DNA from: a plasmid
Sequence record: NZ_CP084013.1
DNA: 64,000 bases
Strand: one strand, 5' to 3'
Part shown: positions 1 to 64,000 of the stretch, in pieces
Layout: each line of letters opens with the position of its first letter
Numbering within the stretch: the first letter of the stretch is position 1
The notes under the pieces: generated by a model
Told to the model about the DNA's origin: nothing
The model's database searches: none
The model's input: only the letters and a program-made list of their open reading frames with translations
Made by a program: the position numbers and the translations under genes

Positions 1-214
1 CGGAGCCGGCCACGGTTCAAACCGGAACGGGCGGAAGCACATCGCATCCCATGCGACACGCAATCCACGTCGGAAACCGGCCCTGAAGCCGCTGCCCATG
101 TAGTCCATCAACCTCTCCTGTTCCATTTCTCGACCGCCGAATACAGGCAGGTGACACGGGTCTCGTAATTAGTTGCTTGTTTTCTAGTATTTTCTATACT
201 TATATGGTATCATA

Positions 215-808
215 TTGTTTATGAAGTTGTCGGAGTACGCGGCCAAGCATGGCATCCAGTATCGTGCCGCTTGGAACCGGTTCAAGGCGGGGAAGATTCC
301 CGGCGCTTGGCAGGACGAGTCGGGGACGATAATCGTGCCCGACGAGACGCAGGCGCGCCTGAACGACGCCGCCGTGTACGCCCGTGTCTCCGACCCGTCG
401 AAACGCAAGACCCAACTGCCCGCGCAGCAGAAGCGTGTGGAGGATTGGGCCATCGCCAATGGTTATCGGGTGGTCGCGTCCGTGTCCGAGGTCGGTTCTG
501 GGGTGAACGACAAGCGTCGCCGTCTGTCCGCGTTGCTGAAGCGCGATGATTGGGGGACGCTCATCGTGGAGCACAAGGACAGGCTGACCCGGTTCGGGTT
601 TGAATGGTTCCGTCTGTTCATCGAACAGCAGGGGCGTCGCATCGTGGTCATCAACGAGGCGGGCGACGACCGGGCGGACTTGGCGCAGGATTTGGTGAGC
701 ATCATCTACTCGTTCAGCGCCCGCCTGTACGGGCAACGGCGTTCCAAACGCGCGGAGGCCATGGTCCGCATCGTGGAGGATGGTGAGCGCGATGCCGTCC
801 AAGCGTAA
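215..808 (+). CDS. tnpA: IS607-family transposase TnpA (serine recombinase with N-terminal MerR-like HTH)
   Basis: 197 aa. N-terminal HTH 'LSEYAAKHGIQYRAAWNRFKAGKIPG'. The resolvase-type region 'AAVYARVSDPSKRKTQLPAQQKRVEDWAIANGYRVV' contains the catalytic Ser. It is paralogous to the ORF at 11868-12491. Confidence 0.8.
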   Translation: MFMKLSEYAAKHGIQYRAAWNRFKAGKIPGAWQDESGTIIVPDETQARLNDAAVYARVSDPSKRKTQLPAQQKRVEDWAIANGYRVVASVSEVGSGVNDKRRRLSALLKRDDWGTLIVEHKDRLTRFGFEWFRLFIEQQGRRIVVINEAGDDRADLAQDLVSIIYSFSARLYGQRRSKRAEAMVRIVEDGERDAVQA

Positions 809-2243
809 CGTCTCCTATCATGCGTACAACGCGGCCAGTCCGATGAACAATCGGAAGCTCGCGGAGTTCGACTGTCTGTTGCCGGTATGGCGTCGCGGCC
901 TCGTGTTTGCAATGGGCGGTTGGACGCGCGTATTGACATCCGGCGGGGAGCTGCCCCGTTGGATGGATACTAAGAGTTTCCCCGGCTGGCTGTCCCAGCG
1001 CCAGTGGGATTCCGTGACGCGTCAGGCCAAAGGCGCGTTGGATTCTTGGATGGAACTCAGGGAGACCGAGTTTCGCCGCGTCGTCAACGGCAGTAGTCTA
1101 AGCCCGGACATGAAGCGGGAACTGTACGACATCAACCGGCGGCATGAATGGTGGAAGCCGGAGGATGATGAGGCTCACCGCATGGCGCGGCGCATCATCA
1201 AACACCTGCGCAAACAAGTCCCGTTCCCCCGCATGGGACGTTGCCGGACGATGAGCATGGACGGGAAGATAGCCCGAGTCGAGGATGCCATGAACGCCGT
1301 CCATTATCGTTGGTGGGTCACGGTCAGCACCTTGGACAGGGGGCGTCCGATTCGCATCCCGATAATCGCCGACCCCCGGTTGGAAGAGAATCTGGCGGTC
1401 AACAACGAGACCTTGGCGAATCATCTGCAAGCCACCCACACCCCGGAGGAGGGGTGGACGTTCCATGTGATGACCACCAGCCCGAAGGCCACGCCCAGAC
1501 GGACGGGCGAGATTATCGGCGTTGACTGGGGAGTGCAAAGCCTGTTCGCCACCAGCGACGGGCGACTCTTGGGACTCGGACTGTACGCATGGCTGTCGGA
1601 ACGCGACGTGGAACTCGAAACGCTCACCAAGGAGCTGAACCGTAGCCATATCCCCTGCCGGGAATCGAAACGTTACCGTCGGTTGAACAAACGAATACGC
1701 GACCATGTGACCAACGAGACCAACCGGCTGCTCAACCGGCTGGGCGAACAGGACATCAAGGAAATCGTCGTAGAGGAACTCGACTTCCGCCACGGCGGAC
1801 TCACCCGCAGGATGAACCGCATCGTCAGCCGTGCGGGACGCAACGCGGTCAAGCGCAAACTCCAAGACCTGCAAGACAACAAGGGCGTCACCGTCACCAA
1901 AGTCAACCCCGCATACACATCGCAGGAATGTCCGAACTGCGGATGCACCGACCCGCGCAACCGCAAAACCAGAGACCTGTTCCGCTGCATCTGCTGCGGA
2001 TACACGCTTCATGCCGACATCAACGCCAGCCGCAACATACGTGCGAGACGTTCTCGCAGGGATGGATGGCGTTTCATCGGCAGGAAGCAAATCCTCGCCA
2101 CGCTCCGCAACGAGCACGGTGAGCGATGCTCCCGCCCCGACCATCATCGGGACGGGAGACACGTCGCCAAGAGTGCGACTACCCCACGGAACGCGAAAAC
2201 GTCACCGGAGGTCAAAGCTCCTAACGGAATAAAAAACCATTAG
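792..2243 (+). CDS. tnpB: IS607-family TnpB (RNA-guided nuclease-like OrfB)
   Basis: C-terminal zinc ribbon 'CPNCGCTDPRNRKTRDLFRCICCGYTLHADINASRNI', which combines the RuvC-III motif with a CxxC...CxxC ribbon. The ATG at 792 overlaps the tnpA stop by 17 nt. Confidence 0.8.
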   Translation: MPSKRNVSYHAYNAASPMNNRKLAEFDCLLPVWRRGLVFAMGGWTRVLTSGGELPRWMDTKSFPGWLSQRQWDSVTRQAKGALDSWMELRETEFRRVVNGSSLSPDMKRELYDINRRHEWWKPEDDEAHRMARRIIKHLRKQVPFPRMGRCRTMSMDGKIARVEDAMNAVHYRWWVTVSTLDRGRPIRIPIIADPRLEENLAVNNETLANHLQATHTPEEGWTFHVMTTSPKATPRRTGEIIGVDWGVQSLFATSDGRLLGLGLYAWLSERDVELETLTKELNRSHIPCRESKRYRRLNKRIRDHVTNETNRLLNRLGEQDIKEIVVEELDFRHGGLTRRMNRIVSRAGRNAVKRKLQDLQDNKGVTVTKVNPAYTSQECPNCGCTDPRNRKTRDLFRCICCGYTLHADINASRNIRARRSRRDGWRFIGRKQILATLRNEHGERCSRPDHHRDGRHVAKSATTPRNAKTSPEVKAPNGIKNH

Positions 2244-2454
2244 AAAGCACACTCTGGAACGATGGGTCGATCGGAACGTACCGGCCCGGCATGTTCCCGC
2301 CGCAGTCGCAGCGCACCGTGTACCGTTCCGTCGTATCGTCCACATCATCGTAGATTCGTGGCATGCCGCCGCAGAACGGGCATGGCTTCAACGTCTCGTG
2401 TTCGACCGTCGCATGCCTGTTGTTGCGGGAATCCCAGATTCCTGTGGCCTCCAT
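2221..2454 (-). CDS. small zinc-finger protein (Lar-like CPFCGG motif), hypothetical
   Basis: 77 aa containing 'CPFCGGMP' and 'CDCGG'. Last gene of the minus-strand operon; its 3' end overlaps the end of tnpB. Confidence 0.35.
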   Translation of the reverse strand: MEATGIWDSRNNRHATVEHETLKPCPFCGGMPRIYDDVDDTTERYTVRCDCGGNMPGRYVPIDPSFQSVLSNGFLFR

Positions 2455-3461
2455 CAGAGCCTGCCCTTCCGCCTGTTTCGTTCCAGACAGTCATCCATCG
2501 CCCGTCCGACCTCCTCATCCGTGATGCCGAACGCCGTGATCAGGTTGCCGACCGTCTGCAACACGTCGGCCAGTTCGTCGAGCATGGCCTGGCGACGCTG
2601 GTCGCGCACATGGCCTATCCAGCCGGCCTTCGCCTTGTCCCGGTCGTCGCCAAGCTCGCCGCCCACGTTCACCCCGTAACAGGCGAGACAGTCCGCATGA
2701 TCGTCGAACTGGTCGCCGATGCCGCTCGGATCGGTCGGATCGCAGGCCTTCAGGTATTGCTTGCATGCCTCCACGAGTTCGGCCGACTCTTCGAGGTTCT
2801 TGACGGCCAGCCACTTGTCCCGTTCCAGACGGCCGAACGATCGGACATCCGGGAGATGCACGGTGCGGCTCCCCTCATGGATCGGAGTGGAATCATTGGA
2901 GGCCGGCTTCCATGGAATCTCTTCGACGGTTTGGAGCGAATACCGGGTGTACGGGCCGTGCGCGGACGGTTCCCCGGAATCGTCGTCAAGCTCTTCGGCC
3001 GTCCATCCGCGATCGGCGATCCACGGCTTGCACCAGTCAAAGTGAGTGCCTTCATCATCCATCGGCTCGAAGTCGCAGCGTGCCCACGGGCCCCATTCGT
3101 GGAGCATCCTCACGGTGATGCCGGAACAAGGCGCGCATTCCCATTCGCGGCCCTCTTCCTTCAGCCGGAAGATGTGCCCGTCGATCCCGTCGCCGCCTGT
3201 GATGAGCCAGAGCGTGCCGTTCGCGTCGCTCCAGCATCCCGCCGTGTCGGGCATGGCGGAGAACCCGGCCCTGGTCAGGTCTATCCCCTTCCATTCGGTT
3301 CGCTGGAACGGTGCGGCCTGTTCCAGCTGTCCCGCGGACAGGATCTCGCCGGTGTCCGCATCCCGTATCGCGAGCTCGCCGGATTCCATGCAGGCCACGA
3401 CCGTTTTCTCGTTCGCATCCCGCCACAGTCCGGGCGCATCCGGTTTCTCGCGGCCGCTCAT
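2454..3461 (-). CDS. two-domain protein with a C-terminal MazG-like nucleotide pyrophosphohydrolase domain
   Basis: The C-terminal 'EELGDDRDKAKAGWIGHVRDQRRQAMLDELADVLQTVGNLITAFGI' matches the MazG/HisE-type all-alpha NTP-PPase pattern. The N-terminal domain is Cys-rich ('WECAPCSG...CDFEP...HFDWCKPW') and of unknown function. The start ATG at 3461 overlaps the upstream stop in an ATGA arrangement. Confidence 0.55.
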   Translation of the reverse strand: MSGREKPDAPGLWRDANEKTVVACMESGELAIRDADTGEILSAGQLEQAAPFQRTEWKGIDLTRAGFSAMPDTAGCWSDANGTLWLITGGDGIDGHIFRLKEEGREWECAPCSGITVRMLHEWGPWARCDFEPMDDEGTHFDWCKPWIADRGWTAEELDDDSGEPSAHGPYTRYSLQTVEEIPWKPASNDSTPIHEGSRTVHLPDVRSFGRLERDKWLAVKNLEESAELVEACKQYLKACDPTDPSGIGDQFDDHADCLACYGVNVGGELGDDRDKAKAGWIGHVRDQRRQAMLDELADVLQTVGNLITAFGITDEEVGRAMDDCLERNRRKGRL

Positions 3462-3685
3462 TCGGCCTCTCCCATCTGTTCGTCCAGCCATTTTTCGGCC
3501 TCGTTCAGGGTCGAGCATTGCCTGCGAATACTGTTCTCCACGCCGTTCGGCTGGCGGACGAGCAGTATCGCCGTATATCCGCCGACCATGCTCGCCACGA
3601 CGCCGCCGCGCCGGGTGCGGGTGCGTCTGGGATGCTCCCACATGCGCGGCAGTCCGACTCGCGCCTCATGCTCGATCAACATCAT
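3458..3685 (-). CDS. hypothetical small protein
   Basis: 75-aa ORF, translationally coupled to both neighbours through overlapping stop and start codons. Confidence 0.35.
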   Translation of the reverse strand: MMLIEHEARVGLPRMWEHPRRTRTRRGGVVASMVGGYTAILLVRQPNGVENSIRRQCSTLNEAEKWLDEQMGEAE

Positions 3686-4149
3686 GCGTCCCCCTCTTCC
3701 TTCGGATAGTCGGCTCCGTCACGGTCGAGATACTTGCAATGCAGTCGCGTGGATTCGCGTATGGGCAGGGAGTCCACCCAATGCTCGATTGTGGCCCTTT
3801 TCGCCCGGTTCAGCCATGTCTCATACGCATCCGACGCCTCGCCCGACGTCAATCCGACCGCGTCGCGCAGCATGGCCGTGACCGCCATGCAGACCATGTC
3901 GTCGGTCAGCGGGAGACCGCCCTCCACATGCTTGGGGCCGATATCCACCGATAGGACGCCATCAGGCATCGAACCGTCAGGCAGGAGCGCCGTTTTGAAG
4001 AATTCGTTGGGAATCCTGACTCCAACTGTCCCGTCCTGTAGGGTGACGGCCTTTCCGGTCAGCTCCGTGCCGTTCTCGTAATGGATGGTGGCAATAGGAT
4101 TCTCGTCTGGTTCCGTCTCGTCTGTGACTTGCCTTTTTCCATCGTTCAT
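3682..4149 (-). CDS. hypothetical protein, paralog of the ORF at 8995-9405
   Basis: 155 aa. An AAAGGA RBS lies before the ATG. It shares the 'GLPLTDDM' block and overall architecture with the ORF at 8995-9405. Confidence 0.5.
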   Translation of the reverse strand: MNDGKRQVTDETEPDENPIATIHYENGTELTGKAVTLQDGTVGVRIPNEFFKTALLPDGSMPDGVLSVDIGPKHVEGGLPLTDDMVCMAVTAMLRDAVGLTSGEASDAYETWLNRAKRATIEHWVDSLPIRESTRLHCKYLDRDGADYPKEEGDA

Positions 4150-4838
4150 CTTGTTTGTCCTTTCGATTCGATTGAGTTCAGATCGTACGATTGTTCGCCA
4201 ATCAGTTCGCGCAGCTCATACATCTTGTTTTCGATATCATGCCGTCGGGCTTCCATTCGGCTGGCATCCTCTTTGCTGAAACGCGGTAGCCGAGAAAATG
4301 ATTGGGTTAGTAGATTCTCCGTCTCGGCGAGCTGACGGCGGGCCACGCGCAGCAAGGTCCGGGATTCGATGAGACGGGAGGCGTTGATGGCCGGCACCGG
4401 TTCGTCCGGCTGGTCTTCCACAGGTTTGACCTTGACGAAGCTCGGTTGGGCGAACCGGTAGCCGGAATCGCCGAACACGTATTCCAGGCCACGGCCGCCG
4501 GCCCGGATGCCCAATACGCCGTCAAACGGTTCCAGCGGCCCCTCGAACGCCCCACGCCGTCCCCCGAATTCGACGCGCACCCGGACTCCTTCCAGCTCGT
4601 CCAGAAAACGACCCTGCCAGAACGGCTCCTCGGGACGCAGACGCACATGGTCGACTTCTTCCATGAGCCGCACGCCATCGCCCTTGTCCTTCCGTGTGAA
4701 GACGCATGTATCGTCTACCGTCAGATAATCCCCAAAACGGACGAACGGGCCGATATGCCGGCTGCCGTCCGAGGTCACGGCCGCGGCCTCCAACCCAATC
4801 AGATCGTCGAACAGGTAACGGTCCCACCATTCAGACAT
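4146..4838 (-). CDS. hypothetical protein
   Basis: 230-aa ORF in the operon, overlapping both neighbours by a few nt. Confidence 0.5.
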   Translation of the reverse strand: MSEWWDRYLFDDLIGLEAAAVTSDGSRHIGPFVRFGDYLTVDDTCVFTRKDKGDGVRLMEEVDHVRLRPEEPFWQGRFLDELEGVRVRVEFGGRRGAFEGPLEPFDGVLGIRAGGRGLEYVFGDSGYRFAQPSFVKVKPVEDQPDEPVPAINASRLIESRTLLRVARRQLAETENLLTQSFSRLPRFSKEDASRMEARRHDIENKMYELRELIGEQSYDLNSIESKGQTR

Positions 4839-4947
4839 GATCCTGCCTTTCCTCCTCCCTGTGGCGCCATGCGTCGCAGGCGGCGCATCTGTCGTTTTCG
4901 CCCAAGGCCGCGTATGCGCCGCAATCCGTGCAGAATCCTCTGTGCAT
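4831..4947 (-). CDS. putative small zinc-ribbon peptide
   Basis: 'MHRGFCTDCGAYAALGENDRCAACDAWRH', with an AAGGAGA RBS 7 nt upstream of the ATG at 4947. Small, so this is a low-confidence call. Confidence 0.3.
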   Translation of the reverse strand: MHRGFCTDCGAYAALGENDRCAACDAWRHREEERQDHV

Positions 4948-5330
4948 CAGCGAATCTCCTTGAGTTCGGCCTTCAACCTGCGGACGACGAGCAGGCCGTG
5001 CCCGCCGTCCCATTCCACCGGCCATTCCCCGTCGCGGCCGTCGCAAGGTTCGGCCGGTCCGACAATCCTCAATTCAGGCAATTGACTTCCTCCCCACGGC
5101 TGAAGCCGGTGGTCTTACGGCGCGATTCGATAAGTCCATCAGAAAAATCCTTCCAAAACGGATAGGCCGAGGAACAACAGCCACGAGACCAGCTCCGAGA
5201 ACATGATCGTGAACGCGATGGCCGCATGCAATCGTCCTAACCTCAGGTCTTTCGATCTGAGCAGCGGCGCCAGAGGAATGAGTGCGAGAAGATTGGCTCC
5301 GACCCACATGATTCGAACATAGCCCATTGC

Positions 5331-6191
5331 TTAATCCCATTTCGGTTTGATGGTGGCGACGTGGCGGGCGACGAGGCCGGTCGGGTCGATGATGGTCACG
5401 TCCAGGGCGGTCCGGTTGTCTTTCAGGTATTTCCCGTAACGGACGGCGAACCGTTCGAGTATCTTCGGATGGTCCGCGAACATGGTCAGATCCACGAAGA
5501 ACCGTCCGTGCGGCAGCCGGCCGAGCGTACGCGCGGTGATCGCCCACAGTTCGCGTCCCGACCGTTCCAATGCGCCGGTCCCGTTGGCGACGACGGGGCG
5601 CAACGGGAGGAACCCCGGATGCCGGTCCGCCCGGTCGAGCAGGCCGAGCCGGTCGGGGAACCGCATGCCGGTCAGGTTCACGCCATAATCGACGGGCCTG
5701 TCGAGCCGGCTATGGTAGGCGAACAGGAATTGGGTGCCGAGCAGGCGGATGCCGGTCGCATCCAGGAGAACATCGCCTGTCAGGGCGTTCAGCGTGTTCG
5801 CGAGACGTTTCGCCGTGTTCTCGCCCGGCGTCGGCTCCGACGGGATGATGAGGACCCCATCCGGGGTCTCCGCGATGAAGCAGGCGCATCCTTTGGCCAT
5901 CTCCATGGGTTTCATGCCGTCGGCGATCGGGTTCGGCTCCCACTTGTCGCCATCCGTGAGATGACGTGCGCAGGATTCCAGATCCGAGAGGAGCGCGTCC
6001 GCGTTCATGTACGTGTCGTACAGGCGTCGCCAATGAGCGCGAACCTGTTCCATGATCTTCGGATCGTCGCAGGACAGATGGCCTATCCCGTTCTCCGCGT
6101 CGTTGATGGCGGCGGCGAGCCCGCGGCGGGCGACCGCCAGCATCATCCTCGCCTCGGTGTTCTGTTCGAGCGTGAAATCATGACCGTTCAT
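5331..6191 (-). CDS. hypothetical protein
   Basis: 286 aa, with a strong AAGGAGGA RBS before the ATG at 6191. No recognisable motif. Confidence 0.55.
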   Translation of the reverse strand: MNGHDFTLEQNTEARMMLAVARRGLAAAINDAENGIGHLSCDDPKIMEQVRAHWRRLYDTYMNADALLSDLESCARHLTDGDKWEPNPIADGMKPMEMAKGCACFIAETPDGVLIIPSEPTPGENTAKRLANTLNALTGDVLLDATGIRLLGTQFLFAYHSRLDRPVDYGVNLTGMRFPDRLGLLDRADRHPGFLPLRPVVANGTGALERSGRELWAITARTLGRLPHGRFFVDLTMFADHPKILERFAVRYGKYLKDNRTALDVTIIDPTGLVARHVATIKPKWD

Positions 6192-6489
6192 TCGGGATCT
6201 CCTCCTTGATGCATTCGGGGCATTGCCCGTCCTTCCAGCCGGCCGGATCGATCATGATGTTCGTGCAGGTCGAGCATTCGGGCAGCCGGTGCGCCGGGCA
6301 GTAGTGCATGTCGCGTTCCAATTCGGGATGCTCGTCCTTGTACAGGATCTGCCAGCCGTCATCCTTCGCGTCGAACAGCAGATCGTCCTCGTACGCATAC
6401 CAGTCGTTGATCCGTTGTTCGCAGTTGTGGTCGTCGCATTCGAGCCTGAACCAAGCGCGGCTGTCAAACGTTTCTTTGATTCTTGCCAT
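6178..6489 (-). CDS. hypothetical Cys-rich (zinc-finger-like) protein
   Basis: Start 'MARIKETF' at 6489 is preceded by a GGAGG RBS. Contains 'CDDHNC...HYCPAHRLPECSTC...CPEC'. Confidence 0.45.
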   Translation of the reverse strand: MARIKETFDSRAWFRLECDDHNCEQRINDWYAYEDDLLFDAKDDGWQILYKDEHPELERDMHYCPAHRLPECSTCTNIMIDPAGWKDGQCPECIKEEIPNERS

Positions 6490-8251
6490 CAAGCCTCCGT
6501 TCCTTTGCGTGCGTCCGACGGTATGCGTCGCTCGGCGAGACGTCGGGAGTCGCCGGGCCTTCGACGGCCAGCAAGTCGCCGACATATTCCATATCCACGT
6601 CGCGTTCGTTGAACGCCTTGCGCGTGTACACAAGACGGTTCATGTTGGCGTGGGACAGTACCCAACGCGCTTTCTCCGCGCGTTCGGAATGGTCGTTGTC
6701 GGCAATCGGCCTATCATGCAGGACGGTACGCTTCAACATGGTTCTCAAGCTTTTGACCTCAAGATAATAGTCGGATTTCAGCTTGAACATGTACCCGTCG
6801 GCGTCATACACCACAACGCCCTCACGTGTGGAATCATGACGCTCCTCGTCCAACATGCTCCACAGTGCCTCCCGCTCCTCGTCGGATTGGAAGACGCCCA
6901 ACACCTCCGGCCGGGCGAAGAACCCGTCCATGTCAATCAGCTTGTCGGCGTCATGGTCGATATGGAAGTCCACCGTGTTCCCGATGGCGTGCAGGAACAC
7001 GAGCTGAGACGTATCATACTTGACGATGTGACGGTCGGACTCTTGGTCGATGACCTCGAACGCCAACGTCACGTCGGCATCATGGACGATGTTCCACAAC
7101 GCCTGTTCCTGACCGCCGTCCAACGTCTCCTTGAAGAGCCGTTGTATGAGATACGAGTAGTCGGTCTGTCCGCTCTTCGACCAGAAACGCCACGAACCGT
7201 CTCCGCGTGCGGACACCAAGCCGAGGAACCCGTTCTCCTTGCGTTCCACGCGCACCGGGAACTTGAGACGCTTGTCGATGTTCTCGCGGGTGGTCTGCTC
7301 GTTCTCCCCGAGGTTGAAGAACTTCTCGAATCCTCGTGCCACGACCCTGCCGTTCCCGTCGAGGAACAGGCCGCGCGCCTTGCTGGAATACTCGTCCCAA
7401 CGCTGGTTCTTGAACGCGTCACGACTGAAGTTGCAGGCGTACACGTCGGTCTCGCCTTTGACCGGACGGACGTGTACGTTGTCGGAGTCGCGCATGATGT
7501 CAAGCAGGTTGCTCCCGTCGGCGGAGAAGTCGGCGAACCCGTCTTCGGTCGTATGCGCACCCTGTTCCAGCCACTTCGAGTAACGGTCCAGTGTCCACTT
7601 CACGCCATCCTTGAGCGACGGCATGTCCAAACGGACGGTACCGGTCGCATCACGCCCATTGCTTGAGGCCGCAGTGTAACCCATTTCGGCGTCGTCCACG
7701 GTGCGGGCATTGCCGTCCCACAGCAGTCCCACGTCAACCATCACCGTCTCCCCCATTGGGTTCATACGGTACACGCCGTCCGTCTTCATGACGCGAACGT
7801 TGACCCAACGGCTGTCACGTTCAAGGCACCCATGCCAAGTCTCATACTGGGTGCGCAGATACTTCTCCGGCACACGGTCGCTCTCGACGCGGATCCTGTT
7901 GCGTTCCAGCAGTTCGTCCAACGGCGTGTTGAATGTGAAAGTCTCAACATGCGCCTTGTGACGGACGGCAATCTGCACCTCGTCCACGCAGAAACGCGGG
8001 TTGACATGCTGGGAGTCGCTGATGACATTCACGCCTTTGGCGAGCAGGTCGCTGATGATGGTATGCGCCTGACGGACGAGAATCCTGTTCAACTGTGGAT
8101 TCATGGTTTCATGCCATGCCTGACGGCCTCCCGCCATCATTTCACGCAAACCGTCCAAGCTGACGATTACCGTATTCGAATCGACATGCTTCCGCGCCCA
8201 AGTGCTCTTTCCCGAGCCGGGCAGTCCTCTAAGAATGGTCAAAGTGGTCAA
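6464..8251 (-). CDS. bifunctional polynucleotide 5'-kinase / ATP-dependent RNA ligase (T4 Pnk + Rnl-like), RNA repair enzyme
   Basis: N-terminal P-loop kinase 'LRGLPGSGKSTWARKH'. The central/C-terminal part carries nucleotidyltransferase motif I 'VERKENGFLGLV' (KxNG, the ligase lysine). Apparent TTG start at 8251. Confidence 0.75.
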   Translation of the reverse strand: MTTLTILRGLPGSGKSTWARKHVDSNTVIVSLDGLREMMAGGRQAWHETMNPQLNRILVRQAHTIISDLLAKGVNVISDSQHVNPRFCVDEVQIAVRHKAHVETFTFNTPLDELLERNRIRVESDRVPEKYLRTQYETWHGCLERDSRWVNVRVMKTDGVYRMNPMGETVMVDVGLLWDGNARTVDDAEMGYTAASSNGRDATGTVRLDMPSLKDGVKWTLDRYSKWLEQGAHTTEDGFADFSADGSNLLDIMRDSDNVHVRPVKGETDVYACNFSRDAFKNQRWDEYSSKARGLFLDGNGRVVARGFEKFFNLGENEQTTRENIDKRLKFPVRVERKENGFLGLVSARGDGSWRFWSKSGQTDYSYLIQRLFKETLDGGQEQALWNIVHDADVTLAFEVIDQESDRHIVKYDTSQLVFLHAIGNTVDFHIDHDADKLIDMDGFFARPEVLGVFQSDEEREALWSMLDEERHDSTREGVVVYDADGYMFKLKSDYYLEVKSLRTMLKRTVLHDRPIADNDHSERAEKARWVLSHANMNRLVYTRKAFNERDVDMEYVGDLLAVEGPATPDVSPSDAYRRTHAKERRLDGKNQRNV

Positions 8252-8271
8252 TTTCGAAGCCTTTCTTTACT

Positions 8272-8970
8272 TCAGTTCTCCTGAAACATGCGAACAAGTT
8301 CCACTTCGGACACGGGGCGCATGTTCCACGCGTCCAATCCCACGTTGATTTCGTTACGGTTCTTGAACTCATGGGGAGTGTTCGCATGGGTGTGACCGTG
8401 CAGCAATCGCATGCTCTCCCCCACTTGAGGAATCGCATACCGTCGAAGCTCCGACTTCGCCCAATTGGAAGCCACGTCATCCGCTGCCGGTAGGTCGAAG
8501 TCCTCACGCCATTGGAAATGGCAGAGGAACACGGTCATAATGGTTTCGCCGTCCGTGATGTCCGTCATGCCGATACGCCCGATTTCACCGAACGCCTCGG
8601 TCAAATCCTTGAAGCCCTTGCTCTTCCCGTACAGCACGTCGTCATGGTTTCCGAGAATCAGATGACGGTTATTGCGAGGACAGCGCAAGCTTTTGACATG
8701 CATAAGCGCCTGTTGAAGACTCCAAGCGCCTCCGCTGCATAGGTCCCCAAGAATGTAGAGTTCATCATTCGGACCTACGATTTCGTTGATATGGTCGGTC
8801 ACGTCCATGTCATGCCGGTACCAGTTGACGCAATCCTTGACCTGCATGTGGGCTTCGTTAGCCTGTTGCTTGATGGTATTGTCCGACGTGAATCCGGTTT
8901 TCGCATATCCCCGCAATGCGGCCACGAACGGGTGGGCGAAGTGGGTGTCGGAGGTGAAGTATTTAGTCAT
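8272..8970 (-). CDS. calcineurin-like metallophosphoesterase, putative 2',3'-phosphatase partner of the kinase-ligase
   Basis: Motifs 'FTSDTHFAH', 'LYILGDLC', 'LILGNHDD' and 'LLHGHTHAN' match the D-x-H, GD, GNHD and GH-x-H metallophosphatase blocks. AAAGGA RBS before the ATG. Confidence 0.75.
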   Translation of the reverse strand: MTKYFTSDTHFAHPFVAALRGYAKTGFTSDNTIKQQANEAHMQVKDCVNWYRHDMDVTDHINEIVGPNDELYILGDLCSGGAWSLQQALMHVKSLRCPRNNRHLILGNHDDVLYGKSKGFKDLTEAFGEIGRIGMTDITDGETIMTVFLCHFQWREDFDLPAADDVASNWAKSELRRYAIPQVGESMRLLHGHTHANTPHEFKNRNEINVGLDAWNMRPVSEVELVRMFQEN

Positions 8971-8994
8971 TGTCTTTTTCCTTTGAAAAGAAAG

Positions 8995-9405
8995 CTAGGG
9001 GAATAGGGGCTGTTCCCATCCCTTGGAATTCCGGACTACTTGATGGGGATGGGAACGGCCACCGCTTTCTTCAGGCCGTCCCGGTCTATCTGCCGCAGAT
9101 CCGTTTTCCTCGTCATCATCGTCAATCCTTTCTAAGCCTTTTCCTTCTCCTCGTTCGTGATCGATCATGTACGCCATGTCGTCGGTCAGCGGCAGCCCGT
9201 ATCCCACATGACTAGGCCGTATATCCACGAAGGTGATGTGCGGCGGCAGACTACCATCCGCGCGTTGCACAAGCATGGAAGCGGCGCCGCCCAACGAAAC
9301 AAGCAAGGCTCCCTCGTCGGTGATGACAGCCGGACCCGCGAGTTCGGCTCCGCTGTCATACCGGACCCGCAGCATCAGGTCTCCGTTTTTCTTCGGATTG
9401 GTCAA
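8995..9405 (-). CDS. hypothetical protein, paralog of the ORF at 3682-4149; first gene of the minus-strand operon
   Basis: Probable TTG start at 9405, 5 nt after an AAGAGGAGGA RBS. The longer ORF that reaches 9483 would run through the promoter motif and is unlikely. Shares 'GYGLPLTDDMAYM' with the ORF at 3682-4149. Confidence 0.45.
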   Translation of the reverse strand: MTNPKKNGDLMLRVRYDSGAELAGPAVITDEGALLVSLGGAASMLVQRADGSLPPHITFVDIRPSHVGYGLPLTDDMAYMIDHERGEGKGLERIDDDDEENGSAADRPGRPEESGGRSHPHQVVRNSKGWEQPLFP

Positions 9406-9420
9406 CGCTCCTCCTCTTTT

Positions 9421-9446
9421 TATGTGGACTTCTTCAGTATAACAAC
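9421..9446 (-). promoter_or_regulatory. conserved element motif (reverse orientation), putative promoter of the minus-strand operon 9405->2221
   Basis: The plus strand reads TATGTGGACTTCTTCAGTATAACA, the reverse complement of the TGTTATACTGAAGAAGTCCACATA-type motif. It sits about 15 nt upstream of the RBS for 8995-9405. Confidence 0.6.
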
Positions 9447-9462
9447 CATATTGTATTTTACA

Positions 9463-9486
9463 TGTTATACTGAATATGTCCACATA
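9463..9486 (+). promoter_or_regulatory. conserved element motif, putative promoter of 9516-10001 (divergent with 9421-9446)
   Basis: TGTTATACTGAATATGTCCACATA, 30 nt upstream of the ATG at 9516. Confidence 0.6.
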
Positions 9487-9515
9487 AAAAGATTGAAAGA
9501 GAAAACCAAAGGAAA

Positions 9516-10001
9516 ATGCAACCCATACAAGACGTCACAGACGCACGAAAGACCTACACCCTATACGAGTGTGAAAAATGCGGAAGCCTGCGACTCGAAA
9601 GATCCGGCAAGCCCATCACCAAGTGCGCCTACTGCGACAACCTCTCCCTAAAACAGAGATTCCTCTCCGCACTGATCTCCATCGTCCACGAAGCCACATA
9701 TAAAATCCCAAACCCAAACAACACCGGAATCGTCCAAAACAAGGCAGACACAAAACTGCCCGGGAGTGTCGTCCAAGTCTTCGTGGATAACCCGGAAACC
9801 TACTGCACAACGAAAATTCAGCTCGGAACCACATCCATCGACTACTCCTATGATTGCACATCAGGGGACATTCGTATCGTTGCGAAAAATTGGGATCCAT
9901 TCGACTTGGAAAATGCCGACCTCGGTACGGGATGGCATATCCGACTGCTGGTGCAGACATGGCGCAACGAAATTGCCAAGCGAATGGAACTGACGGCGTG
10001 A
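9516..10001 (+). CDS. hypothetical protein with N-terminal zinc ribbon
   Basis: 161 aa, 'CEKCGSLRLERSGKPITKCAYCDN'. AAAGGAAA RBS. Confidence 0.5.
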   Translation: MQPIQDVTDARKTYTLYECEKCGSLRLERSGKPITKCAYCDNLSLKQRFLSALISIVHEATYKIPNPNNTGIVQNKADTKLPGSVVQVFVDNPETYCTTKIQLGTTSIDYSYDCTSGDIRIVAKNWDPFDLENADLGTGWHIRLLVQTWRNEIAKRMELTA

Positions 10002-10783
10002 ACAACATCGACAGCATCGAAAACGCACTGGAGCAATTCCCCCAGCAACGCATCATTTCCGCATGGATAGAAGGAGACTACGCGCATGGTTTAGCGGCGA
10101 AGGACAACAAGCCCTCGCTTTGCGTCATCACGATGCCGCAGCCTTGGGAGATACTGCTCGGCGAAGCTCGAACGACTCAGAACATGCGTGATCTCGATAT
10201 CAGAATCCTCACACCTCTTTCTTATATCGACGGACTGCTCGACGGCCATCGTAGCCTGTTGGAATCGTTGACATTGCCAACCGAATGCTTTCTGCTGGAC
10301 GCCGGCTTCATTCGCGCCATCGAGCCTTTCGCCCATCGGTTGACCACCAGCAATGTCGTCAAGACGGCTTTGGATGACGCTCGCGGGAACCTGTCCGTTT
10401 TGCGGCACTGGCCGGGCATGAAGAGCGCGAAACGCAATAAATCCATGGCCGAGACCGCACGATTGCTGAACGGAGTACGTCATATCCAGTCAGGAACGGA
10501 AGCCTGGCCGTGTCTGCTGGATGCGGATGAAATCACGCTGCTCCGTCGCATCCGATTGCAGGGAATGAATCTTGCCGATCTGGAAAGAGACTATGGCCTT
10601 CTTGCAGATACCCGCAAAACGCCCCCTCTCCCCCCGTTGGAGCCTTATGTCCGCAGACAGATCGAAGACGTAGTTCTCGGATTGAATCGTCGAATCGTCA
10701 ACCGCGAGGCGGAATCATTTTCCGTCAAGAATCTGATACATGCCCTGCATGGTTTCGGAGACGGGATTACGGCTGATGCCTAA
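9959..10783 (+). CDS. hypothetical protein (start uncertain; alternative GTG at 9998 overlaps the upstream stop)
   Basis: A long ORF in a different frame from 9516-10001. The in-frame GTG at 9998 forms GTGA with the upstream stop, which suggests translational coupling. Confidence 0.4.
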   Translation: MAQRNCQANGTDGVNNIDSIENALEQFPQQRIISAWIEGDYAHGLAAKDNKPSLCVITMPQPWEILLGEARTTQNMRDLDIRILTPLSYIDGLLDGHRSLLESLTLPTECFLLDAGFIRAIEPFAHRLTTSNVVKTALDDARGNLSVLRHWPGMKSAKRNKSMAETARLLNGVRHIQSGTEAWPCLLDADEITLLRRIRLQGMNLADLERDYGLLADTRKTPPLPPLEPYVRRQIEDVVLGLNRRIVNREAESFSVKNLIHALHGFGDGITADA

Positions 10784-10946
10784 CCGAAAAGACTGGCAGC
10801 CCGAGGACACGCAAGTGGAGACCGCGGCTATGGCGCTACGTGCCCAGCAAATGCGCCTGTGGAATCTCGTCGAGGACAGTGCGACTGTCGACCGCTGCTG
10901 GCAGCAGAAACGGATTAAGGAATCGTTGAAAGGTCAGGACAATTGA
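10776..10946 (+). CDS. hypothetical small protein
   Basis: Its ATG overlaps the stop of the upstream ORF. 56 aa. Confidence 0.25.
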   Translation: MPNRKDWQPEDTQVETAAMALRAQQMRLWNLVEDSATVDRCWQQKRIKESLKGQDN

Positions 10947-11143
10947 TTGTCGAGCTGAATGATGATGTGTTGACCAAGCCCGCTGGATGCTTTCTTTGCG
11001 GAAGCACGATGGGTTTGGTGCCGAGCATGTATGGTCCGGTTTGCATGGAATGCGTGTTGTCCGACAAACAGGTTGGCCCGAATCGCGCGAGTCTGCTTTT
11101 CACGTTGTTTGGCGACGGTCGCGGTCGGAAGGTTCCTGCCTGA
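10943..11143 (+). CDS. hypothetical small zinc-ribbon protein
   Basis: 'CFLCGSTMGL...GPVCMECV'. ATGA overlap with the upstream stop. Confidence 0.3.
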   Translation: MIVELNDDVLTKPAGCFLCGSTMGLVPSMYGPVCMECVLSDKQVGPNRASLLFTLFGDGRGRKVPA

Positions 11144-11155
11144 CATCGATTTGTC

Positions 11156-11180
11156 TGCTATACTGAATATGTCCACATAA
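11156..11180 (+). promoter_or_regulatory. conserved element motif upstream of the exonuclease gene
   Basis: TGCTATACTGAATATGTCCACATAA, 25 nt before the ATG at 11205. Confidence 0.6.
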
Positions 11181-11204
11181 TCTTAGAGAACACAGGAACA
11201 CCCA

Positions 11205-11795
11205 ATGAGCTACTGGGACAAATACCGAAGCGACGATCCACGACGCATCCCGCCGCTGGAGGCGCCATTGCTCGACTACATCGTGCTCGACACCGAAACC
11301 ACCGGCCTCAACCCGGAAGATGGCGCGAAACTCATCGAAATCGGCGCCGTGAAAGTCAAGAACGGACGAATCGTCGACACCTACAGCCAACTCATCAACC
11401 CGCAAATGATCGTCCCGCCACACATCACGCAATTGACGGGAATCACCACTTACGACGTGAGCGGCAAACCGACTGTCAAGCATGCGATGAAAGAGTTCGA
11501 ACGGTGGCTGGGATTCGAAACGCCCTTCCTCGCACACAACGCGACGTTCGATTTGAAATTCCTCGACTGGGCCACGGCGGAAACCTGGCCGAATCGCCCC
11601 CTGTTCGACCACCCATTCCTGGATACCTTGGAAATGAGCCGTGACATCCATCCGGAAATTCGCCATCACAAGGTCGCGGATCTGATCAAACGCTATCACG
11701 TGGCAGACGTGGAACAGCATCGAGCTCTTTCCGACGCAATGCAAGAGCAAGCCTTGTACCAGATTATGTGCAAGGAGTATTTCCTCGGAGCCTGA
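11205..11795 (+). CDS. DEDDh 3'-5' exonuclease (DnaQ / Pol III epsilon-like)
   Basis: Exo I 'YIVLDTETTGLNPEDG', Exo II 'FLAHNATFDLKFL' and Exo III 'HRALSDAMQ' motifs. Confidence 0.8.
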   Translation: MSYWDKYRSDDPRRIPPLEAPLLDYIVLDTETTGLNPEDGAKLIEIGAVKVKNGRIVDTYSQLINPQMIVPPHITQLTGITTYDVSGKPTVKHAMKEFERWLGFETPFLAHNATFDLKFLDWATAETWPNRPLFDHPFLDTLEMSRDIHPEIRHHKVADLIKRYHVADVEQHRALSDAMQEQALYQIMCKEYFLGA

Positions 11796-11867
11796 TTTGC
11801 AGTTGTTGTGTTTGCGGTCGAATGCGGCTATAATTTATTTTACATATTATGATTGGAGGTGTTTGGT

Positions 11868-12491
11868 ATGCGCACGTATCTTCGGAGGGCCGAGGCGGCG
11901 AACCGTCTGCACATATCGACCACCGCGTTCAAAACGCTCGTAGCCGAGGGGAAAATCAAATACGAGCTGTCGCCCGGCGGGCAGAAGGTGTATGACCCGA
12001 AGGAAATCGACCGTTTCGCCGCCCGCGTTCAGGGTAGGGAGCCGGCGGAAGGCGTTCTCGTGTTCTACGTGCGGGACAGCGAGGGCAACACGACGCGAAT
12101 GAGAAATCAGGAGGAGCGGCTAGAGAAGGCGTATGGCGCTCCGTCAAAAGTGTACCGCGACCGCGCCTCCGGATTGAATGAGAACCGCAAGGGACTGGCA
12201 CGACTGCTCGACGACGCGGAGGAGGGACGTTTCGACCGGGTGGCCGTCACCGCCAAAGACAGGTTGAGCAGGTTCGGCGCATCTTATCTACAACGGCATC
12301 TCGCGTTCCTCGGCATCGACCTGATTGTGTTGGACGGGGAACGGGAGAAGGGGATGATGGACGAACTCATGGACGACTTCATGGCTTTGCTCGCCTCGTT
12401 CTCCGGACGGTTCTACAAGCTGCGCAGCATCGAACATGAGAAACTGCTGCTCGACCGGGCGCGCGAAAGACTGGAGGAGCGTGGAGCATGA
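11868..12491 (+). CDS. tnpA: IS607-family TnpA serine recombinase
   Basis: GGAGG RBS, then an ATG at 11868. MerR-like HTH 'LRRAEAANRLHISTTAFKTLVAEGKIKY' plus a resolvase core 'VLVFYVRDSEGN'. Confidence 0.8.
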   Translation: MRTYLRRAEAANRLHISTTAFKTLVAEGKIKYELSPGGQKVYDPKEIDRFAARVQGREPAEGVLVFYVRDSEGNTTRMRNQEERLEKAYGAPSKVYRDRASGLNENRKGLARLLDDAEEGRFDRVAVTAKDRLSRFGASYLQRHLAFLGIDLIVLDGEREKGMMDELMDDFMALLASFSGRFYKLRSIEHEKLLLDRARERLEERGA

Positions 12492-14146
12492 AAACCGGTG
12501 AAATCGCCTGCGCTGTTCCAGACCTGCACGACTACCGTCTATACGACCACAGGACAGGCGAACCGTTGGACCCGGTGGAGGCCGAAACGCTGCTCTGGCT
12601 GCACTTGGACCATTGCCGGCAATGCCAGAACCGGATGATTCACGACCCGAGGAACCGGAATCTCAAACGGGGCGGAAATGCTGGGAGAGGCAACGAATGG
12701 GCGAGGAAGAACGTCGCCTGCACAAGCCTGCCCTCCAAGTTCAGAAACCTCTCCCATCAGAACCGCGTCAATCAGACCGAGGCCGCCCGACTGCTCCTCG
12801 CATGGCGGGAACGCGAGGACATCGCCACCGCAATCGACGCCATCGGCTGGGAGAAGGCCACCTACGGGAACGTGCAGAAACGTTTGAGCCGGGACATCGA
12901 CCGTGAACTGTTCACGAACGTGCTCAACAGCGGCGGTCATCCAAGCCTGCCCACCGTGGAGCGCACGCAGTTCCCCTACGCGTACTCGAACAACAACTCC
13001 TGCGGCATGTACGTCATCGACCAGCCCGCCGGGGTCATCCGATACGAGCGGATGGCCGTCTACGACAGGTTCGTGGACGTTGAGATATACGCGCCGCACA
13101 TCATGCGCCTGCATCCGAACCTGACGAAGGTGTCCCGGCCCACGCTACGGTGGAACGGGGACTGCGTGACATGGGATGTCATCGTCTTCGAACCAAAACC
13201 CCGCAAAGAGGATGTGAACAAGGTGAGCCACGTCGTCGGCTTCGACCTGAACGCCGACTGGCATGGTGGCATCAGCGGGGCGCGACTCTCCTACAACGGG
13301 ACGGTGAGCCGAGAACTCGTAGCCGGCATCGACACACGCCGCCAGCAAACCGTGTTGGAGGAGCTGTATGTCCAATACCAGCGGTGTTTGAAGAAGCTCG
13401 ACCGGCTCATGCCATGGCAGCGGCCACACGACCCGGACGACCCGCAGCAAGTGGCAGCCCACCCCGAATGGCGGCGACTCTACGAACAGTCGCTCAACCT
13501 CCGGGATAAGATGTACCGCATCAAAACCCTGTTGGACTGGCGGTACGCGCACGACATCACCGACCATGCCAAACCCGGCGAACTCATCGCCGTGGAGAAA
13601 CTTTCCCCGTTCGATGCGGCAGGACGCGTCGAGTTCCGGCACGGCAGCCAACTGGAAAAACTGGAACACGTCGCCTCCAAGACCGGACAGCGCGTGGTGC
13701 AGGTCAACCCGGCGCACACGTCCGCCACCTGCCCGTGGTGCGATACCGTCAACAAGGTCGGCAAAGCCAGACAATACCGGTGCGCAGGATGCAGACGTGA
13801 CATCCCCCGCGACTACGGGTCTGGCGTCAACATCGCCAAACGCGGCGCACGCTATCTCGGACACAAAAACGTCCGACCTACCCCGCCGAAGGGACACGCC
13901 ACACCCAAACGTCCACCGGTCAGACACAAACGACCGGACGAAAAAACACGAGAACTTCTCACACAGATAACGTCAGGAACCGGCAAGGGGCCGGAATCCT
14001 TATGGGCCAAGACCACTCCACTGGAATGGCACATCCCATCGACGGCGACTATCGAGAATACAAGGAACCGACTAGCCCTCGCAAACCAGCGAGACCGGGC
14101 AGCAACGGGGTTACGGCAGAAACCGCAACCACCCCATTCTCGATAA
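12488..14146 (+). CDS. tnpB: IS607-family TnpB
   Basis: 'NPAHTSATCPWCDTVNKVGKARQYRCAGCRRDIPRDYGSGVNIAKRG' forms the zinc ribbon and RuvC-III motif. The start overlaps the tnpA stop. Confidence 0.8.
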   Translation: MKTGEIACAVPDLHDYRLYDHRTGEPLDPVEAETLLWLHLDHCRQCQNRMIHDPRNRNLKRGGNAGRGNEWARKNVACTSLPSKFRNLSHQNRVNQTEAARLLLAWREREDIATAIDAIGWEKATYGNVQKRLSRDIDRELFTNVLNSGGHPSLPTVERTQFPYAYSNNNSCGMYVIDQPAGVIRYERMAVYDRFVDVEIYAPHIMRLHPNLTKVSRPTLRWNGDCVTWDVIVFEPKPRKEDVNKVSHVVGFDLNADWHGGISGARLSYNGTVSRELVAGIDTRRQQTVLEELYVQYQRCLKKLDRLMPWQRPHDPDDPQQVAAHPEWRRLYEQSLNLRDKMYRIKTLLDWRYAHDITDHAKPGELIAVEKLSPFDAAGRVEFRHGSQLEKLEHVASKTGQRVVQVNPAHTSATCPWCDTVNKVGKARQYRCAGCRRDIPRDYGSGVNIAKRGARYLGHKNVRPTPPKGHATPKRPPVRHKRPDEKTRELLTQITSGTGKGPESLWAKTTPLEWHIPSTATIENTRNRLALANQRDRAATGLRQKPQPPHSR

Positions 14147-14192
14147 CCCTAATCCCGGGCATACTGGATTCTATTCTTTCCTGATATTTTGC

Positions 14193-14220
14193 TTGTTAAA
14201 CTGAATATGTCCACATAACA
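14193..14220 (+). promoter_or_regulatory. conserved element motif
   Basis: TTGTTAAACTGAATATGTCCACATAACA, about 27 nt before the GTG at 14247. Confidence 0.55.
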
Positions 14221-14246
14221 CCAGAGCAGAAAGGCATGACCTTGAA

Positions 14247-14576
14247 GTGTGCGAAAAACTAACAGTACACGTGCGACTCATTCCCTACGGTAACCTGCGA
14301 GATGCGGCAAAGCTCCACCATTACGAGCTGCGTCGCAGAAACATGGTCAGGGATGCCGGCAAGGAGCCAAATCCATTCGTCTTGGAACGCTGGATGGTCA
14401 ATTATGCCCGGCATGCGTTGACCGATTACGACCAGCAGTGCCATGACTTGGATCAAGATAGGTATGTCGAGCTTCGGACGGCGACATTGGACGCCATAGC
14501 CGACACGTATCCGCCATTGAGACATGAATGCGAACGTCAGAAAAGAATCCAGAATCCAGAAAAGGAGCCCGAGTGA
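14247..14576 (+). CDS. hypothetical protein (GTG start)
   Basis: 109-aa ORF directly after the motif, with no recognisable domain. Confidence 0.35.
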   Translation: MCEKLTVHVRLIPYGNLRDAAKLHHYELRRRNMVRDAGKEPNPFVLERWMVNYARHALTDYDQQCHDLDQDRYVELRTATLDAIADTYPPLRHECERQKRIQNPEKEPE

Positions 14577-14902
14577 GTAAGGAAAACAGCGCCGGCGAAA
14601 CCATCGGGGCGACTACGACGATCATTCTGGAACCGGCTCGAATCAGTGGCAGTACCGTCGAACCGTCGCGGCGCGAAATAGCGAGAAAGCGTCGGAAGGA
14701 ACGACGTTTGAACTGGGCTCTCGTGCTGGGAATGCTGGTTTTCGCGGTGTTCTGGCTGTTGGGGATGCAGTTGGTTTCCTGGCTTGCGGTTGGGGTGCCT
14801 TTGATGTGGAGGCTCGTACTGACGGTGTCTTCGCTTGTTTTTGCGGCCGCGTCCATGGTCCCCTCTTTGGTATATGCGTTTCGTCGAGAAAGGAAAAATT
14901 AG
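14573..14902 (+). CDS. hypothetical membrane protein (2 TM)
   Basis: An AAAGGAG RBS 5 nt before the GTG at 14573. Two hydrophobic helices, 'LVLGMLVFAVFWLLGMQLVSWLAVGVPLMW'. Confidence 0.4.
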   Translation: MSKENSAGETIGATTTIILEPARISGSTVEPSRREIARKRRKERRLNWALVLGMLVFAVFWLLGMQLVSWLAVGVPLMWRLVLTVSSLVFAAASMVPSLVYAFRRERKN

Positions 14903-15175
14903 TTGGGTGTCGGGTTGGCTGATGTGGCCGCTGAATATGTCCGATTGCACCGGGTCGAGCGGCAGTCTTTGCAGATTCGCAGTGTTAATCGCGTCGAGTT
15001 GACTGTGATACAGAATTTGTGGGCGGATAGGGTCGGGAAAGCTCGATTGGATATCCGTTCCGCTCCGGAGGTGGTGATGCGTGCGATCGAGCGGTCGAAG
15101 CGTGGTCACGAGCTTTTCGGTCGGGTTCGTGAGACTCCCGTATTGGTTGTGTACGAACTGAAGACACTTACCTGA
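14903..15175 (+). CDS. hypothetical protein (TTG start); doubtful
   Basis: 90-aa ORF. Its 5' region contains a partial copy of the motif (GCTGAATATGTCC at 14929-14941), so this may be a degenerate regulatory region rather than a gene. Confidence 0.2.
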   Translation: MGVGLADVAAEYVRLHRVERQSLQIRSVNRVELTVIQNLWADRVGKARLDIRSAPEVVMRAIERSKRGHELFGRVRETPVLVVYELKTLT

Positions 15176-15185
15176 CATACTGAAT

Positions 15186-15210
15186 ATATTCACATGTGGT
15201 AAGATTGTTC
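15186..15210 (+). promoter_or_regulatory. degenerate copy of the conserved motif
   Basis: ACATACTGAATATATTCACATGTGG, immediately upstream of the ATG at 15212. Confidence 0.45.
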
Positions 15211-15211
15211 C

Positions 15212-15694
15212 ATGACATCGCAAACTGAACCCTTCAAGATAGACGGACTTACCTTGATGCTACGAATAGGCCACGCCCCACGAGGGCGAATCTCCTATTT
15301 TAGCCCGCAAACCACCATCGAAGAATTCCTCCGTCATGCCGCCGAGCACGAGGGAAGACTGCTGTTCGTCGGCAACTTTAAATCATTGCGAAACAAAATA
15401 GGCTTTAATTATTTGCTGCTCTGGTCACCCCAAAGCGCAATCAAACTCGTTGGAACGGTGACCAATTTCGGAGAGGCATACAATCCAAAAACCTGGAATC
15501 CGAAATCCCACTATCAGGCACCATTCCCATGGGGAAGAACGCCTGCCAACTACTGGTTGGCGTTGGACAATGTGCAGCAATTGGGAGATTTCGATCCGGA
15601 CAAGTTCGAGAGATTGGGCTACAACGCCAAAAAGATATCGCTGGCGGATGAGATGGAAACAAATGCAGCCACGTTCATAATCCGCCCTATTTAA
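15212..15694 (+). CDS. hypothetical protein
   Basis: 160 aa, no recognisable motif. Confidence 0.45.
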   Translation: MTSQTEPFKIDGLTLMLRIGHAPRGRISYFSPQTTIEEFLRHAAEHEGRLLFVGNFKSLRNKIGFNYLLLWSPQSAIKLVGTVTNFGEAYNPKTWNPKSHYQAPFPWGRTPANYWLALDNVQQLGDFDPDKFERLGYNAKKISLADEMETNAATFIIRPI

Positions 15695-15801
15695 CCTTCC
15701 TCGCCAAGGATTCCCCCGCCTCTAAGCGAAGCGTAGGCGGGGGATGAATTGGCGTATCTATATATGTTATACTGTAATCAGTCGTATATGTTATAAACGA
15801 G

Positions 15802-16209
15802 GTGATTGCAGTGGAATTGGAGTCGAATCATCATTCGGTGTTCCTGTTGTATTATCATCTCGTGCTCGTCGTGAAATACCGTCGCAAGGTGTTCGACGAC
15901 ATCGTTTCGGCGCGTGCGCGTGAGATATTCGAGTACATCGCACCCAAGTATGGGATAACCGTTGAGGAATGGAACCACGACATGGACCACGTGCACGTAT
16001 TGTTCCGTGCCCAGCCGAAGAGCGAGTTGAGCAAGTTCATCAACGCTTACAAGAGCGCGTCGAGTCGTCTGCTCAAGCAGGAGTTTCCGCAGATTCGGCA
16101 GAAACTGTGGAAGGAGTATTTCTGGAGCCGCAGCTTCTGCCTACTGACCACAGGAGGCGCGCCAATCGAAGTCATCCGCAAATACATCGAGAACCAAGGC
16201 AGGAAGTAA
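15802..16209 (+). CDS. tnpA: IS200/IS605 Y1 transposase TnpA
   Basis: 'HHSVFLLYYHLVLVVKYRRKVF...EWNHDMDHVHVLFRAQPKSELSKFINAYKSASSRL' contains the HuH motif and a catalytic Tyr, consistent with an IS200-like transposase. Confidence 0.85.
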   Translation: MIAVELESNHHSVFLLYYHLVLVVKYRRKVFDDIVSARAREIFEYIAPKYGITVEEWNHDMDHVHVLFRAQPKSELSKFINAYKSASSRLLKQEFPQIRQKLWKEYFWSRSFCLLTTGGAPIEVIRKYIENQGRK

Positions 16210-16223
16210 GGAGGTGAACCATC

Positions 16224-17345
16224 ATGCAGGTGAAACGTCATTGCGCGGTCAAGTACCGCATGTACCCGAACAGGGCTCAGGCGGCATTGATTGACCGCAC
16301 CATCGGTTGTGCGAGGTTCATCTACAATCAGATGCTTGAAACCCGCATCGGCACCTATAAGGCTACGGGTAAGTCGTGCAATCCGACTCCCGCCCAGTAC
16401 AAGGACAGGTATCCGTTCCTGCGTGAGGTGGACAGCCTCGCACTGTGCAACGCCCAATTGAACGTGGCGAAGGCGTACAGGAACTTCTTCCGCGACCCCA
16501 AGCACATCGGCTTCCCGAAGTACAAGGCGAAGCATCGCAATCGTCAGACCTACACGACGAACAACAGCAATAACAACGTCACCCTCGATGAAGGAGGCAG
16601 GCATCTCAAACTACCGAAAGTAGGGATTGTGCGCGTCCGCCAGCATAAACGCATACCCGAAGACTGGAAACTGAAGAGCGTGACCATCGAGCATTGCAAA
16701 AACGGCGAATACACGGCGACGATACTGTTCGAGTACGAGACCCAAGCACTCGAACCCGTCCGACCCGTGCATATCGTCGGATTGGATTACTCCTCCCACG
16801 GCCTGTACGTGTCCAGCGACGGCGAACGAGCCGACTATTCGCGTTTCTACCGGCGGATGGAGCCACGGCTGATGCGCGAGCAACGTAGACTCAGCCACAT
16901 GGTAAAAGGGTCCGGTAATTGGGTGAAACAGAAGCGGCGCATCGCCAAGCTCGCCGCCAAGGTCGGGAACCAGCGAGCCGACTTCCTGCATAAGACGGCC
17001 AACCGGCTCGCCGCCCGATATGATTGCGTCGGCGTGGAGGACTTGGACATGAAGAACATGAGCCAATCCCTCACACTCGGCAAAAGCACGATGGACAACG
17101 GGTACGGCATGTTCCGCACCATGCTCGCATACAAGCTCGAACGGCAAGGCAAGCAGCTGGTCACGGTAGACAGGTTCTACCCGTCCAGTCAACTATGCTC
17201 CGATTGCGGATACCGCAATAAGGATACGAAGGACCTGCATATCCGCGAATGGACATGCCCTGACTGTGGCGTTTGGCATGACAGGGACGTGAACGCCGCG
17301 ACCAACATCATGCACGAAACACGACGACTCATGCAGGAACGATAA
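16224..17345 (+). CDS. tnpB: IS605-family TnpB
   Basis: GGAGG RBS. 'CSDCGYRNKDTKDLHIREWTCPDCGVWHDRDVNAATNI' forms the zinc ribbon and RuvC-III motif. Confidence 0.85.
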   Translation: MQVKRHCAVKYRMYPNRAQAALIDRTIGCARFIYNQMLETRIGTYKATGKSCNPTPAQYKDRYPFLREVDSLALCNAQLNVAKAYRNFFRDPKHIGFPKYKAKHRNRQTYTTNNSNNNVTLDEGGRHLKLPKVGIVRVRQHKRIPEDWKLKSVTIEHCKNGEYTATILFEYETQALEPVRPVHIVGLDYSSHGLYVSSDGERADYSRFYRRMEPRLMREQRRLSHMVKGSGNWVKQKRRIAKLAAKVGNQRADFLHKTANRLAARYDCVGVEDLDMKNMSQSLTLGKSTMDNGYGMFRTMLAYKLERQGKQLVTVDRFYPSSQLCSDCGYRNKDTKDLHIREWTCPDCGVWHDRDVNAATNIMHETRRLMQER

Positions 17346-17480
17346 CAAAAAACTTACGAGAACCGTGGGGCGCACGGGAATAGCCTGTAGACACTGACTC
17401 GGATACGAGCCTTGAGCAGGAAGCCCCCACCTCAGATCGCGAAGCGGTCAGGTGGCGGGAGCACGTCACCCTCTGTCGTG

Positions 17481-17512
17481 GCTGTTATACTGAAAACATC
17501 TGCATAAAAGGA
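17481..17512 (+). promoter_or_regulatory. degenerate conserved motif just outside the IS right end
   Basis: GCTGTTATACTGAAAACATCTGCATAAAAGG, upstream of the ATG at 17519. Confidence 0.45.
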
Positions 17513-17518
17513 AGACTT

Positions 17519-18049
17519 ATGGCAACACTATACGATCGACGAGCGCTCTTCGTGCGCTACAAGAAACAGTCATCCTATCCAGGACGGCAATCGGTCAAAC
17601 TCGCCGACGGAATCACCTGCCGGTATAACTGGGATCTGGATAAAACCATTCTGGATTACATAGAGGAGCATGCCGAGAAATCCGACGGGAAAGTGCTGTT
17701 CCCTCTCAAGTTCAACGTGTCCGATTTGACCGTCAACACATGTAAAAAAGCGTTCTTATGGATGACGGATGACACTTACATTGAGGCCGACATTCATGAT
17801 TCAGGCGCATATTACGCTTACGGCATGAATGACTATGACGGGTTCACAGCGCCGCCAAGCCTCACCATCCCCGAAGCGCGGTGCTGGGTGAAACTCGAGC
17901 ACGTATCGAAAATAAAAACCAAGTTCCCCATCGACGATTACAGCATCCAAGCATATAAGGGCGGAGGCGTCGTCAAAGAAACCCCTCTGCGCGAAATCCT
18001 GAAAACCACTCACATGAATTGCATGTACATCACCCGAAACGAGGGTTAA
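17519..18049 (+). CDS. hypothetical protein
   Basis: 176-aa ORF. AAAGGAAGA RBS. Confidence 0.5.
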   Translation: MATLYDRRALFVRYKKQSSYPGRQSVKLADGITCRYNWDLDKTILDYIEEHAEKSDGKVLFPLKFNVSDLTVNTCKKAFLWMTDDTYIEADIHDSGAYYAYGMNDYDGFTAPPSLTIPEARCWVKLEHVSKIKTKFPIDDYSIQAYKGGGVVKETPLREILKTTHMNCMYITRNEG

Positions 18050-18051
18050 TC

Positions 18052-18378
18052 ATGTCGAAAATCATATCCAGCATCCCAAGCATCCGATACACGGCGGACG
18101 TGGCATATCAGTTGGAACCAAACATCACCGTCCAAGGGACACTGAAATATGCGGGGGGACGTCGCGAGCTGACCGCAAGGACCCTGTTCGTCCACTTGGA
18201 CCGTGACGACAAGGGCAAGATGACGGTGACCAACGTCGCGGTCAGCGCCAGTCGTAAATCCAACGGCAACTCGGCCTTCTACCGTACCGATGACTTCGAC
18301 ATGACACCGGAACTGCAGCGGGCCGTCGATCACGTGCGTGAACTAGTCAACCAGGACTGCGTCGGCGTGGACGACTAA
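18052..18378 (+). CDS. hypothetical protein
   Basis: ATG 2 nt after the upstream stop. 108 aa. Confidence 0.45.
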   Translation: MSKIISSIPSIRYTADVAYQLEPNITVQGTLKYAGGRRELTARTLFVHLDRDDKGKMTVTNVAVSASRKSNGNSAFYRTDDFDMTPELQRAVDHVRELVNQDCVGVDD

Positions 18379-18398
18379 CCGGCAACCTTTCCTAATCT

Positions 18399-18428
18399 CC
18401 CGACCATTGCGGTCGGGATATTTTTTTT
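18399..18428 (+). terminator. rho-independent terminator
   Basis: Stem CCCGACC / GGTCGGG followed by ATATTTTTTTT. Confidence 0.6.
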
Positions 18429-18508
18429 GGATATCGCCACCAACCGAAAAACGGGTATTTTCAATAGAATATCGGTTAATAACAACATCAAAATCTATCG
18501 TGGAATAT

Positions 18509-21500
18509 ATGCCACGAGGAAACTTCTACCGTCCAGAAAGCTTTATAAGCCCGGCCAGCGAATACGGGCTGCTCCGTTCTGCCACGCCGGATCGCACCGT
18601 ATGGCTGTACGCGCGCATCCCCTGGAGCACTGCATTGCTGGATGGAGCCAACGACCGGAAACGCAACGATGCCGCGCAACAGCTGATGGCGTTCTTCGAC
18701 GGCCTCGCCAATCAGGTCACGGTTGCCGGTATGCGCTACCGTTACATGCTTCAAAGCGAATATCGCGAATTCCATCTACTCACCGGATCCATGCCCGTCC
18801 GATACAGTCCGCCGGCCAGCATGAGGGACACCGACCTCGGACGATACCAGGCGCAGTACTACCGTAGCCAGAAGGTATGCAAGCAGTTCGCGGTCATCGG
18901 CGTTCCTTTGAAACTGGTCGGGGATCATAGCAACAATCGCAAGCCCGGCATGCTGCAACGCGCCCTGACATGGTACGACCGCATGTGCTATTCGGTGGCA
19001 AACGGATGCCCAATGTTCGAAGAGTATCTGCCAGACGCGCATAATATCGAACGAATCATGCTCAACGCCGGGCTGGAACCATTCACCATCATGGATGAGC
19101 AGGAACGCGAACAGCTGGTCGCCATGATGGAATCATGGTGGGTGGGGCGCGCCAACTCGTCGGCCCTGCCTATCCTGGCGGAGAACGCACACGTGCATTT
19201 CTTCCCGGATAACGCGACCTGCGCCCACGCCAAAAACCTGTACGACAATGGCGTGGACTGCACCGAGTGGAATATCGACGAAGAATACCCGGCCAGCATC
19301 TGCTTCGCACGCACGGCGGATTTCAACCAAAGCAGCATCACGGATCCAAACAACCTGTGGATTGCTAGACTCATGGAAGTCGGACGAGCCGGCGGAGCCA
19401 ATGCGGTCGCCACAAGCATCCGAGGCAAAGTCGAACCGGCGAAAGTCACCGCCGACCAGATTCGACGCAACAGCCGCACCATCGACGAAAGCATTAAGGA
19501 ACGGTACGAGAAAGGCCATGAAGCCCCCGGTGATATGACCGAAATCAAGGAGCGTTTGGATTATAAGAAGGCAATCTACAATACTCCGGACATGCCGCCC
19601 AGCATCATTGATCTGAGCGTCGCCACCTGCGTGGCGGGCAACGAGCAGATGGCCATCGACGCTTTGGGGTGTATCCCCAACATCGAGTTCGTCAATCTGA
19701 CGACGGCTAGCGAACAGTTGATGGCGTTCAAAAGCATGCAGGCCTGTTCGAACGTACGCATGACCCCCTATGAGATCCACTGGGCCGCAACATGCGTCGC
19801 GGGAGGAGGCGTGAGCAGTTTCGCCAAAGCAGGCGACAGGGACGGAGCTCTTGTCGGATTGTCCGAAGCCAACAGGCAACCGGTGTATATCGGGACAACA
19901 ACCGTGCAGGACAAGGACAGGCGTCCAATTTTGGCTATTATCGGAGATACAGGAAGCGGGAAGGCCGTTCACATTTCCTCCACAATTCCGGTTCCCCCTC
20001 AGGCTAGCTTCCCCCATGGAAAAATGGCTAAGATCAGCGATTTGCATGAGGGAGACCTCGTCTACGGGCGGGACGGAAAACCTTATCCACTCCTCAAGCT
20101 TCATCCGATTCACACGGAAGATCTTTACGAAGTCACCCTCAGTGACGGTCAAACGATAAAAGCCAGCGGGAACCACCAGTGGATCGTCTCCGATTTCAAA
20201 GATCGAAACAAATTCAGAAAACCAAAACATTTGAAATCCCAACAGCGTAAGAACATGCTGTCGGAGACATACGATGAGCTATGTCGGATGTCTGATGCGC
20301 TACCGGCCCAATCAACCATGAGCGTGAACGAGCTTGCAGAGTTTGTCCATCCAGTAACGAGTCGTTGGTGGAGCGGAGAGAGCAATGCCAAGACCATTGC
20401 CGCAGCGCTGCGATTTATGGGAGTTGAATCTCATCAAGAACAGCGAGACCGCGCGATAGCGGATACAAAAAAACCTTTTAAGACTCGGCAGAACTGTAGG
20501 CGCTATAACACGCAGGAAGCTCTTCGGGCTTTGATTGCACATTATGATGGCGTGGCGCAGCATGCGAAAAGATGGAACGATCTCGCCAGGGAGCGTGCGG
20601 ATGTCCTAAGAAAGCATTTGGAAGATAACTATCCGAAGGGCATCAGCATCACTGACATACAGAAGATGCTCGAGGATCGTTCACCAAGCCGTTCCTCTAT
20701 CGCATCTGTCATAAAAACGCTCAATCCAATCAGTGAGTGGGATACGGAAGAACGAATTCACTCCGACAGAATGCGTCATGATTCGGTATCCGTATACAAC
20801 GTTCGAGAAGCATGCAGAGCCATAGGGCAACGCATGATGCTTCGTTATGAGGGGGCCTTCAACGAGACCAATTCCCTTGGATATTGTGAACAGGTTGTGA
20901 CTACGCGAGACATGCTTGCGTCTGGTCTAAAGGATTCAGGCAATCGTGCGCAATGGGCAATCCGAGCCGCGATGCCTGTTGCCAACCCGCAAGCCGACCT
21001 GCCACTTGACCCATGGGTTTTAGGGGCTTGGTTAGCCGACGGTAGTATCGGCACTGGAATCATCGCTTCAGATAACAGGAATGGTGATTTGCAGCATGTG
21101 AAGTCCTGTCTCACCTCTGCGGGATTTTCTCTAGGAAGCATCAATACGCCGATGGTCGTGAATGTGAAGGGGCTTGTCTCCATTCTTCGCGATATGGGGA
21201 TACTCCGCGAAAAACGCATTCCTGAGATCTACTTCTCGGCGAGCATCGAGCAAAGACTCTCCCTCGTGCAGGGGTTGCTGGATCAGGATGGGACCATCTC
21301 CTCAAATGGGAATATAGAGTTCACCCAGTCCGCCGATCATCTGCCGATTGTCCGAGGAATGGTGCGCCTGCTGAGATCTCTGGGAATCGTCGTTCACGAA
21401 CCCCATCTCAACAAAGCAGGATACACGGCTGATGGTGTGCGTCACGAGGCTCAGGATCGTTATCGCATCACCTTCACGACGGATCTGCCGGTATTCTCTT

Positions 21501-22828
21501 TGCAACGCAAAGCGGCTTTAATCCCTACGACGTTGAGACAAACCCAGCAATGGCTATACGTCAAAGACATCAGGAAGATATCCAACGCGCCTCATCGTTG
21601 TCTGACCGTTGGAAGCCCTGACCATTCGTTCCTCATCGCTGATTACGTGCCGACCCATAATACGATGGCGGCGTTCAGCCTGTTTCTGCAATGGTCGAAG
21701 ATTGACGCGCGTGACGGTAAAGGCAAGACCCCGTGCATTTACATTAATCCGAAGGCCGGTAATGATTTGGAGGATGCGACCCGTTCGCAGGGTGGTACGG
21801 TCATCCGGTTGGATTCCGATGTGGCCAACGGCACGTTCGACCCGTTCAACGTGATTCCGAATGTGGAGGAGGCCAAGGAAATCGCCGTCCTGATGATGAC
21901 GAACATTCTTGGCGGTGACACAAAGATGGAATCCGCCATGACAGCCATGCTGGATTACGGCGTCAAACACGGGGCGCGTTACGTAGGCCGGGCTCTGCTT
22001 GTCGCCGCCCAAGCTGTTGCGAAGACCATCAAAGCGGGGAACACGGCGGAGTCCATTGGGTTGCCTTCCAACACCCTCGAGGTGTTTTCGACAATCAGCA
22101 TGAACCTGAAGGCGAACCAGGGACTACGTCTTATCTTCGGCACCGATAATGACACCAAGCCGTTGACGATCAGCCAAAACCTGACCCTCATCAATGCCGG
22201 AGACCGTTCACTCATCCCCGAAGGCCAAGATGATTCCATGACCGCTCGCATCCGCCAGTGGACGTTGCGAATGGTCGTCATGGGAGCCGGCACCGCCGTT
22301 CGAGGCCGCGATGGCATGGTAGGTGTCGATGAGGCATGGGTGTTCATGGGCAAGGACAAGGGAGCTTCCCGAACCTTCGAACAATGGGTGCGTATGGCCC
22401 GTTCGCAACGATTCACGCCTGTCATCATCAGCCAGAAAGTGCAGGAGTTCATCGATGCCGACTTGACCGGAGGTATCAGCCGCGCCCTCCTTCTGGCGTT
22501 GGACAACCCGGAAGAAGCCAATGGCACGGTCAGTCCGGCCAAATCAGCGGAACGACTCCTAGGCATCGAAGACCCCAATGGTCGGATCTTGCAGCGCATG
22601 GGAGCCGATGATACTTTGGACAACGGTCAGCCGAACCCGAACAGTCTGAAGCGCCTGGTAAGCGCATCGACGAGGAAGACCGTTCGCGGAGCCGTCGCCT
22701 ATTTCAAAGACGGGTCCAAGCAGCCTATTCCAGTGGAAATCGTGATTCCTCCGGCATTGTTGAAGGAAATCAGCACCACTGCCACGGACAAGATCGCACG
22801 AGAACAACGAAAGAACAAGGAGCAGTGA
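18509..22828 (+). CDS. VirB4/TrsE-like conjugative P-loop ATPase, interrupted by a large intein
   Basis: A split Walker A, 'IIGDTGSGK' ... intein ... 'TMAAFSLF', reconstitutes GDTGSGKT after splicing. Walker B 'VGVDEAWVFMG' follows. The extein is about 870-900 aa. The start at M35 (18509) is preferred, because the ORF-track start at 18407 lies inside the upstream terminator. Confidence 0.7.
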   Translation: MPRGNFYRPESFISPASEYGLLRSATPDRTVWLYARIPWSTALLDGANDRKRNDAAQQLMAFFDGLANQVTVAGMRYRYMLQSEYREFHLLTGSMPVRYSPPASMRDTDLGRYQAQYYRSQKVCKQFAVIGVPLKLVGDHSNNRKPGMLQRALTWYDRMCYSVANGCPMFEEYLPDAHNIERIMLNAGLEPFTIMDEQEREQLVAMMESWWVGRANSSALPILAENAHVHFFPDNATCAHAKNLYDNGVDCTEWNIDEEYPASICFARTADFNQSSITDPNNLWIARLMEVGRAGGANAVATSIRGKVEPAKVTADQIRRNSRTIDESIKERYEKGHEAPGDMTEIKERLDYKKAIYNTPDMPPSIIDLSVATCVAGNEQMAIDALGCIPNIEFVNLTTASEQLMAFKSMQACSNVRMTPYEIHWAATCVAGGGVSSFAKAGDRDGALVGLSEANRQPVYIGTTTVQDKDRRPILAIIGDTGSGKAVHISSTIPVPPQASFPHGKMAKISDLHEGDLVYGRDGKPYPLLKLHPIHTEDLYEVTLSDGQTIKASGNHQWIVSDFKDRNKFRKPKHLKSQQRKNMLSETYDELCRMSDALPAQSTMSVNELAEFVHPVTSRWWSGESNAKTIAAALRFMGVESHQEQRDRAIADTKKPFKTRQNCRRYNTQEALRALIAHYDGVAQHAKRWNDLARERADVLRKHLEDNYPKGISITDIQKMLEDRSPSRSSIASVIKTLNPISEWDTEERIHSDRMRHDSVSVYNVREACRAIGQRMMLRYEGAFNETNSLGYCEQVVTTRDMLASGLKDSGNRAQWAIRAAMPVANPQADLPLDPWVLGAWLADGSIGTGIIASDNRNGDLQHVKSCLTSAGFSLGSINTPMVVNVKGLVSILRDMGILREKRIPEIYFSASIEQRLSLVQGLLDQDGTISSNGNIEFTQSADHLPIVRGMVRLLRSLGIVVHEPHLNKAGYTADGVRHEAQDRYRITFTTDLPVFSLQRKAALIPTTLRQTQQWLYVKDIRKISNAPHRCLTVGSPDHSFLIADYVPTHNTMAAFSLFLQWSKIDARDGKGKTPCIYINPKAGNDLEDATRSQGGTVIRLDSDVANGTFDPFNVIPNVEEAKEIAVLMMTNILGGDTKMESAMTAMLDYGVKHGARYVGRALLVAAQAVAKTIKAGNTAESIGLPSNTLEVFSTISMNLKANQGLRLIFGTDNDTKPLTISQNLTLINAGDRSLIPEGQDDSMTARIRQWTLRMVVMGAGTAVRGRDGMVGVDEAWVFMGKDKGASRTFEQWVRMARSQRFTPVIISQKVQEFIDADLTGGISRALLLALDNPEEANGTVSPAKSAERLLGIEDPNGRILQRMGADDTLDNGQPNPNSLKRLVSASTRKTVRGAVAYFKDGSKQPIPVEIVIPPALLKEISTTATDKIAREQRKNKEQ
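19964..21661 (+). other. intein (566 aa) with a LAGLIDADG homing-endonuclease domain, class-3-like (Ala1, WCT triplet)
   Basis: Starts at Ala, directly after the Walker A lysine. Block B 'ASGNHQW'. Two LAGLIDADG-type motifs, 'LGAWLADGSIGTG' and 'LVQGLLDQDGTIS'. Block F 'HRCLTVGSPDHSFLIAD' has Cys in place of the usual Asp. Block G 'VPTHN' is followed by the +1 Thr. GC content is lower than in the flanking extein DNA. Confidence 0.7.
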
Positions 22829-22834
22829 CCCCTT

Positions 22835-23596
22835 ATGGGATACAAAGACATATTCGATGACTCATTTTCCACACCGGCTTCCGACAAGTCGGAGGAATCA
22901 TCTGCCGTTACCCCTTTGACCCCGGAGCCGGAGGAACAGCAGCAGTCGAAACCATTGCTGTTCCCTGGTTTCGGTAGCGGACGTCCTCTCCTATTGGAAC
23001 GCCCCAGCAGATATATCCAACGTCTCAGCGATACCGCATCCAAAGTGTATGCGGTACCTGACGGAGACCCATACGGAGGAGTGGAAAACCGTATCCTGTA
23101 CTCCCCCGTGATCAGCCTCCCCGTATTTCTGCTTCAGGGGAATGAGCTGTTCGCGAATCATGACGTGCTCAAGTATCCTTTGCTGAATCCTCCACTGAAT
23201 CACGCTTGGGATGGAAGCGACATCAGCGTGTACATGCTCACCATCATCGCCGCATATACTTCAGCGGGCATCCTGCATGAGGATGTAGACGGTGATGTGC
23301 TTGCGTACGATGTCGAATATCCCCTCTCCGTTGCAGACGAGCTTTGGAATGCGGCATCCGATTGGGCTTCCGAAGCGGCTCCGCTGTTGAAGGATCTGAA
23401 CACCGCACGGCTTTTGGGATTCGCGTTGAAGAGTCCCAACGAGGAAACCGATGCTTTGAGGGCTTTGTTTGAATCATGGGATGAGAATCGTTCTTCAGGT
23501 GAGATCATCGAGGCGGGGAAACATGCCGCGAATCTTCTTCGAGACGATTACAACGTGTTCGTCGACGTGGAATTCCGACCATTCCAAGAACGGTAA
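22835..23596 (+). CDS. hypothetical protein (conjugation-module accessory)
   Basis: 253-aa ORF lying 7 nt after the ATPase stop. Confidence 0.45.
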   Translation: MGYKDIFDDSFSTPASDKSEESSAVTPLTPEPEEQQQSKPLLFPGFGSGRPLLLERPSRYIQRLSDTASKVYAVPDGDPYGGVENRILYSPVISLPVFLLQGNELFANHDVLKYPLLNPPLNHAWDGSDISVYMLTIIAAYTSAGILHEDVDGDVLAYDVEYPLSVADELWNAASDWASEAAPLLKDLNTARLLGFALKSPNEETDALRALFESWDENRSSGEIIEAGKHAANLLRDDYNVFVDVEFRPFQER

Positions 23597-23661
23597 TTCA
23601 CCGAATCATTCAAAGTCGGTAAATTTTTACCGACTTTTGCCTTCCGTAAGGGGGTCATCCT

Positions 23662-24963
23662 TTGAAAACCAGTACAAAACTCATGGCTGCGGGAGCCGCA
23701 TTGCTGGTGGGGTTGAACGGTCTTATCGTCATGAACGTGGTGAGTGCCGTTTCCGGCAGTGTCGCGGCCCTTACCAGCAACGTCGGAAAGTCATTATCAG
23801 CCGCAGAATATGATTGCGGCACCTCATCAGATGATGATTCGACAACCGGGACCACATCGATAGCCCCCAACAAGGTCGCGGTGGCCATAGCCGAGGCATT
23901 CGCCAAAGCCGGGTATTCGAAAGCCAGCACGGCAGGCGCTCTTGGTGTGATCCAATTCGAATCTGGGATGAATCCGGAACAGGAGCAGATAGGAGAGACC
24001 AATCCCGCATTGCGTGGCTTCGGTCTGAATCAGTGGACACCGCGCAGCAAAATCCAAGCATGGATGGATCAGCATAACGTGTCTGGCAAAGACTCTGATG
24101 CCGACGTGCAGATAAAAATGCTGGTTGACACGTCCGAATCCGATTGGAACAACTTCTATCTGGATAACATCGAGGCCGAAGGGTACAACGTCACCGACCA
24201 TGACCTGCACAAATGGTGGCTGCATGCGGATAATCCGGAGGACGCCTCAATCGCATGGCTTGCCGGGTATGGGCGCGGAGCGTGGAACGATCGGCATGAA
24301 GAGGAACGTAAGAAATATGCGCGCTCCTACTATGATTCACCGGAGATTAGTGCGATCGAGTTCACTGGGAAGGCAAGCGACGATTCCCGTGGTTCCGACA
24401 ATGTCGTTCAAGCTTCCTGCTCATCCGACGACGATGGTGATGGAGGCAGTGCCGTCGTAGGTTCTGTGGGCGGGGCTCCTATAGGCAAAACCCGTAATTT
24501 TGGCTGGCTGTGCGATACGGATGCAAAAGTGTGTCACGACGGGGACTACGGACCATTCACTTCCTTCGCCAGCGGCGGACATTACCAGTGCTACTGGTAT
24601 GCACTTGTCAGACTATGGGTGATTCACCATCATGACGTGGCAAACTGGAACACCCCCGTGGGTGGTGACGTCCATGTGCATCTCGCCTCCGACCCTGCAT
24701 ACACAGTCGATTCCAGTCCACACCCGGGGGATGGCGTCAGTCAGTTCGGCGGTGCTTTGGGAGGTGATATGAGCTCCGGGCATATCGCCGTGGTCGAAGA
24801 AGTCAAGCAGGACGCAAACGGATGGAGAATCCGAATCAGCGAGGGAAACTACGGCACGAACGGAAGCGGCCCATGGGAGGGGTACAACAGTCGCTGGCTC
24901 ACGCAAAAGCAGTTCGATGGCGCCGGCAACGTGTTCTTCCGGAAGAAAAGCTGGAAGAACTAG
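23662..24963 (+). CDS. secreted peptidoglycan hydrolase: lysozyme-like N-domain + C-terminal CHAP domain (TcpG/PrgK-type conjugation hydrolase)
   Basis: TTG start with an AAGGGGG RBS. N-terminal signal/TM 'LMAAGAALLVGLNGLIVMNVVSAVSG'. 'GVIQFESGMNPEQEQ' is a lytic transglycosylase-like block. The C-terminal part carries the CHAP residues Cys 'GGHYQCYWYALVRL' and His 'SSGHIAVVEEV'. Confidence 0.7.
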   Translation: MKTSTKLMAAGAALLVGLNGLIVMNVVSAVSGSVAALTSNVGKSLSAAEYDCGTSSDDDSTTGTTSIAPNKVAVAIAEAFAKAGYSKASTAGALGVIQFESGMNPEQEQIGETNPALRGFGLNQWTPRSKIQAWMDQHNVSGKDSDADVQIKMLVDTSESDWNNFYLDNIEAEGYNVTDHDLHKWWLHADNPEDASIAWLAGYGRGAWNDRHEEERKKYARSYYDSPEISAIEFTGKASDDSRGSDNVVQASCSSDDDGDGGSAVVGSVGGAPIGKTRNFGWLCDTDAKVCHDGDYGPFTSFASGGHYQCYWYALVRLWVIHHHDVANWNTPVGGDVHVHLASDPAYTVDSSPHPGDGVSQFGGALGGDMSSGHIAVVEEVKQDANGWRIRISEGNYGTNGSGPWEGYNSRWLTQKQFDGAGNVFFRKKSWKN

Positions 24964-25937
24964 CCGCAGTATCCCGGATTCTGGCAGCCTCCTCCAACCG
25001 ATGCCATGGGAATGCTATCCCAAAGATGCCAGTCAACCTTGCCATCCAAGTCCGACTGCGTGACAGGTCCCTTAAGGATGGGCGTCATGCTGGAATGGGC
25101 GAGGCCCATCTCGGGATCGCCTTTCACTGGGATGGCTATTCTGGTTCCCTCGCTCAAATCGTCGGCCATGTTATTGTCCCAGCGTGTCAGCCAAGGATTA
25201 ATCCACCAAGGGTTGTCGCCGTTGATGTTCATGCCGCTGATTTTCCCGTTTGCGATGGTGAGTTCATCGTTGATGTCGTAGTCTCTCCAAGCTGGAGTCA
25301 ATGCCCAGATGCTCCCATTGTTGAAGGAATCACCGTCCTGCAAAAGCATGGATTCGACCTTTCCTGTGACCGTGACCGTTCGGTCTTCGTTGACCGTCAC
25401 GTGAGGTCCGTCCGTCCACCGGCTGCCGGTCGCCAACGCCTCACTGTTCCACCATGCTTTCATTGTCGGATACGCTTTACAAGCGTTTTCATATTCCTCT
25501 TCGCATGGATAGCTGACGGCATCAGGCCCATCGTTCTTATCCGCTGGGATAGCGCTCAGAGCGGGTAGAGGATTGCTTCCGATGTCCGGTGTCCGCAACT
25601 GGTCGATTACCTGTTGAGCATCATGTTGGCTGAGTGAGTCCAAATTGATCGTGGGGTCACTCCCCCAGTTGCGGGCTGCCTGTTCGAATTGGATGGCCAG
25701 ATCCGTGTACTGTTGTTTCTCCTCATCGGTCAGCTGATTTGCGGCAGCCTCAGCGGCTTTCTTGCGTTCCTCCGACTTATGTTTTTTCAACTGTTGGGCC
25801 TGCACCTGCTGGCGTTCCTCAGCGGTGACTTTTTTACGCCACGTACTCCAAGCCAGGATGCCAGCGACGAGAACCACCACTGTAATAACACTGGCGAGTA
25901 TTTTCATAGGCCTGCTGAATGTTCCGTGCATCCTCAA
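24960..25937 (-). CDS. membrane-anchored extracytoplasmic protein, hypothetical
   Basis: AGGAG RBS before the ATG. A single N-terminal TM helix 'ILASVITVVVLVAGILAWS', followed by a Lys/Glu-rich coiled segment. Convergent with the hydrolase gene. Confidence 0.5.
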   Translation of the reverse strand: MRMHGTFSRPMKILASVITVVVLVAGILAWSTWRKKVTAEERQQVQAQQLKKHKSEERKKAAEAAANQLTDEEKQQYTDLAIQFEQAARNWGSDPTINLDSLSQHDAQQVIDQLRTPDIGSNPLPALSAIPADKNDGPDAVSYPCEEEYENACKAYPTMKAWWNSEALATGSRWTDGPHVTVNEDRTVTVTGKVESMLLQDGDSFNNGSIWALTPAWRDYDINDELTIANGKISGMNINGDNPWWINPWLTRWDNNMADDLSEGTRIAIPVKGDPEMGLAHSSMTPILKGPVTQSDLDGKVDWHLWDSIPMASVGGGCQNPGYCG

Positions 25938-26056
25938 CTCCTAATCCAAAAAAAACGTGTGGTTCCAGCGTATCCTTCCCAGAAAAGCGAATGCCTCCGA
26001 TTATCCGAATCGGAGGCATTCTGTCCACTGAGAGATAGTTTTTTTCGGGCGAAGGA

Positions 26057-26509
26057 TCAATCAACCTTCGAATTCTTGTTTTCCTTGATCTCCTCAAGCT
26101 TGACGTACACGTTCAAACCCAGGTTGTACAAGGCCGGCAATGCGAAGATAAGAACACACAGGACACCAGCCCACCGATACTCCAAGCCCCAGGCCGTGAA
26201 GAAGAACGCAGGAATCGGGATGAGAACAATCAGTTCGATGATCATTTGGACGATCAACGGGAGCGCAGATTCCAACATCCTCTCGCTGACGAAGAACCAG
26301 ATAACGGCTTGTACTGCGAAAGCCGCAAACAGGATGATGAGCATGACCCCAACGGTCACCAGATCAGCGATCCCAGTGGAAGTCGCATAGTTGAACACGT
26401 TCACGAACATGCCGCCCATGTCGCTGCTGAAGAACATTCCCATCAACAGGACTATCACCAATCCCAGAACGAGAAGAAAAAGTCCAATCATTGCCAGCAA
26501 GGTAAGCAT
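26057..26509 (-). CDS. polytopic membrane protein (4 TM), possible T4SS channel component
   Basis: ATG at 26509, 6 nt after a GGAGGTGG RBS. Four hydrophobic helices. Confidence 0.5.
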   Translation of the reverse strand: MLTLLAMIGLFLLVLGLVIVLLMGMFFSSDMGGMFVNVFNYATSTGIADLVTVGVMLIILFAAFAVQAVIWFFVSERMLESALPLIVQMIIELIVLIPIPAFFFTAWGLEYRWAGVLCVLIFALPALYNLGLNVYVKLEEIKENKNSKVD

Positions 26510-26634
26510 TGCGACCACCTCCAATCCATGCTCAGCGTTCTGTTATATGCAGTTGCATTGCTTCGTTTGCCTGACCTTATTCTGTGACAGAATTCATCGA
26601 CAAGCAAATCAACACCAGCAGTGGCCGCATTGTC

Positions 26635-27933
26635 CTATCTGGATGGTTTGCGCCGCCAATAGTCATGCACCGGATGCCCATCACGATCGTGGGAGACGAC
26701 ATGCACCATGCCATTGTCGGGAAGGACGAAGCGTTGAGGACTTGGCATGCCACTGTTCGCGACACGAATCTTGTCCAACAGCTTGGCCTGCAGTTCCGGG
26801 GCCAGATCCATATACGCAGTATGCGCATTCAACCGGACCAAGTCGCTGATGCGGATAGCCTCGTCTCGTGCAGTGTCGGAATCGAATCCACAATAATCAG
26901 CCAACCTCGCATAATGGTCCGGCGTCACTTCACTGGCATGCTCCGCTCCTGAGAATGGCATCGCGAGCTTGTCCGTCAACCCCGGCCATACAGTCGTGGT
27001 CATCACATCGTATGCTGGGCTTAGTTTCCAGGACTCACCATCCAGCGAAGTAGGCATGACTGAATAGTTACGGGCATGCGCATCGCAATTATCGACAGCC
27101 ACGTTGAAGGCCAATCGTCGCAGCCACTCCTCCCCCAGTCTGCCGGACGGATCCATCTTCCGTAGGGTGGTCAGCGTATCGACGGCACTCACCTTGTACT
27201 TCTCGGATGATGGTAGGCCCAATGCCTGCACCATATCCTCCATCGGCAGACGAACCGGCATACCATTTTCGATACGACGATCGAACCGTTCCACGATATA
27301 GGTCTGCTGGCCGTTGAATTCCTGGATATCCGACTCCGGGGTTTCGATGCCGACCATCTTGGAAAGCATCATGGTCGCATGTTCTACTTCATCAGCGTCA
27401 TAAATGCCGGCCGGTTTAAGAATATGAGTCGACGGAACGGCGCCATTGGGCCACACCCATTCATCGCCTACACGGGACAAGGAGAATTTGCCTTGAGCTC
27501 CTGCCAAGGAAAATCTGGCACCTTTGTTCCTGACGAACCATGAATCAGGCGTCCGTTTGACGGCGGCAATACGTGTCGCGATTTCGTCATCGGTTGCTTC
27601 TGCAGGAGGCACACTGGCAATAGTCGGCATCTCATCGTTCCGAGAGAACACCAGCGCACCAGCTGAATCCACGTTTTCCAGCAAGTCGAAGGATTCCTGA
27701 GATTTCGCGCCGACTGCCTGCATCATGGCATACTTGGCGGCACCTGATTCCGGGAGTAAATTTTCTAGAAAATTCTCCGGTGCATCCTCGCGCCACTCTC
27801 CATCTTTCGGGAGGCTGAAACTTATCCGTGGAGCATTCCAATCATACTCAAACGCGACTCCTCGTTTGAGAGAGGTGAACACGCCAACGTGGGAGCCGTT
27901 CATCCAGACGTTTAGCCGATCACCTTTTCTCAT
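26635..27933 (-). CDS. hipA: HipA-family serine/threonine kinase toxin
   Basis: 'LRRLAFNVAVDNCDAHARNYSV' is the HipA catalytic-loop equivalent, and the N-terminal region has HipA-type coupling-domain character. The start overlaps the upstream stop (ATGA). Confidence 0.75.
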   Translation of the reverse strand: MRKGDRLNVWMNGSHVGVFTSLKRGVAFEYDWNAPRISFSLPKDGEWREDAPENFLENLLPESGAAKYAMMQAVGAKSQESFDLLENVDSAGALVFSRNDEMPTIASVPPAEATDDEIATRIAAVKRTPDSWFVRNKGARFSLAGAQGKFSLSRVGDEWVWPNGAVPSTHILKPAGIYDADEVEHATMMLSKMVGIETPESDIQEFNGQQTYIVERFDRRIENGMPVRLPMEDMVQALGLPSSEKYKVSAVDTLTTLRKMDPSGRLGEEWLRRLAFNVAVDNCDAHARNYSVMPTSLDGESWKLSPAYDVMTTTVWPGLTDKLAMPFSGAEHASEVTPDHYARLADYCGFDSDTARDEAIRISDLVRLNAHTAYMDLAPELQAKLLDKIRVANSGMPSPQRFVLPDNGMVHVVSHDRDGHPVHDYWRRKPSR

Positions 27934-28226
27934 GCCACCACGCATTCCGCAGGCAAGGCAGTGGCATCCACTCCAAGAACCTTCATTATCCGTCGAGTCG
28001 GAAGATATGGTGCAACGCCGGTGTCAATCAGCCGTTGCACCACGCTTGAATCGACTCGTGCTTTCTCGGCCACTTCATCGACGGTACGGTGCTGCATGAA
28101 CTCGGCCATGACCCTGCGCATACGTTCCGGTGATTCGATGAATCTCACGTTGCTGGCGGTTTTCGGCATGGCCTGCTTGATGCGCTGACGGTACTCGTCG
28201 CTAACCTGCCATTTCTCGTATATCAT
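27930..28226 (-). CDS. hipB: HTH antitoxin partner of HipA (HipB-like)
   Basis: 98 aa with the HTH 'HRTVDEVAEKARVDSSVVQRLIDTG'. Lies immediately upstream of hipA and is translationally coupled to it. Confidence 0.55.
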   Translation of the reverse strand: MIYEKWQVSDEYRQRIKQAMPKTASNVRFIESPERMRRVMAEFMQHRTVDEVAEKARVDSSVVQRLIDTGVAPYLPTRRIMKVLGVDATALPAECVVA

Positions 28227-28234
28227 TTTTTTGC

Positions 28235-28516
28235 CTATGCATTAGTAAGGTGTCTGCGAATGTATTCGCTACGACTGATGTGGTACCGCTTCGCGGCGGC
28301 AGTGACCTGTTCGAGCTGGCTTTCGGGCATCTTTATGGTGACGGTGACCATGCGCTCGTCCCGTTTCGGCAGCATGTGGAGACCGTAGTAGATAGGGCCG
28401 GTGATACCGTGGCCGGCGTCCTCGCTTTCCATTCGTTCCACGTCACTGCTGACCTGCTCCTCGGTCATTCCGAATTTCTCCAGCAGTTCCTTGTCTCGTT
28501 CGTTGAAATCGCTCAT
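28235..28516 (-). CDS. ribbon-helix-helix antitoxin (BrnA/CopG-like)
   Basis: C-terminal RHH-like 'KMPESQLEQVTAAAKRYHISRSEYIRRHL'. AGAGGTGA RBS. ATGA overlap with the upstream toxin-like ORF. Confidence 0.5.
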   Translation of the reverse strand: MSDFNERDKELLEKFGMTEEQVSSDVERMESEDAGHGITGPIYYGLHMLPKRDERMVTVTIKMPESQLEQVTAAAKRYHISRSEYIRRHLTNA

Positions 28517-28782
28517 CGTTCACCTCTTTTGCCTTCCAGCTGATTAATTTCCTTTAGTGTTTTCTTCGTCGGAGGTGTCATCACGTGGTAGATCAGTACG
28601 CTGTCGTTCAACTGCTTGTAGACCATCTCCACGTCACGGCCATGTCCGTCAAGACCTATTGCCACCCAAGTGCCATCCGCCCTACGCGCGTCTTTCATGA
28701 CACTTCGAAAGGCCGTCAGCACGTCCTCTGATGTCAGCTCCGGATGCCGTTCATGCACGCGCGACAGCACGTAGATTTTCAA
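28513..28782 (-). CDS. putative toxin (BrnT/DUF497-like), TTG start
   Basis: A GGAGTGGAGG RBS precedes TTG 'LKIYVLSRVHERH...'. The toxin-first, RHH-second gene order and the C-terminal 'IYHVMTPPTKKTLKEI' resemble BrnT. The longer ORF beginning at 28875 is probably not used. Confidence 0.4.
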   Translation of the reverse strand: MKIYVLSRVHERHPELTSEDVLTAFRSVMKDARRADGTWVAIGLDGHGRDVEMVYKQLNDSVLIYHVMTPPTKKTLKEINQLEGKRGER

Positions 28783-28895
28783 AAAGCAACCTCCACTCCT
28801 CTTGACGAAACTATTATAACACGCAGGTAATACCAATAGAATACCGCAGAAATGATACATGCCAGCAGAAGCCACAAAAAAACCGAGCCGCCTAA

Positions 28896-29945
28896 TCAGC
28901 CCAACAAAACCCGCGACACCGCCCCCTCATCAGGCAACCCGGAATCCAACAATTCAGCCAAACGCGACGCAACACGATCGGCATCAACACCGGTGAACAT
29001 GCCACCCATCCATTCGGACATCAGCGTCCGGACATGCTCGCAGTCGGCGGAATGCACGTGACGTGCGGGACCTTTGCTCTCATCCACTACTTCAGCCTCA
29101 AGGGGAATATCAGCCGACTCGCTCTGCGCAGTCTGTCGCGTTGGAGCATCGGTGCGAGGATAATACTTGATCCCATGCCTGAACGGTTCGGCCCTCAAAT
29201 TCGGAGCCGCCTCCAAGACATTCGACAACGCCTGTTTGAACCTGCGCCGGAAGTCCTTCATCGGCAGGCCGGTGCCCTCGAACTGGTCATACAGTTGACG
29301 CCATGAAACGTAGGCGACGTGGTCGAGCCGGTATGTGCGGTACGTCAACCATATATAGACGTCCAACGCCCGCGCCGATTTGCCCAGACGCGAGATGACA
29401 TCCATGCTGAGTGGGACGCTTGGCTTCGACAGCTCGGCCCACATCTCGTCCGTGAACTGGATTGACGCGATGATGTCCTGTTCTGGCCTGAACTGTGTAC
29501 GGCCTTTTCTGGCGACGGTGAACGGCGTGCATTCGCCTTTGTTCTCACGACTCTCGTCGGTGTTCATGATGGAGATCGAGGTTCGCGCCAAGTTCATCAG
29601 CGTGTCCTCCGTCTCTTTCTGACAGCCGGAGTGGTTGGATATTCCGGTGTTGTCGCAGAATTCCTGGAAGCTGCCACGAAAGACAACAGTGTGGGTGTCC
29701 TGATCCACGTCGGGATTGTTCTTCATGCGAATCATGGACTGCACGTAGAGGAATATCAGTCGCGGGGTTTTCCCGTAGACCCATTCCTCGGGGCGACTGG
29801 GGGTTATGCGGACTGTTTCCCGACCGTTCGTTCTCTCTATGTAGGATGAGCTTGGTTTCGACACGGGGAAGAGGGCGAGTTTCGCCATGAGCGGCGGTGC
29901 GCCCGTGTTCATTTTCGTTGTGGCGATGGCGTTATTATTGGTCAT
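28896..29945 (-). CDS. repA: RepA-like plasmid replication initiator
   Basis: ACGGAG RBS. Winged-helix-like 'LDVYIWLTYRTYRL'. It is adjacent to the iteron array and paralogous to the ORFs at 51205-52185 and 61902-62666. Confidence 0.65.
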   Translation of the reverse strand: MTNNNAIATTKMNTGAPPLMAKLALFPVSKPSSSYIERTNGRETVRITPSRPEEWVYGKTPRLIFLYVQSMIRMKNNPDVDQDTHTVVFRGSFQEFCDNTGISNHSGCQKETEDTLMNLARTSISIMNTDESRENKGECTPFTVARKGRTQFRPEQDIIASIQFTDEMWAELSKPSVPLSMDVISRLGKSARALDVYIWLTYRTYRLDHVAYVSWRQLYDQFEGTGLPMKDFRRRFKQALSNVLEAAPNLRAEPFRHGIKYYPRTDAPTRQTAQSESADIPLEAEVVDESKGPARHVHSADCEHVRTLMSEWMGGMFTGVDADRVASRLAELLDSGLPDEGAVSRVLLG

Positions 29946-30035
29946 GTGGTCGCTCCGTTTCAGCGATTGCCAGATACCCGGCCGGTACGAACGGTGCGGG
30001 TATCTTTTTTCTTTTCGTCGTTATTTTATCGCGTT

Positions 30036-30273
30036 TTTCTTAGAATTTTGACACCTTTCTTAGAATTCTGACACCAAATTTAGAATTTGGACACCATTTT
30101 TAGAATTATGACACCTTTCTTAGAATTTTGACACCATCTCTGCGAATGCCATCGAACCACACCCCGATTGCCTACGATCAGAGCGGTCACAGCCTTAGAA
30201 TTTTGACACCCTCGCTTAGAATTTTGACACCGACTCTTAGAATTTTGACACCCGTTCTTAGAATTTTGACACC
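30036..30273 (+). repeat. iterons: 9 direct repeats of TTAGAATTTTGACACC (5 at 20-bp spacing, 4 at 21-bp spacing), putative oriV
   Basis: Repeats start at 30040, 30060, 30080, 30100 and 30120, then at 30195, 30216, 30237 and 30258. They lie immediately upstream of repA, on the opposite strand. Confidence 0.8.
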
Positions 30274-30320
30274 GACATGGCCTCTCAGCCCTTATGGCAG
30301 TAGGGCTAAGCGGCACCCCC

Positions 30321-30361
30321 AAGTGATATTACAAGTGATATTACAAGTGAATATACAAACT
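30321..30361 (+). repeat. 3 tandem copies of the 12-bp unit CAAGTGATATTA next to the iterons (possible DNA-unwinding or host-factor site)
   Basis: CAAGTGATATTA CAAGTGATATTA CAAGTGAATATA. Confidence 0.6.
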
Positions 30362-30618
30362 CTCTCTTAATCTCTCTCCACTTCGACCCGCGATCCACCG
30401 GGATGCCGCTGACGCGGCAAATGCCACACGCTCTCCTGCACCTGTTTCGACCTCGGAAAAGAAGAATCCAGTCGGTTCGCTTGGCAGCGAACCTCAGAGC
30501 AAACAAAAAAAAAGACTGAATCTCGGACGAACAGGATTGCCGTACTCGTTCTTTCTAGTATCGGTTAATTTCAATAAATCTTCGGTTAATAACAAAACTC
30601 GAAGATAGATTGACAATC

Positions 30619-33600
30619 ATGGCAAGCAGAAACAGCAGGAGCAGAACACAGACCCGTCCTATATCGAGTGGCGTCTGGTTTTCGCTGTTTCTTGTCTTTG
30701 GAATTATCCTCTGGTTCTTTTGGCGCCTGCCCTTGGTCCCGTTCCTTTGGCTTGGCATGCTCGCCGGAGGAATCACACAACAGTATCCGGTCAACGCTTC
30801 CGGAAGCCGCAAGGATCCCCCATCCGACAAGCAGATGATGGTCTACCACCGTTGGAAGGACATGCTTGCCGGTCTTATTCCGAATGCGGATTGGCTGGAG
30901 ATTCGTCGTGTTTCCTGGTGGATGGGCTGGATGGGCGGCATGCTGCTGGGATTGAACGGTGCCGTCTGGATTGCCCTGGTGGATGGCCTGTTCGGTTTCA
31001 TGCTCGCCCAAGGCTGGTCGCATTACAGGAATCGGCGCGTTGACCGTAGGCATGTCTACAAGGGCGTCAGTATTCCGGCGTTCCTGACCAAATCGCCCGC
31101 CTGGGCGCGGCTTTTGTCCGTCTCCATGGCGTTGCTGGTTTTCGCCGGGGTCCTGGTTTTCGTGTTGGCGGGATACATGAGCTGGCTGAGCGCTGTGACG
31201 CTTCCGGGGTTCGTGTTCCTGCTACTCGTATGGATGTTGGGGCGCAAACCGCAGTCCCGGTACTGGCGTGAGCTGGTCGAAGGGCAACAGCTGCTTGATG
31301 GTTGGCTTGCCGGGGACGATTTGCAGAAGGCATGGTCGGGAGCCTATCTGACGCAGGTCAACAAAATCGGTTCTTCGGATAATCCTCTGATCGTCTACCG
31401 GATTCGTCTGCAGGGGTCGGACGGTAAGCCTCGCTCGAACGAAGGAGTTTTCAAGCTCGGCGTGGAAGCGTTGCGGGCGCCGGCATTGGCGGACGGATAC
31501 CGTTTCGTGTGTCTACTGTCCGCCAAGCAGAAGAAGAAAGGGGCGGAACAGTTCGACCCGTCCAGTGTCCGTCTGGCGCTTGGCATGGACGAATCCTGCA
31601 TCCCCTCCATCGCGGAGAGAAAGGCCGGCGAAGGTCTTGCCTCTCTCGTCGCCGACATCGCCTATGCGCAAACCGCTTTCATCTGGCATAAACGCGCCCC
31701 GTTGACGTTGGCTCATGATGTGAGCGCCGACGAGAGCAAAGCCGCCTGGCTGTTGGAGATCATCACTCCCCCGCAGGGCGGGGATTCCATCGACCGCATC
31801 AGCTTCGACTGGCTGGAGGGAGAAGGATCTCCTGCCGAGACTCTGCGGATGCCGGTGTTCGCCGACCTGCAGGACAAGTTCCACCTGGTTGCATTCGACG
31901 ATGCGAAACTATCCGACAAGGGCAACAAGTGGCGGCCGGACGGCATGACCCACAAGAAAGCCTTTGACGATTACATCACCATTTCCAAACGGTTCAAAAG
32001 CGACCAGTCCGCTTGGGTCAAATGCCTCCCGTCGAAACTCAATCCACCGGCACCCATCTACGACTATGAGAAAACCCAGGACTGCGACGGCTGGCAACTG
32101 CATTACCTGCCATTGGTACTCACCGCACCAGCCACGCCGTCCGACTACGAGCGTTGCGACCTTGGCCCATTGCAGCCGGAGGCACGGTTCATCGGACTCG
32201 TGGACGAAGGCTCCGACATGGCCGGACTGATCTGGTCCACCGGAAGCGCGCCCGTACGCATCGACCAGCTGACCGGCAACACCCCCCTTCACCGCAAGTA
32301 TGCGGAAGCGTTGATATTCAAAACCCTTATCGACGTGCTTCCCGCAAAAGCGTCCGTGAACATCACGGCCTGCACTCCGCAAAGCAAAGACAAGCCGATT
32401 TGGAGCATCCAATTCCAATTAGGCAACGGCGCGACCGTGGAAGACGCCCGCAAACAGTCCGCCAGAATCCAATCGTCGGTCGGGGCGAAACATATTTACT
32501 GGGAATGGCGGTCAGCCGACAGTGCGACCGTATGGCTGTGCGACGACCCGTGCCTGGATGTCAGGGACATCAGCCACTGGAATCGCAGATCAAAGCAAAA
32601 GCATCTCATCGAACTCGCCTTAAGCGACTCGTGGGGCGTGGCCGGAGTCAGCGATCCCAGCGGACGCACCCCCGATGTGGTCAGTCTCGGCGCGTTGCCA
32701 AGCAACCATGACGTGTTGTTGGCACGATTCCAGATTCCGGCCGGGTTGGATGTGGACAAGCCCTCACGGAACATAGGCAAGTTCCTGACCAGCGCAGACT
32801 ACGCCTACGGGCGTATCCTCCCGCGCGGTGAGGAACACGGTTCGAACCTGTACGACATGGTGCTGGCGAAACGCAGCCCGTTCCCCACCATGGTCAACGC
32901 GGACTGGGATTTCGCCCGCCAGTCGAAACCACGCATGTTCCCGTTGGGCGTGGACGATATGGGCAAACCGGTCTACTGGAGCATGAAGGACACGTTCCAC
33001 CTGCTCATCAGCGGCAAATCCGGAACCGGTAAATCCTCCATCGCGCAGATCGTGGTCGCCGAAGCGCTGCTCAAAGGCCATGACATCATCCTCATCGACC
33101 CATCCAAAGGTTGCATCGACTTCACTCAATGGGCGAAACCGTTGGCGTTGGCGTTCGTCGGCTTGGGCCAGATGCGCGAAACCGAAGCCGTCATCGCCTG
33201 GCTGCGCAACGAGATGGCACAACGGGTGAAACTGTTCAGCCGGTATGGTGTCGGCAGCATCTACGACCTCGACAAAAGCCAGCTCAATGAGGAAGAGCTT
33301 GCCCACACGAAACCCATCGACATCGTGTTCGACGAATTCAACAGCTACCTGCAAGAGGCCGGCAAGACCACGCAGAACCCGAACAGGGACATCCAGCTGG
33401 CCAACGACAATGCGGCCGTCAGCGCGACGAACAATTCGATACGACGCACCATGAGCGCTCTCGGCAAAATCGTCGTGCAGGGGCGTACCGCAGGCATCAG
33501 CGTCATCCTCGGCGCCCAGCGTCTGACCATGGACGACATGAAGCCGTACAACGCGAACGCCTTCTTCCGTTCGCTCGGCCGAATCCTGTTGGGTATGGAC

Positions 33601-34017
33601 TCCACGGCGGGCATCATCAGCGCGCAGAACCTCAGAGAGGCGAACCGGCTCCAACAGTCGTTGAAGGGCGAAGGCGGGAAAATCCCGCAGGGCCGCGGAA
33701 TCTTCGAAACCGCGCAAGGCGAACTGCTGGCCGTCCAAACATGGTGGTCGGGAGGCCAAGAAAAGTTGGCGGAACTGTTCGCCGACCGCACTCCCCCGCA
33801 ACCCATCGACTATTCGCGGTTCATGCCATCCGAAGCGGAAACCTACGGCGAAGTGTCCGAAGACGAACTTTCCAAGCTGCTCAGCCAAGGAACGGATCCA
33901 CAGACAGCCGGCGAGGAAATCAACGACATGGACGAACTCCACGACATGCTCCACCACCCAGACAACAACGATGCCGATTCCGAAGACGGGGACGACATCG
34001 AAGAAGTCGACTGGTAG
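30619..34017 (+). CDS. FtsK/SpoIIIE-family DNA translocase with N-terminal TM domain (TraB/TcpA-like conjugal transfer ATPase)
   Basis: The N-terminal roughly 250 aa has 4-6 hydrophobic helices. Walker A 'LLISGKSGTGKSSIAQ' and Walker B 'IDIVFDEFNSY'. Acidic C-terminus. Confidence 0.75.
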   Translation: MASRNSRSRTQTRPISSGVWFSLFLVFGIILWFFWRLPLVPFLWLGMLAGGITQQYPVNASGSRKDPPSDKQMMVYHRWKDMLAGLIPNADWLEIRRVSWWMGWMGGMLLGLNGAVWIALVDGLFGFMLAQGWSHYRNRRVDRRHVYKGVSIPAFLTKSPAWARLLSVSMALLVFAGVLVFVLAGYMSWLSAVTLPGFVFLLLVWMLGRKPQSRYWRELVEGQQLLDGWLAGDDLQKAWSGAYLTQVNKIGSSDNPLIVYRIRLQGSDGKPRSNEGVFKLGVEALRAPALADGYRFVCLLSAKQKKKGAEQFDPSSVRLALGMDESCIPSIAERKAGEGLASLVADIAYAQTAFIWHKRAPLTLAHDVSADESKAAWLLEIITPPQGGDSIDRISFDWLEGEGSPAETLRMPVFADLQDKFHLVAFDDAKLSDKGNKWRPDGMTHKKAFDDYITISKRFKSDQSAWVKCLPSKLNPPAPIYDYEKTQDCDGWQLHYLPLVLTAPATPSDYERCDLGPLQPEARFIGLVDEGSDMAGLIWSTGSAPVRIDQLTGNTPLHRKYAEALIFKTLIDVLPAKASVNITACTPQSKDKPIWSIQFQLGNGATVEDARKQSARIQSSVGAKHIYWEWRSADSATVWLCDDPCLDVRDISHWNRRSKQKHLIELALSDSWGVAGVSDPSGRTPDVVSLGALPSNHDVLLARFQIPAGLDVDKPSRNIGKFLTSADYAYGRILPRGEEHGSNLYDMVLAKRSPFPTMVNADWDFARQSKPRMFPLGVDDMGKPVYWSMKDTFHLLISGKSGTGKSSIAQIVVAEALLKGHDIILIDPSKGCIDFTQWAKPLALAFVGLGQMRETEAVIAWLRNEMAQRVKLFSRYGVGSIYDLDKSQLNEEELAHTKPIDIVFDEFNSYLQEAGKTTQNPNRDIQLANDNAAVSATNNSIRRTMSALGKIVVQGRTAGISVILGAQRLTMDDMKPYNANAFFRSLGRILLGMDSTAGIISAQNLREANRLQQSLKGEGGKIPQGRGIFETAQGELLAVQTWWSGGQEKLAELFADRTPPQPIDYSRFMPSEAETYGEVSEDELSKLLSQGTDPQTAGEEINDMDELHDMLHHPDNNDADSEDGDDIEEVDW

Positions 34018-34041
34018 CCAAACACAAAAAGGGGAAACAAC

Positions 34042-34761
34042 ATGCTCATCAACCTAGGAACAGACGTTCACGGGAAAAACCTTGGATGGGACACGTCCAC
34101 GGGAACGTCACTCACCATCACCGGGCCCGACGGAAGCGGGAAAACCATACTGCTTGACAGCATCATCCGACAGGCAGATCAGGACGGCACGCTCGTAACC
34201 TTCACCGACCAGCGGGACAGCATCCCACCCTCCCCCACCATCATGTGCGGACGCTACCGGCAACCCTATGAGCTACTGGAAATAGTGCAACGGGTCAGCA
34301 TGGAACAGCGACGGCGCATCAAGGGCGAACCCGAGCCGATCAAGCCGATCAAGCCGATACTGCTCGCCTTCGATGACTATGACGTACACAACGGCTCCCC
34401 GGACATGAATCTGCTAAACGTCGGCAGTCAAATCTCCGACGAACTCAGCCGAATCATCGAAATGGCACCCGGAACGAACGTCAACGTGGTCATGGTCCGC
34501 AGCAGCATTCACCCATCCACAGTGGGTCAAAAGCTCTACGACCGGCTTATCGCCGGCAACCATGTGCTATTCCATCCGGCCGGACAGCTCGGCCCGCACA
34601 CGCAACCTCTTTTCCACGCCGAAAACACCCGTGAAGCCGAAACCCTCACCTATCTCAACCGGCATTTGGACTTCAAACAGGCCCGCAATTGCCTGTACGA
34701 AACATCAGACAGGCCACTCCGGGCTTTCCATACCCCCATCTACAAGAGAAAGGAAAACTGA
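34042..34761 (+). CDS. small P-loop NTPase, hypothetical
   Basis: 'SLTITGPDGSGKTILLD'. Its stop overlaps the next start (TGATG). Confidence 0.45.
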   Translation: MLINLGTDVHGKNLGWDTSTGTSLTITGPDGSGKTILLDSIIRQADQDGTLVTFTDQRDSIPPSPTIMCGRYRQPYELLEIVQRVSMEQRRRIKGEPEPIKPIKPILLAFDDYDVHNGSPDMNLLNVGSQISDELSRIIEMAPGTNVNVVMVRSSIHPSTVGQKLYDRLIAGNHVLFHPAGQLGPHTQPLFHAENTREAETLTYLNRHLDFKQARNCLYETSDRPLRAFHTPIYKRKEN

Positions 34762-36608
34762 TGGCCGACCGTCGAAAGAAAATCCCTCTCGAAAAATTCT
34801 TCCCCAATGGTTTTGATAAAACCAATCCGGACGACATGATCAAACTCACCGTCCTCATCCAAGAGAAAGCCGCAAAGAACCCTGAGTTTGAAGGCTACAG
34901 CGTATTCAGCGTCGATTCCGACAACCGGTACGCGATCATCGCGCCGATGGATATGGATTCCGATGATATCAACAACGGAATCAAAGCCGTCAGACTCAGC
35001 AACAGCGAATGCGCGGACACGGCTTCCCAGAAGAAGACGGTGCAGAACCTGGAAAGCCAACCCCAGTACGAAGGCTATTCCGTCGTCGATTTCGTTCGAA
35101 TCAGTTCCAGCGAATTCCTTGTGTTGCTCCAACAGTTGGACGAGAAGGCCGCAGCCACCCGGCGTATATTCGCGAACGTTCTCAAGGTCAAGCCTTGGGA
35201 AATTCGTATCTCACGTACTCCTGAGAACGGTTGGAAAATCCGCATCAAGGAGAACACCGTCACCTATCAGGCCTCCGTATACGACAAGCGAATGCAGGAA
35301 GCCGTCGAAGTGGTCGGCAAAAAAGGCTGGTTCTTCAAGGCCGACCCCGAAAAAGGCGTCATCATGGTGTATCCCGGCACTCCCCCGACTTTTCCTGCGA
35401 TGATAACCTGCCCGAAACAGCTGATCGGTAAAAACGACCTACGTCACGCCTATCTGGGCATGAAGCTGCCCGAACGAGGCCGCGAAACCGGCGACTGGCT
35501 GTCACTCGACTGGAAGTCCGGCCCGGGAATCATGGTCGCCGCCGCAGCCAACAGCGGGAAAAGCGTTGTCATCAACACGCTCATCGCCGCCGCACTGGAA
35601 GCCGGATTCCAGCTTGCCATCTGCGACGACGAGGACAAGAGCGTCGATTTTCAATGGTGCCGCCCATGGGTCATCACCCACGGCTGGGGTTGTGACAGTC
35701 CCGAATCGGCTGCCGCGACGTTGATTCATGTGCTTGAGATCTGCTCCTACCGGTCGAAACTCATCAAACAGTACGGTGTCGAAAACTGGTGGGGGCTTCC
35801 CAAGGAAGAACAGGAAAAGAACCCCCTGCTGCTGCTTGTGTGCGATGAGGTGGCCCAATGGGCCGGAAGCGTCACCATTCCAAAGGTCAGCAAGGACAAT
35901 CCGATGCGCATCCGAGCCGAGTATGAGGCAAGCATCCATGCGGCGAATATCACGTACGCGATGAAGATCACCCAGAAAGCCCGGTTCTCCGGTGTCTGCT
36001 TCCTGTTCTGCGGACAATCGACCCGCCTGCAGGACGGTTTCGACCCCGGTATGCGAGTCAATCTGACCACGGTCATCTCCCCTACCCTGCAACCCTCCAC
36101 CGCTGTCGAAGAGCTGCTGGGAGGAGCGAAGGACTTCCCCGAGATACCGGAAAACATCATGCAACCGGGAATCTCCAGAGGAGCCGGCCTTATCAGGCTT
36201 CCCGGCATGAAACCCGTCATCTACAAGGGCTTCTACGAGGAGAACCAGAAGCAAAGGAAATCATACAGCGATCTGCTGCGTGAACGTCTGACCGCAATCC
36301 GACCGCCGGAAGGCGACATGAACTCGGGACACTGGTCATGGGATGAAATCGTAAATGCCCTGCCAACCGCCGCAGAAAAACCAGATGACGGCATGATTGA
36401 CCCCGGCGGGGATGAGGACGACGGGTTCCCCACAGACGGTTTCGGCGAGGACGGGCGTGATGTCGCAGACCGTGACAAGCCGTTGAAGGGTGCCGCCGCT
36501 GCGGCGCATGCGAGCAAACTGTATGCGGCTGGCGTTGATGTGCCGCACATGAGCGCCATCGATGCCGCTATGAATATCGGGCGCCTATCTGCCGAAAAAG
36601 GTCTATGA
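34761..36608 (+). CDS. second FtsK/TraG-like P-loop ATPase (coupling-protein candidate)
   Basis: Walker A 'IMVAAAANSGKSVVINTL' and Walker B 'LLLLVCDEVAQW'. Confidence 0.65.
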   Translation: MADRRKKIPLEKFFPNGFDKTNPDDMIKLTVLIQEKAAKNPEFEGYSVFSVDSDNRYAIIAPMDMDSDDINNGIKAVRLSNSECADTASQKKTVQNLESQPQYEGYSVVDFVRISSSEFLVLLQQLDEKAAATRRIFANVLKVKPWEIRISRTPENGWKIRIKENTVTYQASVYDKRMQEAVEVVGKKGWFFKADPEKGVIMVYPGTPPTFPAMITCPKQLIGKNDLRHAYLGMKLPERGRETGDWLSLDWKSGPGIMVAAAANSGKSVVINTLIAAALEAGFQLAICDDEDKSVDFQWCRPWVITHGWGCDSPESAAATLIHVLEICSYRSKLIKQYGVENWWGLPKEEQEKNPLLLLVCDEVAQWAGSVTIPKVSKDNPMRIRAEYEASIHAANITYAMKITQKARFSGVCFLFCGQSTRLQDGFDPGMRVNLTTVISPTLQPSTAVEELLGGAKDFPEIPENIMQPGISRGAGLIRLPGMKPVIYKGFYEENQKQRKSYSDLLRERLTAIRPPEGDMNSGHWSWDEIVNALPTAAEKPDDGMIDPGGDEDDGFPTDGFGEDGRDVADRDKPLKGAAAAAHASKLYAAGVDVPHMSAIDAAMNIGRLSAEKGL

Positions 36609-36622
36609 CATAGGATGTGTTG

Positions 36623-38884
36623 ATGTTGGCGAAGGATGATGATTGGCTGACGGCGGGGAATCAGTTGGATGATTCCCTGTTGATGGATGATTTGTGGGAT
36701 GATGATGCAGCTCCACAGGATGACAAAGGCACAGCGTCACATTCCACTGGTTCCACATTCCCACAGGACAATGCGGAAACGCTTCCACAGAAAGGCGATG
36801 GTGCAGGAAGTAGTTCCAATGTACCCACAGTTCCGCAATCCAACAGGGAATCCATTCCCGGTGAAAATGCGAACACGTTTCCACAGTATTTTGATGACTC
36901 ATTTCCACAGTCTGACGAAAGCACAACCCATCAGTCCGACAGCAACCCATTTCAACAGGAAGACGTAGACCCATTCCAACAGGATGACAGTCAATTGTCT
37001 ACACAGGAGAAAGAGGAATCGTTTTCACGTTCCAATGATTCCACTGTTTCACGTTCCAACAGCGCATCACTTTCACAGGAAGACGCGGAAACGATTCCTC
37101 ATTCCACTGAACACACAGTTCCACAGTCCGACAAAACGACAGATTCGCAGGACAGCAAAGGCACAGCTTCACGTCCCATCAGGACGACAGCCCCCCAGAA
37201 CACTGTCGACCCAGTTCAACAGGACACTGCGGATACGACTCCACAGGAGAATGCGAAAAACCCCGATCAGATAGACCTACTCGCCAACGGCTACGACCCG
37301 TTCAAGGAATTCATCGACTCAGCAGAAGACCATAACGACAAGAAATCAGAAGAACAGTCTGCTGTTTCCGCATTTCCGCAGAACAATGAGGAAACACGGG
37401 AACAAGGAAAAGGCCCGGAGGAATACGACCCGTTCGAGCAATTCGACCTGCAATCGGACGATTCCAGCGAACCGACAACGGAACAGAACGAACGTCGAGA
37501 CGACAACATCATACAAGACAGTTCCGCAGATTCAAAGAAAAACGTTGATATGCAGGAACAGGGAGACATTGAAACTGTTTTCCCATCCAATGTTCCTATG
37601 CAAAATCAATGGAACAGCGAAACAGAAGAACAGTATGACAGTTCGTCCTTCCAACAGGAAGACAGTTCCCCAGTAAGACAGGACACTGGCGAAACATACC
37701 CGAAGGACACGGACTCTGCGGATCCATTCGACCTTTGGGATGACCCATCCGAACCTCCGGAGGGGGGACCACAAACATCGTCCCCATCCGCCGGAAGCCT
37801 TGGCGCGGATGATTACCCAACGCAAACATTCCAGACGGGAGATGACTTTTGGAGCCAGACGGACGACGAATCGAACGATCAGTGGAATACAGGCCAGCAA
37901 ACGAATGGCATGCCCCCGCAACAATTCGACAATCCGCCATTCCCACAGGTAAATGTCTTCCCAGTTGAACACCAGTATGATTCCCCATTCCCACAGGAAA
38001 ACACTGATACAGAAAATAGGGGAAATGGTGGAACGCTGATAAAGATTATCGCAGTCGCGGCCGCCATACTCATAGGCCTCGGAGCACTGATAGGCGGGGG
38101 AGCGTACACCTATCACGCATACACCACTCACGTCGCGGAACAGCAGGCCGAAGCCGACCGCAAACAGCGCCAACAATCCCTGGTGAAGGCACAGAACAAA
38201 TGGGACGGGAGGAAACGGAAGGCCGATGACCTGGTCTCCACGATCAAAGCCAGTCCCGTCGCGGAAAACAGCGACGTGCAAAAAGCCATGGAAGCCCTCC
38301 AGAAAACAACCACAGGGAATCCGATGACTGAAAAAGACATCACATCGGCCCTGGAAAAACTGGACGGCGAATATGAGAAAACCAACAGAACCTACACGGA
38401 TGCAATGCAGGCAAAAGCCAAGGAAACCAGAACGACACTCGACGGTCTGGTACAGCAGGCAAATGGTCTTGCTGACGCTCCTGACGGCAACGACAAGAAG
38501 CAGATGCAAAGCCTCGCATCCCAGTGGAAAAGCACGGAAATAACGTCTGACAACCTGTCCGACGCTATTTCGGCTTCGACCGAGCTGAAGAACCTCATCT
38601 CCAAAGTGGATAAAGCCAAGAAGGATGCGGACGCGAAGAAGAAAGCCGAGGAAGAGGCCAAGGCAAAAGCGGAAGCGGAACGACAGGCCCAAGCCCAACA
38701 GGAGCAGCAGCAGGCGCAGCAGCCTCAGCAGAATCCATACGGGAACATGTACTACTGGGGCGGGGGATATGGTTCGACTGGTGGATCAACCGGCGGATCA
38801 ACCGGCAACAGTGGGGGAGGGGTATCCCCGCAACCGCAGCAGGAGATGCCACCCAAGGGCAACAGTGGCGGCAACGTCGGCTGA
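36623..38884 (+). CDS. large acidic repeat protein with a central TM helix and C-terminal coiled coil, hypothetical
   Basis: The N-terminal roughly 470 aa are low-complexity, with about 15 degenerate '(D/N)xxT(F/V)PQ' repeats. TM helix 'LIKIIAVAAAILIGLGALIGGGAY'. The C-terminus is K/E/A/Q-rich and ends in a GGSTGGSTG tail. GC content is markedly lower than in the neighbouring DNA. A GTG at 36617 is an alternative start. Confidence 0.5.
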   Translation: MLAKDDDWLTAGNQLDDSLLMDDLWDDDAAPQDDKGTASHSTGSTFPQDNAETLPQKGDGAGSSSNVPTVPQSNRESIPGENANTFPQYFDDSFPQSDESTTHQSDSNPFQQEDVDPFQQDDSQLSTQEKEESFSRSNDSTVSRSNSASLSQEDAETIPHSTEHTVPQSDKTTDSQDSKGTASRPIRTTAPQNTVDPVQQDTADTTPQENAKNPDQIDLLANGYDPFKEFIDSAEDHNDKKSEEQSAVSAFPQNNEETREQGKGPEEYDPFEQFDLQSDDSSEPTTEQNERRDDNIIQDSSADSKKNVDMQEQGDIETVFPSNVPMQNQWNSETEEQYDSSSFQQEDSSPVRQDTGETYPKDTDSADPFDLWDDPSEPPEGGPQTSSPSAGSLGADDYPTQTFQTGDDFWSQTDDESNDQWNTGQQTNGMPPQQFDNPPFPQVNVFPVEHQYDSPFPQENTDTENRGNGGTLIKIIAVAAAILIGLGALIGGGAYTYHAYTTHVAEQQAEADRKQRQQSLVKAQNKWDGRKRKADDLVSTIKASPVAENSDVQKAMEALQKTTTGNPMTEKDITSALEKLDGEYEKTNRTYTDAMQAKAKETRTTLDGLVQQANGLADAPDGNDKKQMQSLASQWKSTEITSDNLSDAISASTELKNLISKVDKAKKDADAKKKAEEEAKAKAEAERQAQAQQEQQQAQQPQQNPYGNMYYWGGGYGSTGGSTGGSTGNSGGGVSPQPQQEMPPKGNSGGNVG

Positions 38885-38890
38885 AAAAAA

Positions 38891-38925
38891 CGGGAAAGCC
38901 GAGGCAATTGACCTCGGCTTTCCCG
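38891..38925 (-). terminator. hairpin terminator (followed by a T-tract on the minus strand), possibly bidirectional
   Basis: CGGGAAAGCCGAGG ... CCTCGGCTTTCCCG. On the minus strand it is followed by TTTTTTT. Confidence 0.6.
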
Positions 38926-38987
38926 TTAATCCCATCGTTTTGCCGTGAGGGTGCCCCCGCCTTTAGGCGTGGGGAGGACGTCAAACA

Positions 38988-40163
38988 TCAGAACATGTCG
39001 GGATAATCCTCATCGTCCACGTCATCATCTTCAACCTCGACAGGAGCCGGCTTACGACGGCCCCACGAAGAGGTCTTCTTCGGACGATGGCGCGGAGCTT
39101 CCTCCTCGTCCTCGTCCTCGTCCACGTCATCATCTTCAACCTCGACAGGCTTCGGACGACGACGGGAAACGGCAGCCTTGCGACGTGGCTTGACCGCGAT
39201 TTCACCGGTATCCTCGTCCACCTCATCATCGGAATCAGCCTCATCGAAGTCAGTATCCGCAAGAAGGGCCGCCTCATCATCGGCCTTGGAAGGCTTTGCG
39301 TTCACATGCTTGTCTCGCCAAGCGATAAGAGCCTCGATATCCTCATCGGTGAAGTCCTCATCGTATTCGAAGCTTCCATCTCGCACGCCTCCGCCAACAA
39401 TCGTGAGATTATCCAAACGATAGCTGACACCGCTACCGGTCTGAGTCTTCCACGCACGTGCCGTAACCGAAGCCTGCACGTTCTGACCGGGATACACCAG
39501 CTTATCCCATAAGACCTTGACTTCCTTGGCCTTGGCATCACGCTCCTGAGCCTCCTCAAGATTGCGCGTCGCCTCCAGAACGAGCGTCTTCGCCTCCTCC
39601 CGAGCGTCTTCATCAGCCGTAGCGTAAGCGGCTCGGGCATCATTAAGATTGGCTTGAGCGGCCTGAATGTCCTCCTTTGTCCCGAGAATCGGTTCGGGGA
39701 GCTCACGCAGGATTCCTTCATCGTCGATGTAGCGGATTCCGGGACGACCAGCCTTGGAGCTACGACTGAAGTTCACATAAAAATGGTTGGCTCGATTCGG
39801 ATATTTATCGGTCATGAGGACGGTTTTATCACCGTCAAGGATTTCATCCTCGTCGGCATCCTTGAGACCGTCATTGGAAACGATACGATCCTTCTTGCCC
39901 CATTTCTTCAAGGCGATGGCGTTGGCTTCCGCATTCTTGCTCAGCTTCTGAAGGATTCGGACGGTTCGCATGTGATCGGGGTCATCCTTGTCGAGAAGCA
40001 CAGGGAACCCGTATGCAGGCGTGCTTTCGTTTTTCTTCTTATCGTCCTTCTTGGCGGACTTGTCATCGTCCTTGTTTCCCTTGAATGCGACCGCCTCGTA
40101 GAGCTTGGGCCATCCCATCTGGATGACTCCGGTTTTCGCGTGAGTTAGCAGTTCTGTTGCCAT
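38988..40163 (-). CDS. hypothetical protein with an acidic C-terminal tandem repeat
   Basis: GGAGG RBS 7 nt before the ATG at 40163. The C-terminus, 'RRRPKPVEVEDDDVDEDEDEEE ... RRKPAPVEVEDDDVDDEDYPDMF', is encoded by a roughly 60-bp direct repeat at 38999-39060 and 39107-39168. Confidence 0.5.
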   Translation of the reverse strand: MATELLTHAKTGVIQMGWPKLYEAVAFKGNKDDDKSAKKDDKKKNESTPAYGFPVLLDKDDPDHMRTVRILQKLSKNAEANAIALKKWGKKDRIVSNDGLKDADEDEILDGDKTVLMTDKYPNRANHFYVNFSRSSKAGRPGIRYIDDEGILRELPEPILGTKEDIQAAQANLNDARAAYATADEDAREEAKTLVLEATRNLEEAQERDAKAKEVKVLWDKLVYPGQNVQASVTARAWKTQTGSGVSYRLDNLTIVGGGVRDGSFEYDEDFTDEDIEALIAWRDKHVNAKPSKADDEAALLADTDFDEADSDDEVDEDTGEIAVKPRRKAAVSRRRPKPVEVEDDDVDEDEDEEEAPRHRPKKTSSWGRRKPAPVEVEDDDVDDEDYPDMF

Positions 40164-40240
40164 GATGGTTCCTCCTTGACGATTTGACGATCGCTCCACA
40201 GTGCATTGAGGATGGGAGTTTTCGTCTTCTCTTCTTTTTT

Positions 40241-40265
40241 CTATGTGGACATATTCAAATATACG
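40241..40265 (-). promoter_or_regulatory. conserved element motif (reverse orientation), upstream of the minus-strand gene 38988-40163
   Basis: The plus strand reads CTATGTGGACATATTCAAATATACG, the reverse complement of the motif, about 75 nt upstream of the start at 40163. Confidence 0.55.
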
Positions 40266-40435
40266 CAGTTATCTGAACATGTATATTATTCGGCGTGTTG
40301 CCTTTATTTCCAAGGCGTTTCTCCTTGTTAGAGAATGCTGAAAAACGCAGTTTTCTGCATGTTGTACAATGGGAGCGTGAACACAACCAGAAGACTGGAC
40401 GACACCAGTCCGACCACTGCATCCAGGAGAGGCGA

Positions 40436-41083
40436 ATGAACCAGCTATCAATCAGACGCCTGCGCCAGCTAGCAGGAAAAACCAAAAACGAGATAGCCGA
40501 CCTGCTGGGCATGAGCGTCAACACGTACAGCAAGTACGAGGACAACCCCATGAGCCTGTCCTACGCCGCATACCATCAGCTCATCGAATATCTCGAAACA
40601 GCAATCCAAATCAGGAAAAAACTGGAAAAGGAGCAACCTATGAACACCCCCATCAAAGCGAAAGTCCGATTCGTCGCACCCGACGAAGACGACGAGGACC
40701 GTCTCAGCGACTACACAGTGCCGATCCCCGAAGGACTGACCGAGGAATTCCACCCCTCGCAACCCGTCACACCGAAGCAGCTCCTCGACTGGGAAACCAA
40801 GAACAAGGAACCATACCCGGGTTATTCGGAGGAATTCTTCAACTGGGAGAACGCTTGGGAAGAGGTCAACCGCGCCCAGCAGAAAGCCGATGGCGGATAT
40901 CTCCACCTCTCCGACCCGGTGCCCGTCAGCCCGGAGTTCGACGAGACGACCGGAGAACCCATCACCTACGACGAGCCTCACGTCGTCGTGGATCCGGAAA
41001 GCGGCAACACCAGCGTGTACGTCGACGAGGCTGACATGTCAGCCCAGGAAATCGCCGAATCCGATCCAGTGAACAACAAGTAG
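40436..41083 (+). CDS. XRE-family HTH transcriptional regulator
   Basis: GGAGAGG RBS. N-terminal HTH 'IRRLRQLAGKTKNEIADLLGMSVNTYSKYE'. Confidence 0.65.
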   Translation: MNQLSIRRLRQLAGKTKNEIADLLGMSVNTYSKYEDNPMSLSYAAYHQLIEYLETAIQIRKKLEKEQPMNTPIKAKVRFVAPDEDDEDRLSDYTVPIPEGLTEEFHPSQPVTPKQLLDWETKNKEPYPGYSEEFFNWENAWEEVNRAQQKADGGYLHLSDPVPVSPEFDETTGEPITYDEPHVVVDPESGNTSVYVDEADMSAQEIAESDPVNNK

Positions 41084-41158
41084 CCTCCCCACATACCGTT
41101 CCGGCATGCTCCGTCCATAGGCATGCCCGGAACTTGAATCCAAGAAGGAAAGACACCA

Positions 41159-42088
41159 ATGGCCTACGCGAAAATCATCGACATCGACGACCCCGGCTAC
41201 TTCCGGTTGAAATCAATCGACCAAAGCCAATTGAAACAATTCCTGAAAAACCCGGCCGACTGGGCATATCACCGTCTCAACGACGACCACAAGCCCACCG
41301 ACGCCATGAAGTTCGGTACGGCGTTCCACGCTTACCTGCTCGGCACCAGCGACGTTGTCAGCCTGCCTGAGGGAGAGAGCTTCAGGAGCAAAGACAACCA
41401 GAAGTGGCGAGCAGACCAGCTGGAAGCAGGAAACATCATCGTCTCCTACAATGACATGCAACTGCTCAAACGCATGAAAGAAGGCATCGAACAGACCAGT
41501 CTCATGCCCGAATACCCCGATTACATGGAAATCATCGAACAGGGAACCAAGGAACAGTGCATCGAATGGAAGGACCGTCAAACCGGTCTGATGCTCAAGG
41601 CGAAGCCTGATCTGATTCCTGCCGGCACCGATTACCTGGTCGATTTGAAAACCGCCCAGAAGGCCGACGCGGAATCATTCGCCAAGGAAGTCATCAACTA
41701 CGGTTATCACATTCAGACCGTTTTCTACCGTGCCGCGGTAGCCGCATGCAAGCCGGACGCCTTCGACCGTGGATCCAAGGCTCCCAGCACCATGCAATTC
41801 TGGGTGTTCGAGAAATCCGATGCCTGCGACTGGCAGCCTTTCAGCATCAGCGATGACAATCCGATCACGAATCTTGCCGCGACCAGCATCCGCCAAGCAC
41901 TCTTGGGCATCGCCTTGATGGTCAAGAAAGCCAAGGAGGAAGGCTACGCAGAGAACACTCCAGACCCCGTGGACGCCGCCGCGAAGTATGCGCTCCGACA
42001 TGGTTTCAACAAGAAGGTCAAGGAGGTTTCGTTCCAGAACTGGCAGCTGCTGACTGCGGAAAACATGCTCTGCGATCTCGCCAGCTGA
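41159..42088 (+). CDS. PD-(D/E)XK-family nuclease (YqaJ/RecB-like exonuclease)
   Basis: 'MLKAKPDLIPAGTDYLVDLKTAQ' matches the D...(D/E)xK catalytic signature. Confidence 0.6.
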   Translation: MAYAKIIDIDDPGYFRLKSIDQSQLKQFLKNPADWAYHRLNDDHKPTDAMKFGTAFHAYLLGTSDVVSLPEGESFRSKDNQKWRADQLEAGNIIVSYNDMQLLKRMKEGIEQTSLMPEYPDYMEIIEQGTKEQCIEWKDRQTGLMLKAKPDLIPAGTDYLVDLKTAQKADAESFAKEVINYGYHIQTVFYRAAVAACKPDAFDRGSKAPSTMQFWVFEKSDACDWQPFSISDDNPITNLAATSIRQALLGIALMVKKAKEEGYAENTPDPVDAAAKYALRHGFNKKVKEVSFQNWQLLTAENMLCDLAS

Positions 42089-42156
42089 TTGCCTGAGGGT
42101 TGACGGAGAGGACCATCCAGCACGATGATCCTCTCTTCTTTTTTTTATCGTTTGCT

Positions 42157-42185
42157 CGTTATACTGAATATGTCCACATACAGTA
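42157..42185 (+). promoter_or_regulatory. conserved element motif
   Basis: TCGTTATACTGAATATGTCCACATACAG, about 22 nt before the ATG at 42207. Confidence 0.6.
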
Positions 42186-42206
42186 AAGACGACAGAACCA
42201 ACGCCA

Positions 42207-43253
42207 ATGCCATCAGCACCTCGAACACGCCGGACAACATCCAGCAATCCAAGAAAACCAGCCAACTACAAACGCAGAGGCTACGCCCACGAGTTCACCA
42301 TCCCAATCGAATGGTGGAGTACGACCGACACCATACAGACGGAACGCATGCGAGCCAGACGAAGGGCATGGGTGAGGGACTACGCGAAAAACGAATGGCG
42401 CAACCTCAAGAAAACAGGAAAAGCCTGGAAAGTGGAACGGTTCATCGCCCTTATAGGCGTAGCCTGTCCAAGCCAGAAAAACATTTTCCCGGCGAGAGCG
42501 GCCGAAACCATCAAACCCATCATCGACGGTGGCAGTGATGCCCGACTCTGGGACGACGATGACAGCCAGCACCGGCACAGCACCGTATACATCCAACTGC
42601 CAACACCGGCACCAGTCAACCATTACAGGCTGAGCGTGCTCATCATCCCGGTGCCGGAATCAATGCCGAAATACCAGATCACCTCACGTCTCGCATCGAA
42701 CATCGACCAGCATTGGCGAAATAATCCCAATCCGCCGGCATGGCACGACGGGTACTCGGTGTCATTCACGATTCCCGACAAACAGTGGATAACCAGCAAC
42801 TATACGGATAGTGACCTCATCGCCAGACAGAACGGCGAACGGAAATCAGCCACATGGGGGAGGGGAGGCAGCTTCGGCATTCGGGAACGAGTACGCGCAC
42901 AACTCATCGAACTGGCCTTCCAACAGTGGAAAAGACAAGCCTACCGTCCGTATGAAAGATTCGCCATCATCGCCGGAATCGCATACCCGTACGGGGTGAA
43001 AACCGCCGACCCTGACAATGCGGCGGAAACGGTGAACACCATACTGCATTCGGGAACCCGCATCGGAGCCTGGCCGGATGTGAACAGCCAGCATTGCAGG
43101 GGAGTGGCTTTCGTACGTCTGCCGAATCTCATGACGGGAAACCATATGGTCAGACTTTTTGTTTTCCCGGTGCCCGAGAATTTTCAGATGGCGCAGAGCA
43201 TAGCCGAAAGCTCCATCGACGCTTGGGGCGAACATGATCGGAGGATGCGTTGA
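42207..43253 (+). CDS. protein with two tandem RusA-like (Holliday-junction resolvase) domains, putative
   Basis: An internal duplication: both halves end in 'PVPE' and carry a 'DxDN..E/K' pattern typical of RusA ('PDNAAETVNTILHSGTRIGAWPDVNSQH'). Confidence 0.4.
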   Translation: MPSAPRTRRTTSSNPRKPANYKRRGYAHEFTIPIEWWSTTDTIQTERMRARRRAWVRDYAKNEWRNLKKTGKAWKVERFIALIGVACPSQKNIFPARAAETIKPIIDGGSDARLWDDDDSQHRHSTVYIQLPTPAPVNHYRLSVLIIPVPESMPKYQITSRLASNIDQHWRNNPNPPAWHDGYSVSFTIPDKQWITSNYTDSDLIARQNGERKSATWGRGGSFGIRERVRAQLIELAFQQWKRQAYRPYERFAIIAGIAYPYGVKTADPDNAAETVNTILHSGTRIGAWPDVNSQHCRGVAFVRLPNLMTGNHMVRLFVFPVPENFQMAQSIAESSIDAWGEHDRRMR

Positions 43254-43597
43254 ACCTGAGACAAGTGCTAGTCCAGACCGTGATAGGACTCATCGCTATC
43301 CTCATAGCCGTCCTATATGCGATGTTCATCGTCCCGCAGGACTGGTTCATCGACTCCAGGGAATCAGTCGTCACCATATCGGTCATAATCTGCGCGACCG
43401 GATACATCATCACGGTCTGGGCCCGTTATATCCGTCATCTCACACGCCGGAGAATCGATCAACGAATCATCCGCGACGCCGAATCCGAGATGAAAAAAGG
43501 TCTTTGGCAAAAACCGAAAATTCTTCGAAATGAACCGACCGCAACCATACGATTGGACAGGAAGCACATCCGACAATCTCAGAGAAAGAGCCGATAA
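43250..43597 (+). CDS. small membrane protein (2 TM), TTG start
   Basis: GGAGGA RBS. TTGA overlap with the upstream stop. Confidence 0.4.
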   Translation: MNLRQVLVQTVIGLIAILIAVLYAMFIVPQDWFIDSRESVVTISVIICATGYIITVWARYIRHLTRRRIDQRIIRDAESEMKKGLWQKPKILRNEPTATIRLDRKHIRQSQRKSR

Positions 43598-45129
43598 TGG
43601 TATGGACTCCAGCAACACAGCCGCGTGACCCCCTTGGCAGATTCCGTAAAACCAATCTCGTCCCCGGCGAATACACGTACACCACGCGCAGCGGCATCGT
43701 CAAGAAATACTATGTCAACGATATGAACCAGCTGGCAGACGGGTCCACCATCCTGCACATGAGCGCCCAAGGCAAGGTGTTCGGCAGTTTCAAGACCCAG
43801 AACCCCATCGAACGCATCCACATCATCGGCAACAGCGATATGGAACAGATGGCCGTCGCGGCGTCCGGGGAAACCACATTCGGCGTGATCAACCACAGCA
43901 AGGCCGCCCCACCGGACGTGTTCAGCCTCAACCGCGGACACGATTTCCAACCGGTCGGCTCCAACCTGCCGGACGGGGAAACATCCTTTGGGGGAAGAGC
44001 GGCTCAAATCACCGGCCGTCCGGACGGGAAAACCTATGACACGTTGAACGCCCAGAAAGCCGAACAAGCCAACCTCGCGGCGTTCGCAGACCCAAGCAAC
44101 CGCGTCTATTCCGCTGACCCCGGCGACTTCGCCGAAGCTGCGGTCCAGGCACGTCATTACTACGAGAAGGAGTTCGGGCTCAGCGAATCCCAAGCCCGGG
44201 AAATGCCGGTCTACGTGTATGCGGACAAGAACGGCAACGTCACCGTGAAACCCGCATACAAGCCTGAAAGCGTTCCCATGAGCGAACTGGGAATGCAGCC
44301 AGGCGACCCGGTGCCGGAAGGCTTCCATGTGAACGGGGACAATCTCGTCGCCATGGTGCCCCAGCGGAGCCCCAACACGCATGGAGGCAGCGGCAGCGTC
44401 CGTCTCCGTGGCCGTGACCTCACTCGCATGACCAGGGCCATGCAGAAGGATGGTCTCAAGAGCGTCGACTTCACCGTGAGCGGAGGCACCAAGGTCTCGG
44501 CAAAAAGCGGCAAACCGTTGCAGAACGCCTTGCATTTCCGCACCGACTACATGAACCCCCACAGCGGAGACGACATCACCGTATGGGGTTCCATCGAAGC
44601 GAAACAGTACGGGACGCAGCCGGTCAAGGCACGCAGGGAGTTCACCACCAACGAGGAATTCCAAGACTATACGCGCAAGGTGCAAGCAGTCCGCGAACGG
44701 GCGGCCGCACCATACGTGGATCCGCAATCCCCACAGGCAGCCGCGAAACTGCTGCGAGCCAAGTATGGAACGAATCGGTTCTACAGCAGCGACATCCAGA
44801 TGCGCGACGGCAAAGAGGGAGTGGCCTTTGCCGTCAATACTCCCGGCGGACACGCCCGCATGCTGTCCAACGGGAACGGTGTCTGCATCGGCAAGGAGCC
44901 GGCCGACGCGGAGGGCTTCGCATCCATGTTCAATAACGGCAAGAGTCCGGCCAATCGTATCACCGCCGACAACGTGAAGGTCTTGTCGGATGGTAATTTC
45001 CGCGTCCGGAAAAACGGTCAGGAAACGTTCTACACGCCATCCCTGTCCACTACCCGCGGGACTCGTAGCCGCAACGGAAAACTTTACGGCTACAACGAGG
45101 CCGGAGATTTCGTCAACTTACCGCGATGA
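43597..45129 (+). CDS. hypothetical protein
   Basis: 510-aa ORF with no recognisable motif. Its start overlaps the upstream stop. Confidence 0.45.
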   Translation: MVWTPATQPRDPLGRFRKTNLVPGEYTYTTRSGIVKKYYVNDMNQLADGSTILHMSAQGKVFGSFKTQNPIERIHIIGNSDMEQMAVAASGETTFGVINHSKAAPPDVFSLNRGHDFQPVGSNLPDGETSFGGRAAQITGRPDGKTYDTLNAQKAEQANLAAFADPSNRVYSADPGDFAEAAVQARHYYEKEFGLSESQAREMPVYVYADKNGNVTVKPAYKPESVPMSELGMQPGDPVPEGFHVNGDNLVAMVPQRSPNTHGGSGSVRLRGRDLTRMTRAMQKDGLKSVDFTVSGGTKVSAKSGKPLQNALHFRTDYMNPHSGDDITVWGSIEAKQYGTQPVKARREFTTNEEFQDYTRKVQAVRERAAAPYVDPQSPQAAAKLLRAKYGTNRFYSSDIQMRDGKEGVAFAVNTPGGHARMLSNGNGVCIGKEPADAEGFASMFNNGKSPANRITADNVKVLSDGNFRVRKNGQETFYTPSLSTTRGTRSRNGKLYGYNEAGDFVNLPR

Positions 45130-45139
45130 CGAGCATCGC

Positions 45140-46625
45140 GGCTTGTCCCTGTCCAGCGGTAAAAGCGAGACATTCGTGATGATTGTCTCTCCCGCCTTTG
45201 ATTCCGTTTCCCCGAGGGGTTGCGGTGACGGAACATCATGGGATGGTTGGCTGCACCCCTGCGACGTCAAGCGTGTTGGCGTCGCACTGCATCACGGTAA
45301 GGTCGTAGCCTTTGTGACGCAGGTTCATCGCGGCTATCCGGTCGTCGTTCGACCGGTAGCCGCAGTTGCGGCAGCGGAACGTGTGCGTTTCCTTGTTGCG
45401 GTTCTTGCGGGACACGTATCCGCATCGGGGGCATGTCTGGCTCGTGTACGCTGGGTCCACTGCTATCGTGGCCTGCCCGTTGCGGGCGGCCTTGTATTCG
45501 ATGAACGAGCGGAGTTGGCTGAACGCCCACGAGACTTGCACGTAACGTTGTTGGACTTTCACGGTTTCCGCCGTATTGCGGATGCCTGTGAGGTCTTCGA
45601 GCGTGAAGAGCGTGTCCTTGCCGTACTGGTTGACGAGTGCCTTAGAGACCTGATGGTTGATGTCGGTCATCCAACGGTTTTCTCGACTGCCTATGGCTTT
45701 GAGACGTTTTCTCGCGCTGCGCGTGCCCCTGTGTTGCAACTGTTTGCGGAGTTCCTTGTATTTGCCGCGCCGGTGTTTCACCTCCTTCCCATCGTAGAAA
45801 ACGGTGCGCTCCCCGTCGTAGGAGGTAGCAAGGAACCGGATACCCAGGTCGATGCCGACGATGGTCTTCGGATGTTCCGTGGCATCCGGCGTTGGGATGG
45901 TGACGGGGATGAGCAGATGCCATTTGTCCCGCTTGCGGATGAGGCGTGCGGTTCCGAACCTCCCATGCCGGTATTGGTCGGGAATGCTGGCCCATTCGGC
46001 TTTCACTTTGATGCGCCCATCCATGACGGGGAGGCTGAACAGGCCTGTCTTGGTGGAGTACGAGTAGTCCCTGTTCCACAACAGGTCGGCACCGTCCGGC
46101 GCATACTGGGGTTTGATACTGTAATATGCTGGGATTTTCCTCCTCTTGCGCCTCTTCCCGTTCTTCTTACCTTTGCTCTCCTCGCGGAGGTTAGCGATTC
46201 GCGTGTGGATGGCCTTGTAGTTGGCGATGACCCGGCGTATCGCCGATTGGGTCATCTGCGCGAGCAGCCCATGGGTTTCGCGCAACTGGTGGTAGATGGC
46301 CTTGTTGATTTTCTTCTGGCTGAGCGTGTGCGTGGAGTCCACGTAGTCAGCCACGTCGTTGCAGCAGTCGGCGAACGTCGAACACAACGCTGCGAGAGCG
46401 TCCGCTTGCCGCCGTGTGGGCGATAGACGGACGCACATCGTCAACGTCAACTCAGCCATCAAACCTCCAATAAGACAAATAATATCATAAACTTAGTGGA
46501 AAGAAAAGTGGCGTTCACCCGCGACGACAAGCATCGCGGTACCCCGCCATAAACACTCATGGAATTGCCGAATCGCTGACTCTAGGAAAATGCCGGGTGG
46601 TTTTTACTTCCCGGCATTTTACCTG
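45140..46625 (-). mobile_element. solo-tnpB IS element (IS1341-like)
   Basis: tnpB only. An inverted repeat, AAAATGCCGGG...CCCGGCATTTT, at 46589-46622 flanks the 5' side. The omega-RNA region is expected between about 45130 and 45240. Confidence 0.6.
45236..46459 (-). CDS. tnpB: TnpB (IS605/IS1341 family)
   Basis: 'CPRCGYVSRKNRNKETHTFRCRNCGYRSNDDRIAAMNL' forms the zinc ribbon and RuvC-III motif. Confidence 0.8.
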   Translation of the reverse strand: MAELTLTMCVRLSPTRRQADALAALCSTFADCCNDVADYVDSTHTLSQKKINKAIYHQLRETHGLLAQMTQSAIRRVIANYKAIHTRIANLREESKGKKNGKRRKRRKIPAYYSIKPQYAPDGADLLWNRDYSYSTKTGLFSLPVMDGRIKVKAEWASIPDQYRHGRFGTARLIRKRDKWHLLIPVTIPTPDATEHPKTIVGIDLGIRFLATSYDGERTVFYDGKEVKHRRGKYKELRKQLQHRGTRSARKRLKAIGSRENRWMTDINHQVSKALVNQYGKDTLFTLEDLTGIRNTAETVKVQQRYVQVSWAFSQLRSFIEYKAARNGQATIAVDPAYTSQTCPRCGYVSRKNRNKETHTFRCRNCGYRSNDDRIAAMNLRHKGYDLTVMQCDANTLDVAGVQPTIP

Positions 46626-46649
46626 TTATACTGAATCTGTCCACATAGA
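46622..46649 (+). promoter_or_regulatory. conserved element motif
   Basis: TGTTATACTGAATCTGTCCACATAGAAA, about 32 nt before the ATG at 46681. Confidence 0.6.
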
Positions 46650-46680
46650 AAAAAGTGAAGTCAGGAGACCCAAATCCACC

Positions 46681-47505
46681 ATGCCCATCATCGAATTCGA
46701 CACGAAGATGCGAGGCTACGATCCCCAACAAGTCAATGACGCCGTAACCAATTTCCAGGACACCATCAACAAGTATGCGCAAGCAAACACTGATCTGAAG
46801 AGAACCCTGGATACGGTCAACAACCAGTTCACCCAGGCAAACCAAGACATCGATCAGCTGCAAGCCGAAAACAAGAAGCTCTCCGAACGGATCGAAGAAC
46901 TCGAAAAGCAGAACGACGATCTGGAAGCAAAACTCAAGAACAAGTACACGAGCGTGGGCGACGATGTGAGGAAACTCCTCGAAGACACCCAGACCGTTTA
47001 TCATGCTGCGGAAAAGAACGCAGCCGACATCAAGAACAAGGCGCTGCAGGAAGCTGAAAACATTCGCAAGCAGAGCCAGTCCGCCGCGGAGAAAGCGATA
47101 GTGGACGCGCGGCAGGTCGCCGAAAAGAACGTGAAGGAATCCCAAGCGAAGTCGAAGCAGATCATCGAATCCGCGCAGCAGTCCGCCGCACAGTTGCGTA
47201 AGGAAGCCGACTCGTATGCCACTGGACGGCAAAACATCGCGGAGCAGGCCGATGCAAGGGTTCGTGCGATTCTCGGCCGTCTTGAGGAGGCAAGCAAAGT
47301 GCTTGACAACGCCTACCAGTCCGGACGCAAGCCTAACGCCACTACAGTCCAGTCAGCTCCGAAGGATGCGCCAACACCGGTCATCGCCGGCCAGGCCACT
47401 AATCCGAACGAGGCGGATCTTGAAGACGATAGGACCATCGCCTTCGCTCAAATCCATGCGAAGAACACCGCATCCGCACCCGCGACCCCTGTTGACGCCC
47501 AATAA
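46681..47505 (+). CDS. DivIVA-domain coiled-coil protein
   Basis: The N-terminal 'FDTKMRGYDPQQVNDAV' is the DivIVA signature. The rest is a long coiled coil. Confidence 0.7.
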   Translation: MPIIEFDTKMRGYDPQQVNDAVTNFQDTINKYAQANTDLKRTLDTVNNQFTQANQDIDQLQAENKKLSERIEELEKQNDDLEAKLKNKYTSVGDDVRKLLEDTQTVYHAAEKNAADIKNKALQEAENIRKQSQSAAEKAIVDARQVAEKNVKESQAKSKQIIESAQQSAAQLRKEADSYATGRQNIAEQADARVRAILGRLEEASKVLDNAYQSGRKPNATTVQSAPKDAPTPVIAGQATNPNEADLEDDRTIAFAQIHAKNTASAPATPVDAQ

Positions 47506-47520
47506 GACCATTCCCGGAAC

Positions 47521-47763
47521 GTGAGAATCTTGATCCTCCAATACGTAATGGTTATGACCGGAGGATATGCCAGTTCATGGCTTATCCTCCATGTCGGCAT
47601 GCTGTTCGGGCAAGGCGCGAAGAACGCCGCTTCTCTGGACCGAATCAAGGAAGCCCGCTGTTGGAACATCGCATATTATCTGTGCGTCATCCTGACGTTC
47701 CTGTGCGTCATTGCCGGATCATTGGGTCTCATGCTCCTGTTCAAGAAGCTGATCATTGACTGA
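47521..47763 (+). CDS. hypothetical small membrane protein
   Basis: Two hydrophobic helices. A low-confidence call. Confidence 0.3.
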   Translation: MRILILQYVMVMTGGYASSWLILHVGMLFGQGAKNAASLDRIKEARCWNIAYYLCVILTFLCVIAGSLGLMLLFKKLIID

Positions 47764-47977
47764 AAAAACATCCCTCAAGCAGTCCCGTAATCCTTTCCTG
47801 ACCATCGGACGCTATGTCCGGCAGGTAATCGATGAAACCCGTAAGACGGTGACTCCAACCGCCCGCGAATGGATGGCCTGGAGTATTGCCGCATTCGTGT
47901 TCGTCATCCTGCTCATGATATTGGTCACGGGCATGGATTTCGGGCTCGGCAAACTCACTCTCATGGTGTTCGGGTGA
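47756..47977 (+). CDS. secE: SecE-like preprotein translocase subunit paralog
   Basis: 'RNPFLTIGRYVRQVIDETRKTVTPTAREWMAWSIAAFVFVILLMILVTGMDFGLGKL' matches the SecE pattern NPF..R.V..E.RKV.WP.R.E plus a TM helix and FG.GK. TTG start. Confidence 0.55.
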   Translation: MTEKTSLKQSRNPFLTIGRYVRQVIDETRKTVTPTAREWMAWSIAAFVFVILLMILVTGMDFGLGKLTLMVFG

Positions 47978-48183
47978 CGGTCACACATCCCGTGACCCTT
48001 GCCATGCTGCTATGGATGGGTATCGCCCTGCTCACGTTTCTTCTCATGAGCGTATGGACGGATAATCCACAGCATCGCAGCACCTATCGCCATTGGGCTG
48101 TCGCATACCTGACAGCCCTGATCATCTTCATCGCCATCTTCTATTCCGAAGGAACCCTATGGCCGTTCTCATCATCGTTTTGA
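47974..48183 (+). CDS. hypothetical small membrane protein between secE-like and secG-like
   Basis: GTGA overlap with the secE-like stop. Two TM helices. Confidence 0.3.
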   Translation: MTVTHPVTLAMLLWMGIALLTFLLMSVWTDNPQHRSTYRHWAVAYLTALIIFIAIFYSEGTLWPFSSSF

Positions 48184-48401
48184 AAACCATCGTCGCCGTC
48201 CTGAGCGTCCTGCTATCCCTGCTGATTCTTCTGCACAAAGGCAAGGGCGGGGGATTGTCCGACATGTTCGGCGGCGGCTTGACCGCAAACGCAGGCACAT
48301 CCGGGGTCGCGGAGAAGAACCTCAACCGTTGGACGGTCGGCATCGCGATCCTATGGGTTTTGCTGATCGTCTCGATCAGCCTCATCGCAAAAACCATCTG
48401 A
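48159..48401 (+). CDS. secG: SecG-like preprotein translocase subunit paralog
   Basis: GAAGGAA RBS. 'MAVLIIVLKTIVAVLSVLLSLLILLHKGKGGGLSDMFGGG...TSGVAEKNLNRWTVGIAILWVLLIVSISLI' is the classical two-helix SecG pattern with Gly-rich loops. Confidence 0.6.
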   Translation: MAVLIIVLKTIVAVLSVLLSLLILLHKGKGGGLSDMFGGGLTANAGTSGVAEKNLNRWTVGIAILWVLLIVSISLIAKTI

Positions 48402-48524
48402 CGAAACAGGAGACCTCATGCTAATTGCCATCATCTGCCTATTTACGGGCTTCACCCTTGGCTTCTTCACCGCAGCCCTATGCCAAGCAGCATCACACTC
48501 AGATTCTGACAGAAAGGACAACCA

Positions 48525-48707
48525 ATGAAAAACAACTGGTTCTGCCCCAACTGCGGGCAGCCGATGGAAGCGCAACGCCACGTGGACAATCCCACCGGCC
48601 GTATCACATGGACAATCGGCTGCCTCAACCCGAAACACTTCCACACGCGCGGCTACATGAACGCCGCCATCGCCGAAATCCAACTCGAAAAACTCCTCCA
48701 CCAGTGA
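48525..48707 (+). CDS. small zinc-ribbon protein
   Basis: 'WFCPNCGQPM...GCLNPKHFH'. Its stop overlaps the GTG start of the methyltransferase. Confidence 0.35.
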   Translation: MKNNWFCPNCGQPMEAQRHVDNPTGRITWTIGCLNPKHFHTRGYMNAAIAEIQLEKLLHQ

Positions 48708-50404
48708 AATACGTCAGCATCTTCAGCGGCATTGAAGCCGCCACCGTCGCATGGCATCCACTGGGATGGGAGCCGCTGGCCTTCAGCGAAATCGACCCAT
48801 TCCCCTCAACCGTCCTGCAACACCATTACCCGGATATCCCGAATCTTGGAGATATCACGAAAATCGATTGGAGCCCGTATGTGGGAGCAGCAGACATTGT
48901 TGTCGGAGGTAGCCCCTGTCAAAGCTTCTCTGTCGCAGGCAAGAGGGAAGGACTCGCAGGAGCTTCCGGACTCATGTTCGAATACATTCGAGCGGTACGT
49001 GAACTCCGTCCACGTTGGTTTGTCTGGGAGAACGTCCCAGGAGCGTTCACAAGCGAGCGGGGGGAGGCTTACCGCCAGCTCCTGTCAGAGATGGATGCGC
49101 TCGGGTATGGTCTGGCATGGCGAGTATTGGATGCGCAGTTTTTCGGTGTGGCCCAAAGACGCGAGCGTGTGTTCCTTGTTGGAAGTCTTGGAACCATGCG
49201 TTGCGCGGAAGTACTTTTTGAGCGCGAAAGCCTGTCGTGGAATCATCAGTCGAGCCGACAGAAGAGGCAAGCCCTTACCGAAGAGGCTCAGGAACGCGTT
49301 GGAGAAGCAGATCATGATTCTGGCTGCCTGAATCCCGGCGAAACCCAGAGTCGAAGGGTTTATCCGGCTTCCGGCGTATATCCGACGTTGTCCACGAGAG
49401 AAAAGTCAGGGCAAAATCAGGAAAGCGTTTTCACCCAGTTCGGTGATGATGTCGCCGGCACTCTCACCTCACGATACGATAGTTCCCCCTGCGTTGACCG
49501 TGGAGCAAACGTCGTCGTTGACGAACGGGATAAAGTATTCCTTTGCCAGACGGCGCAAACCGGCAGCAACGGGAAACTCGTCAAACAGGACGATGTAATG
49601 AACACGTTGGATCGGACGAACAGCACCGCAGTGGCCGCATTGGACTTCAATCCGACCGATGCCAGACTCCGGTATGCGAATGATGACGTCAGCCAGACAT
49701 TGACCGCACGGGCCGGAACCGGAGGCAACCAAGTCCCATTGGTGCAGGTGCAGCCGCTCGCGTTCCTGTATAACCAAGGTGCGAAGGCCCGGAGTCTAGG
49801 GATAAGTGAAATAAGCCCTACGTTAAAAACCGACCATAATCCGGTTGCAGCATTCGCTTCAAATCAGCGTGACGAGGTTCGTGAACTGGAAGTCGCAGGC
49901 GCATTGGCCGCGCAGCCTGGCATCAAACAGCAGACGTACATCTGCCGGGCCGACGGACAGACGAACGCGATGGAAGGCGAAAATCTCGCTCCCACGTTGA
50001 CCTCGCACGCGAAGAAGGATCCACCGCTCATCTATCCTGCTGAAGATTCAACCGGGGAAGATGAGCCTGTCACCTCGCAGATTCACGGCGGGAAACCCGG
50101 CGGCGGGAAAGGTGCCTTAATCCAACGGGATATGAGCGCCACATTGTCCACTCATAACACCCAGACGCCGATAACAGGCGACCACGAGAAGAGAGATCTC
50201 ACCGTCCGTCGGCTGACACCACGAGAATGCGAACGCTTGCAAGGCTTCCCCGACGATTACACCGATATCCCATACCGCAACAAGGAACACGCTCCGGACG
50301 GTCCCCGTTACAAGGCGTTGGGCAACAGCATGGCCGTACCGGTCATGCGATGGATCGGAGAACGCATTCGGACGGTCGAAGAAGCCGCCGAAACAACCGA
50401 TTAG
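48704..50404 (+). CDS. dcm: DNA (cytosine-5)-methyltransferase (Dcm-type), apparently orphan
   Basis: Motif I 'VSIFSGIEAA', motif IV 'GGSPCQSFSVAGKREG' and motif VI 'VWENVPG'. GTG start at 48704. No restriction endonuclease gene is evident nearby. Confidence 0.8.
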   Translation: MKYVSIFSGIEAATVAWHPLGWEPLAFSEIDPFPSTVLQHHYPDIPNLGDITKIDWSPYVGAADIVVGGSPCQSFSVAGKREGLAGASGLMFEYIRAVRELRPRWFVWENVPGAFTSERGEAYRQLLSEMDALGYGLAWRVLDAQFFGVAQRRERVFLVGSLGTMRCAEVLFERESLSWNHQSSRQKRQALTEEAQERVGEADHDSGCLNPGETQSRRVYPASGVYPTLSTREKSGQNQESVFTQFGDDVAGTLTSRYDSSPCVDRGANVVVDERDKVFLCQTAQTGSNGKLVKQDDVMNTLDRTNSTAVAALDFNPTDARLRYANDDVSQTLTARAGTGGNQVPLVQVQPLAFLYNQGAKARSLGISEISPTLKTDHNPVAAFASNQRDEVRELEVAGALAAQPGIKQQTYICRADGQTNAMEGENLAPTLTSHAKKDPPLIYPAEDSTGEDEPVTSQIHGGKPGGGKGALIQRDMSATLSTHNTQTPITGDHEKRDLTVRRLTPRECERLQGFPDDYTDIPYRNKEHAPDGPRYKALGNSMAVPVMRWIGERIRTVEEAAETTD

Positions 50405-50463
50405 ACAACAGAAACAGGTGGATCGTCGCAGAAGAGGGGGCGACGTTCCTCAAAAAAACAATA

Positions 50464-51213
50464 CAGCGATAGGCCACGATCTTGTTCAGGATTTCCTTTT
50501 GTTCGGCGAAATCACCAGAAGCAAGAAGAATCATGGCCGTCGCTCGACTCCGCAAGGAAAATCAAGTGGACAACACCCTCCTAGGAGATCAAGATCGTGG
50601 CCTATCGGTGTAAATGTATTCACCGATAGGCCACTATCGTTCGTTCTCGTTCTTACTGCTATAAAAGAGTATGTCCAGTATGTAGTATGACTATAAGCAC
50701 TGCCCGTCAGCCCTTATAGGAGAAGCGGTTTGAGCAGGTTCGTTACACCGATAGTCCACGGATTCGGCAGTGATATTCCACGGAAACGACACTGATAGGT
50801 CACTAAAACAGCAGCGATAGTCCACTATCATTGCATGGATACTCCACGTTGCAAGACCATCGTCAAAGGCGATTGCACCGATAGTCCATCATTGGATGCA
50901 CCGATAGGCCACTATCCGCGAAAAGTGCCGGATAGTGGCAGTATACAAGGCATGGAACCGTCGGATAAGCAACGCAGTAATACTGCGGAAGAAAGGTTTT
51001 TGCACCGATAGGCCATCAACAGAGACAAGAAAACAGCATCGATAGGCCACTACGTGTGGGATGAAATCCACGAATCAACTTCAAAAAAATTGGGAAACTG
51101 CACCGATAGGCCACGTGTCGATACAGCGATATGCCATCAGCATCAAAAACCGACTGCATTAAGCACTGATCTGCATCAGCGAATAAGGTGGGACGATTAG
51201 TGGCCTATCGCTG
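50464..51213 (+). repeat. array of about 13 copies of a 14-bp motif CACCGATAGGCCAC, in both orientations at irregular 20-60 bp spacing
   Basis: Copies at 50464, 50597(rev), 50621, 50746, 50790, 50811, 50875, 50898, 51003, 51037, 51100, 51124 and 51200(rev). The pair 50597/50621 forms a palindrome around TAAATGTAT. The array lies 3' of dcm and 3' of the RepA-like gene at 51205-52185. Confidence 0.75.
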
Positions 51214-52185
51214 CCAATCGCCCCGCCCCTCGTCCAAAGCACGCCGTTCCGCCTTGGGTGGGACGGACGTTGGCGACGGGTGCAGGATGATGCCGTCCCG
51301 GGTGGTTTCCACGTTCGCGGCGGGATACACGTCGTGAATCTTCTTCAATGCTTCACGGAACTTGGCTTTGAACACGCGGCGTTCCTTGATGCTGTCGCCG
51401 AAACGTCCGTGCAGCCAATCCCAATCCAATGTGAGGTCGTGATGCAGGTTGCGGAATGTTCCGGTCAGCCACACGTACACGTCGTAGGGGAGCACTGATT
51501 TGCCGGACAGCAGGTAGTTGGTGGCACGAGTGTCGAATGGTGCCGACTCCTGGGCGAGCCTGTCCCACACTTCATCGGTGAGGATGAACTTGGCGCCGCT
51601 GAAATCCTGATTATTGTTATCGTTCAGGAAGCTGACGGCCTTCACCATCTGCATGTTCACGGAGTCGAACCGATCCCGGTTGCCCGCAAACCCGGTTTTC
51701 TGCCTGATGCTGATATGACAGTACAGGAGACGGCGCAACTGTTCCTGCAAACGTTTCGATGACTGTCCTCCACGGGGTATGCCGAGCTCTTCGGACAACT
51801 GGTACATGCTGGGAATCGTGATGGTGTGCTGCGACGGGTCAACGGTCGGGGTTTTCCTTGTTCCCGCAGAGCGAATCTGCTTTGCCATCCACGCCATCAA
51901 CAGTCGGGGATATTTCCCGTAGGGGAAGTCCCTTGACCTGGTGAGGCTATCGATACCGGCTTCGAGGATGTATTCGACGGTACTGTTGTCTTTGCTGACG
52001 AAGTCGGTGCCTTCCGCCGGGGGAGTGGCGGGGAAAAGGGTGCTGGTGAGGATGCTGTGCCCGTACCAGATTTCCTTACTGTCCGGCAAACGGTTTTCGA
52101 TGTCTGAGATCGTGGCTACCCGGTCGAGCACGAGGTCGGTTGAATGGGTAGCTGGTTTCGTGTTGTCCGGACTGTTGTTGGTCAT
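51205..52185 (-). CDS. RepA-like DNA-binding/initiator protein (paralog 2)
   Basis: Shares 'YGK.PRL' ('FPYGKYPRLLMAWMAKQ') and 'YDVYVWLTGTFRNL' with the RepA-like protein at 28896-29945. Confidence 0.55.
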   Translation of the reverse strand: MTNNSPDNTKPATHSTDLVLDRVATISDIENRLPDSKEIWYGHSILTSTLFPATPPAEGTDFVSKDNSTVEYILEAGIDSLTRSRDFPYGKYPRLLMAWMAKQIRSAGTRKTPTVDPSQHTITIPSMYQLSEELGIPRGGQSSKRLQEQLRRLLYCHISIRQKTGFAGNRDRFDSVNMQMVKAVSFLNDNNNQDFSGAKFILTDEVWDRLAQESAPFDTRATNYLLSGKSVLPYDVYVWLTGTFRNLHHDLTLDWDWLHGRFGDSIKERRVFKAKFREALKKIHDVYPAANVETTRDGIILHPSPTSVPPKAERRALDEGRGDWQR

Positions 52186-52362
52186 GGTTCTCTATGGTAG
52201 CGGCAATCAGCGGAATACGAAAAAACGATGTTTGGTGGCGCTTGTCCGGGTTTTCCCCGGTGCGACACGCCGTATATCAAACATATTTTTTTGTTATTAA
52301 CCGTTGATATTTCAACATTATGGCTTGTTTATAGGGTTTCTCTTTTTTGACAGCATCAAAAT

Positions 52363-52392
52363 ACTTGTTATACTGAATGTGTCCACATAGAA
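52363..52392 (+). promoter_or_regulatory. conserved element motif; the downstream region lacks a clear intact gene
   Basis: GTTATACTGAATGTGTCCACATAGAAATG. The next recognisable coding feature is the tnpB remnant. Confidence 0.5.
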
Positions 52393-52741
52393 ATGAAAGA
52401 GGTTCAAGGATCCATCAAATCGGATCATTTCTTCGACTTCTCTCAAGACTGCAATCCGACAAAAGCGGATCATCCCGGAGCAAGACCGGGGCAGTCGCGA
52501 AGCATCCTGCGTAGGAAGCCAACCACTACACCACGCACGTGATGCGGACGCTTGAAAACCGAAGAGAGACACCAAAAACATTCGTGTCCAAGGCAACTCT
52601 AGCCCGCATGGGCGTGAGGACAAGACCTTGGACCATACGCCACCCTTGCAAGGTGGCAGCAGTAAAGACATGGGTTGAACGGCTGAAGTTCACGCCGTTC
52701 AACCCATATCACCTGTTCAGTTCGGCCGGTTCTGGTTTCGG

Positions 52742-52900
52742 ATGTACCGCGACTACAATGCGGCCCTGAACATTCTCGACGCGGCAGGGCTTGCCGAGTC
52801 GTTAAACGCGCATGGAGACGGTATAAGACTGCGCTTGGCTTCGGCCAAGCGCAGCAGCCGTCAGGGAAGTGCGAACCCTACAGGCGGAACGCTTGCGCGT
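52742..52900 (+). pseudogene. TnpB C-terminal remnant (RuvC-III 'RDYNAALNI'), with a possible adjacent omega-RNA-like structured region
   Basis: 'MYRDYNAALNILDAAGLAESLNA' is only the extreme C-terminus of a TnpB. The following 52850-52990 is rich in hairpins, for example GGAACGCTTGCGCGTTCC. Confidence 0.4.
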
Positions 52901-53285
52901 TCCGCGCTGGGAATCCCGGTGCTAAAGCACCGGGAGGAAGTCAATGGGGCTGACAGGCTTTCGATAGCCTGCCGGAAACCATTTGCTACGTGCCGGAGGC
53001 CGGTAAGGACAACCGTCATCAACCTTGCCACAAGAATAGACGCCAACACCGTTTCTTCTTCCCGTTTCACCCTCGTAGCGTGAAACCCGACTTTGATCCC
53101 ATTGCCGATTAACGGGTCAAAGCCGGAAAACTTTGAATCGGACTGGTCGGACAGTCGGACGATGGATTCGCCCGACCAGTACATGAACATCGTCTACAAG
53201 CCGTGCGGGTTCGCCGAACGCACCCGTCCACGGATGATCTTCCCCACGCAAGTGGGGATAAACCTACGCACGTGACAGCAAGCAA

Positions 53286-53335
53286 AGGCTGACAGCAGGC
53301 CAGATCCGAGTTCGATTCTCGGCAGCTCCACGACC
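53286..53335 (+). other. tRNA 3'-half-like fragment (T-arm + acceptor strand only)
   Basis: CCGAG TTCGATT CTCGG CAGCTCC A has a canonical T-loop, but there is no matching 5' acceptor strand upstream. Confidence 0.3.
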
Positions 53336-53438
53336 CTGATCCATCTCCCATGAGCTTGTGCAGACTCACGGTCTGCGGGTACAGATGAATCGGGCACGGT
53401 ACGCATCGCACCGTGACGGACGACAGAAGCGATGCACC

Positions 53439-53520
53439 GGTGGTGTGGCCCAGCGGCGACGGCAGCAGACTGTAAATCTGCGACAAGGAAACACCGGAGG
53501 TTCGAGTCCTCCCGCCACCA
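53439..53520 (+). tRNA. tRNA-Tyr (anticodon GTA)
   Basis: Acceptor GGTGGTG/CGCCACC. Anticodon arm GCAGA CTGTAAA TCTGC. Long variable arm. T-arm GGAGG TTCGAGT CCTCC. Close to the E. coli tRNA-Tyr layout. Confidence 0.8.
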
Positions 53521-53708
53521 CTATCCGCCTGGTTGCAAACAGGCGGATTAACAGGTAGCGGCGCCTTCAAGGCCGTGCTGTGGTTTTCGTTTGCACACAG
53601 TATCTAAACAACAAACGGATTTTATCCGCTGTCAGGCCAGTCTCATTAGTCTGACAGCGAACGGTAAAAGCCGGAATGATACGCGCCATGAGACGACGCG
53701 TTCCGGCC

Positions 53709-53768
53709 GGCTTCGTAGCTCAAACGGCGGAGCATGCATGGTTGGTGGTTCGAATCCACCCGGAGCCA
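53709..53768 (+). pseudogene. truncated tRNA-like element lacking an anticodon arm (60 nt)
   Basis: Acceptor GGCTTCG/CGGAGCC, D-arm GCTC...GAGC and T-arm GGTGG TTCGAAT CCACC. Only 10 nt sit where the anticodon arm should be. Confidence 0.4.
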
Positions 53769-54025
53769 CGTTTTTGACAGGTCTTACAACCGGAGAGTCG
53801 AGGACTGTGAAGAAAAACTGGAAGAGCGTGCAAATCCTAGGTCGCACGCTTGGAAGGGGAGGTTTCGCAGGAGGTTAGGAAAACCGGTGGAGACAGTCTA
53901 AACACGCGAAAGAATCAAGATGAAAGCATCGTGGTACTGGCTTAAGACGGTGCCAGAATCTGAGGAAATCGCGTTTAATAGGGCACGTACGTAGCTGGTA
54001 AGCCACGGAGTCCTGTCAAAAATAT

Positions 54026-54099
54026 CGGATTGTGGCGCAGTTTGGTAGCGCACGTGCTTTGGGAGCATGGGGTCGCAGGTTCGAATCCTGTCAATCCGA
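54026..54099 (+). tRNA. tRNA-Pro (TGG)
   Basis: Acceptor CGGATTG/CAATCCG. U8. Anticodon arm CGTGC TTTGGGA GCATG, with G37. Confidence 0.8.
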
Positions 54100-54179
54100 C
54101 TCGGAGACCAGCCATCCCTCTTTCGGCTGGCGGACTATACGTCACCGCCGTGCGACGTATCCGAAAAAAGCACGGCAAT

Positions 54180-54254
54180 GCGGATGTGGTGCAGTGGCAG
54201 CACGCCTGCTTCCCAAGCAGGAAACCGCGGGTTCGAACCCCGTCATCCGCTCCA
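54180..54254 (+). tRNA. tRNA-Gly (CCC), CCA encoded
   Basis: Acceptor GCGGATG/CATCCGC. Anticodon loop TTCCCAA. T-loop TTCGAAC. The 3' end reads TCCA. Confidence 0.8.
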
Positions 54255-54389
54255 TCCGGAAAACCAAAACAATGGATCTGATCCAACAATGGGACTCGTA
54301 ACCGTCCTTTCCATGGGACGTTTCCGGAGAAACATGGACGAACAGCCTCGGCATGGGCGCACATCGTCTAGGAAGAAAACATGCCAGTC

Positions 54390-54461
54390 GCCCCGGTAGC
54401 TCAGAGGAAGAGCAGGTGCCTTTTAAGCACTGGGTCCGGATATCGTAATTCCGTCGGGGCA
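54390..54461 (+). tRNA. tRNA-Lys (TTT) with a non-canonical T-arm
   Basis: Acceptor GCCCCGG/TCGGGGC. Anticodon arm GGTGC CTTTTAA GCACT. The T-region CGGA TATCGTAAT TCCG lacks the GTTC/TPsiC consensus. Confidence 0.55.
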
Positions 54462-54625
54462 CGATGCTTGGTACATCGCCGAGCATAAGCGCATCAATCT
54501 ATTATCGGATAGGCTGCGGCAACTTCTTCTTCCGGCCGCGCGCGAAACAAGGGAAGGAAAACACACAGTGCGACGGACCAGGGAAGGGCCTATAACCCAG
54601 ATCCCATAACAGTCCGTCGTACGGT

Positions 54626-54697
54626 GCCTCTGTAGCTTAAATGGTAGAGCAACGGTCTGAAGCACCGTGGATGCTGGTTCGATTCCAGACGGAGGCA
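54626..54697 (+). tRNA. tRNA-Phe (GAA)
   Basis: Acceptor GCCTCTG/CGGAGGC. Anticodon arm ACGGT CTGAAGC ACCGT. Confidence 0.75.
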
Positions 54698-55025
54698 CGA
54701 AGCAATCCATCCGATCAATGGACTGCTTTCAGGGAGTGATCGAACAATCGCATCGGAAACGAGGCGATAAGATGAGCCGGGCCCGGCAGGGTGGTTTGCG
54801 ACCGAACCGGCGGCACGTCCAGAGGGGATCTGACATGATCTCGTTTGTCCTCGACGTTGCTGGTAAAACCCAATCCAGTCTCCCGATTCCCCTCCATCTG
54901 TCATTCAGGACGGATGGGGAGGACGCTCTTTTTGCAGCGATGGTCTCCGGAGCGACATCAATGAGGACCATGCCGAACACGGCCCGGCACAGGCGTACGT
55001 CGTTAAAGGAACGAAATGTGCCATC

Positions 55026-55101
55026 GCCCTCGTAGCTCAATCGGATTCAGAGCGTTGGTCTACGGAACCGGAGGTTGCGGGTTCGAACCCCGCCGAGGGC
55101 A
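55026..55101 (+). tRNA. tRNA-Arg (ACG)
   Basis: Acceptor GCCCTCG/CGAGGGC. Anticodon loop CTACGGA. T-arm GCGGG TTCGAAC CCCGC. Confidence 0.8.
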
Positions 55102-55152
55102 CTCGGAGCAGGAAGCTATTCCGCTGCCTATCTTCGGCTTCCTGCTCCACAT

Positions 55153-55227
55153 GCGTCGGTAGCTTAACGGCAGAGTACCGGTCTCCAAAACCGGTGGGTG
55201 TGAGGTCGAGACTCACCCGACGTGCCA
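55153..55227 (+). tRNA. tRNA-Trp (CCA), CCA encoded
   Basis: Anticodon arm CCGGT CTCCAAA ACCGG. T-arm GTGAG GTCGAGA CTCAC. The 3' end reads G-CCA. Confidence 0.7.
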
Positions 55228-55352
55228 GGACGGTATTGTTTGGCTCCTTACTCACTCACGGATTCGTCAAGCCGAATGATACCGTTCCACCCGGTTCCGA
55301 TCGTCGTTTGAAGGATTTCCTATTCTCTTCGGCTGTTCGACCGGAACCATCG

Positions 55353-55434
55353 CCCCGTTGGCGGAACTGGTAGACGCATCCGGCTCAAACCCGGATTCCT
55401 GACGGAGTGAGGGTTCAACTCCCTCATGGGGCAC
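55353..55434 (+). tRNA. tRNA-Leu (CAA), type II
   Basis: Acceptor GCCCCGT/ATGGGGC. Anticodon arm TCCGG CTCAAAC CCGGA. Long variable arm. T-arm GAGGG TTCAACT CCCTC. Confidence 0.8.
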
Positions 55435-55687
55435 TATCCGTTGGAACCTTTTCGCACTCGCTTTGAAAAGATTTCAACGGATATTCTTCCGATTGGCGTG
55501 CCTAGTTTCTTTCTTCTTTCATTGACAGGTACGGCATGTTCCAGCTGCCTTGGAGTCGGACAGTGGAAGAAAAAAACGACTCCAAATAATCTTGGATGGC
55601 CGGTTTGAAAACAGATAACCAATGCGAAATTACTCCTTTGGAAAAGGGTTGTCGCTTTTTCTTGAACCACCCGGCCATCCACCATCC

Positions 55688-55762
55688 GCTTCCGTAGCTC
55701 AGTGGAATCAGAGCAGACGGCTTCTAATCGTCCGGTCGTGGGTTCGAATCCCACCGGGAGCA
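55688..55762 (+). tRNA. tRNA-Arg (TCT)
   Basis: Acceptor GCTTCCG/CGGGAGC. Anticodon arm GACGG CTTCTAA TCGTC. T-arm GTGGG TTCGAAT CCCAC. Confidence 0.8.
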
Positions 55763-55812
55763 CGAGATCCACACGAATACGTCAACCAGTTTGTTCCTTC
55801 GTGCGGATCGGT

Positions 55813-55897
55813 GGAGTAGTGGCAGAGCGGTCGAATGCGACTGTCCCGAAAGCAGCAGGGGCGCAAGCCCCCGGAGGTTCGAATCCTCCCTACTCCG
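55813..55897 (+). tRNA. tRNA-Ser-like (CGA), type II, with unusual C33 and an A27:C43 mismatch
   Basis: Acceptor GGAGTAG/CTACTCC. Ser-type D-arm. Anticodon arm ACTGT CCCGAAA GCAGC. Variable-arm hairpin AGGGGCGCAAGCCCCC. T-arm GGAGG TTCGAAT CCTCC. Confidence 0.55.
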
Positions 55898-55976
55898 CGA
55901 ACCCCGCATGAAAATCGTTCCCATGAGGGGTTTATCGAGGTTTGGCCGGTGTGCCCCGTACTGAAAACACTGGCAT

Positions 55977-56062
55977 GGATGGTGGGCCGTGCGGCAAAGG
56001 CGCAGTCCTGCTAAGACTGTTGGGGCGGAAGTCCCTGGCGAGTTCGACTCTCGCACCATCCG
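55977..56062 (+). tRNA. tRNA-Ser (GCT), type II
   Basis: Acceptor GGATGGT/ACCATCC. Anticodon arm CAGTC CTGCTAA GACTG. Long variable arm. T-arm GCGAG TTCGACT CTCGC. Confidence 0.8.
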
Positions 56063-56179
56063 CTAGCCGATCTGCAGTGATAGGCCACGGGATAGGACCT
56101 GGAATCCAGTCAGCAAAACGGGTTGGATCGGCATGGCGGAACGCAGTCGGGCATACGTGTCCGATGCGTTCGCGCACAT

Positions 56180-56250
56180 TCCTCCTTGGTGTAACGGCAG
56201 CACACGGGTCTTTGGAACCCATAGTCCTGGTTCGAAACCAGGAGGAGGAG
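56180..56250 (+). tRNA. tRNA-Gln (TTG)
   Basis: Acceptor UCCUCCU/AGGAGGA, with the U1:A72 pair typical of bacterial tRNA-Gln. Anticodon loop CTTTGGA. T-arm CCTGG TTCGAAA CCAGG. Confidence 0.75.
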
Positions 56251-56358
56251 CTTAGCGGCAGCACCTCGAATTGATTTTCCCTCTACACTCGATTCGACGT
56301 TTGTTGTACCGGACATACAGGAGGTCAGGCGCCAACCCAAGCCGCGAAACGACGCCAC

Positions 56359-56431
56359 GCCCTTGTAGCTCAGTGGATAGAGCGTCCGTCTCCGGAACGG
56401 AAGGCCACGAGTCCGATTCTCGTTGAGGGCA
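56359..56431 (+). tRNA. tRNA-Arg (CCG)
   Basis: Acceptor GCCCTTG/TGAGGGC. Anticodon arm TCCGT CTCCGGA ACGGA. T-arm ACGAG TCCGATT CTCGT. Confidence 0.7.
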
Positions 56432-56526
56432 CGCACGAAAACTCCGCCAACCATAATGCACGGAGCCCTTCTTCTCTTCTCTCTCAAACCGTCGCGCCTC
56501 GTACGGCTCGTGCATCACGAGGCAAC

Positions 56527-56599
56527 GCCCTTGTAGCTCAACGGATAGAGCGCCGGTTTCCTAAACCGGGCGCAGCCGGTCCGACTCCGGCCATGGGCA
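56527..56599 (+). tRNA. tRNA-Arg (CCT)
   Basis: Acceptor GCCCTTG/CATGGGC, with one U:U mismatch. Anticodon arm CCGGT TTCCTAA ACCGG. T-arm GCCGG TCCGACT CCGGC. Confidence 0.7.
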
Positions 56600-56603
56600 C
56601 GAT

Positions 56604-56678
56604 GCCTTGTTAGCTCAGTCGGTTAGAGCGCGGAGCTCATAACTCCATGGTCGTTGGTTCAAGCCCAACACGAGGCAC
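56604..56678 (+). tRNA. tRNA-Met (CAT), elongator-type
   Basis: Acceptor GCCTTGT/ACGAGGC. Anticodon loop CTCATAA. T-arm GTTGG TTCAAGC CCAAC. Confidence 0.75.
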
Positions 56679-56809
56679 TAGGATACCGTCGTCAACGTCA
56701 CCGCCTGTTCTCTCGATCCATGGGGAATGGGGATGGAGCGATGGATGGCATTGCAGCTTTTAGTCCTTTCAGCTTAGGCTAAGCCGTTCAGCGTCGGCAT
56801 CCGATAATC

Positions 56810-56883
56810 GCATTGCTAGCTCAGTCGGTTAGATCACCCTGCTCATAACGGGGAGGTCGTTGGTTCGATTCCAGCGCAATGCA
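56810..56883 (+). tRNA. tRNA with CAT anticodon and CCC/GGG anticodon stem (initiator-like stem with paired 1:72; Met or Ile2)
   Basis: Acceptor GCATTGC/GCAATGC. Anticodon arm CCCTG CTCATAA CGGGG. T-arm GTTGG TTCGATT CCAGC. Confidence 0.65.
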
Positions 56884-57014
56884 CGAGTGCCGTATTTTGA
56901 CGGTTCCCGCACTCGGTAAAAACGGAACCGTTGGAGTCCCGACCGGCCTCCGTCGTGATAAATCCCCGGTCAGGCAAACGCATGGGTCGTACGATCATGA
57001 CGCGCAACCGTGCG

Positions 57015-57084
57015 GGGCGTTGGTGTAATGGCAGCACGCCACCCCCTGTGGGTGGAGATCCGGGTTCGAATCCCGTGGCGTCCG
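57015..57084 (+). tRNA. tRNA-Gln-like (CTG), slightly irregular
   Basis: D-arm nearly identical to tRNA-Gln(TTG). Anticodon arm CCACC CCCTGTG GGTGG, with C33. T-arm CGGG TTCGAAT CCCG. Acceptor pairing GGGCGTT/GGCGTCC includes G:U pairs. Confidence 0.5.
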
Positions 57085-57125
57085 CTAAGGAATCCGCTTC
57101 TGATACGGTGTGCGGATTCCTGTTT

Positions 57126-57197
57126 GCGGTGTTAGCACAACGGTTAGTGCCTCAGTCTTCCAAACTGATTACGCGGGTTCGATTCCCGTACACCGCT
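57126..57197 (+). tRNA. tRNA-Gly (TCC)
   Basis: Acceptor GCGGTGT/ACACCGC. Anticodon arm TCAGT CTTCCAA ACTGA. T-arm GCGGG TTCGATT CCCGT. Confidence 0.8.
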
Positions 57198-57615
57198 CGA
57201 TACGATTCCATGCCCGTTGGGAGTTCCCGGCGGGGAAGCCATGACCATGCGACTCGTGTCCGATGATCCGCGCCTCCGTTTGTTCGACGGACACGCGGAT
57301 ATCGCCGGCGCCCATCATTCCAGGATGATGCGAACAGCCCCCGTCGGAGGGGTCGGCGCGAATCCGATCTGCCCATCCGCCAAGTGCGGACAGGGTTTCC
57401 TGAGTCGTAATCGATTACGCCTCTTGTCAGCCGATCCACATGATGTGGAAACGGTCTCGGTGGAGCATGGGCGTCATAGCCCGTGATCCTCGTCATGCCT
57501 CATGCCGTAGTATGCGCGTCCACCGCAAGCATGAGTGCAAGGATCCGGCACGAGTGGCCGGATCGATTGTGGACTGTGCGGATATTGCGACCTCGCAAGG
57601 GTGGTATCCGCACAT

Positions 57616-57689
57616 GCTTTCGTAGCCCAACCGGTAGAGGCAACAGTCTAAGGAACTGTCCAGTCCGGGTTCGAACCCCGGCGAAAGCA
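57616..57689 (+). tRNA. type-I tRNA with apparent anticodon AAG (identity uncertain)
   Basis: Acceptor GCTTTCG/CGAAAGC. Anticodon arm ACAGT CTAAGGA ACTGT. Short variable arm. T-arm CCGGG TTCGAAC CCCGG. An AAG anticodon would read Leu codons, but the fold is not a type-II Leu tRNA. Confidence 0.5.
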
Positions 57690-57965
57690 CCAGCGGAAGC
57701 AACGGCGTCAACGCCACCCGATCCGGTTCGAACGTCTGACGGAACGGGAACGATGCTACGGTAGGTTCTCTCCATAACTGGGACCCGTAACCGTTGCAGC
57801 GCCCACTTCCGCTCATATTCTTGCGGAATATGATGTCAACGCCACCACCCGCCCGCTGCCATATTGGGGCGGAGTGGAACGATGGTCAAGGCGCAGGCCT
57901 GCACCTCAGTGGCCTGAACAGAACCGCCTCTCCAGCATCGTATCCGCAACACCGCTTCGTCCTTT

Positions 57966-58040
57966 AACGGTAGGATGCTCTGTTTTTTTTTGGAGTAATG
58001 CGGGTTCGAATCCCGTCGAAGCACGATGGGCCCAGTGGCC
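57966..58040 (+). pseudogene. tRNA-like element whose anticodon region is a T9 homopolymer (degenerate Lys-TTT-like or slipped)
   Basis: Acceptor GCTTCG/CGAAGC and T-arm GCGGG TTCGAAT CCCGT are present, but the anticodon arm reads CTCTG TTTTTTTTT GGAG. Confidence 0.35.
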
Positions 58041-58162
58041 ACATGCGAAAAAACTGGGTTCCCGAATGGGAGCAGTCTGTGGCCGATGGCATGAACCGGC
58101 CGCAGGACAAGCATCCCTGCCTCGCATGGCCCATCCGCCGTTCCTCATGCCGGAACGGTTCC

Positions 58163-58235
58163 GCCGTCGTAGCTCAGCTGGCAGAGCAGCGCCCTCGTAA
58201 TGCGCAGGTCACCGGTCCGAATCCGGTCGATGGCT
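58163..58235 (+). tRNA. tRNA-Thr (CGT)
   Basis: Acceptor GCCGTCG/CGATGGC. Anticodon arm GCGCC CTCGTAA TGCGC. T-arm ACCGG TCCGAAT CCGGT. Confidence 0.75.
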
Positions 58236-58259
58236 CTTTCTCCACTAAAAACCGACCTG

Positions 58260-59599
58260 TTTGGCCTTTCGCTGTTTGGTGTGGGTGGGTCTGTCAGGTG
58301 GTGACGGTGCTGAGGTCGAGTTTGCCGCAGGTCAGGTAGATCATGGTGCTGAAGTAGCCCATGTTCTTGAATCCGCGGGCTCGGGTCTTGACGTTCTGGA
58401 TGACGCTGTTGAGTCCTTCGAGGATCGCGTTGGTGTAGGGGTGGTCGAAGTAGGCGAGGATGTCCCGCCAGTGGCGGCGTATCTGGCGGGCGAACTCTTT
58501 CATGGGTTCGAGTCGGGAGCGCGTCATCCACGAGCACAGACGCTTGAGGGCCGTCTCGGCCTCGGCTCGATCGGCGCTGGTGTCGTAGATGTCCTGGAGG
58601 GTCTCGCGCATCTGACAGGCGCGTCCGGTTTTCAATCGTCGCCGTTGCAGGCTGCGCTTGGTTTCCAATTGCAGGCCGGTCAGGTTCGATTCGTTCCTCA
58701 ACCACAGGTACTTGGTCCGCTTGAGCAGCGCGTTGCCGCGGGCCTCCTGTTTGCGGACCTTGTCGACGGCCTCGTTGGCGTGTTTGATCACGTGGAACTT
58801 GTCGATGATTCTCGCCGCGTTGGGCAGCCGCTCGCGGATGCCCTTGGCGAACCCCAGGCTCATGTCGCAGGTAACCAGACGCACCCGGTCGGGATCGCCG
58901 TTGTGATCCATGAAATCCCGCGCGAACCGTTTGATCGTGGTCGAGTCCTTGCCCGGGACCACGCAGATTACGTTGCGCTCCACCAGGTCGGCGACCACGG
59001 TGATGTACCGGTGGCCCTTCCGGCTGGTCTCGTCGATGCCTATGGCCTCCACGCCCGTGTAGTCCTCGTAAAGCCTCGCCTCGTCCACGTAATGGCGGAT
59101 GAACCGCCACAGGCGGGTGTCATGTTCGCCGACCTGCTCGGCGATGTCCGCGACCGGCTGGCTTTTGGCCAGCTCCACGACCATCGCCTCGAACAGGAGC
59201 GTGAACCCGCTTCCCGGCCTCGCCCACGGCACCGGGACCGCGTGCACGCCGTGGGCGGGGCACGTCACGCGCGGCACGCCCGCGTGAATGAACGCCTTGT
59301 ACTGGAAGAAGTTCAGATGCCGCCACACGCGCTCCCTCGCGTCATGCACCGGACACGCGGCCTCGCCGCACCCCGGTTCCGGGCAGGGGAACCGCGAACC
59401 CGCCGCGAACCCGATCGCGATATGCAGTTCCCGTCTGCCGTCCTCCTCGTCACGGAACTCCACGCCCGACACCCTCCACGGGTCAGGCAGTTGCAGAGCG
59501 GCGGTGAACAACGACGTGGTATCCATACCCCCCAAACTACCCGACCAGCACCACCACCCCCCGACCCACTCACCCACACCAAACAGCGAAAGGCCAAAA
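58260..59599 (-). mobile_element. ISL3-family insertion sequence
   Basis: 28-bp terminal inverted repeats with one mismatch (24 bp are perfect): GGCCTTTCGCTGTTTGGTGTGGGTGGGT at 58260-58287 is the reverse complement of 59572-59599. No target-site duplication is obvious. The insertion lies about 25 bp after the last tRNA. Confidence 0.8.
58294..59526 (-). CDS. ISL3-family DDE transposase
   Basis: 'MDTTSLFTAALQLPDPWRV...' with the N-terminal zinc-binding region and C-terminal DDE region characteristic of ISL3 transposases. Start taken at the internal 'MDTTSLF'. Confidence 0.8.
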   Translation of the reverse strand: MDTTSLFTAALQLPDPWRVSGVEFRDEEDGRRELHIAIGFAAGSRFPCPEPGCGEAACPVHDARERVWRHLNFFQYKAFIHAGVPRVTCPAHGVHAVPVPWARPGSGFTLLFEAMVVELAKSQPVADIAEQVGEHDTRLWRFIRHYVDEARLYEDYTGVEAIGIDETSRKGHRYITVVADLVERNVICVVPGKDSTTIKRFARDFMDHNGDPDRVRLVTCDMSLGFAKGIRERLPNAARIIDKFHVIKHANEAVDKVRKQEARGNALLKRTKYLWLRNESNLTGLQLETKRSLQRRRLKTGRACQMRETLQDIYDTSADRAEAETALKRLCSWMTRSRLEPMKEFARQIRRHWRDILAYFDHPYTNAILEGLNSVIQNVKTRARGFKNMGYFSTMIYLTCGKLDLSTVTT

Positions 59600-59639
59600 A
59601 ATACTCATCGGTTTCCTTGTCGTTCTGAATTACGGTCTC

Positions 59640-59834
59640 TTATCGGCCCGCCATCGGCTGATATCCGTCGAGTTCTCGAAGCAGTTCCTCCTGCCAGTCC
59701 TTGTCATCAAGGGACTGCTTCTTCTCCTTTTCGAACCAGCAGGAAGAGCAGAGTCCGGTCTGTCTCTCATCTGCCGACAGGAGGGTTCCACATCCTCGGC
59801 AGAAGTGGTTCAGGATTTTCGTTCGGAACCGCAT
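59640..59834 (-). CDS. small zinc-ribbon protein, hypothetical
   Basis: 'CRGCGTLL...CSSCW'. Confidence 0.35.
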   Translation of the reverse strand: MRFRTKILNHFCRGCGTLLSADERQTGLCSSCWFEKEKKQSLDDKDWQEELLRELDGYQPMAGR

Positions 59835-60091
59835 TTCATTTCCTTTCGCGCATCGTTGAAGGCTTTGAACGCTTCGTTGATGTACCGGTTCTGATCTCGT
59901 TTCGGGAGTTGCCCGAAGTCGAGAATCTGACGGCCACTACGACCTTCGACGAGCCGGTATAGGGCTTTCGTCGCGGCAAGAACCTCGGCGGTGGTGCCAA
60001 GATCCGCAGCGTCAACCGTTCTCTTGTGCAGTGGTCCAGGAATAGGCGGAGAGAGACGCAGTTGGTCGAAAATGTTGGTGACGGATTGCAT
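59810..60091 (-). CDS. hypothetical protein
   Basis: 93-aa ORF overlapping its neighbours by a few codons. Confidence 0.35.
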   Translation of the reverse strand: MQSVTNIFDQLRLSPPIPGPLHKRTVDAADLGTTAEVLAATKALYRLVEGRSGRQILDFGQLPKRDQNRYINEAFKAFNDARKEMKCGSERKS

Positions 60092-60100
60092 TCTCTCCCC

Positions 60101-60769
60101 TCACAGTTCTTCATCATGGAATCGGAATGGAGCTTTCGAGGACAGATCCTTTGTCGTTGAATCGTTGACGTTTTCTCCCGTCTTGCCGATTAGCAGCGCA
60201 GGGCCGTTCATCCAACGCCCATCGGACTCGCGTATCTGCATGATCCAAAGCTCCTGACCGTTTTTCCACACGGTGTACAGGCCGTCTGACTTGTCCTCCC
60301 ACAGTCCGGGGCGATCCGGAATTCGTGCGGGTGCCGGTCGCAAAGCATGGTCGAATGCGTCGTCATCAATCCGATAGGTGTTGGAGTCAATCAGGACTAG
60401 ACAATGGCCGTCATCGGTGATTTCCTGTACTGGATATTTGTTCCCGTTCGTTTGCACGAAGACGTCTCTGGGTTGCACGCCGGTGATGTCTTCGATGATT
60501 TTGTATTCGGGTTCGTCGGGTAGCAGCTTGATGCTGACGGGTGCTTTCTGCCGGGTGAGTTCCATGAATCCGTCATGGCCTTCGTGGAACAGTTCGCCGA
60601 TGTCGAAGCCGTTGACAGTGTATTGCCGGGCTCCGAGCGTGTGTCCGATTCCGGGAGTGAGTCGGAATTCGAGGATCATGTCGCCGCCGTATGCGGAGAC
60701 TCGTACCCGTCGGTTTCTGAGCTGGGCGAATGTCATGTTTCGCCAGAAGCGTTTGTCGTGTTCTTCCAT
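60101..60769 (-). CDS. hypothetical protein
   Basis: 222 aa. The motif lies upstream in the reverse orientation. Confidence 0.45.
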   Translation of the reverse strand: MEEHDKRFWRNMTFAQLRNRRVRVSAYGGDMILEFRLTPGIGHTLGARQYTVNGFDIGELFHEGHDGFMELTRQKAPVSIKLLPDEPEYKIIEDITGVQPRDVFVQTNGNKYPVQEITDDGHCLVLIDSNTYRIDDDAFDHALRPAPARIPDRPGLWEDKSDGLYTVWKNGQELWIMQIRESDGRWMNGPALLIGKTGENVNDSTTKDLSSKAPFRFHDEEL

Positions 60770-60802
60770 TGGTTGTCGTTGTTTTCTTTCGATTTATGTG
60801 GA

Positions 60803-60830
60803 CGTATTTAGTATAACAAGTAAAAGAGAA
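60803..60830 (-). promoter_or_regulatory. conserved element motif (reverse orientation), upstream of the minus-strand gene 60101-60769
   Basis: The plus strand reads TTATGTGGACGTATTTAGTATAACAAG. Confidence 0.55.
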
Positions 60831-60857
60831 TTAAGGGGAGGGGGTGAATCTTCGGAG

Positions 60858-60884
60858 TGTCGCGATATGCTGAACGCGTCCACA
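60858..60884 (+). promoter_or_regulatory. partial motif copy, divergent, upstream of 61035-61445
   Basis: TGCTGAACGCGTCCACATAAAAAAAC. Confidence 0.4.
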
Positions 60885-61034
60885 TAAAAAAACAAAAGAT
60901 ACACACCGAGAAAACAGCGGAACCCCCAACGCAATTACCTCAGGGCCACCACAAGCGATGCCGAAGACGGCGATTGCGGTTCCCCCAAAACGACAAAACG
61001 TAATCGGTTGATATCAAAAAAAACAGGAGCCAAC

Positions 61035-61445
61035 ATGACCTTCACGGCAGAACCGAACATCGGATCGCACCTCGTCGAAGCGACACCACCAAACCTCTTG
61101 GAGCGCTTCGACGAACACATCAAATTTCTCCGGGAATGCAAAATCACCTTCACGAGAAGCATCGGAAGAGGGGACATCCCGTACACGAAAAGCGCGATGA
61201 CATTGCTCAACAACATCGACGTGCTGATCGCCGGCGAGGAAGCCGACAAGGAAGTCCTCCGATTCAACAGCGGGGACATGATGGGCATGATACCGCCAGC
61301 CACCAAGCACTATAGGCCCGACCTCGACCTCAGGACCCAGAGTCTCATGGACGGCGGATACACCGAAGCGATGATCAATTCAGACAGGCAGATGTGGGGC
61401 GGCTCGCCCATCTCATTCCCGAACGGCCCGCAGTGGAACAAATAA
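61035..61445 (+). CDS. hypothetical protein
   Basis: GGAG RBS before the ATG at 61035. 136 aa. Confidence 0.45.
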   Translation: MTFTAEPNIGSHLVEATPPNLLERFDEHIKFLRECKITFTRSIGRGDIPYTKSAMTLLNNIDVLIAGEEADKEVLRFNSGDMMGMIPPATKHYRPDLDLRTQSLMDGGYTEAMINSDRQMWGGSPISFPNGPQWNK

Positions 61446-61455
61446 GAACCACGAC

Positions 61456-61510
61456 CGGCGGGCATGCCGAGTGACGACCCCAACGCCTCCAGCATGCCCG
61501 CCTTTTTTTT
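61456..61510 (+). terminator. rho-independent terminator
   Basis: Stem CGGCGGGCATGC...GCATGCCCGCC followed by T8. Confidence 0.55.
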
Positions 61511-61901
61511 GACCAACTTGGACGGCGCGTCGGCCGTCGAATCCGGATGCGAATCGGTGTGAATCGGAGGTTGTTTTTTCTGATGGCGAGGCATAAGTCT
61601 CACGAGGAGGAACCATTGGGTTGGAGTGTCGGTGATTTCGCTTTGTCGGATCCGGGGTGTCGACTGTATATCGACATGGCCCGGAATGCGTATGGGAAAC
61701 TCGACCCGAAACTGGTGTCCTGCAGAATTCATTACCGGCTGCAGTGTCTGAACCTCAGTCCCAGGAAGAAAGGCCAGTAGGTCTTCGGTTCGACGGTGTA
61801 AAACAAGCATCTGCCTTACTGGGTATGTTGGCATGTCGCGTATGAAAAACCGTAAAATTGTTGGTATCAACCGAAAAAGCAAAAACAGGGGAAGAGTCGG
61901 G

Positions 61902-62666
61902 ATGCTCAACAAAATACACAGGCTGAGAAGCGTCGGGATGGACAACGGCATAGCCACAGGATTCGGAATTCTTTACGTCGCGGAAGAGGCATACCCGCTC
62001 ATCCCATACGTGCGCGGCAACGAACATCCGCTCGCATTCGGCAGGACGCCTCGACTCCTAAGCATCCTGTTCACGACATTCGTGAACACACAAAACGCGG
62101 ATTACAACGGCAAGACCAGGACGCTGACCATCGGCAAGGACGTACGGCAAGTGGCCCGCAGAATGGGCATGCTGACGGGAGGCTGCGGCCGACAGAATAC
62201 GGTCACCAGCATCATCGGCTATCAGGACATCACGTTCACTTCAAGGGACGGCAAAGAAATAAAACCGATCGAAGAGACGAACATCGTCCAAGGCGAAAGC
62301 TGGAACGAAAAAACCATTACCTTCACTTGGGAATACGTCCGATTGATGTCGCGCGAACCGAAGGAGATTCCTCTTTCCGCCGTCGTCGGAACCAGTGGCG
62401 GAAGCCTGTCCTTGGATCTGCTGGTGTTCGCGACGCTCTACTGTCCGGAGCAGAAGGAACTGTATATCAGTCGAAATAATCTATACAAGATCGTCCCCGG
62501 TACGAGCACGGAGACGGTGTCCACCAAGCACCTCACCGTCAGCCTCACAAAGCTCAACCAGATTCAGAAAATCTGGGTATTCTCGTTGACGAGGGCGGGC
62601 CTCGTGATCAGACCATACGGGATGCCGCCAAAGGCGGAGAACCGTGTGCAGCTCATCGCGGAATAA
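61902..62666 (+). CDS. RepA-like DNA-binding protein (paralog 3); alternative start at 61833
   Basis: 'FGRTPRLLSILFTTF' and 'LDLLVFATLYC' parallel the PRL and (L/Y)D(V/L)Y(V/I)WL blocks of the other two RepA-like proteins. A GGGGAAGAG RBS precedes the ATG at 61902. Confidence 0.4.
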   Translation: MLNKIHRLRSVGMDNGIATGFGILYVAEEAYPLIPYVRGNEHPLAFGRTPRLLSILFTTFVNTQNADYNGKTRTLTIGKDVRQVARRMGMLTGGCGRQNTVTSIIGYQDITFTSRDGKEIKPIEETNIVQGESWNEKTITFTWEYVRLMSREPKEIPLSAVVGTSGGSLSLDLLVFATLYCPEQKELYISRNNLYKIVPGTSTETVSTKHLTVSLTKLNQIQKIWVFSLTRAGLVIRPYGMPPKAENRVQLIAE

Positions 62667-62671
62667 TAAAA

Positions 62672-62709
62672 AACGGTTGGATACGGATCCATGTTCGTAT
62701 CCAACCGTT
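62672..62709 (+). terminator. bidirectional hairpin terminator between convergent genes
   Basis: AACGGTTGGATACG...CGTATCCAACCGTT, with A/T tracts on both sides. Confidence 0.55.
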
Positions 62710-62732
62710 CAAGCATCCCGAGATGCCGGCCG

Positions 62733-63401
62733 TCAGATTTTCAGCTTCTCAACCACACTGAGATCAACGCCGTCACCCCAGTGTTCAGCCACCGCATTGA
62801 CATCCTTCATCGGCTCACCGGACGCGCGGCCGAAACCACGATCCGGTTCGGCGGCATTCAAAACAGCGAACAGAGTCTTGGACAGAGTCTTGTCTTCCAT
62901 GAACGCGAAAGCAAGCCTCATCTTCAGGTCGGACGGTTGAGCGCCAGCCAGTTCCTTGACGAACTTGGAGAATTCGGCGACCCGCTTCCGCGTCTTGGTT
63001 TCCGTCAACACCTCAAGCAGAACCGGAGCGTCGGTCTTGCTGGTCTCGCACAGAATCTTGGCGATGTTCGCGGTACGGTCATCGGAAAGAACGTCGAGCA
63101 TGTCCTTGATCTTCGCGTACGAGGCGGCTTCCAAATGAGGGAAGGACGAGTTTTTCTTCGCGGTCTTGCGCCGCGTGGTCTTGGCACCCTTGACGGAGGT
63201 TTCTTCCTCACGGTCGGGCGTTGTCTCATCGACGGAATCCGTCTCTTCCGGCTGGACGTCAGGCTGAGAATCCTCGCCCGATGCCGACCAGTTCTCAGAA
63301 TCGTCCGCTTGCCCGGCTTCGTTCACCGGCTTGGAATCGTCGACCGGCGCCGGGGCTGGGGTCGGGGTGCCGAAATTGTTGTTCCATGGAAAATCTGCCA
63401 T
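62733..63401 (-). CDS. hypothetical acidic protein
   Basis: AAGGGAG RBS before the ATG at 63401. The N-terminal half is D/E/P-rich and low-complexity. Confidence 0.45.
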   Translation of the reverse strand: MADFPWNNNFGTPTPAPAPVDDSKPVNEAGQADDSENWSASGEDSQPDVQPEETDSVDETTPDREEETSVKGAKTTRRKTAKKNSSFPHLEAASYAKIKDMLDVLSDDRTANIAKILCETSKTDAPVLLEVLTETKTRKRVAEFSKFVKELAGAQPSDLKMRLAFAFMEDKTLSKTLFAVLNAAEPDRGFGRASGEPMKDVNAVAEHWGDGVDLSVVEKLKI

Positions 63402-63539
63402 CGTTAACTCCCTTCGTCAAGGCAGGACCGTTCGAGTGAACCGTCTTCAACGACTGTATCCGAGCAAACAACGAATAACCGAAAAAATATTGAAATTAAC
63501 CGTTTTGACTTCGGCGCGGCGTCGCGCGGCCGCCGTTTC

Positions 63540-63850
63540 TCATGCAAACTAGCGGACCAGAAAAATCACGGACAAAAACAAAAGAGCAGACAGGCAACCA
63601 AGAAAAGTCAGAAAAAAAGAAGAGAAGAAAAAATAAGAAAAAGACAATCCGAGAACAAGAGAAAGAAGCCAACCCGCAACACATCACACAAACACCAAGA
63701 CACCATTACCACATCACAGCAGGGTAAAACCAGAGCAACGAACCGCAACATTGCCAACAAAGCAACGAACCTACGGAACGAAAACGCAACAAAGCAACGA
63801 ACCGCAACAACCCATACATCAGCAAAGTCATCATCCTGAATGGTTAATTT
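63540..63850 (+). repeat. strand-asymmetric A/C-rich non-coding region (almost T-free on the plus strand) with direct repeats of AAAGCAACGAACC / CAACGAACCGCAACA
   Basis: Repeat copies at about 63727, 63757 and 63789, plus purine-rich runs of AAGAAAAG. Confidence 0.5.
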
Positions 63851-64000
63851 CAACAAATATTCGGCACATAACAAGATATGACGTAATATCAAGAAATGAA
63901 CAGACAGGACGATTGACGAACAAGCAACAAAAAACAGTCAATAAAACTAAATCAGTGTTGTTTCGTCAAAAATGGTCTCTTTCCGGAGCAAACCCCCGGA

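Follow-up and report, generated by a model that had tools for sequence, protein, structure and literature searches.

A probable mobile two-gene cassette for RNA healing and sealing in a backbone operon of a Bifidobacterium conjugative megaplasmid

Does a long minus-strand gene string on a bifidobacterial megaplasmid encode one RNA repair system, or does RNA repair reside in only two of its genes? The string lies in a 64,000-nt region of sequence NZ_CP084013.1, which was analyzed as a whole and is called the window here. This region is part of a pMP7017-family Bifidobacterium conjugative megaplasmid. The closest complete plasmid is p1 of B. longum DS1566 (~94% identity over the 64% of the region that aligns), and its corresponding locus, L001, served as reference for the window comparison by annotation and blastn. 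The related plasmid pMP7017 has been described as conjugative (PMC10832533). Open reading frames of the window also lie where the relative has its large genes for ATP-binding and FtsK/SpoIIIE-domain proteins, and 20 tRNA genes plus one tmRNA were counted at 52.9–58.2 kb. The original prediction of a conjugative element bearing about 20 tRNA genes was borne out.

From the promoter motif down to position 2221 the minus strand carries 12 tightly packed genes. Their start codons were assigned from ribosome-binding sites and from the DS1566 p1 annotation. Eleven co-oriented, translationally coupled reading frames had been predicted for this stretch; positions and orientation hold, the number of genes is 12, and translational coupling is not continuous because of one gap of ~190 nt (5139 to 4947). 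The other junctions are seven overlaps of 1–26 nt and three gaps of 3–24 nt. The string comprises the following features:

9415–9492, both strands: divergent promoter region with two inverted motif copies (minus strand 9424–9444, plus strand 9463–9483)
8995–9405, minus: gene 1, truncated chimeric "GLPLTDDM" protein, 136 aa; residues 1–80 are the conserved N-terminal part
6564–9165, minus: inserted cassette, 2.6 kb (blastn against L001, L001 annotation, tblastn)
8272–8970, minus: metallophosphoesterase of the aq_1665/PHROG 547 type, 232 aa (Pfam Metallophos, E 6.8e-8)
6464–8251, minus: kinase-ligase gene, 595 aa (Pfam AAA_33, 1e-20; RNA_lig_T4_1, 4e-34)
7802–8251, minus: Pnk-type polynucleotide 5'-OH kinase domain, residues 1–150 (AAA_33, T4-Pnk-like)
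7517–7801, minus: beta-rich variable insert, residues 151–245, ~95 aa (alignment A1, AF2)
6548–7516, minus: ATP-dependent RNA ligase, residues 246–568 (Rnl1/Trl1-type adenylyltransferase and C-terminal module of ~70 aa)
6464–6547, minus: foreign disordered tail, residues 569–595 and stop, overlapping the start of the next gene
6178–6489, minus: Cys/His-rich zinc-ribbon-like backbone protein, 103 aa, no family match
5331–6191, minus: backbone protein, 286 aa, no family match (Pfam, NCBIfam, PHROG, PADLOC)
5139–5327, minus: hydrophobic backbone peptide, 62 aa, no Pfam match; homolog annotated in DS1566 p1 (L001 10725–10913)
4831–4947, minus: small Cys-rich backbone peptide, ~38–44 aa, with an AAGGAG ribosome-binding site at its start; annotated homolog in DS1566 p1
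4146–4838, minus: 230-aa protein, present in DS1566 p1 and missing from pMP7017; no match (Pfam, NCBIfam, PHROG, PADLOC)
3682–4149, minus: second "GLPLTDDM" paralog, full-length, 155 aa, no family match
3458–3685, minus: 75-aa protein with ATGA overlaps to both neighbours; annotated homolog in DS1566 p1
2454–3461, minus: possible MazG-like protein, 335 aa, with an EExxE...ExxD signature in the C-terminal ~120 aa
2221–2454, minus: Lar-family restriction-alleviation homolog, 77 aa (NCBIfam anti_R_Lar 1.6e-6, below the curated cut-off; PHROG 599, 1.4e-7)

The two motif copies of the promoter region form 30-nt arms that are 93% complementary. The motif TGTTATACTGAAnnnGTCCAC occurs eight times in the window against zero expected copies, which confirms the conserved promoter motif previously placed at 9421–9446. 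The minus-strand copy reads TGTTATACTGAAGAAGTCCACATAAAAAGAGGAGGAGCG-TTG. A scan of positions 2000–9700 for -10/-35 elements gave a sole minus-strand promoter-like site, which is the intergenic one at 9482–9455. In pMP7017 the same 34-bp motif overlaps the -10 element; 19 copies are predicted to drive ~56 genes, and six highly expressed genes have the motif over their -10 element (PMC10832533). Judged from the DNA sequence, the minus-strand copy at 9424–9444 is the predicted driver of the 12-gene string.

Phosphoesterase, Pnk-type kinase and ATP-dependent RNA ligase domains, the three activities that had been proposed for healing and sealing, were indeed found on two adjacent genes. For the postulated calcineurin-like phosphoesterase at 8272–8970 the Pfam match is accompanied by a complete set of metal-binding motifs, all of them invariant in homologs, and the model (pLDDT 93) has a metallophosphoesterase fold. 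The 595-aa protein is a P-loop kinase fused to an ATP-dependent RNA ligase, as proposed. Besides Pfam, PHROG and NCBIfam also gave matches for the domains of the pair. It was aligned residue by residue, the kinase to T4 Pnk and the ligase to Trl1 and T4 Rnl1, and the kinase domain matches the kinase structures of CthPnkp and Pnkp1. Kinase residues K15, D33, R36, N118 and R121 and ligase residues K338, E399, E477, K490 and K492 do not vary among 29 homologs, the most distant at ~40% identity. K338, encoded at 7238–7240, is the ligase nucleophile, the KENG lysine of the RKENG motif on which the ligase call had rested. A nucleotidyltransferase fold, a conserved KxNG lysine and a Pnk-like kinase domain were all found. 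The AF2 model of the whole protein reached a pLDDT of 87.7. Its insert, without a family match, is found in the 545–595-aa forms only and is missing in homologs of 460–480 aa; in the model it contains strands at 149–207 (block pLDDT ~84–92). The tail has a pLDDT below 50 and is common to no homolog in alignment A1, most of which stop near aligned position 560–570.

The two genes travel together. A phosphoesterase reading frame lies directly upstream of the kinase-ligase gene on the same strand in nine of ten complete Bifidobacterium and Collinsella genome loci, and ~1 kb upstream in the tenth (L024). The same arrangement, phosphoesterase upstream of kinase-ligase, is present in all 29 megaplasmid-type metagenomic contigs. 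The phosphoesterase also accompanies the kinase-ligase in chromosomal loci L002–L005 and in L012. In four phage-like contigs it is a separate reading frame adjoining separate kinase and ligase frames, and in two proteins (P0083, 752 aa; P0055, 826 aa) it is joined to the kinase-ligase in a single chain. Altogether the pair occurs in three different gene orders. Conceivably, the phosphoesterase could act elsewhere, on cyclic-oligonucleotide signals, alarmones or proteins, so that the kinase-ligase on its own would be confined to breaks with a 3'-OH already in place. We regard this as unlikely in view of the tight, repeated linkage through three gene orders and two fusions. Moreover, distant relatives have a Pnkp-like phosphatase domain at the corresponding position, which suggests that kinase and ligase depend on an accompanying phosphoesterase. 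The 232-aa metallophosphoesterase is best described as a putative RNA 3'-end healer, which would convert a 2',3'-cyclic phosphate or a 3'-phosphate to a 3'-OH.

Comparison with DS1566 p1 delimited the pair. By blastn against L001, positions 2343–6563 align at 93.8% and 9166–10832 at 98.3%, with nothing homologous between them. The junctions at 6563/6564 and 9165/9166 both lie inside flanking genes. The 2.6 kb between them contain the 3' portion of gene 1, the whole metallophosphoesterase gene and the kinase-ligase gene minus its last 33 codons. At this site DS1566 p1 has ~1.05 kb with the 3' portion of its gene 1 homolog and two small genes annotated as hypothetical. Gene 1 is identical to that homolog through GLPLTDDMAYM and diverges at 9165/9166 into a final ~56 aa of acidic, low-complexity, unrelated sequence. 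At the other end, tblastn of the ligase in two related plasmids found residues 563–595 alone, which are the sole part of the ligase present in plasmids lacking the cassette. The tail 569–595 is read-through into plasmid backbone DNA beyond the cassette junction at residue ~563. Because of this tail and the truncation of gene 1, the insertion was a scar-bearing event. The plasmid collection contains five related plasmids with complete sequences; the cassette is missing from all of them and is therefore dispensable for the plasmid. In all, 6564–9165 is probably a mobile cassette of two genes for healing and sealing RNA, which recombination has placed in a backbone operon of this pMP7017-family megaplasmid.

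The original prediction also counted the remaining genes as new components, so that the whole string, including the MazG-like, GLPLTDDM, 286-aa, 230-aa and zinc-ribbon proteins, would form one RNA repair or counter-defence system. The genes are co-oriented and tightly spaced behind the single minus-strand promoter-like site, and they end with the Lar-type anti-restriction homolog, which may give the entire operon an anti-defence character. Nevertheless, a single system is very unlikely. DS1566 p1 lacks the repair pair but retains intact copies of nine of the ten remaining genes, its Lar gene being split by an insertion sequence, and pMP7017 has only four of the ten (103-aa, 286-aa, MazG-like and Lar). 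Conversely, none of the tested window genes lies within 3 kb of the pair in 27 of the 29 contigs, the chromosomal copies also lack the other string genes, and ~45 other loci in all (chromosomes, other plasmid loci and phage-like contigs) have the pair without the window's other operon genes. Gene 1 is itself a truncated by-product of the insertion. These comparisons largely refute the reading of the whole operon as one system; the ten other string genes are neighbours that share a promoter with the repair cassette and are not components of it.

Little in these neighbours could be assigned. Gene 1 had no match in Pfam, PHROG, NCBIfam or PADLOC. It shares 39% identity over 79 aa with the second GLPLTDDM protein (E 7e-14). 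Of the two predicted paralogs, the one at 3682–4149 is full-length and gene 1 is a truncated chimera produced by the cassette junction. The 103-aa protein is kept in the cassette-free DS1566 p1 and pMP7017 (78–79% identical), and the 286-aa protein is 92% identical to its pMP7017 and 79% to its DS1566 p1 counterpart. The peptide at 4831–4947 gave a weak double-zinc-ribbon match (Pfam, E 0.044). The earlier label "MazG-like" for the 335-aa protein was not supported; its only matches had E = 0.01 (Pfam PRA-PH, 16.6 bits where the cut-off is 21.3; PHROG 4856), and a profile of 17 homologs found no match in the PDB. This protein is kept in pMP7017 and DS1566 p1, and E224, E225, E228, E231, E296 and D299 are invariant; the signature faintly recalls all-alpha (MazG-type) NTP pyrophosphohydrolases. 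The window Lar protein shares 86% identity with pMP7017 Lar over 71 aa and then diverges, its last ~10 residues being replaced by read-through into the adjoining insertion sequence (junction 2252/2253).

It is highly improbable that the plasmid carries the cassette as an inert passenger or decaying recombination remnant without any function for it. Both junctions harm coding sequence, leaving gene 1 truncated and the ligase with a foreign tail, and complete related plasmids manage without the cassette. However, both reading frames are intact with all catalytic residues present, and the foreign tail lies outside the folded domains of the AF2 model. In public data the 99%-identity cluster of the 595-aa variant has 483 member sequences, and an 86-kb contig carries a copy with 98% identity in unchanged gene order. 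Furthermore, the cassette lies directly downstream of a copy of the motif, which in pMP7017 covers the -10 element of the six highly expressed genes. There is equally little probability that the cassette acts on DNA instead of RNA, repairing plasmid DNA that is nicked or has 5'-OH/3'-phosphate ends, for example during or after conjugative transfer.

The predicted chemistry of the cassette is that of T4 Pnkp plus Rnl1 and of bacterial Pnkp, split differently over the polypeptides. In T4, where Pnkp and Rnl1 repair PrrC anticodon breaks, one chain combines the kinase with a HAD (DxDxT) phosphatase, and the ligase is a protein of its own. In contrast, the window kinase shares its chain with the ligase, from which the ~95-aa beta-rich insert separates it, and the phosphatase is a metallophosphoesterase with a gene of its own. 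Nothing in the window ligase corresponds to the ~120-aa C-terminal tRNA-specificity domain of T4 Rnl1; in its place stands the ~70-aa module without sequence similarity. No obvious resemblance to Pnkp had been noted originally. This statement has to be revised, since bacterial Pnkp (Clostridium thermocellum Pnkp, TIGR04075; Pnkp1-Rnl-Hen1) has the same modules, a P-loop kinase, a binuclear metallophosphoesterase and a lysine-adenylate ligase. Hundreds of more distant relatives are single-chain kinase-Metallophos-ligase proteins, and the first ~280–400 residues of four sampled ones match the bacterial Pnkp profile (1e-19 to 1e-26). Fungal Trl1 (LIG-KIN-CPD), founder of the Rnl6 clade, has the reverse domain order, the kinase coming first in the window protein, and uses a 2H cyclic phosphodiesterase domain instead of a metallophosphoesterase; the C-terminal module of the window ligase does not resemble the Trl1 C-domain in sequence. 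Among the operon genes, none for Tpt1 was seen. The phosphoesterase is of the type of Aquifex aeolicus aq_1665 (PDB 1xm7), a structural-genomics protein, and of the PHROG 547 phage "phosphoesterase" family; to our knowledge aq_1665 has no reported tie to RNA repair. In the searched literature no measured activity was found for any member of this kinase-ligase/phosphoesterase family. The equivalent operon of pMP7017 (B. breve JCM7017) shares the 34-bp motif, the 103/106-aa, 286-aa and MazG-like proteins and Lar. It also has an RNA ligase, but of another family (N-terminal PHA02142 OB domain and PF09414, an Rnl5-like architecture), whose partners are a HAD phosphatase and an ASCH-domain protein.

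As far as domains and conserved residues indicate, the two-gene cassette very probably mends cleaved RNA, for example tRNA. It would be transcribed from the plasmid-wide motif together with ten unrelated backbone genes. The metallophosphoesterase would open and remove the 3'-terminal phosphate to leave a 3'-OH, the N-terminal kinase domain would phosphorylate the 5'-OH, and the C-terminal ligase domain would self-adenylylate on K338, transfer AMP to the 5'-phosphate and seal the break. It is likely that the cassette would thereby keep tRNA and other translation RNAs intact under ribotoxin attack. Candidate ribotoxins are anticodon nucleases of recipient-cell immunity, toxin-antitoxin RNases and interbacterial toxins. 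A counter-defence role of the cassette is plausible; in several bifidobacteria the same pair adjoins ordinary chromosomal genes, which speaks against a function confined to counter-defence by plasmids. If the proposed function is true, RNA repair would be a complement to the tRNA array and tmRNA that the plasmid itself carries.

Twelve co-oriented genes form a tight string on the minus strand, and their open reading frames occupy the positions originally predicted. The features needed here are:

6464-8251, minus strand, kinase-ligase (595 aa)
8272-8970, minus strand, metallophosphoesterase
8995-9405, minus strand, gene 1 of the string
3682-4149, minus strand, paralog of gene 1
2454-3461, minus strand, MazG-like protein (335 aa)
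2221-2454, minus strand, last gene of the string, putative Lar-type protein
780-2243, plus strand, ORF of a TnpB-type element

Start codons were assigned from ribosome-binding sites together with the relative's PGAP annotation. The junctions comprise seven overlaps of 1-26 nt, three gaps of 3-24 nt and one gap of about 190 nt (5139 to 4947). The original prediction of 11 translationally coupled ORFs was therefore right about the tight, co-oriented arrangement, but not about the count or the unbroken coupling. Rfam detected no non-coding RNA between 2221 and 9446.

The kinase-ligase gene encodes a fusion of two RNA repair domains, a Pnk-type polynucleotide 5'-OH kinase and an ATP-dependent RNA ligase with an Rnl1-type adenylyltransferase. 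Pfam assigned residues 4-137 to AAA_33 (1e-20) and residues 291-496 to RNA_lig_T4_1 (PF09511, 4e-34, above the gathering threshold), and the PHROGs matches were to 'polynucleotide kinase' and 'RNA ligase' families. Among PDB sequences the kinase part matched T4 Pnk, Pnkp1, the C. thermocellum Pnkp kinase domain and PSTK, and the ligase part matched fungal Trl1-LIG and T4 Rnl1. Residue conservation was judged on an alignment of 29 homologs down to about 40% identity. In T4 Pnk, D35 and R38 are the catalytic Asp and Arg, and R122 and R126 are lid arginines. The kinase domain studied here exhibits a P-loop, G9-LPGSG-K15-S, that fits GxxGxGK[ST], followed by D33, R36, R117, N118 and R121. All of K15, D33, R36, N118 and R121 are invariant in the homologs and R117 is nearly so; K15, D33, R36, R117 and R121 correspond position for position to K15, D35, R38, R122 and R126 of T4 Pnk. 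The ligase motif I, R-K338-E-N-G, aligns with the KENG of fungal Trl1, and its K338, N340 and G341 are invariant. The same holds for motif III (E399 in AFEVID), motif IV (E477-G478 in EGVVV) and motif V (K490/K492 in FKLKS), with motifs IV-V aligning to T4 Rnl1 residues 225-259. Also invariant are R293 (ARGLF) and K310-F311 (EKFF), which align with Trl1 and correspond to T4 Rnl1 R54, K75 and F76, residues with described roles (PMC6379707). From these matches and conserved residues, the kinase domain thus groups with Pnk and not with adenylate or shikimate kinases, and the ligase-like domain has a nucleotidyltransferase fold with a conserved KxNG lysine, as had been expected from the RKENG motif.

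The closest structure to the ligase part is Trl1-LIG, and a KxxR motif is found at the site where Trl1 binds a 2'-phosphate. The Rnl6 clade, to which fungal Trl1-LIG belongs, is marked by an all-helical C-domain with an RxxR 2'-phosphate site and by dependence on a 2'-phosphate end. Membership of the strict Rnl1 clade was rejected: the T4 RnlA equivalog TIGR02308 scored 44.4 bits against a cut-off of 242, and the T4-type tRNA anticodon-loop specificity domain is absent, with only about 70 residues following motif V. In a profile search this C-terminal module showed no sequence similarity to the T4 Rnl1 or Trl1 C-domains, motifs IV-V alone being matched. Residues 151-245 form a beta-rich insert of about 95 residues which is missing from homologs of 460-480 aa. 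A nucleotide search of a phage collection returned one 35-nt match only, and tblastn of phages found Streptomyces phages with RNA ligase and Pnk as separate nearby genes and nothing close to the fusion.

The neighbouring phosphoesterase belongs to the PF00149 superfamily. The motifs DxH, GD, GNH[DE], H and GHxH for two metals and the beta-sandwich fold are all present, and the protein is of the type of Aquifex aeolicus aq_1665, its closest solved structure. In bacterial genomes sampled at one per species, 10 complete Bifidobacterium/Collinsella loci with the kinase-ligase were available, an eleventh being cut by a contig end. The phosphoesterase family lies directly upstream on the same strand in nine of them and about 1 kb upstream in the tenth (L024). 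It also accompanies the kinase-ligase in the chromosomal loci L002-L005 and in L012, and lies upstream in all 29 megaplasmid-type metagenomic contigs. Two homologs, P0083 (752 aa) and P0055 (826 aa), carry the phosphoesterase fused to the N-terminus of the kinase-ligase, and four phage-like contigs encode kinase, ligase and phosphoesterase as three adjacent ORFs in another order. Distant relatives include many single chains of about 700-770 aa in the order kinase, Metallophos, RNA_lig_T4_1 (254 cluster representatives at E <= 1e-30). Kinase and ligase thus regularly have a metallophosphoesterase partner, either in cis or in trans. It is only this conserved adjacency and fusion that points to the phosphoesterase as a putative RNA 2',3'-cyclic phosphodiesterase/3'-phosphatase. 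In the phage-like contigs (L127-L130, IMG/VR, 75-110 kb) the trio appears in a third arrangement, kinase then ligase then phosphoesterase, at 38-40% identity to the window protein. A 584-aa homolog, P0018, is 66% identical to the kinase-ligase of the window and is preceded by an R2K-clade ATP-grasp protein, not a phosphoesterase. Next to it at this locus type (L006-L008, 6607-7656) are genes for AAA_21/AAA_15 ATPases and for an EcoRI-type methylase. The same ATP-grasp gene also occurs in pMP7017 (L009, 3564-4610) and in B. longum DS1566 plasmid p1, a few kb from the operon.

The operon had been described as having no obvious resemblance to Pnkp/Hen1 operons. At the level of architecture this is wrong, since a kinase and a ligase joined to a metallophosphoesterase are the domain set of bacterial Pnkp. 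The pair differs from Pnkp in that its phosphoesterase is a separate gene and of the aq_1665 type instead of lambda-phosphatase-like, in the clade of its ligase and in having no Hen1 partner; Pfam, NCBIfam and PHROGs revealed no methyltransferase among the operon products. Assignment to the bacterial Pnkp family itself (TIGR04075) was rejected at 29.5 bits against a cut-off of 750, the kinase part alone matching. In four sampled distant relatives the first 280-400 residues or so match the bacterial Pnkp profile. No Hen1 partner was found beside four of the relatives of about 740 aa, only unrelated neighbours.

These relatives are part of a large family (L025-L093, PHROG 8238), mostly of about 730-750 aa, consisting of kinase, lambda-phosphatase-like Metallophos and Rnl1-like ligase domains. 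Examples are:

L038, 1711-3906, PHROG 8238-type gene
L042, 1735-3966, PHROG 8238-type gene
L029, 1660-3903, PHROG 8238-type gene

The family occurs as stand-alone genes without Hen1 nearby in Lachnospiraceae, Bacteroides, Helicobacter, Flavonifractor and others, and looks like a Hen1-independent analogue of bacterial Pnkp. We found no characterisation of it in the literature. At five of its loci there is, in addition, a downstream ORF for an aq_1665-type phosphoesterase, at four of them within about 150 nt. One member, P0293 (1069 aa), gave a sub-threshold intein match in the phosphatase region.

Comparison with related plasmids revealed that the pair is a mobile cassette. The window aligned with DS1566 p1 at 2343-6563 (93.8%) and 9166-10832 (98.3%), and in DS1566 p1 about 1 kb takes the place of the 2.6 kb between these blocks; it contains the 3' part of the gene 1 homolog together with two small hypothetical genes. 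The left junction lies 100 nt before the ligase stop codon. Accordingly placed at the end of the protein are 33 backbone-encoded residues common to no homolog; the tail is disordered in the model from residue 569. The right junction lies inside gene 1, the product of which is identical to its DS1566 homolog through GLPLTDDMAYM and then continues into an unrelated acidic tail. One of the 'two GLPLTDDM paralogs' listed earlier, gene 1, is consequently a truncated chimera at the right junction. Its conserved N-terminus comprises 80 aa, and the nucleotide stretch encoding GLPLTDDM is common to gene 1 and its paralog. With the cassette junction lying about 10 nt away, this stretch is a possible site of recombination.

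Of the genes in the string of the window, pMP7017 has just four, those for the 103-aa and 286-aa proteins, the MazG-like protein and Lar. The pMP7017 string differs in encoding another ligase (PHA02142 OB domain and PF09414), a HAD phosphatase and an ASCH protein, which may constitute an alternative RNA-repair cassette; the window contains no copy of these three genes. These pMP7017 genes are located at 11238-14010 of that record, where the HAD-family phosphatase is annotated as a cytidylyltransferase. In B. pseudolongum L002 a pMP7017-type ligase lies on the opposite strand beside the phosphoesterase/kinase-ligase pair. In this part of the plasmid, RNA-ligase modules seem to be gained, lost and exchanged. 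The downstream genes of the window are present in only 2 of the 29 megaplasmid-type contigs carrying the pair, and in L012 and L094, the two loci of different context with gene calls, a thymidylate synthase gene lies downstream instead. The suggestion that the other operon genes are components of the system was not borne out, because DS1566 p1 has them without the cassette and the pair is found without them. The other ten genes of the string are neighbours.

Little could be assigned among these neighbours. PADLOC models gave no meaningful match to ten operon proteins, so that the string is not a known defence system. The last gene encodes a putative Lar-type restriction-alleviation homolog: its TIGR03655 match (E 1.6e-6, 28.3 bits) fell short of the 39.6-bit cut-off, it matched PHROG 599 with 1.4e-7, and its 86% identical pMP7017 ortholog is annotated as Lar. 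In pMP7017 this gene is moderately transcribed (PMC10832533). Relative to DS1566 p1, a TnpB-type (IS200/IS605-type) element is inserted at 164-2252 and replaces the last 10 or so codons, altering the C-terminus. A distinct tnpA-tnpB element interrupts this gene further upstream in DS1566 p1, so the Lar-like gene was hit by insertion sequences in both plasmids. The MazG-like protein matched Pfam PRA-PH with 16.6 bits against 21.3 (E 0.01) and PHROG 4856 with E 0.01. Its EExxE...ExxD signature (E224, E225, E228, E231, E296, D299) is invariant in 17 homologs, and the homolog search confined the family to these plasmids; a profile search found no PDB relative and there was no precomputed Pfam domain. 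The remaining products had no match in Pfam, NCBIfam, PHROGs or PADLOC.

The conserved promoter motif proposed at the head of the string is real. The sequence TGTTATACTGAAnnnGTCCAC occurs eight times in the window where none is expected, at 9424-9444, 9463-9483, 11156-11176, 14194-14214, 42157-42177, 46624-46644, 52366-52386 and 60798-60818. For at least five of the eight copies, an ORF start follows about 30-50 nt downstream. The two at the head of the string are 30-nt inverted arms (9415-9492) serving divergent genes, and the copy at 52366 precedes the tmRNA and tRNA array. Dineen et al. described a 34-bp motif (AWAYATGYTATACTGAATATGTCCACATAAAAWA) overlapping the -10 element, with 19 copies on pMP7017 and predicted to drive about 56 of its genes (PMC10832533). 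TGTTATACTGAAnnnGTCCAC is this published motif, and its copies presumably define a plasmid-wide regulon.

Region 2221-9500 aligned at about 94% identity with DS1566 p1 (193 kb), the alignment covering 64% of the region, and more patchily with pMP7017 (190 kb), a plasmid of B. breve JCM7017. Genes annotated on DS1566 p1 include those for RepA, for FtsK/SpoIIIE-domain proteins and for a large ATP-binding protein, and ORFs of the window lie at matching positions. ARAGORN and Rfam located 20 tRNA genes and a tmRNA at 52.9-58.2 kb; both kinds of gene have been published for pMP7017. The view of a conjugative element with about 20 tRNA genes was therefore correct, the plasmid belonging to the pMP7017 family. 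Rfam alone gave a weak extra tRNA at 57953-58024 (29.6 bits), and tRNA-Ser(GCT) at 55977-56063, called by ARAGORN, is missing from the Rfam list. Related contigs of 100-217 kb are filed as viral in IMG/VR, but a phage is rejected by the identity to plasmid records over the aligned region and by the description of pMP7017 as conjugative (PMC10832533). About 29 such contigs (L095-L123, up to 217 kb) carry kinase-ligase genes 83-98% identical to that of the window, and at least L095 and L097 have backbone genes in common with it as well. These contigs probably derive from megaplasmids of the pMP7017 family and were filed among viruses. Reported frequencies of the megaplasmid are about 11.5% among B. 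longum strains and, from metagenome mining, roughly 10% among microbiome samples (PMC10832533).

According to the mechanism we propose, the phosphoesterase would remove a 2',3'-cyclic or 3'-phosphate, the kinase domain would phosphorylate the 5'-OH and the ligase would seal the break through K338-AMP. The RNAs repaired would be tRNAs or other RNAs of translation that ribotoxins have cut. Such heal-and-seal repair is a known answer to ribotoxins, as in T4 against PrrC and in bacterial Pnkp/Hen1. Three observations agree with a counter-defence role in conjugative entry: the tRNA array and tmRNA on the same plasmid, the presence of Lar in the same predicted transcript, and a T7 Gp5.9-like gene in the L012 neighbourhood of the pair. 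Against this role stand the occurrence of the same pair in ordinary chromosomal neighbourhoods and its absence from the five complete related plasmids in the collection. A general role in ribotoxin repair is no less likely than a plasmid-specific one. At L012 (10792-15359) the pair is followed by a pentapeptide-repeat protein, the thymidylate synthase and the weak T7 Gp5.9-like (RecBCD-inhibitor) match, which suggests an anti-defence neighbourhood. We consider it rather unlikely that the Pnk-Rnl fusion is a prokaryotic counterpart of the Trl1 LIG-KIN core and that interchangeable cassettes, tRNA array and tmRNA make up a 'translation-protection' arsenal for establishment in recipients with tRNA-cleaving immunity. 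The cassettes of such an arsenal could be Pnk-Rnl with phosphoesterase here, OB-domain ligase with HAD phosphatase in pMP7017 and none in DS1566 p1.

The chemistry is known from T4 Pnkp/Rnl1, bacterial Pnkp and Trl1 and was to be expected, and public annotation already labels homologs 'RNA ligase', 'kinase' or 'AAA family ATPase'. The searched literature yielded no biochemical work on a bacterial Pnk-Rnl1 fusion; the 2016 survey of RNA repair systems by Burroughs and Aravind may list the architecture. New are the arrangement of an aq_1665-type phosphoesterase with a Pnk-insert-Rnl fusion, the ligase within this fusion being Trl1-like and closest to fungal Trl1, and the behaviour as a swappable cassette on a conjugative megaplasmid. 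The pair gives a first functional lead for the widespread aq_1665/PHROG 547 phosphoesterase family and points to a large, apparently unstudied gut-bacterial family of kinase-phosphatase-Rnl1 proteins of about 740 aa. To our knowledge, nearly all that is known of heal-and-seal repair as counter-defence derives from phages. If true, the translation-protection arsenal would be without precedent as a counter-defence of this kind in a plasmid rather than a phage. Protection of plasmid establishment by the cassette against tRNA-targeting immunity, if real, would carry the phage paradigm over to conjugation and give the tRNA array of the plasmid a rationale other than codon usage.

Follow-up and report, generated by a model that had tools for sequence, protein, structure and literature searches.

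The region between positions 9406 and 9515 of the window, by which we mean the whole 64,000-nt stretch of plasmid record NZ_CP084013.1 that was analyzed, separates two divergent genes and holds two inverted copies of a short motif whose 24-mer core, TGTTATACTGAATATGTCCACATA, was taken as the query. The window is 99.1% identical to the Bifidobacterium longum plasmid NZ_CP146883 over 88% of a 21-kb query and 83–86% identical to pMP7017 of B. breve; judged by these identities, it is a B. longum megaplasmid sequence of the pMP7017 family. Copies and remnants of the motif, in which a -10 hexamer is followed by the block GTCCACATA, lie at the following positions, given with the genes behind them.

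9421–9444, minus strand: motif copy TGTTATACTGAAGAAGTCCACATA, left arm of inverted pair 1; behind it a 136-aa gene (8995–9405), then a metallophosphoesterase and a PNK-RNA ligase (Pfam)
9463–9486, plus strand: consensus motif copy, weight-matrix score 44.9; behind it a 161-aa zinc-ribbon-like protein (9516–10001) and a 274-aa protein
11156–11179, plus strand: motif copy before an RNase_T/DnaQ-like 3'-5' exonuclease gene (11205–11795)
14194–14217, plus strand: motif copy with -10 TAAACT, before a 109-aa gene (14247–14576); natural variants carry A at +1
14934–14945, plus strand: 12-nt fragment CTGAATATGTCC within an ORF and outside any promoter context, probably a decayed copy
15173–15196, plus strand: degenerate copy TGACATACTGAATATATTCACATG before a 160-aa gene (15212–15694); its pMP7017 orthologue is likewise degenerate
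15765–15777, plus strand: half copy comprising the promoter half only, TGTTATACTG with an upstream ATA and no GTCCACATA, before an IS200/IS605 tnpA (15811–16209)
17483–17506, plus strand: degenerate copy with block ATCTGCATA, before a transfer-type operon of 176-aa and 108-aa genes, a VirB4-like AAA_10 ATPase and a lysozyme/CHAP protein
40242–40265, minus strand: copy with GTCCACATA intact and an altered -10 (TATATT, gap 7), before an Enc34/DUF2815 ssDNA-binding-like gene (38988–40163) and divergent from an XRE gene
42157–42180, plus strand: motif copy before a 348-aa gene (42207–43253)
46624–46647, plus strand: motif copy directly 3' of an 11-bp perfect hairpin (46587–46597/46610–46620); behind it a DivIVA-like gene, in an operon whose last gene is a Dcm C5-methylase
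52366–52389, plus strand: motif copy with a perfect TTGACA -35 and a 16-bp spacer (11/12 consensus matches), back to back with a RepA_C-family replication gene (51205–52185, minus strand); behind it a tmRNA and 20-tRNA array (52946–58236; tmRNA 52946–53331), all on the same strand
60795–60818, minus strand: motif copy, an arm of inverted pair 2, before a 222-aa gene (60101–60769)
60863–60886, plus strand: degenerate copy with -10 TATGCT and GTCCACATA intact, 148 nt before a 136-aa gene (61035–61445)

Several of the motif-driven window proteins match no family in Pfam or PHROG. As a whole, the gene content behind the motif resembles an establishment and counter-defence set.

The repeat is genuine and well beyond chance. 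At up to three mismatches TGTTATACTGAATATGTCCACATA matches the window eight times and 100 dinucleotide shuffles not once, and a weight matrix built from the motif copies finds 12 window sites at 21–45 bits against a shuffle maximum of 15. All 12 fall in the 10.8% of the window that lies outside called genes and the RNA array, and every one is oriented as the next gene. The distance from motif end to start codon is 12–33 nt in nine of the 12 and 78 nt at 40242; the longest, at 60863, is given above. Behind the 52366 copy there is no protein gene downstream, and the tmRNA/20-tRNA array begins after 556 nt. The arms of inverted pair 1 (9415–9444/9463–9492) are 30 nt long and 93% complementary across an 18-nt gap; those of pair 2 (60793–60815/60866–60888) are 23 nt long and 83% complementary.

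A preliminary description of this DNA had claimed at least 11 copies on both strands, oriented with their downstream genes, and inverted pairs at 9421/9463 and 60803/60858, and had suggested a weight-matrix scan of the kind just reported; the recurrence, the orientation and both pairs are borne out. Its coordinates are right to within 1–13 nt, with shifts from 14193 to 14194, 46622 to 46624, 52363 to 52366, 60803 to 60795–60818, 15186 to 15173 and 60858 to 60863. The copy at 40241 on the minus strand, described as near-identical, in fact has six mismatches at 40242, all in the upstream half. What had been called a degenerate copy at 15766 is a half copy only, ATATGTTATACTG, without the downstream block, and the partial copy placed at 14929 does lie inside an ORF but is reduced to the 12-nt fragment listed above. 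A stated spacing of 25–45 bp before the start codon holds loosely for the nine copies at 12–33 nt and fails at 40242, 60863 and 52366.

The motif itself is not a new discovery, having been described in 2024 for pMP7017. Using RNA-seq and MEME, Dineen et al. (2024; Microb Biotechnol 17:e14405; PMC10832533) found a 34-bp motif, AWAYATGYTATACTGAATATGTCCACATAAAAWA, that overlaps the -10 of six highly expressed pMP7017 genes and has 13 further copies, 19 in total; it was predicted to drive 56 genes, or 24% of pMP7017 coding capacity. Transcript starts at these promoters were placed from RNA-seq coverage edges, and the motif was proposed to bind a transcription factor, none being named, and to be confined to pMP7017 and related plasmids (PMC10832533); our full-text literature search found no later paper naming a binder. 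In the published data the transcription of motif units varies from high to under the threshold, where most cas genes fall; the p0197 methylase is low and the tmRNA highly transcribed (PMC10832533). The consensus over the 127 versions described below reproduces AWAYATGYTATACTGAATATGTCCACATAAAAWA, and the complete pMP7017 carries about 26 copies at a weight-matrix score of at least 17, compared with the 19 reported.

In sequence, plasmid family, position over the -10 upstream of start codons and proposed role, the window's repeat agrees with the published motif and differs from it in nothing essential, the window representing a B. longum member of the family. Comparison with related Bifidobacterium plasmids, which the preliminary description had recommended, finds the same motif on pMP7017, and its view of an element-specific promoter with an added control site matches the published one of a motif over the -10 that is probably a transcription-factor site (PMC10832533). 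To this we add, as far as sequence can indicate, a fixed 6-nt gap, the position of a purine start and the asymmetry of the block, together with the copy before the tmRNA/tRNA array, the swapping of the cassette between genes and a copy in Bifidobacterium ramosum.

The anatomy of the element was defined over 127 distinct versions of the -35 to +25 region, pooled from the window, pMP7017, L001 and IMG/VR loci and numbered with TATACT at -12 to -7. The layout is TG-n-TATACT, an extended -10, followed by a 6-nt gap and then GTCCACATA. Within the TG at -15/-14, G-14 is conserved in 96% of versions, and within the hexamer T-12, A-11 and T-7 are conserved in 93%, 97% and 100%. The GAA at -6 to -4 is 94–99% conserved and positions -3 to -1 vary; GTCCACATA at +1 to +9 is 88–100% conserved, with A+7 and T+8 invariant, and is at least as conserved as the -10. 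The base at +1 is G in 112 versions and A in 15, hence a purine without exception, which is what a transcription start lying 7 nt past the hexamer would show. Overall the conserved span runs from -20 to +12. At every site except 40242 (7 nt) the gap between -10 and block is 6 nt, and GTCCACATA is almost confined to this context, that is, 6 nt after TAnnnT (7 nt at 40242). A weak TTG at 16–17 bp serves as the -35 in some copies only. At 52366, where the TG is also present, the -35 is perfect and the sigma-70 consensus is matched at 11 of 12 positions.

Both the sequence and the published RNA-seq indicate that the upstream half is an extended -10 promoter of the host type, and the preliminary description was correct in reading the TATACT core in this way. 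With ordinary extended -10 promoters of the sigma-70/sigma-A class it shares the TG at -15/-14, TAnnnT at -12 to -7, a dispensable -35 and a probable purine start 7 nt downstream, which is placed here from sequence. Unlike them it has 12 conserved positions between -6 and +9, and the earlier view that the downstream conserved part exceeds what a plain sigma-A promoter needs is upheld by about 18 bits lying outside RNA polymerase contacts. The block is not a dyad: the right arm, ACATA, of an apparent palindrome TATGT-CC-ACATA is invariant in the 127 versions while its left arm (-3 to -1) varies, and the motif contains no internal direct repeat. The leaders downstream are A-rich and 21–42 nt long in nine copies, show no excess of folding energy over shuffles (z -1.2 to +1.3) and match nothing in Rfam, which recognizes only the tmRNA and tRNAs.

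The motif is restricted to this family of elements, as the preliminary description had supposed. Among 72,556 plasmid records it occurs in only five, all Bifidobacterium megaplasmids, at 17–20 places each, and the phage records searched contain none; in IMG/VR, 117 motif stretches are spread over at least 37 contigs, the longest of 171 kb. A scan of 185,579 species genomes (one genome per species, 596 Gb) with 18 specified bases returned seven single matches, close to chance expectation, six of which lack the upstream TGT. The seventh is a full-length copy (score 41) on a chromosome-like contig of Bifidobacterium ramosum with 63% G+C, where 29 nt separate it from a downstream 311-aa gene without a plasmid homologue, the neighbors being a GH2 glycosidase and a DUF4143 ATPase. 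The published statement that the motif is absent from chromosomes (PMC10832533) is nearly, and not strictly, true.

Comparison of the copies at 9463, 11156 and 52366 with pMP7017 reveals the motif as a conserved island in upstream DNA that is otherwise unalignable, and GTCCACATA is kept where the -10 has decayed to TATGCT, TACAGT or TAATCT. Some orthologous copies keep their own bases at the variable positions (TGT at 52366 and at P120542, for example), which argues against homogenization by gene conversion. At the sequence level, then, the motif is under purifying selection rather than a product of recent copying. The promoter and leader also behave as a module. In the IMG/VR loci L079, L035 and L111 the equivalent of the 9421 minus-strand copy precedes another gene, to which it is joined at the start codon; L111 also carries an orthologue of the 136-aa gene with an unrelated upstream region from which the motif is absent, and in L033 and L020 the sequence beyond about -27 of the 42157 copy is unrelated. 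Many pMP7017 copies share their entire leader and ribosome-binding site (GTCCACATAAAATAATCGAAAGAGGAAA..ATG).

Several other readings of the block were tried and rejected. The type I-E cas genes of pMP7017 include no annotated cas3, and motif and spacers are of about the same length; CRISPR-guided binding was rejected in that the best ungapped match among 25 pMP7017 spacers, 15/33, is at chance level, and the window contains no CRISPR repeat. A structured leader RNA or antisense target is not indicated by Rfam, by folding energy or by any stray TATGTGGAC in the window. As a restriction or methylation target the block fares no better, its 6- and 7-mers occurring outside motif copies at 0.8–1.4 times Markov expectation. 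A TnpB guide was considered for the IS607-like element that ends about 30 nt before the 14194 copy, and the flank of this element is not the motif. Finally, an antisense promoter on the opposite strand (TGGACA-16-TAAAAT, in four copies) has its -23 and -18 bases in 31% and 59% of the 127 versions and leaves the conservation at +6 to +9 unexplained.

Candidates for a protein that reads the block were sought among the plasmid's own genes. Small first genes behind motif copies encode no DNA-binding domain recognizable by Pfam or PHROG, and the idea of an autoregulated small regulator was rejected when the same searches over 30 motif-proximal or small proteins of the window and pMP7017 found, apart from weak HTH hints, no DNA-binding domain beyond those of the XRE protein and of a CopG-type RHH protein from the repA-hipA operon. 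The XRE protein (40436–41083), which the preliminary description had offered as a repressor acting through the motif, has 215 aa, an N-terminal HTH_3 domain (3.4e-7) and a PHROG match to ‘transcriptional repressor’; its closest solved relatives are, by a weak match, HipB-type HTH domains. No other stand-alone HTH regulator was found in the window, the orthologue in pMP7017 shares 79% identity with the XRE protein, and the XRE gene is divergent from the 40242 copy, all of which would suit a repressor of every motif copy. Its own promoter region, however, has no weight-matrix match of 5 or more, and the motif lacks the dyad symmetry usual for sites of XRE dimers. What the XRE/DUF2815 intergenic region does contain is another box, ACGCAGTTWTCTG, which occurs there as two exact copies and at no other position of the window. 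pMP7017 retains the one adjoining the DUF2815 promoter, and of the other only a part. This box looks like the better candidate for the operator of the XRE protein, in what may be a local circuit. As the window is about one third of the plasmid, the binder may moreover be encoded outside it. We consider XRE binding at all copies improbable; the proposal finds no support here, and the case against it is a weak negative. More improbable still is a plasmid-encoded sigma factor or single-subunit RNA polymerase with its own promoters. The motif is element-specific and its conserved stretch extends across the start site, a feature shared with T7-class promoters of the -17 to +6 type; yet the upstream half is that of a host extended -10, preceded in one copy by a perfect TTGACA, the annotation of the whole of pMP7017 includes neither a sigma factor nor an RNA polymerase, and the published promoter analysis fits the host consensus (PMC10832533), so that the dedicated sigma factor of the preliminary description is not upheld. 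The least probable reading of all, to our minds almost negligible, is a MITE-like mobile repeat or site-specific recombination site, to which the many copies, the two inverted-pair loci and the presence of the motif at mosaic junctions of plasmid variants could point. Single copies lack terminal inverted repeats, and the target-site duplications that the preliminary description had named as the sign of such an element were looked for without any flanking repeats being found. Conservation is confined to about 35 nt, and the copies all lie between genes, each pointing at a gene from the distance of a promoter. Plasmids from two host species carry the motif at orthologous positions, and the mosaic junctions are located at the start codon or farther upstream than -27, never inside the motif.

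The best explanation, to which we give about an even chance of being correct, is a host sigma-A promoter combined with a start-site element read by a putative plasmid-encoded factor. Each copy would then be a self-contained promoter module, in which TG-n-TATACT serves the host housekeeping sigma-A RNA polymerase with an optional and variable -35. Transcription would start at the purine 7 nt past the hexamer, the G of GTCCACATA, and yield a short, A-rich and unstructured leader of 21–42 nt in which a Shine-Dalgarno sequence is usually present. As about 18 bits at -6 to -4 and +1 to +9 are not explained by RNA polymerase contacts, we infer that GAA (-6 to -4) and GTCCACATA (+1 to +9) together are recognized by one plasmid-encoded factor. 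From its position over the start site, this putative factor could bring some 20 transcription units under common control, among them those for ssDNA-binding proteins, an exonuclease, methylases, tRNA-repair enzymes, the tmRNA/tRNA array and the transfer ATPase operon. The uneven expression of the motif units likewise implies control beyond the promoter sequence. Both the existence of a trans-acting factor and the choice between activation and repression are matters that we infer. By analogy with IncP and IncW plasmids, the units would most likely be repressed while the plasmid is established and expressed in a burst when it enters a recipient free of the factor. Six motif genes are among the highest expressed in steady state (PMC10832533), which means that repression in the laboratory would be partial at best. 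Further points count against a factor. The small first genes behind motif copies encode no recognizable DNA-binding domain, classical dimeric repressors do not usually read asymmetric sites such as this one, a constant distance to the -10 would result just as well from spread of the module in one piece, and the full B. ramosum copy before an unrelated gene suggests that the module can work without plasmid factors.

These points lead to the chief alternative, a strong portable expression cassette that combines an extended -10, a favorable start region, an unstructured A-rich leader and a strong Shine-Dalgarno sequence, needs no factor, was spread by duplication and recombination and is kept because changes lower its output. 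We regard it as possible though on balance unlikely. The leader and ribosome-binding site common to many pMP7017 copies, the joining of the cassette to different genes in L079, L035 and L111 compared with position 9405 of the window, the other breakpoints at about -27, the B. ramosum copy and the fixed -10 spacing all agree with it, but 12 near-invariant positions beyond RNA polymerase contacts exceed the usual demands of promoter strength. The block is also intact where the -10 has decayed, the tmRNA/tRNA copy keeps it though translation signals are unneeded there, and expression of the motif units is very uneven. The same block might act in RNA, with GUCCACAUA(AAA) as a common 5' tag for an RNA-binding protein, a nuclease or the ribosome that sets stability or translation, a reading that we think doubtful. 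It would account for a block whose first base, a purine in 127 of 127 versions, coincides with the inferred start, for the strict co-orientation with transcription and for conservation reaching into the A-rich leader, on a plasmid with its own tmRNA and 20 tRNAs. GAA at -6 to -4, however, lies upstream of the start and is equally conserved, the leaders are no more structured than shuffles and belong to no Rfam family, the antisense partner TATGTGGAC is absent elsewhere in the window, and the non-coding tmRNA/tRNA precursor is tagged as well. A bolder version of a plasmid-encoded reader, which we hold to be somewhat more doubtful than the RNA tag, is that GAA-N3-GTCCACATA is read by a factor unrecognizable from its sequence, either one that binds asymmetrically at the start site and appropriates the host's sigma-A polymerase or a protein that recognizes the 5' end common to plasmid transcripts; together with the tmRNA and 20 tRNAs it would provide the megaplasmid with an expression channel of its own, phage-like and set off when a new host is entered.

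The preferred reading, a host promoter with a start-site element for a plasmid factor, may be set beside known systems. In the kor regulon of IncP-1 plasmids (RK2/RP4), KorA operators lie over the -10 of several promoters, KorB operators are present too, and both are palindromes with known cognate repressors. The megaplasmid motif is similar in being a plasmid-specific site at many core promoters of a large conjugative plasmid (12 in the window and about 26 on pMP7017) and in what would be the co-ordination of replication, maintenance and transfer genes. It differs in being asymmetric and placed over the start site, has no sequence relationship to the kor operators, and is accompanied by no Pfam or PHROG DNA-binding domain in the motif-proximal small proteins, the window covering part of the plasmid. 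In IncW R388, plasmid repressors (ArdK, StbA, KorA and others) hold leading-region and establishment genes such as ssb and anti-restriction genes, which are expressed in a burst in a new host, a transient overshoot after conjugation. Similar gene content lies behind the motif; the burst and the repressor, demonstrated in R388, are putative here. Actinobacteriophages offer repeats of comparable form: the stoperators of Cluster A, mostly within or between genes, stop elongation, the start-associated sequences of Cluster K overlap the ribosome-binding site, and the conserved inverted repeats of phiC31 are dyads bound by a known repressor. Like these, the motif is short, asymmetric or repeated, present in 10–30 copies, locked in orientation to transcription and placed before the genes of a mobile element of an actinobacterial host; unlike the Cluster K sequences, it overlaps the -10 and not the ribosome-binding site.

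To our knowledge, megaplasmids of the pMP7017 type are the only known conjugative plasmids of Bifidobacterium. Reports place them in about 10% of metagenome samples of the human gut, infants and mothers being the main sources. About one quarter of the megaplasmid genes sit behind this single promoter module, and knowing what reads the block would explain the timing of establishment, counter-defence and transfer genes. The module also holds out the prospect of a compact, well-defined and possibly switchable promoter for Bifidobacterium, for which few genetic tools are available.

The tmRNA and tRNA genes of the window form a single-strand array, with the tmRNA first and the tRNAs after it, which was already known from pMP7017, the B. 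breve reference megaplasmid. Upstream of this array, the sole consensus promoter found is the motif copy at 52366 (11/12 matches). The intervening DNA carries an ORF that overlaps the tmRNA start.

52742-53083, + strand: ORF starting MYRDYNAALNILDAAGLAE
52946-58236, + strand: tmRNA, with the tag ANTVSSSRFTLVA, and 20 tRNA genes

At its start, MYRDYNAALNILDAAGLAE, this ORF is probably similar to the C-terminus of TnpB proteins, which suggests that an IS remnant separates the tmRNA from the 52366 promoter. Such a putative remnant would explain why the gap between promoter and tmRNA is longer in the window than in pMP7017.

The motif (a 34-bp promoter element) also has a variant form, and further features lie on or near its copies.

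61812-61835, + strand: variant promoter TGCCTTACTGGGTATGTTGGCATG, preceding the gene at 61842
40263-40275 and 40345-40357, + strand: two copies of the box ACGCAGTT(A/T)TCTG, in the intergenic region between the DUF2815 and XRE regulator genes
46587-46620, + strand: inverted repeat AAAATGCCGGG/CCCGGCATTTT (perfect 11-bp arms, 12-nt loop)
9455-9482, 14186-14213, 46616-46643 and 52358-52385, - strand: opposite-strand promoter-like matches

In the variant promoter GTCCACATA is replaced by GTTGGCATG, and its pMP7017 orthologue (54891-54914, - strand) keeps the same variant block (TGCGATACTGGATATGTTGGCATG). The box has no further copy elsewhere in the window; in pMP7017 the copy corresponding to 40263-40275 is conserved and that corresponding to 40345-40357 only partly so, and the box may be the operator to which the XRE regulator binds. 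The inverted repeat lies directly 5' of the motif copy at 46624 and is probably a bidirectional terminator closing the units before it. On its opposite strand, a minority of motif copies carry a promoter-like match (TGGACA-16 nt-TAAAAT/CAAAAT/TATTTT) that would direct transcription away from the gene.

Beyond the megaplasmids, a single full-length copy of the motif lies on a contig of Bifidobacterium ramosum DSM 100688.

NZ_WBSM01000013, 7885-7908, - strand: full-length motif copy

Its surroundings are chromosome-like (63% G+C), and it stands 29 nt upstream of a gene that encodes 311 aa and lacks a homologue on the megaplasmids. This copy qualifies the published absence of the motif from bifidobacterial chromosomes (Dineen et al., 2024; PMC10832533).

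pMP7017 itself encodes two type I-E CRISPR arrays, with no cas3 among its annotations.

67.7-68.3 kb (17688-18338 of the pMP7017 stretch L003): first array
72.5-73.5 kb (22552-23516 of L003): second array

Only phage matches were reported for these spacers (PMC10832533). The spacer at 72907, however, has a perfect match within pMP7017 itself, at 81718, a short distance 5' of the motif copy at the exonuclease promoter, and the spacer at 67969 matches 4382(-) with 3 mismatches. These self-matches may reflect self-targeting or a regulatory Cascade.

Two further protein-coding loci of the window deserve comment.

18509-22828, + strand: VirB4-like AAA_10 ATPase, 1439 aa
6464-8970, - strand: polynucleotide-kinase (AAA_33)-T4 Rnl1-type RNA ligase fusion with an adjoining metallophosphoesterase

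Residues 904-997 of the ATPase form a homing-endonuclease (Hom_end) domain, which suggests an intein; the pMP7017 orthologue as annotated is much shorter, at ~885 aa. The kinase-ligase and metallophosphoesterase, with the motif copy at 9421(-) as their promoter, resemble the tRNA-repair systems that phages deploy against anticodon nucleases. IMG/VR lists the megaplasmid family as viral, with at least 37 contigs of up to 171 kb from human gut samples, and the family's phage-like content comprises an Enc34-type SSB, a PD-(D/E)XK nuclease, a tail-type lysozyme, the tRNA array and the tmRNA.

Follow-up and report, generated by a model that had tools for sequence, protein, structure and literature searches.

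A probable class-3 intein with a LAGLIDADG homing-endonuclease domain in the Walker A motif of a VirB4-like ATPase from a Bifidobacterium longum megaplasmid

The insert that interrupts an ATPase gene in the analysed window (64,000 nucleotides of the plasmid sequence record NZ_CP084013.1) is probably a class-3 (WCT-type) intein with a PI-SceI-like LAGLIDADG homing endonuclease. It occupies the Lys/Thr site of the Walker A motif of what appears to be a VirB4-like ATPase, encoded by a megaplasmid of Bifidobacterium longum that belongs to the pMP7017 family, and conservation is what points to its splicing and DNA cleavage.

A single open reading frame on the + strand (18407-22828) spans the insert and both flanks. 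The frame is open from 18407, and the host gene likely starts at the ATG at 18509; the resulting 1439 amino acids equal the length of the RefSeq CDS on the nearly identical plasmid NZ_CP146883, which is labelled only 'ATP-binding protein'. The gene was divided as follows.

18509..22828, + strand: host gene, precursor of the VirB4-like ATPase (1439 aa, 159.8 kDa), stop codon included; from the ORF list, start candidates and RefSeq CDS length.
18509..19963, + strand: N-extein, 485 aa, ending in GDTGSGK (19943-19963), Walker A without its last residue; from translation and alignment with insert-free homologues.
19964..21661, + strand: candidate intein, 566 aa, 63.7 kDa, Ala1 to Asn566; from translation, Pfam, phmmer against the PDB and the structural model.
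21662..22828, + strand: C-extein, 388 aa plus stop codon; from translation and the Pfam AAA_10 match.

The coordinates and flanks given in the original prediction were exact. Translation of 19964-21661 gave 566 stop-free codons in frame, AVHISS...DYVPTHN; the 20 codons 5' of the insert finish with ...IIGDTGSGK, and the 3' codons start with TMAAFSLF. Thr+1 (21662-21664) is the final Walker A residue, and GDTGSGKT is re-formed when the 566 residues are removed. For the spliced product (96.1 kDa) and the free intein (63.7 kDa), the masses computed from a precursor of 159.8 kDa were close to the predicted values of about 100 and 62 kDa. The GC content of the insert was lower than that of the extein, as had also been predicted (51.2% versus 55.8% and 56.8% in the flanking gene parts), and GC3 was 0.55 in the intein and 0.68-0.70 in the exteins.

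That excision yields a perfect P-loop agreed with about 45 insert-free homologues, which in the alignment carry G-x-x-G-S-G-K-[ST]-M at the insertion point. After excision in silico the Pfam AAA_10 match, which had covered profile positions 76-308 at 34.4 bits, extended over 19-308 and scored 47.7 bits. In all insert-bearing homologues the insertion lies precisely between K and T, and these inserts keep the intein blocks. At position +1 every one of the 22 alleles with an intein has Thr, and those without the insert have Ser or Thr. For class-3 inteins this junction, with the P-loop Lys on one side and Ser/Thr on the other, is the 'classic' site and no oddity (PMC2807308, PMC5050341).

The splicing blocks were compared over 22 intein alleles with a mutual identity of only 32-90%.

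19964..20002, + strand: block A region (AVHISSTIPVPPQ), with Ala as residue 1; from the comparison of 22 alleles.
20141..20191, + strand: block B (SDGQTIKASGNHQWIVS), with His71 at B:10 and Trp73 at B:12 (20174-20182); from 22-allele conservation and fold superposition.
21593..21661, + strand: blocks F and G (HRCLTVGSPDHSFLIADYVPTHN); from 22-allele conservation and the PI-SceI alignment.

With Ala as residue 1 the N-terminal nucleophile is absent. This position is occupied by A in 14 alleles; the others have L (3), E (3), H (1) or Q (1), and C, S and T do not occur. P9, P11 and Q13 of the block A region are almost invariant. His71 and Trp73 are kept in all 22 alleles. Cys546 (21599-21601), within HRCLTV, is located at F:4 and lines up with the F:4 position of PI-SceI, and Thr564-His565-Asn566 (21653-21661) form G:5-G:7. 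Cys546, His565 and Asn566 are present in all alleles and Thr564 in 21 of the 22. At the sequence level the insert carries all features of a class-3 intein. The predicted WCT triplet with Ala1 was upheld, these positions being invariant or nearly so (position 1 in its lack of C, S or T), and the motifs ASGNHQW, LGAWLADGS, LVQGLLDQDGTI, HRCLTV and THN were each found where they had been placed.

Ala as first residue also occurs in class 2, and the +1 residue could attack the N-terminal junction directly, by the KlbA-like class-2 mechanism, or an unrecognised nucleophile could act. Such a pathway is very improbable, as the WCT triplet is absent from class-2 inteins by definition (PMC2807308), and W, C and T are present and conserved here with Thr at +1. 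In all tested WCT inteins Cys F:4 was essential and the +1 residue unable to initiate (PMC2807308, PMC5222942), and class-3 DnaB inteins are among the nearest solved Hint domains in both sequence and fold.

A class-3 assignment also agrees with the similarity searches. In a phmmer search of the PDB the insert matched PI-SceI best, with an E value of 4e-7, in an alignment extending to the terminal HN, and the class-3 MchDnaB-1 and Msm DnaB inteins with E values of 3.5e-6 to 6e-4. Using tblastn, inteins of mycobacteriophage terminases (Thibault, Optimus, Baka terminase region) were found at 35% identity (E 7e-27). An AlphaFold model of the intein (pLDDT 87.5) had its best fold match in PI-SceI (E 6.8e-16, TM 0.64 on the target), and its N-terminal Hint half superposed on the class-3 DnaB inteins 6rix and 6bs8 with an rmsd of 1.5-1.6 A. 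HxW, Cys at F:4 and THN|S/T recur in almost all distant relatives of the intein; the hosts of these relatives are DnaB, terminase, PhoH, RuvB and FtsK, with the insertion after the P-loop GK.

The central part of the insert contains the following features.

20195..20998, + strand: extra region, about 268 aa, that separates block B from the endonuclease domain; from model secondary structure and deletion variants.
20999..21523, + strand: LAGLIDADG homing-endonuclease domain; from Pfam Hom_end and PI-SceI by sequence and fold.
21020-21046, + strand: LAGLIDADG motif 1, LGAWLADGS, residues 353-361, with Asp359.
21263-21298, + strand: LAGLIDADG motif 2, LVQGLLDQDGTI, residues 434-445, with Asp442.

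In the alignment to Pfam models, the Hom_end score of 24.5 bits exceeded the cut-off of 21.1 (E 3.2e-5), while Intein_splicing scored 16.3 bits, below its cut-off of 35.8. A divergent class-3 Hint domain, interrupted by about 470 residues, would be expected to stay under the threshold. The endonuclease assignment of the original prediction was supported by the Hom_end and PI-SceI matches and by both acidic residues, as Asp359 and Asp442 were each retained in 21 of 22 alleles, the exception being the degenerate P0027. The extra region is predicted to be a mixture of helix and strand and gave no significant match in Pfam and PDB sequence searches. Its residues 160-264 (20441-20755) are missing from natural variants, and we suggest that it is a putative DNA-binding aid.

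The window is 99.5% identical to the B. longum plasmid NZ_CP146883, and its carrier is a megaplasmid of the pMP7017 family. Predicted fold and gene context support the VirB4-like nature of the host protein, in line with the original prediction, while curated VirB4 and TrbE sequence models gave no significant match to the extein. A model of P0004, an insert-free homologue with 78% identity, aligned with full-length TrwK/VirB4 of R388, covering its N- and C-terminal domains (E 2e-21), and with the C-terminal ATPase domain of VirB4 from Thermoanaerobacter pseudethanolicus (4ag5/4ag6, TM 0.68). Identity to these two was only 11-15%; in this comparison Walker A is positioned around residue 480 of 873.

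The insert could also be a domain that stays fused to the ATPase, or an insertion that inactivates it by leaving the P-loop non-functional, like the intein pseudogene Arth_1007 of Arthrobacter FB24. Such a class-3-like pseudogene is a precedent (PMC3196547), and the low Intein_splicing score would fit. Nevertheless, a non-splicing insert is hardly to be expected here, as the catalytic positions are invariant or nearly so over 22 divergent alleles and the ORF is unbroken. Purifying selection acts strongly on exteins that carry an intein, and these retain the ATPase motifs. The dN/dS of 0.05 between two such exteins is evidence that the host protein still works, which would require the intein to splice. 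Furthermore, the cluster of window-type alleles has 3027 member sequences; the allele is therefore common and not a dead end.

Several observations, all from sequence comparison, point to recent homing of the intein, including its lower GC3. Intein-free alleles, which the original prediction had proposed to seek in relatives, were found, among them P0015 and that of pMP7017. The exteins of P0015 are 99.4-99.7% identical to those of the intein-bearing alleles P0016-P0020. Conversely, the window and P0002 have exteins with 99% identity and inteins with only 50%. Between these two, the N-extein has 50 DNA differences, 12 of them within the 33 nt that precede the junction (p ~1e-9), and the C-extein has 30, of which 3 lie within its first 12 nt. 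The differences in these stretches are silent, since the proteins are identical across the junction stretches, and their clustering looks like a co-conversion tract. Intein-bearing alleles are spread over at least nine extein lineages.

Alternatively, splicing could have been kept while the endonuclease is inactive, and the intein would be a vertically inherited, tolerated passenger whose presence and absence reflect old events and ordinary plasmid recombination. Some alleles are indeed decaying; P0027 is without both LAGLIDADG Asp residues, and 90-105 aa have been lost internally from several others. This explanation is nevertheless unlikely, as both catalytic Asp residues persist in 21 of 22 alleles at about 50% overall divergence, silent differences bunch within about 35 nt of the junction in exteins otherwise 97% identical at the DNA level, and an intein-free allele has nearly the same extein as intein-bearing ones.

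The element is a further example of a well-known kind and not a new kind. The original prediction held for the element itself, but its emphasis on an intein in a conjugation ATPase as uncommon needs correction, as inteins of T4SS ATPases have already been catalogued (PMC4760082, PMC5222942). Table 3 of Novikova et al. 2016 lists five VirB4 inteins (COG3451) from Firmicutes and Proteobacteria, and none of those listed there is from Actinomycetota (PMC4760082). These and the Bvi IcmO intein of Burkholderia vietnamiensis G4, which is plasmid-borne and class 3 by experiment (PMC5222942), likewise reside in type IV secretion or conjugation ATPases on mobile elements. Bvi IcmO, however, is a mini-intein of 142 aa with Cys+1 and the flanks ARSLGF|...|CITFA instead of a GK|T Walker A site. 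The class-3 P-loop inteins of mycobacteriophage Bethlehem DnaB, M. smegmatis and M. chimaera DnaB-1 (PDB 6bs8/6rix) and mycobacteriophage TerL1-a terminases share with the B. longum intein a nucleophile-free position 1, His B:10/Trp B:12, Cys F:4, Thr G:5, Asn G:7 and Ser/Thr at +1. Their hosts are helicases or terminases, whereas the present host is a transfer ATPase of the VirB4-like type, from the plasmid of a gut anaerobe. The B. longum intein is large and has the extra region and an endonuclease domain, while the solved DnaB-1 inteins are mini-inteins without endonuclease. PI-SceI, the yeast VMA1 intein, has a like architecture, with a Hint domain split by a LAGLIDADG endonuclease and material added beside it, but belongs to class 1 (Cys1, Cys+1 and Gly at F:4), is only 14% identical and resides in a eukaryotic V-ATPase.

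If the insert follows the class-3 route worked out with the MP-Be DnaB, Msm DnaB-1 and Bvi IcmO inteins, the 160-kDa precursor with its split Walker A would presumably not bind ATP. Cys546, aided by His71 and Trp73, would attack the Lys-Ala1 peptide bond to give a thioester branch, and the hydroxyl of Thr+1, as acceptor, would receive the N-extein. Cyclisation of Asn566 would then set the 64-kDa intein free, and an O-to-N shift would give the 96-kDa ATPase with GDTGSGKT whole. As an endonuclease, the free intein may cut intein-free alleles at the insertion site, and repair from an intein-bearing copy would convert them. The conjugative plasmid would supply opportunities for such homing. The only member of the family shown to conjugate, pMP7017 (PMC10832533), has an intein-free ATPase gene, so that the documented transfer is that of an intein-free plasmid. 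It is reasonable to infer that DNA transfer by the intein-bearing plasmid would depend on splicing.

The coordinates proposed for the insert, 19964-21661 on the plus strand, were correct. The translation is free of stops and gives 566 residues (AVHISS...DYVPTHN), and the flanks are as claimed, with codons ending in ...RRPILAIIGDTGSGK before the insert and codons beginning with TMAAFSLF... after it. Every motif quoted in the original prediction was found at its position in the insert. A single open reading frame (18407-22828) spans both exteins and the insert; the ATG at 18509 is the likely start and yields a protein of 1439 amino acids, the same length as in RefSeq on a near-identical plasmid. 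The insert was also said to be lower in GC content, and values of 51.2% for the insert and of 55.8% and 56.8% for the remainder of the gene were obtained, with a GC3 of 0.55 in the insert and about 0.69 in the rest of the host gene. Antisense open reading frames at 19133-20242 and 20845-21219 on the minus strand run across the insert and were put down to the GC-richness of the coding sequence. When all six frames were scanned with profiles, no further intein came up in the window.

Used as a query, the protein spliced in silico retrieved 79 homologues. About 45 of these have 840-910 amino acids and carry the motif G-x-x-G-S/T-G-K-[ST]-M at the insertion point without an insert, while 21 homologues and the window copy have 1328-1472 amino acids and carry the insert exactly between K and T. 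The intein-free site would read GCTATTATCGGAGATACAGGAAGCGGGAAG^ACGATGGCGGCGTTCAGCCTGTTTCTGCAA, where ^ marks the junction; the pMP7017 site has AGT at +1. With the insert present, the Pfam profile AAA_10 matched at profile positions 76-308 with 34.4 bits, whereas after its removal the match covered positions 19-308 with 47.7 bits (E = 1.5e-12; cut-off 27.5). The Walker A motif is thus split as predicted, being reconstituted in the alignment with insert-free homologues and lengthening the AAA_10 match once the insert is taken out. An insert of this size could also be a domain fused to the ATPase, and homologous inserts would then be expected without intein blocks. This reading was rejected because the homologous inserts retain all splicing blocks and because many close homologues have no insert at all.

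Class 3 inteins are defined by a non-nucleophilic residue 1, Ser or Thr at position +1 and an obligatory attack by the block-F Cys (PMC2807308, PMC5222942). In this class, splicing begins at Cys F:4 via a thioester branched intermediate, and this Cys is indispensable (PMC2807308). The residues concerned were compared in 22 alleles, namely the window intein and 21 homologous ones with 32-90% identity to it. Residue 1, Ala in the window, was Ala in 14 alleles, Leu in three, Glu in three and His and Gln in one each, and never Cys, Ser or Thr. In the segment His71 (B:10)-Gln-Trp73 (B:12) the His and the Trp were present in all 22 alleles, as was Cys546 (F:4) within R-C-[LI]-[TS]-V; in the alignment with PI-SceI, this Cys falls on position F:4. 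Thr564 (G:5) occurred in 21 alleles and was replaced by Ser in one, His565 and Asn566 were invariant, and the +1 residue was Thr in all intein-bearing alleles. The WCT triplet named in the original prediction (Trp73, Cys546 and Thr564, with no nucleophile at residue 1) was therefore recovered across the family, and judged by its residues the window insert carries all features of class 3.

Similarity searches and structure prediction gave the same picture. A phmmer search against PDB sequences matched PI-SceI (E = 4e-7), the alignment reaching the terminal HN, and the class 3 inteins MchDnaB-1 and Msm DnaB (E = 3.5e-6 to 6e-4), and tblastn matched the terminase region of the mycobacteriophages Thibault, Optimus and Baka with 35% identity (E = 7e-27). 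An AlphaFold model of the intein, with 15 alleles as input, had a mean pLDDT of 87.5. Used as a Foldseek query, it matched PI-SceI with an E value of 6.8e-16, and the N-terminal Hint half was placed on 6rix, 6riy and 6bs8 with an rmsd of 1.5-1.6 Å over 75 residues. The splicing domain is accordingly predicted by the model to have a Hint fold. A protein search and a one-genome-per-species scan yielded more distant relatives. Nearly all had HxW, Cys at F:4 and THN^S/T; they follow the P-loop GK in DnaB, terminase, PhoH, RuvB, FtsK and other ATPases, mostly of Actinomycetota.

In the genome of Xylanimicrobium pachnodae, different P-loop proteins on three contigs (L008, L012 and L014) host three full-length inteins of the related WCT type; only one of these proteins is VirB4-like. 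The VirB4-like family also has a second intein site, after a conserved DPK motif (..IFDPK^ALALDT...THN^S..); the Walker A motif, some 30 residues further upstream, is intact. The second site is occupied by a related WCT intein in two distant members, P0078 and a locus of Isoptericola croceus (L083, 2501-3949).

The identity of the host protein was less readily obtained. NCBIfam searches with the full protein, the insert and insert-free homologues returned no useful family and no significant match to a curated VirB4, TrbE or TraC model; all that was matched was TrbE, across about 50 residues (E = 2.8e-4), and T7SS EccCb (E = 1e-3). Against PDB sequences the extein gave nothing as a single sequence, and a profile of 30 sequences gave only a weak match to the FtsK P-loop. 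As sequence searches yielded only AAA_10, the assignment to VirB4 was drawn from structure prediction. A model of the insert-free homologue P0004, which is 78% identical, had a pLDDT of 86.8 and a pTM of 0.83. It aligned with TrwK/VirB4 of R388 over both domains (E = 2e-21, about 950 columns) and with Thermoanaerobacter VirB4 at a TM score of 0.68, ahead of HerA, TrwB and FtsK. "VirB4-like" is a fair label for a protein of this predicted fold, and its role in transfer is putative.

In the spliced sequence, the AAA_10 match supports a C-terminal P-loop ATPase domain of the VirB4 type. Walker A and Walker B residues (G479, G482, G484 and K485; D708 and E709) were invariant in 30 homologues, and in the intein-bearing alleles the exteins had a dN/dS of 0.05, indicating strong purifying selection. 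Only this extein ratio is informative; for the inteins, synonymous sites had reached saturation among the lineages whose DNA was compared. Since the exteins are under purifying selection and the Walker residues are kept, a functional ATPase is probably produced; such conservation would only make sense if intein-bearing alleles gave rise to one. The window-type allele is very common, its cluster comprising 3027 member sequences.

Endonuclease motifs and the region preceding them were located in the intein, which lies on the plus strand, as follows.

20195-20998 (+), intein residues 78-345: extra region of about 268 amino acids between block B and the endonuclease, helix and strand, confidently modelled
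20441-20755 (+), intein residues 160-264: stretch deleted in natural variants
LAGLIDADG motif 1 (+), LGAWLADGS with Asp359: Asp kept in 21 of 22 alleles
LAGLIDADG motif 2 (+), GLLDQDGTI with Asp442: Asp kept in 21 of 22 alleles

For both motifs, the allele without the Asp was P0027, a shortened and clearly degenerate copy. In Pfam the insert matched PF05204 (Hom_end) with 24.5 bits at a cut-off of 21.1 (E = 3.2e-5), while PF14528 scored 17.0 bits, below its cut-off of 22.5. Neither Pfam nor PDB sequences gave a significant match to the extra region. Like the additional region in PI-SceI, it may act in DNA binding as an accessory module. Natural deletion variants (P0016, P0017, P0019, P0020, P0023, P0027 and P0049) lose 90-105 residues in this region. 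Together with the Asp losses of P0027, these variants look like stages of decay toward a mini-intein.

The distribution of the intein among related genes was informative about its mobility. Exteins of the intein-free homologue P0015 were 99.4-99.7% identical to those of the intein-bearing homologues P0016-P0020. The window copy and the intein-bearing homologue P0002 had exteins that were 99% identical, while their inteins were only 50% identical. Between these two, 12 of the 50 DNA differences in the N-extein fell in the final 33 nucleotides before the junction (binomial p of about 1e-9) and 3 of the 30 in the C-extein in the first 12 nucleotides (p = 0.004). These differences are silent, as the proteins are identical over the junction stretches, and clustering of this kind would be expected if the flanks were co-converted during homing. 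Intein-bearing alleles were scattered over at least nine extein lineages. Presence and absence, swapped lineages, clustered silent differences, and composition (the lower GC3 of the intein) with distribution are four independent observations that point to movement of the intein. The first three are also indirect evidence of site-specific cleavage of intein-free alleles with subsequent gene conversion, and we infer that the endonuclease of the window intein is probably active.

Two residues before Cys546 (window 21593-21601, intein residues 544-546), 12 of the 22 alleles have His and seven have Cys. An H-R-C or C-R-C pair of this kind might trap the nucleophile in a disulfide or bind a metal. 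In the M. smegmatis DnaB-1 intein, which is of class 3 and lies in a P-loop, oxidation blocks splicing reversibly by a disulfide on the catalytic Cys (PMC6195587). Class 3 splicing starts from a Cys thiol, and by analogy with DnaB-1 the intein, rather than being just a selfish passenger, could be a post-translational switch. Through it, the redox state of a gut anaerobe sensitive to oxygen would govern whether the transfer ATPase is assembled or active. We consider this quite improbable; if it were true, plasmid transfer would be under redox control via Cys-initiated splicing.

The window region shared 99.5% identity with p1 (NZ_CP146883, 193 kb), a plasmid of Bifidobacterium longum DS1566, and 98.9-99.6% with three more B. 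longum megaplasmids. In RefSeq the insert-bearing gene of p1 (L001, 4110-8429; WP_338715536.1) is labelled "ATP-binding protein" and has no intein annotated. These megaplasmids are members of the pMP7017 family, named for a B. breve plasmid that has been described as the largest characterised in Bifidobacterium and as its first conjugative one (PMC10832533). pMP7017, the sole plasmid of the family shown to conjugate, is intein-free, which is a caveat to the argument for splicing; its homologous gene encodes 885 amino acids without the insert. PLSDB types the megaplasmids as non-mobilizable, in spite of the conjugative nature of pMP7017. No relaxase, VirB6 or VirB8 was identified. A CHAP/lysozyme hydrolase is encoded two genes downstream, and RepA_C (28.9 kb) and FtsK/TraB-like ATPases (30.6-36.6 kb) lie within 12 kb. 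Other genes noted in the window were the following.

6464-8251 (-): possible RNA-repair enzyme in which an AAA_33 kinase is fused to a T4-type RNA ligase
11853-14146: IS607-like pair just upstream of the ATPase operon, with a serine recombinase (11853-12491) and a TnpB-like protein (12488-14146)
15802-17345: IS200/IS605 element, also just upstream of the operon, with tnpA (15802-16209) and tnpB (16224-17345)
26635-27945 (-): HipA-family toxin kinase
48425-50404 (+): C5 cytosine DNA methylase

The Lys^Ser/Thr junction of P-loops has been called a "classic" intein site (PMC5050341), and P-loops host most class 3 inteins (PMC2807308). The plasmid-borne Bvi IcmO intein was shown to be of class 3 (PMC5222942). 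Five VirB4 inteins from Firmicutes and Proteobacteria have been tabulated (PMC4760082). Within the literature searched, no paper on an intein of a Bifidobacterium plasmid was found, and the word "intein" is absent from the pMP7017 paper (PMC10832533). The window intein is thus previously unannotated, while its mechanism and insertion site are textbook for class 3. The original interpretation as a class 3 intein is supported as a whole, neither inserts devoid of intein blocks nor an unreconstituted Walker A motif having been found. We are highly confident that the GK^T site of Walker A holds an intein of class-3 type together with a LAGLIDADG endonuclease. For the explanation as a whole, in which the intein actively splices along the class 3 route and its homing endonuclease is still active, our confidence is somewhat lower, and we regard it as likely.

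The finding leaves the understanding of inteins in general unchanged, and its value is local but real. No large conjugative plasmids other than the megaplasmids of the pMP7017 type are known in Bifidobacterium, and these are common in B. longum of the human gut. Plasmid comparison, cloning of the gene and the scoring of "backbone" proteins by coverage have to reckon with a gene that occurs with or without a 1.7-kb mobile insert. The intein-free alleles, two lineages at one site, the DPK site and the decaying variants provide a natural picture of intein turnover on plasmids, and in the window intein there is a candidate large intein of class 3 that would work in an anaerobic Gram-positive host.
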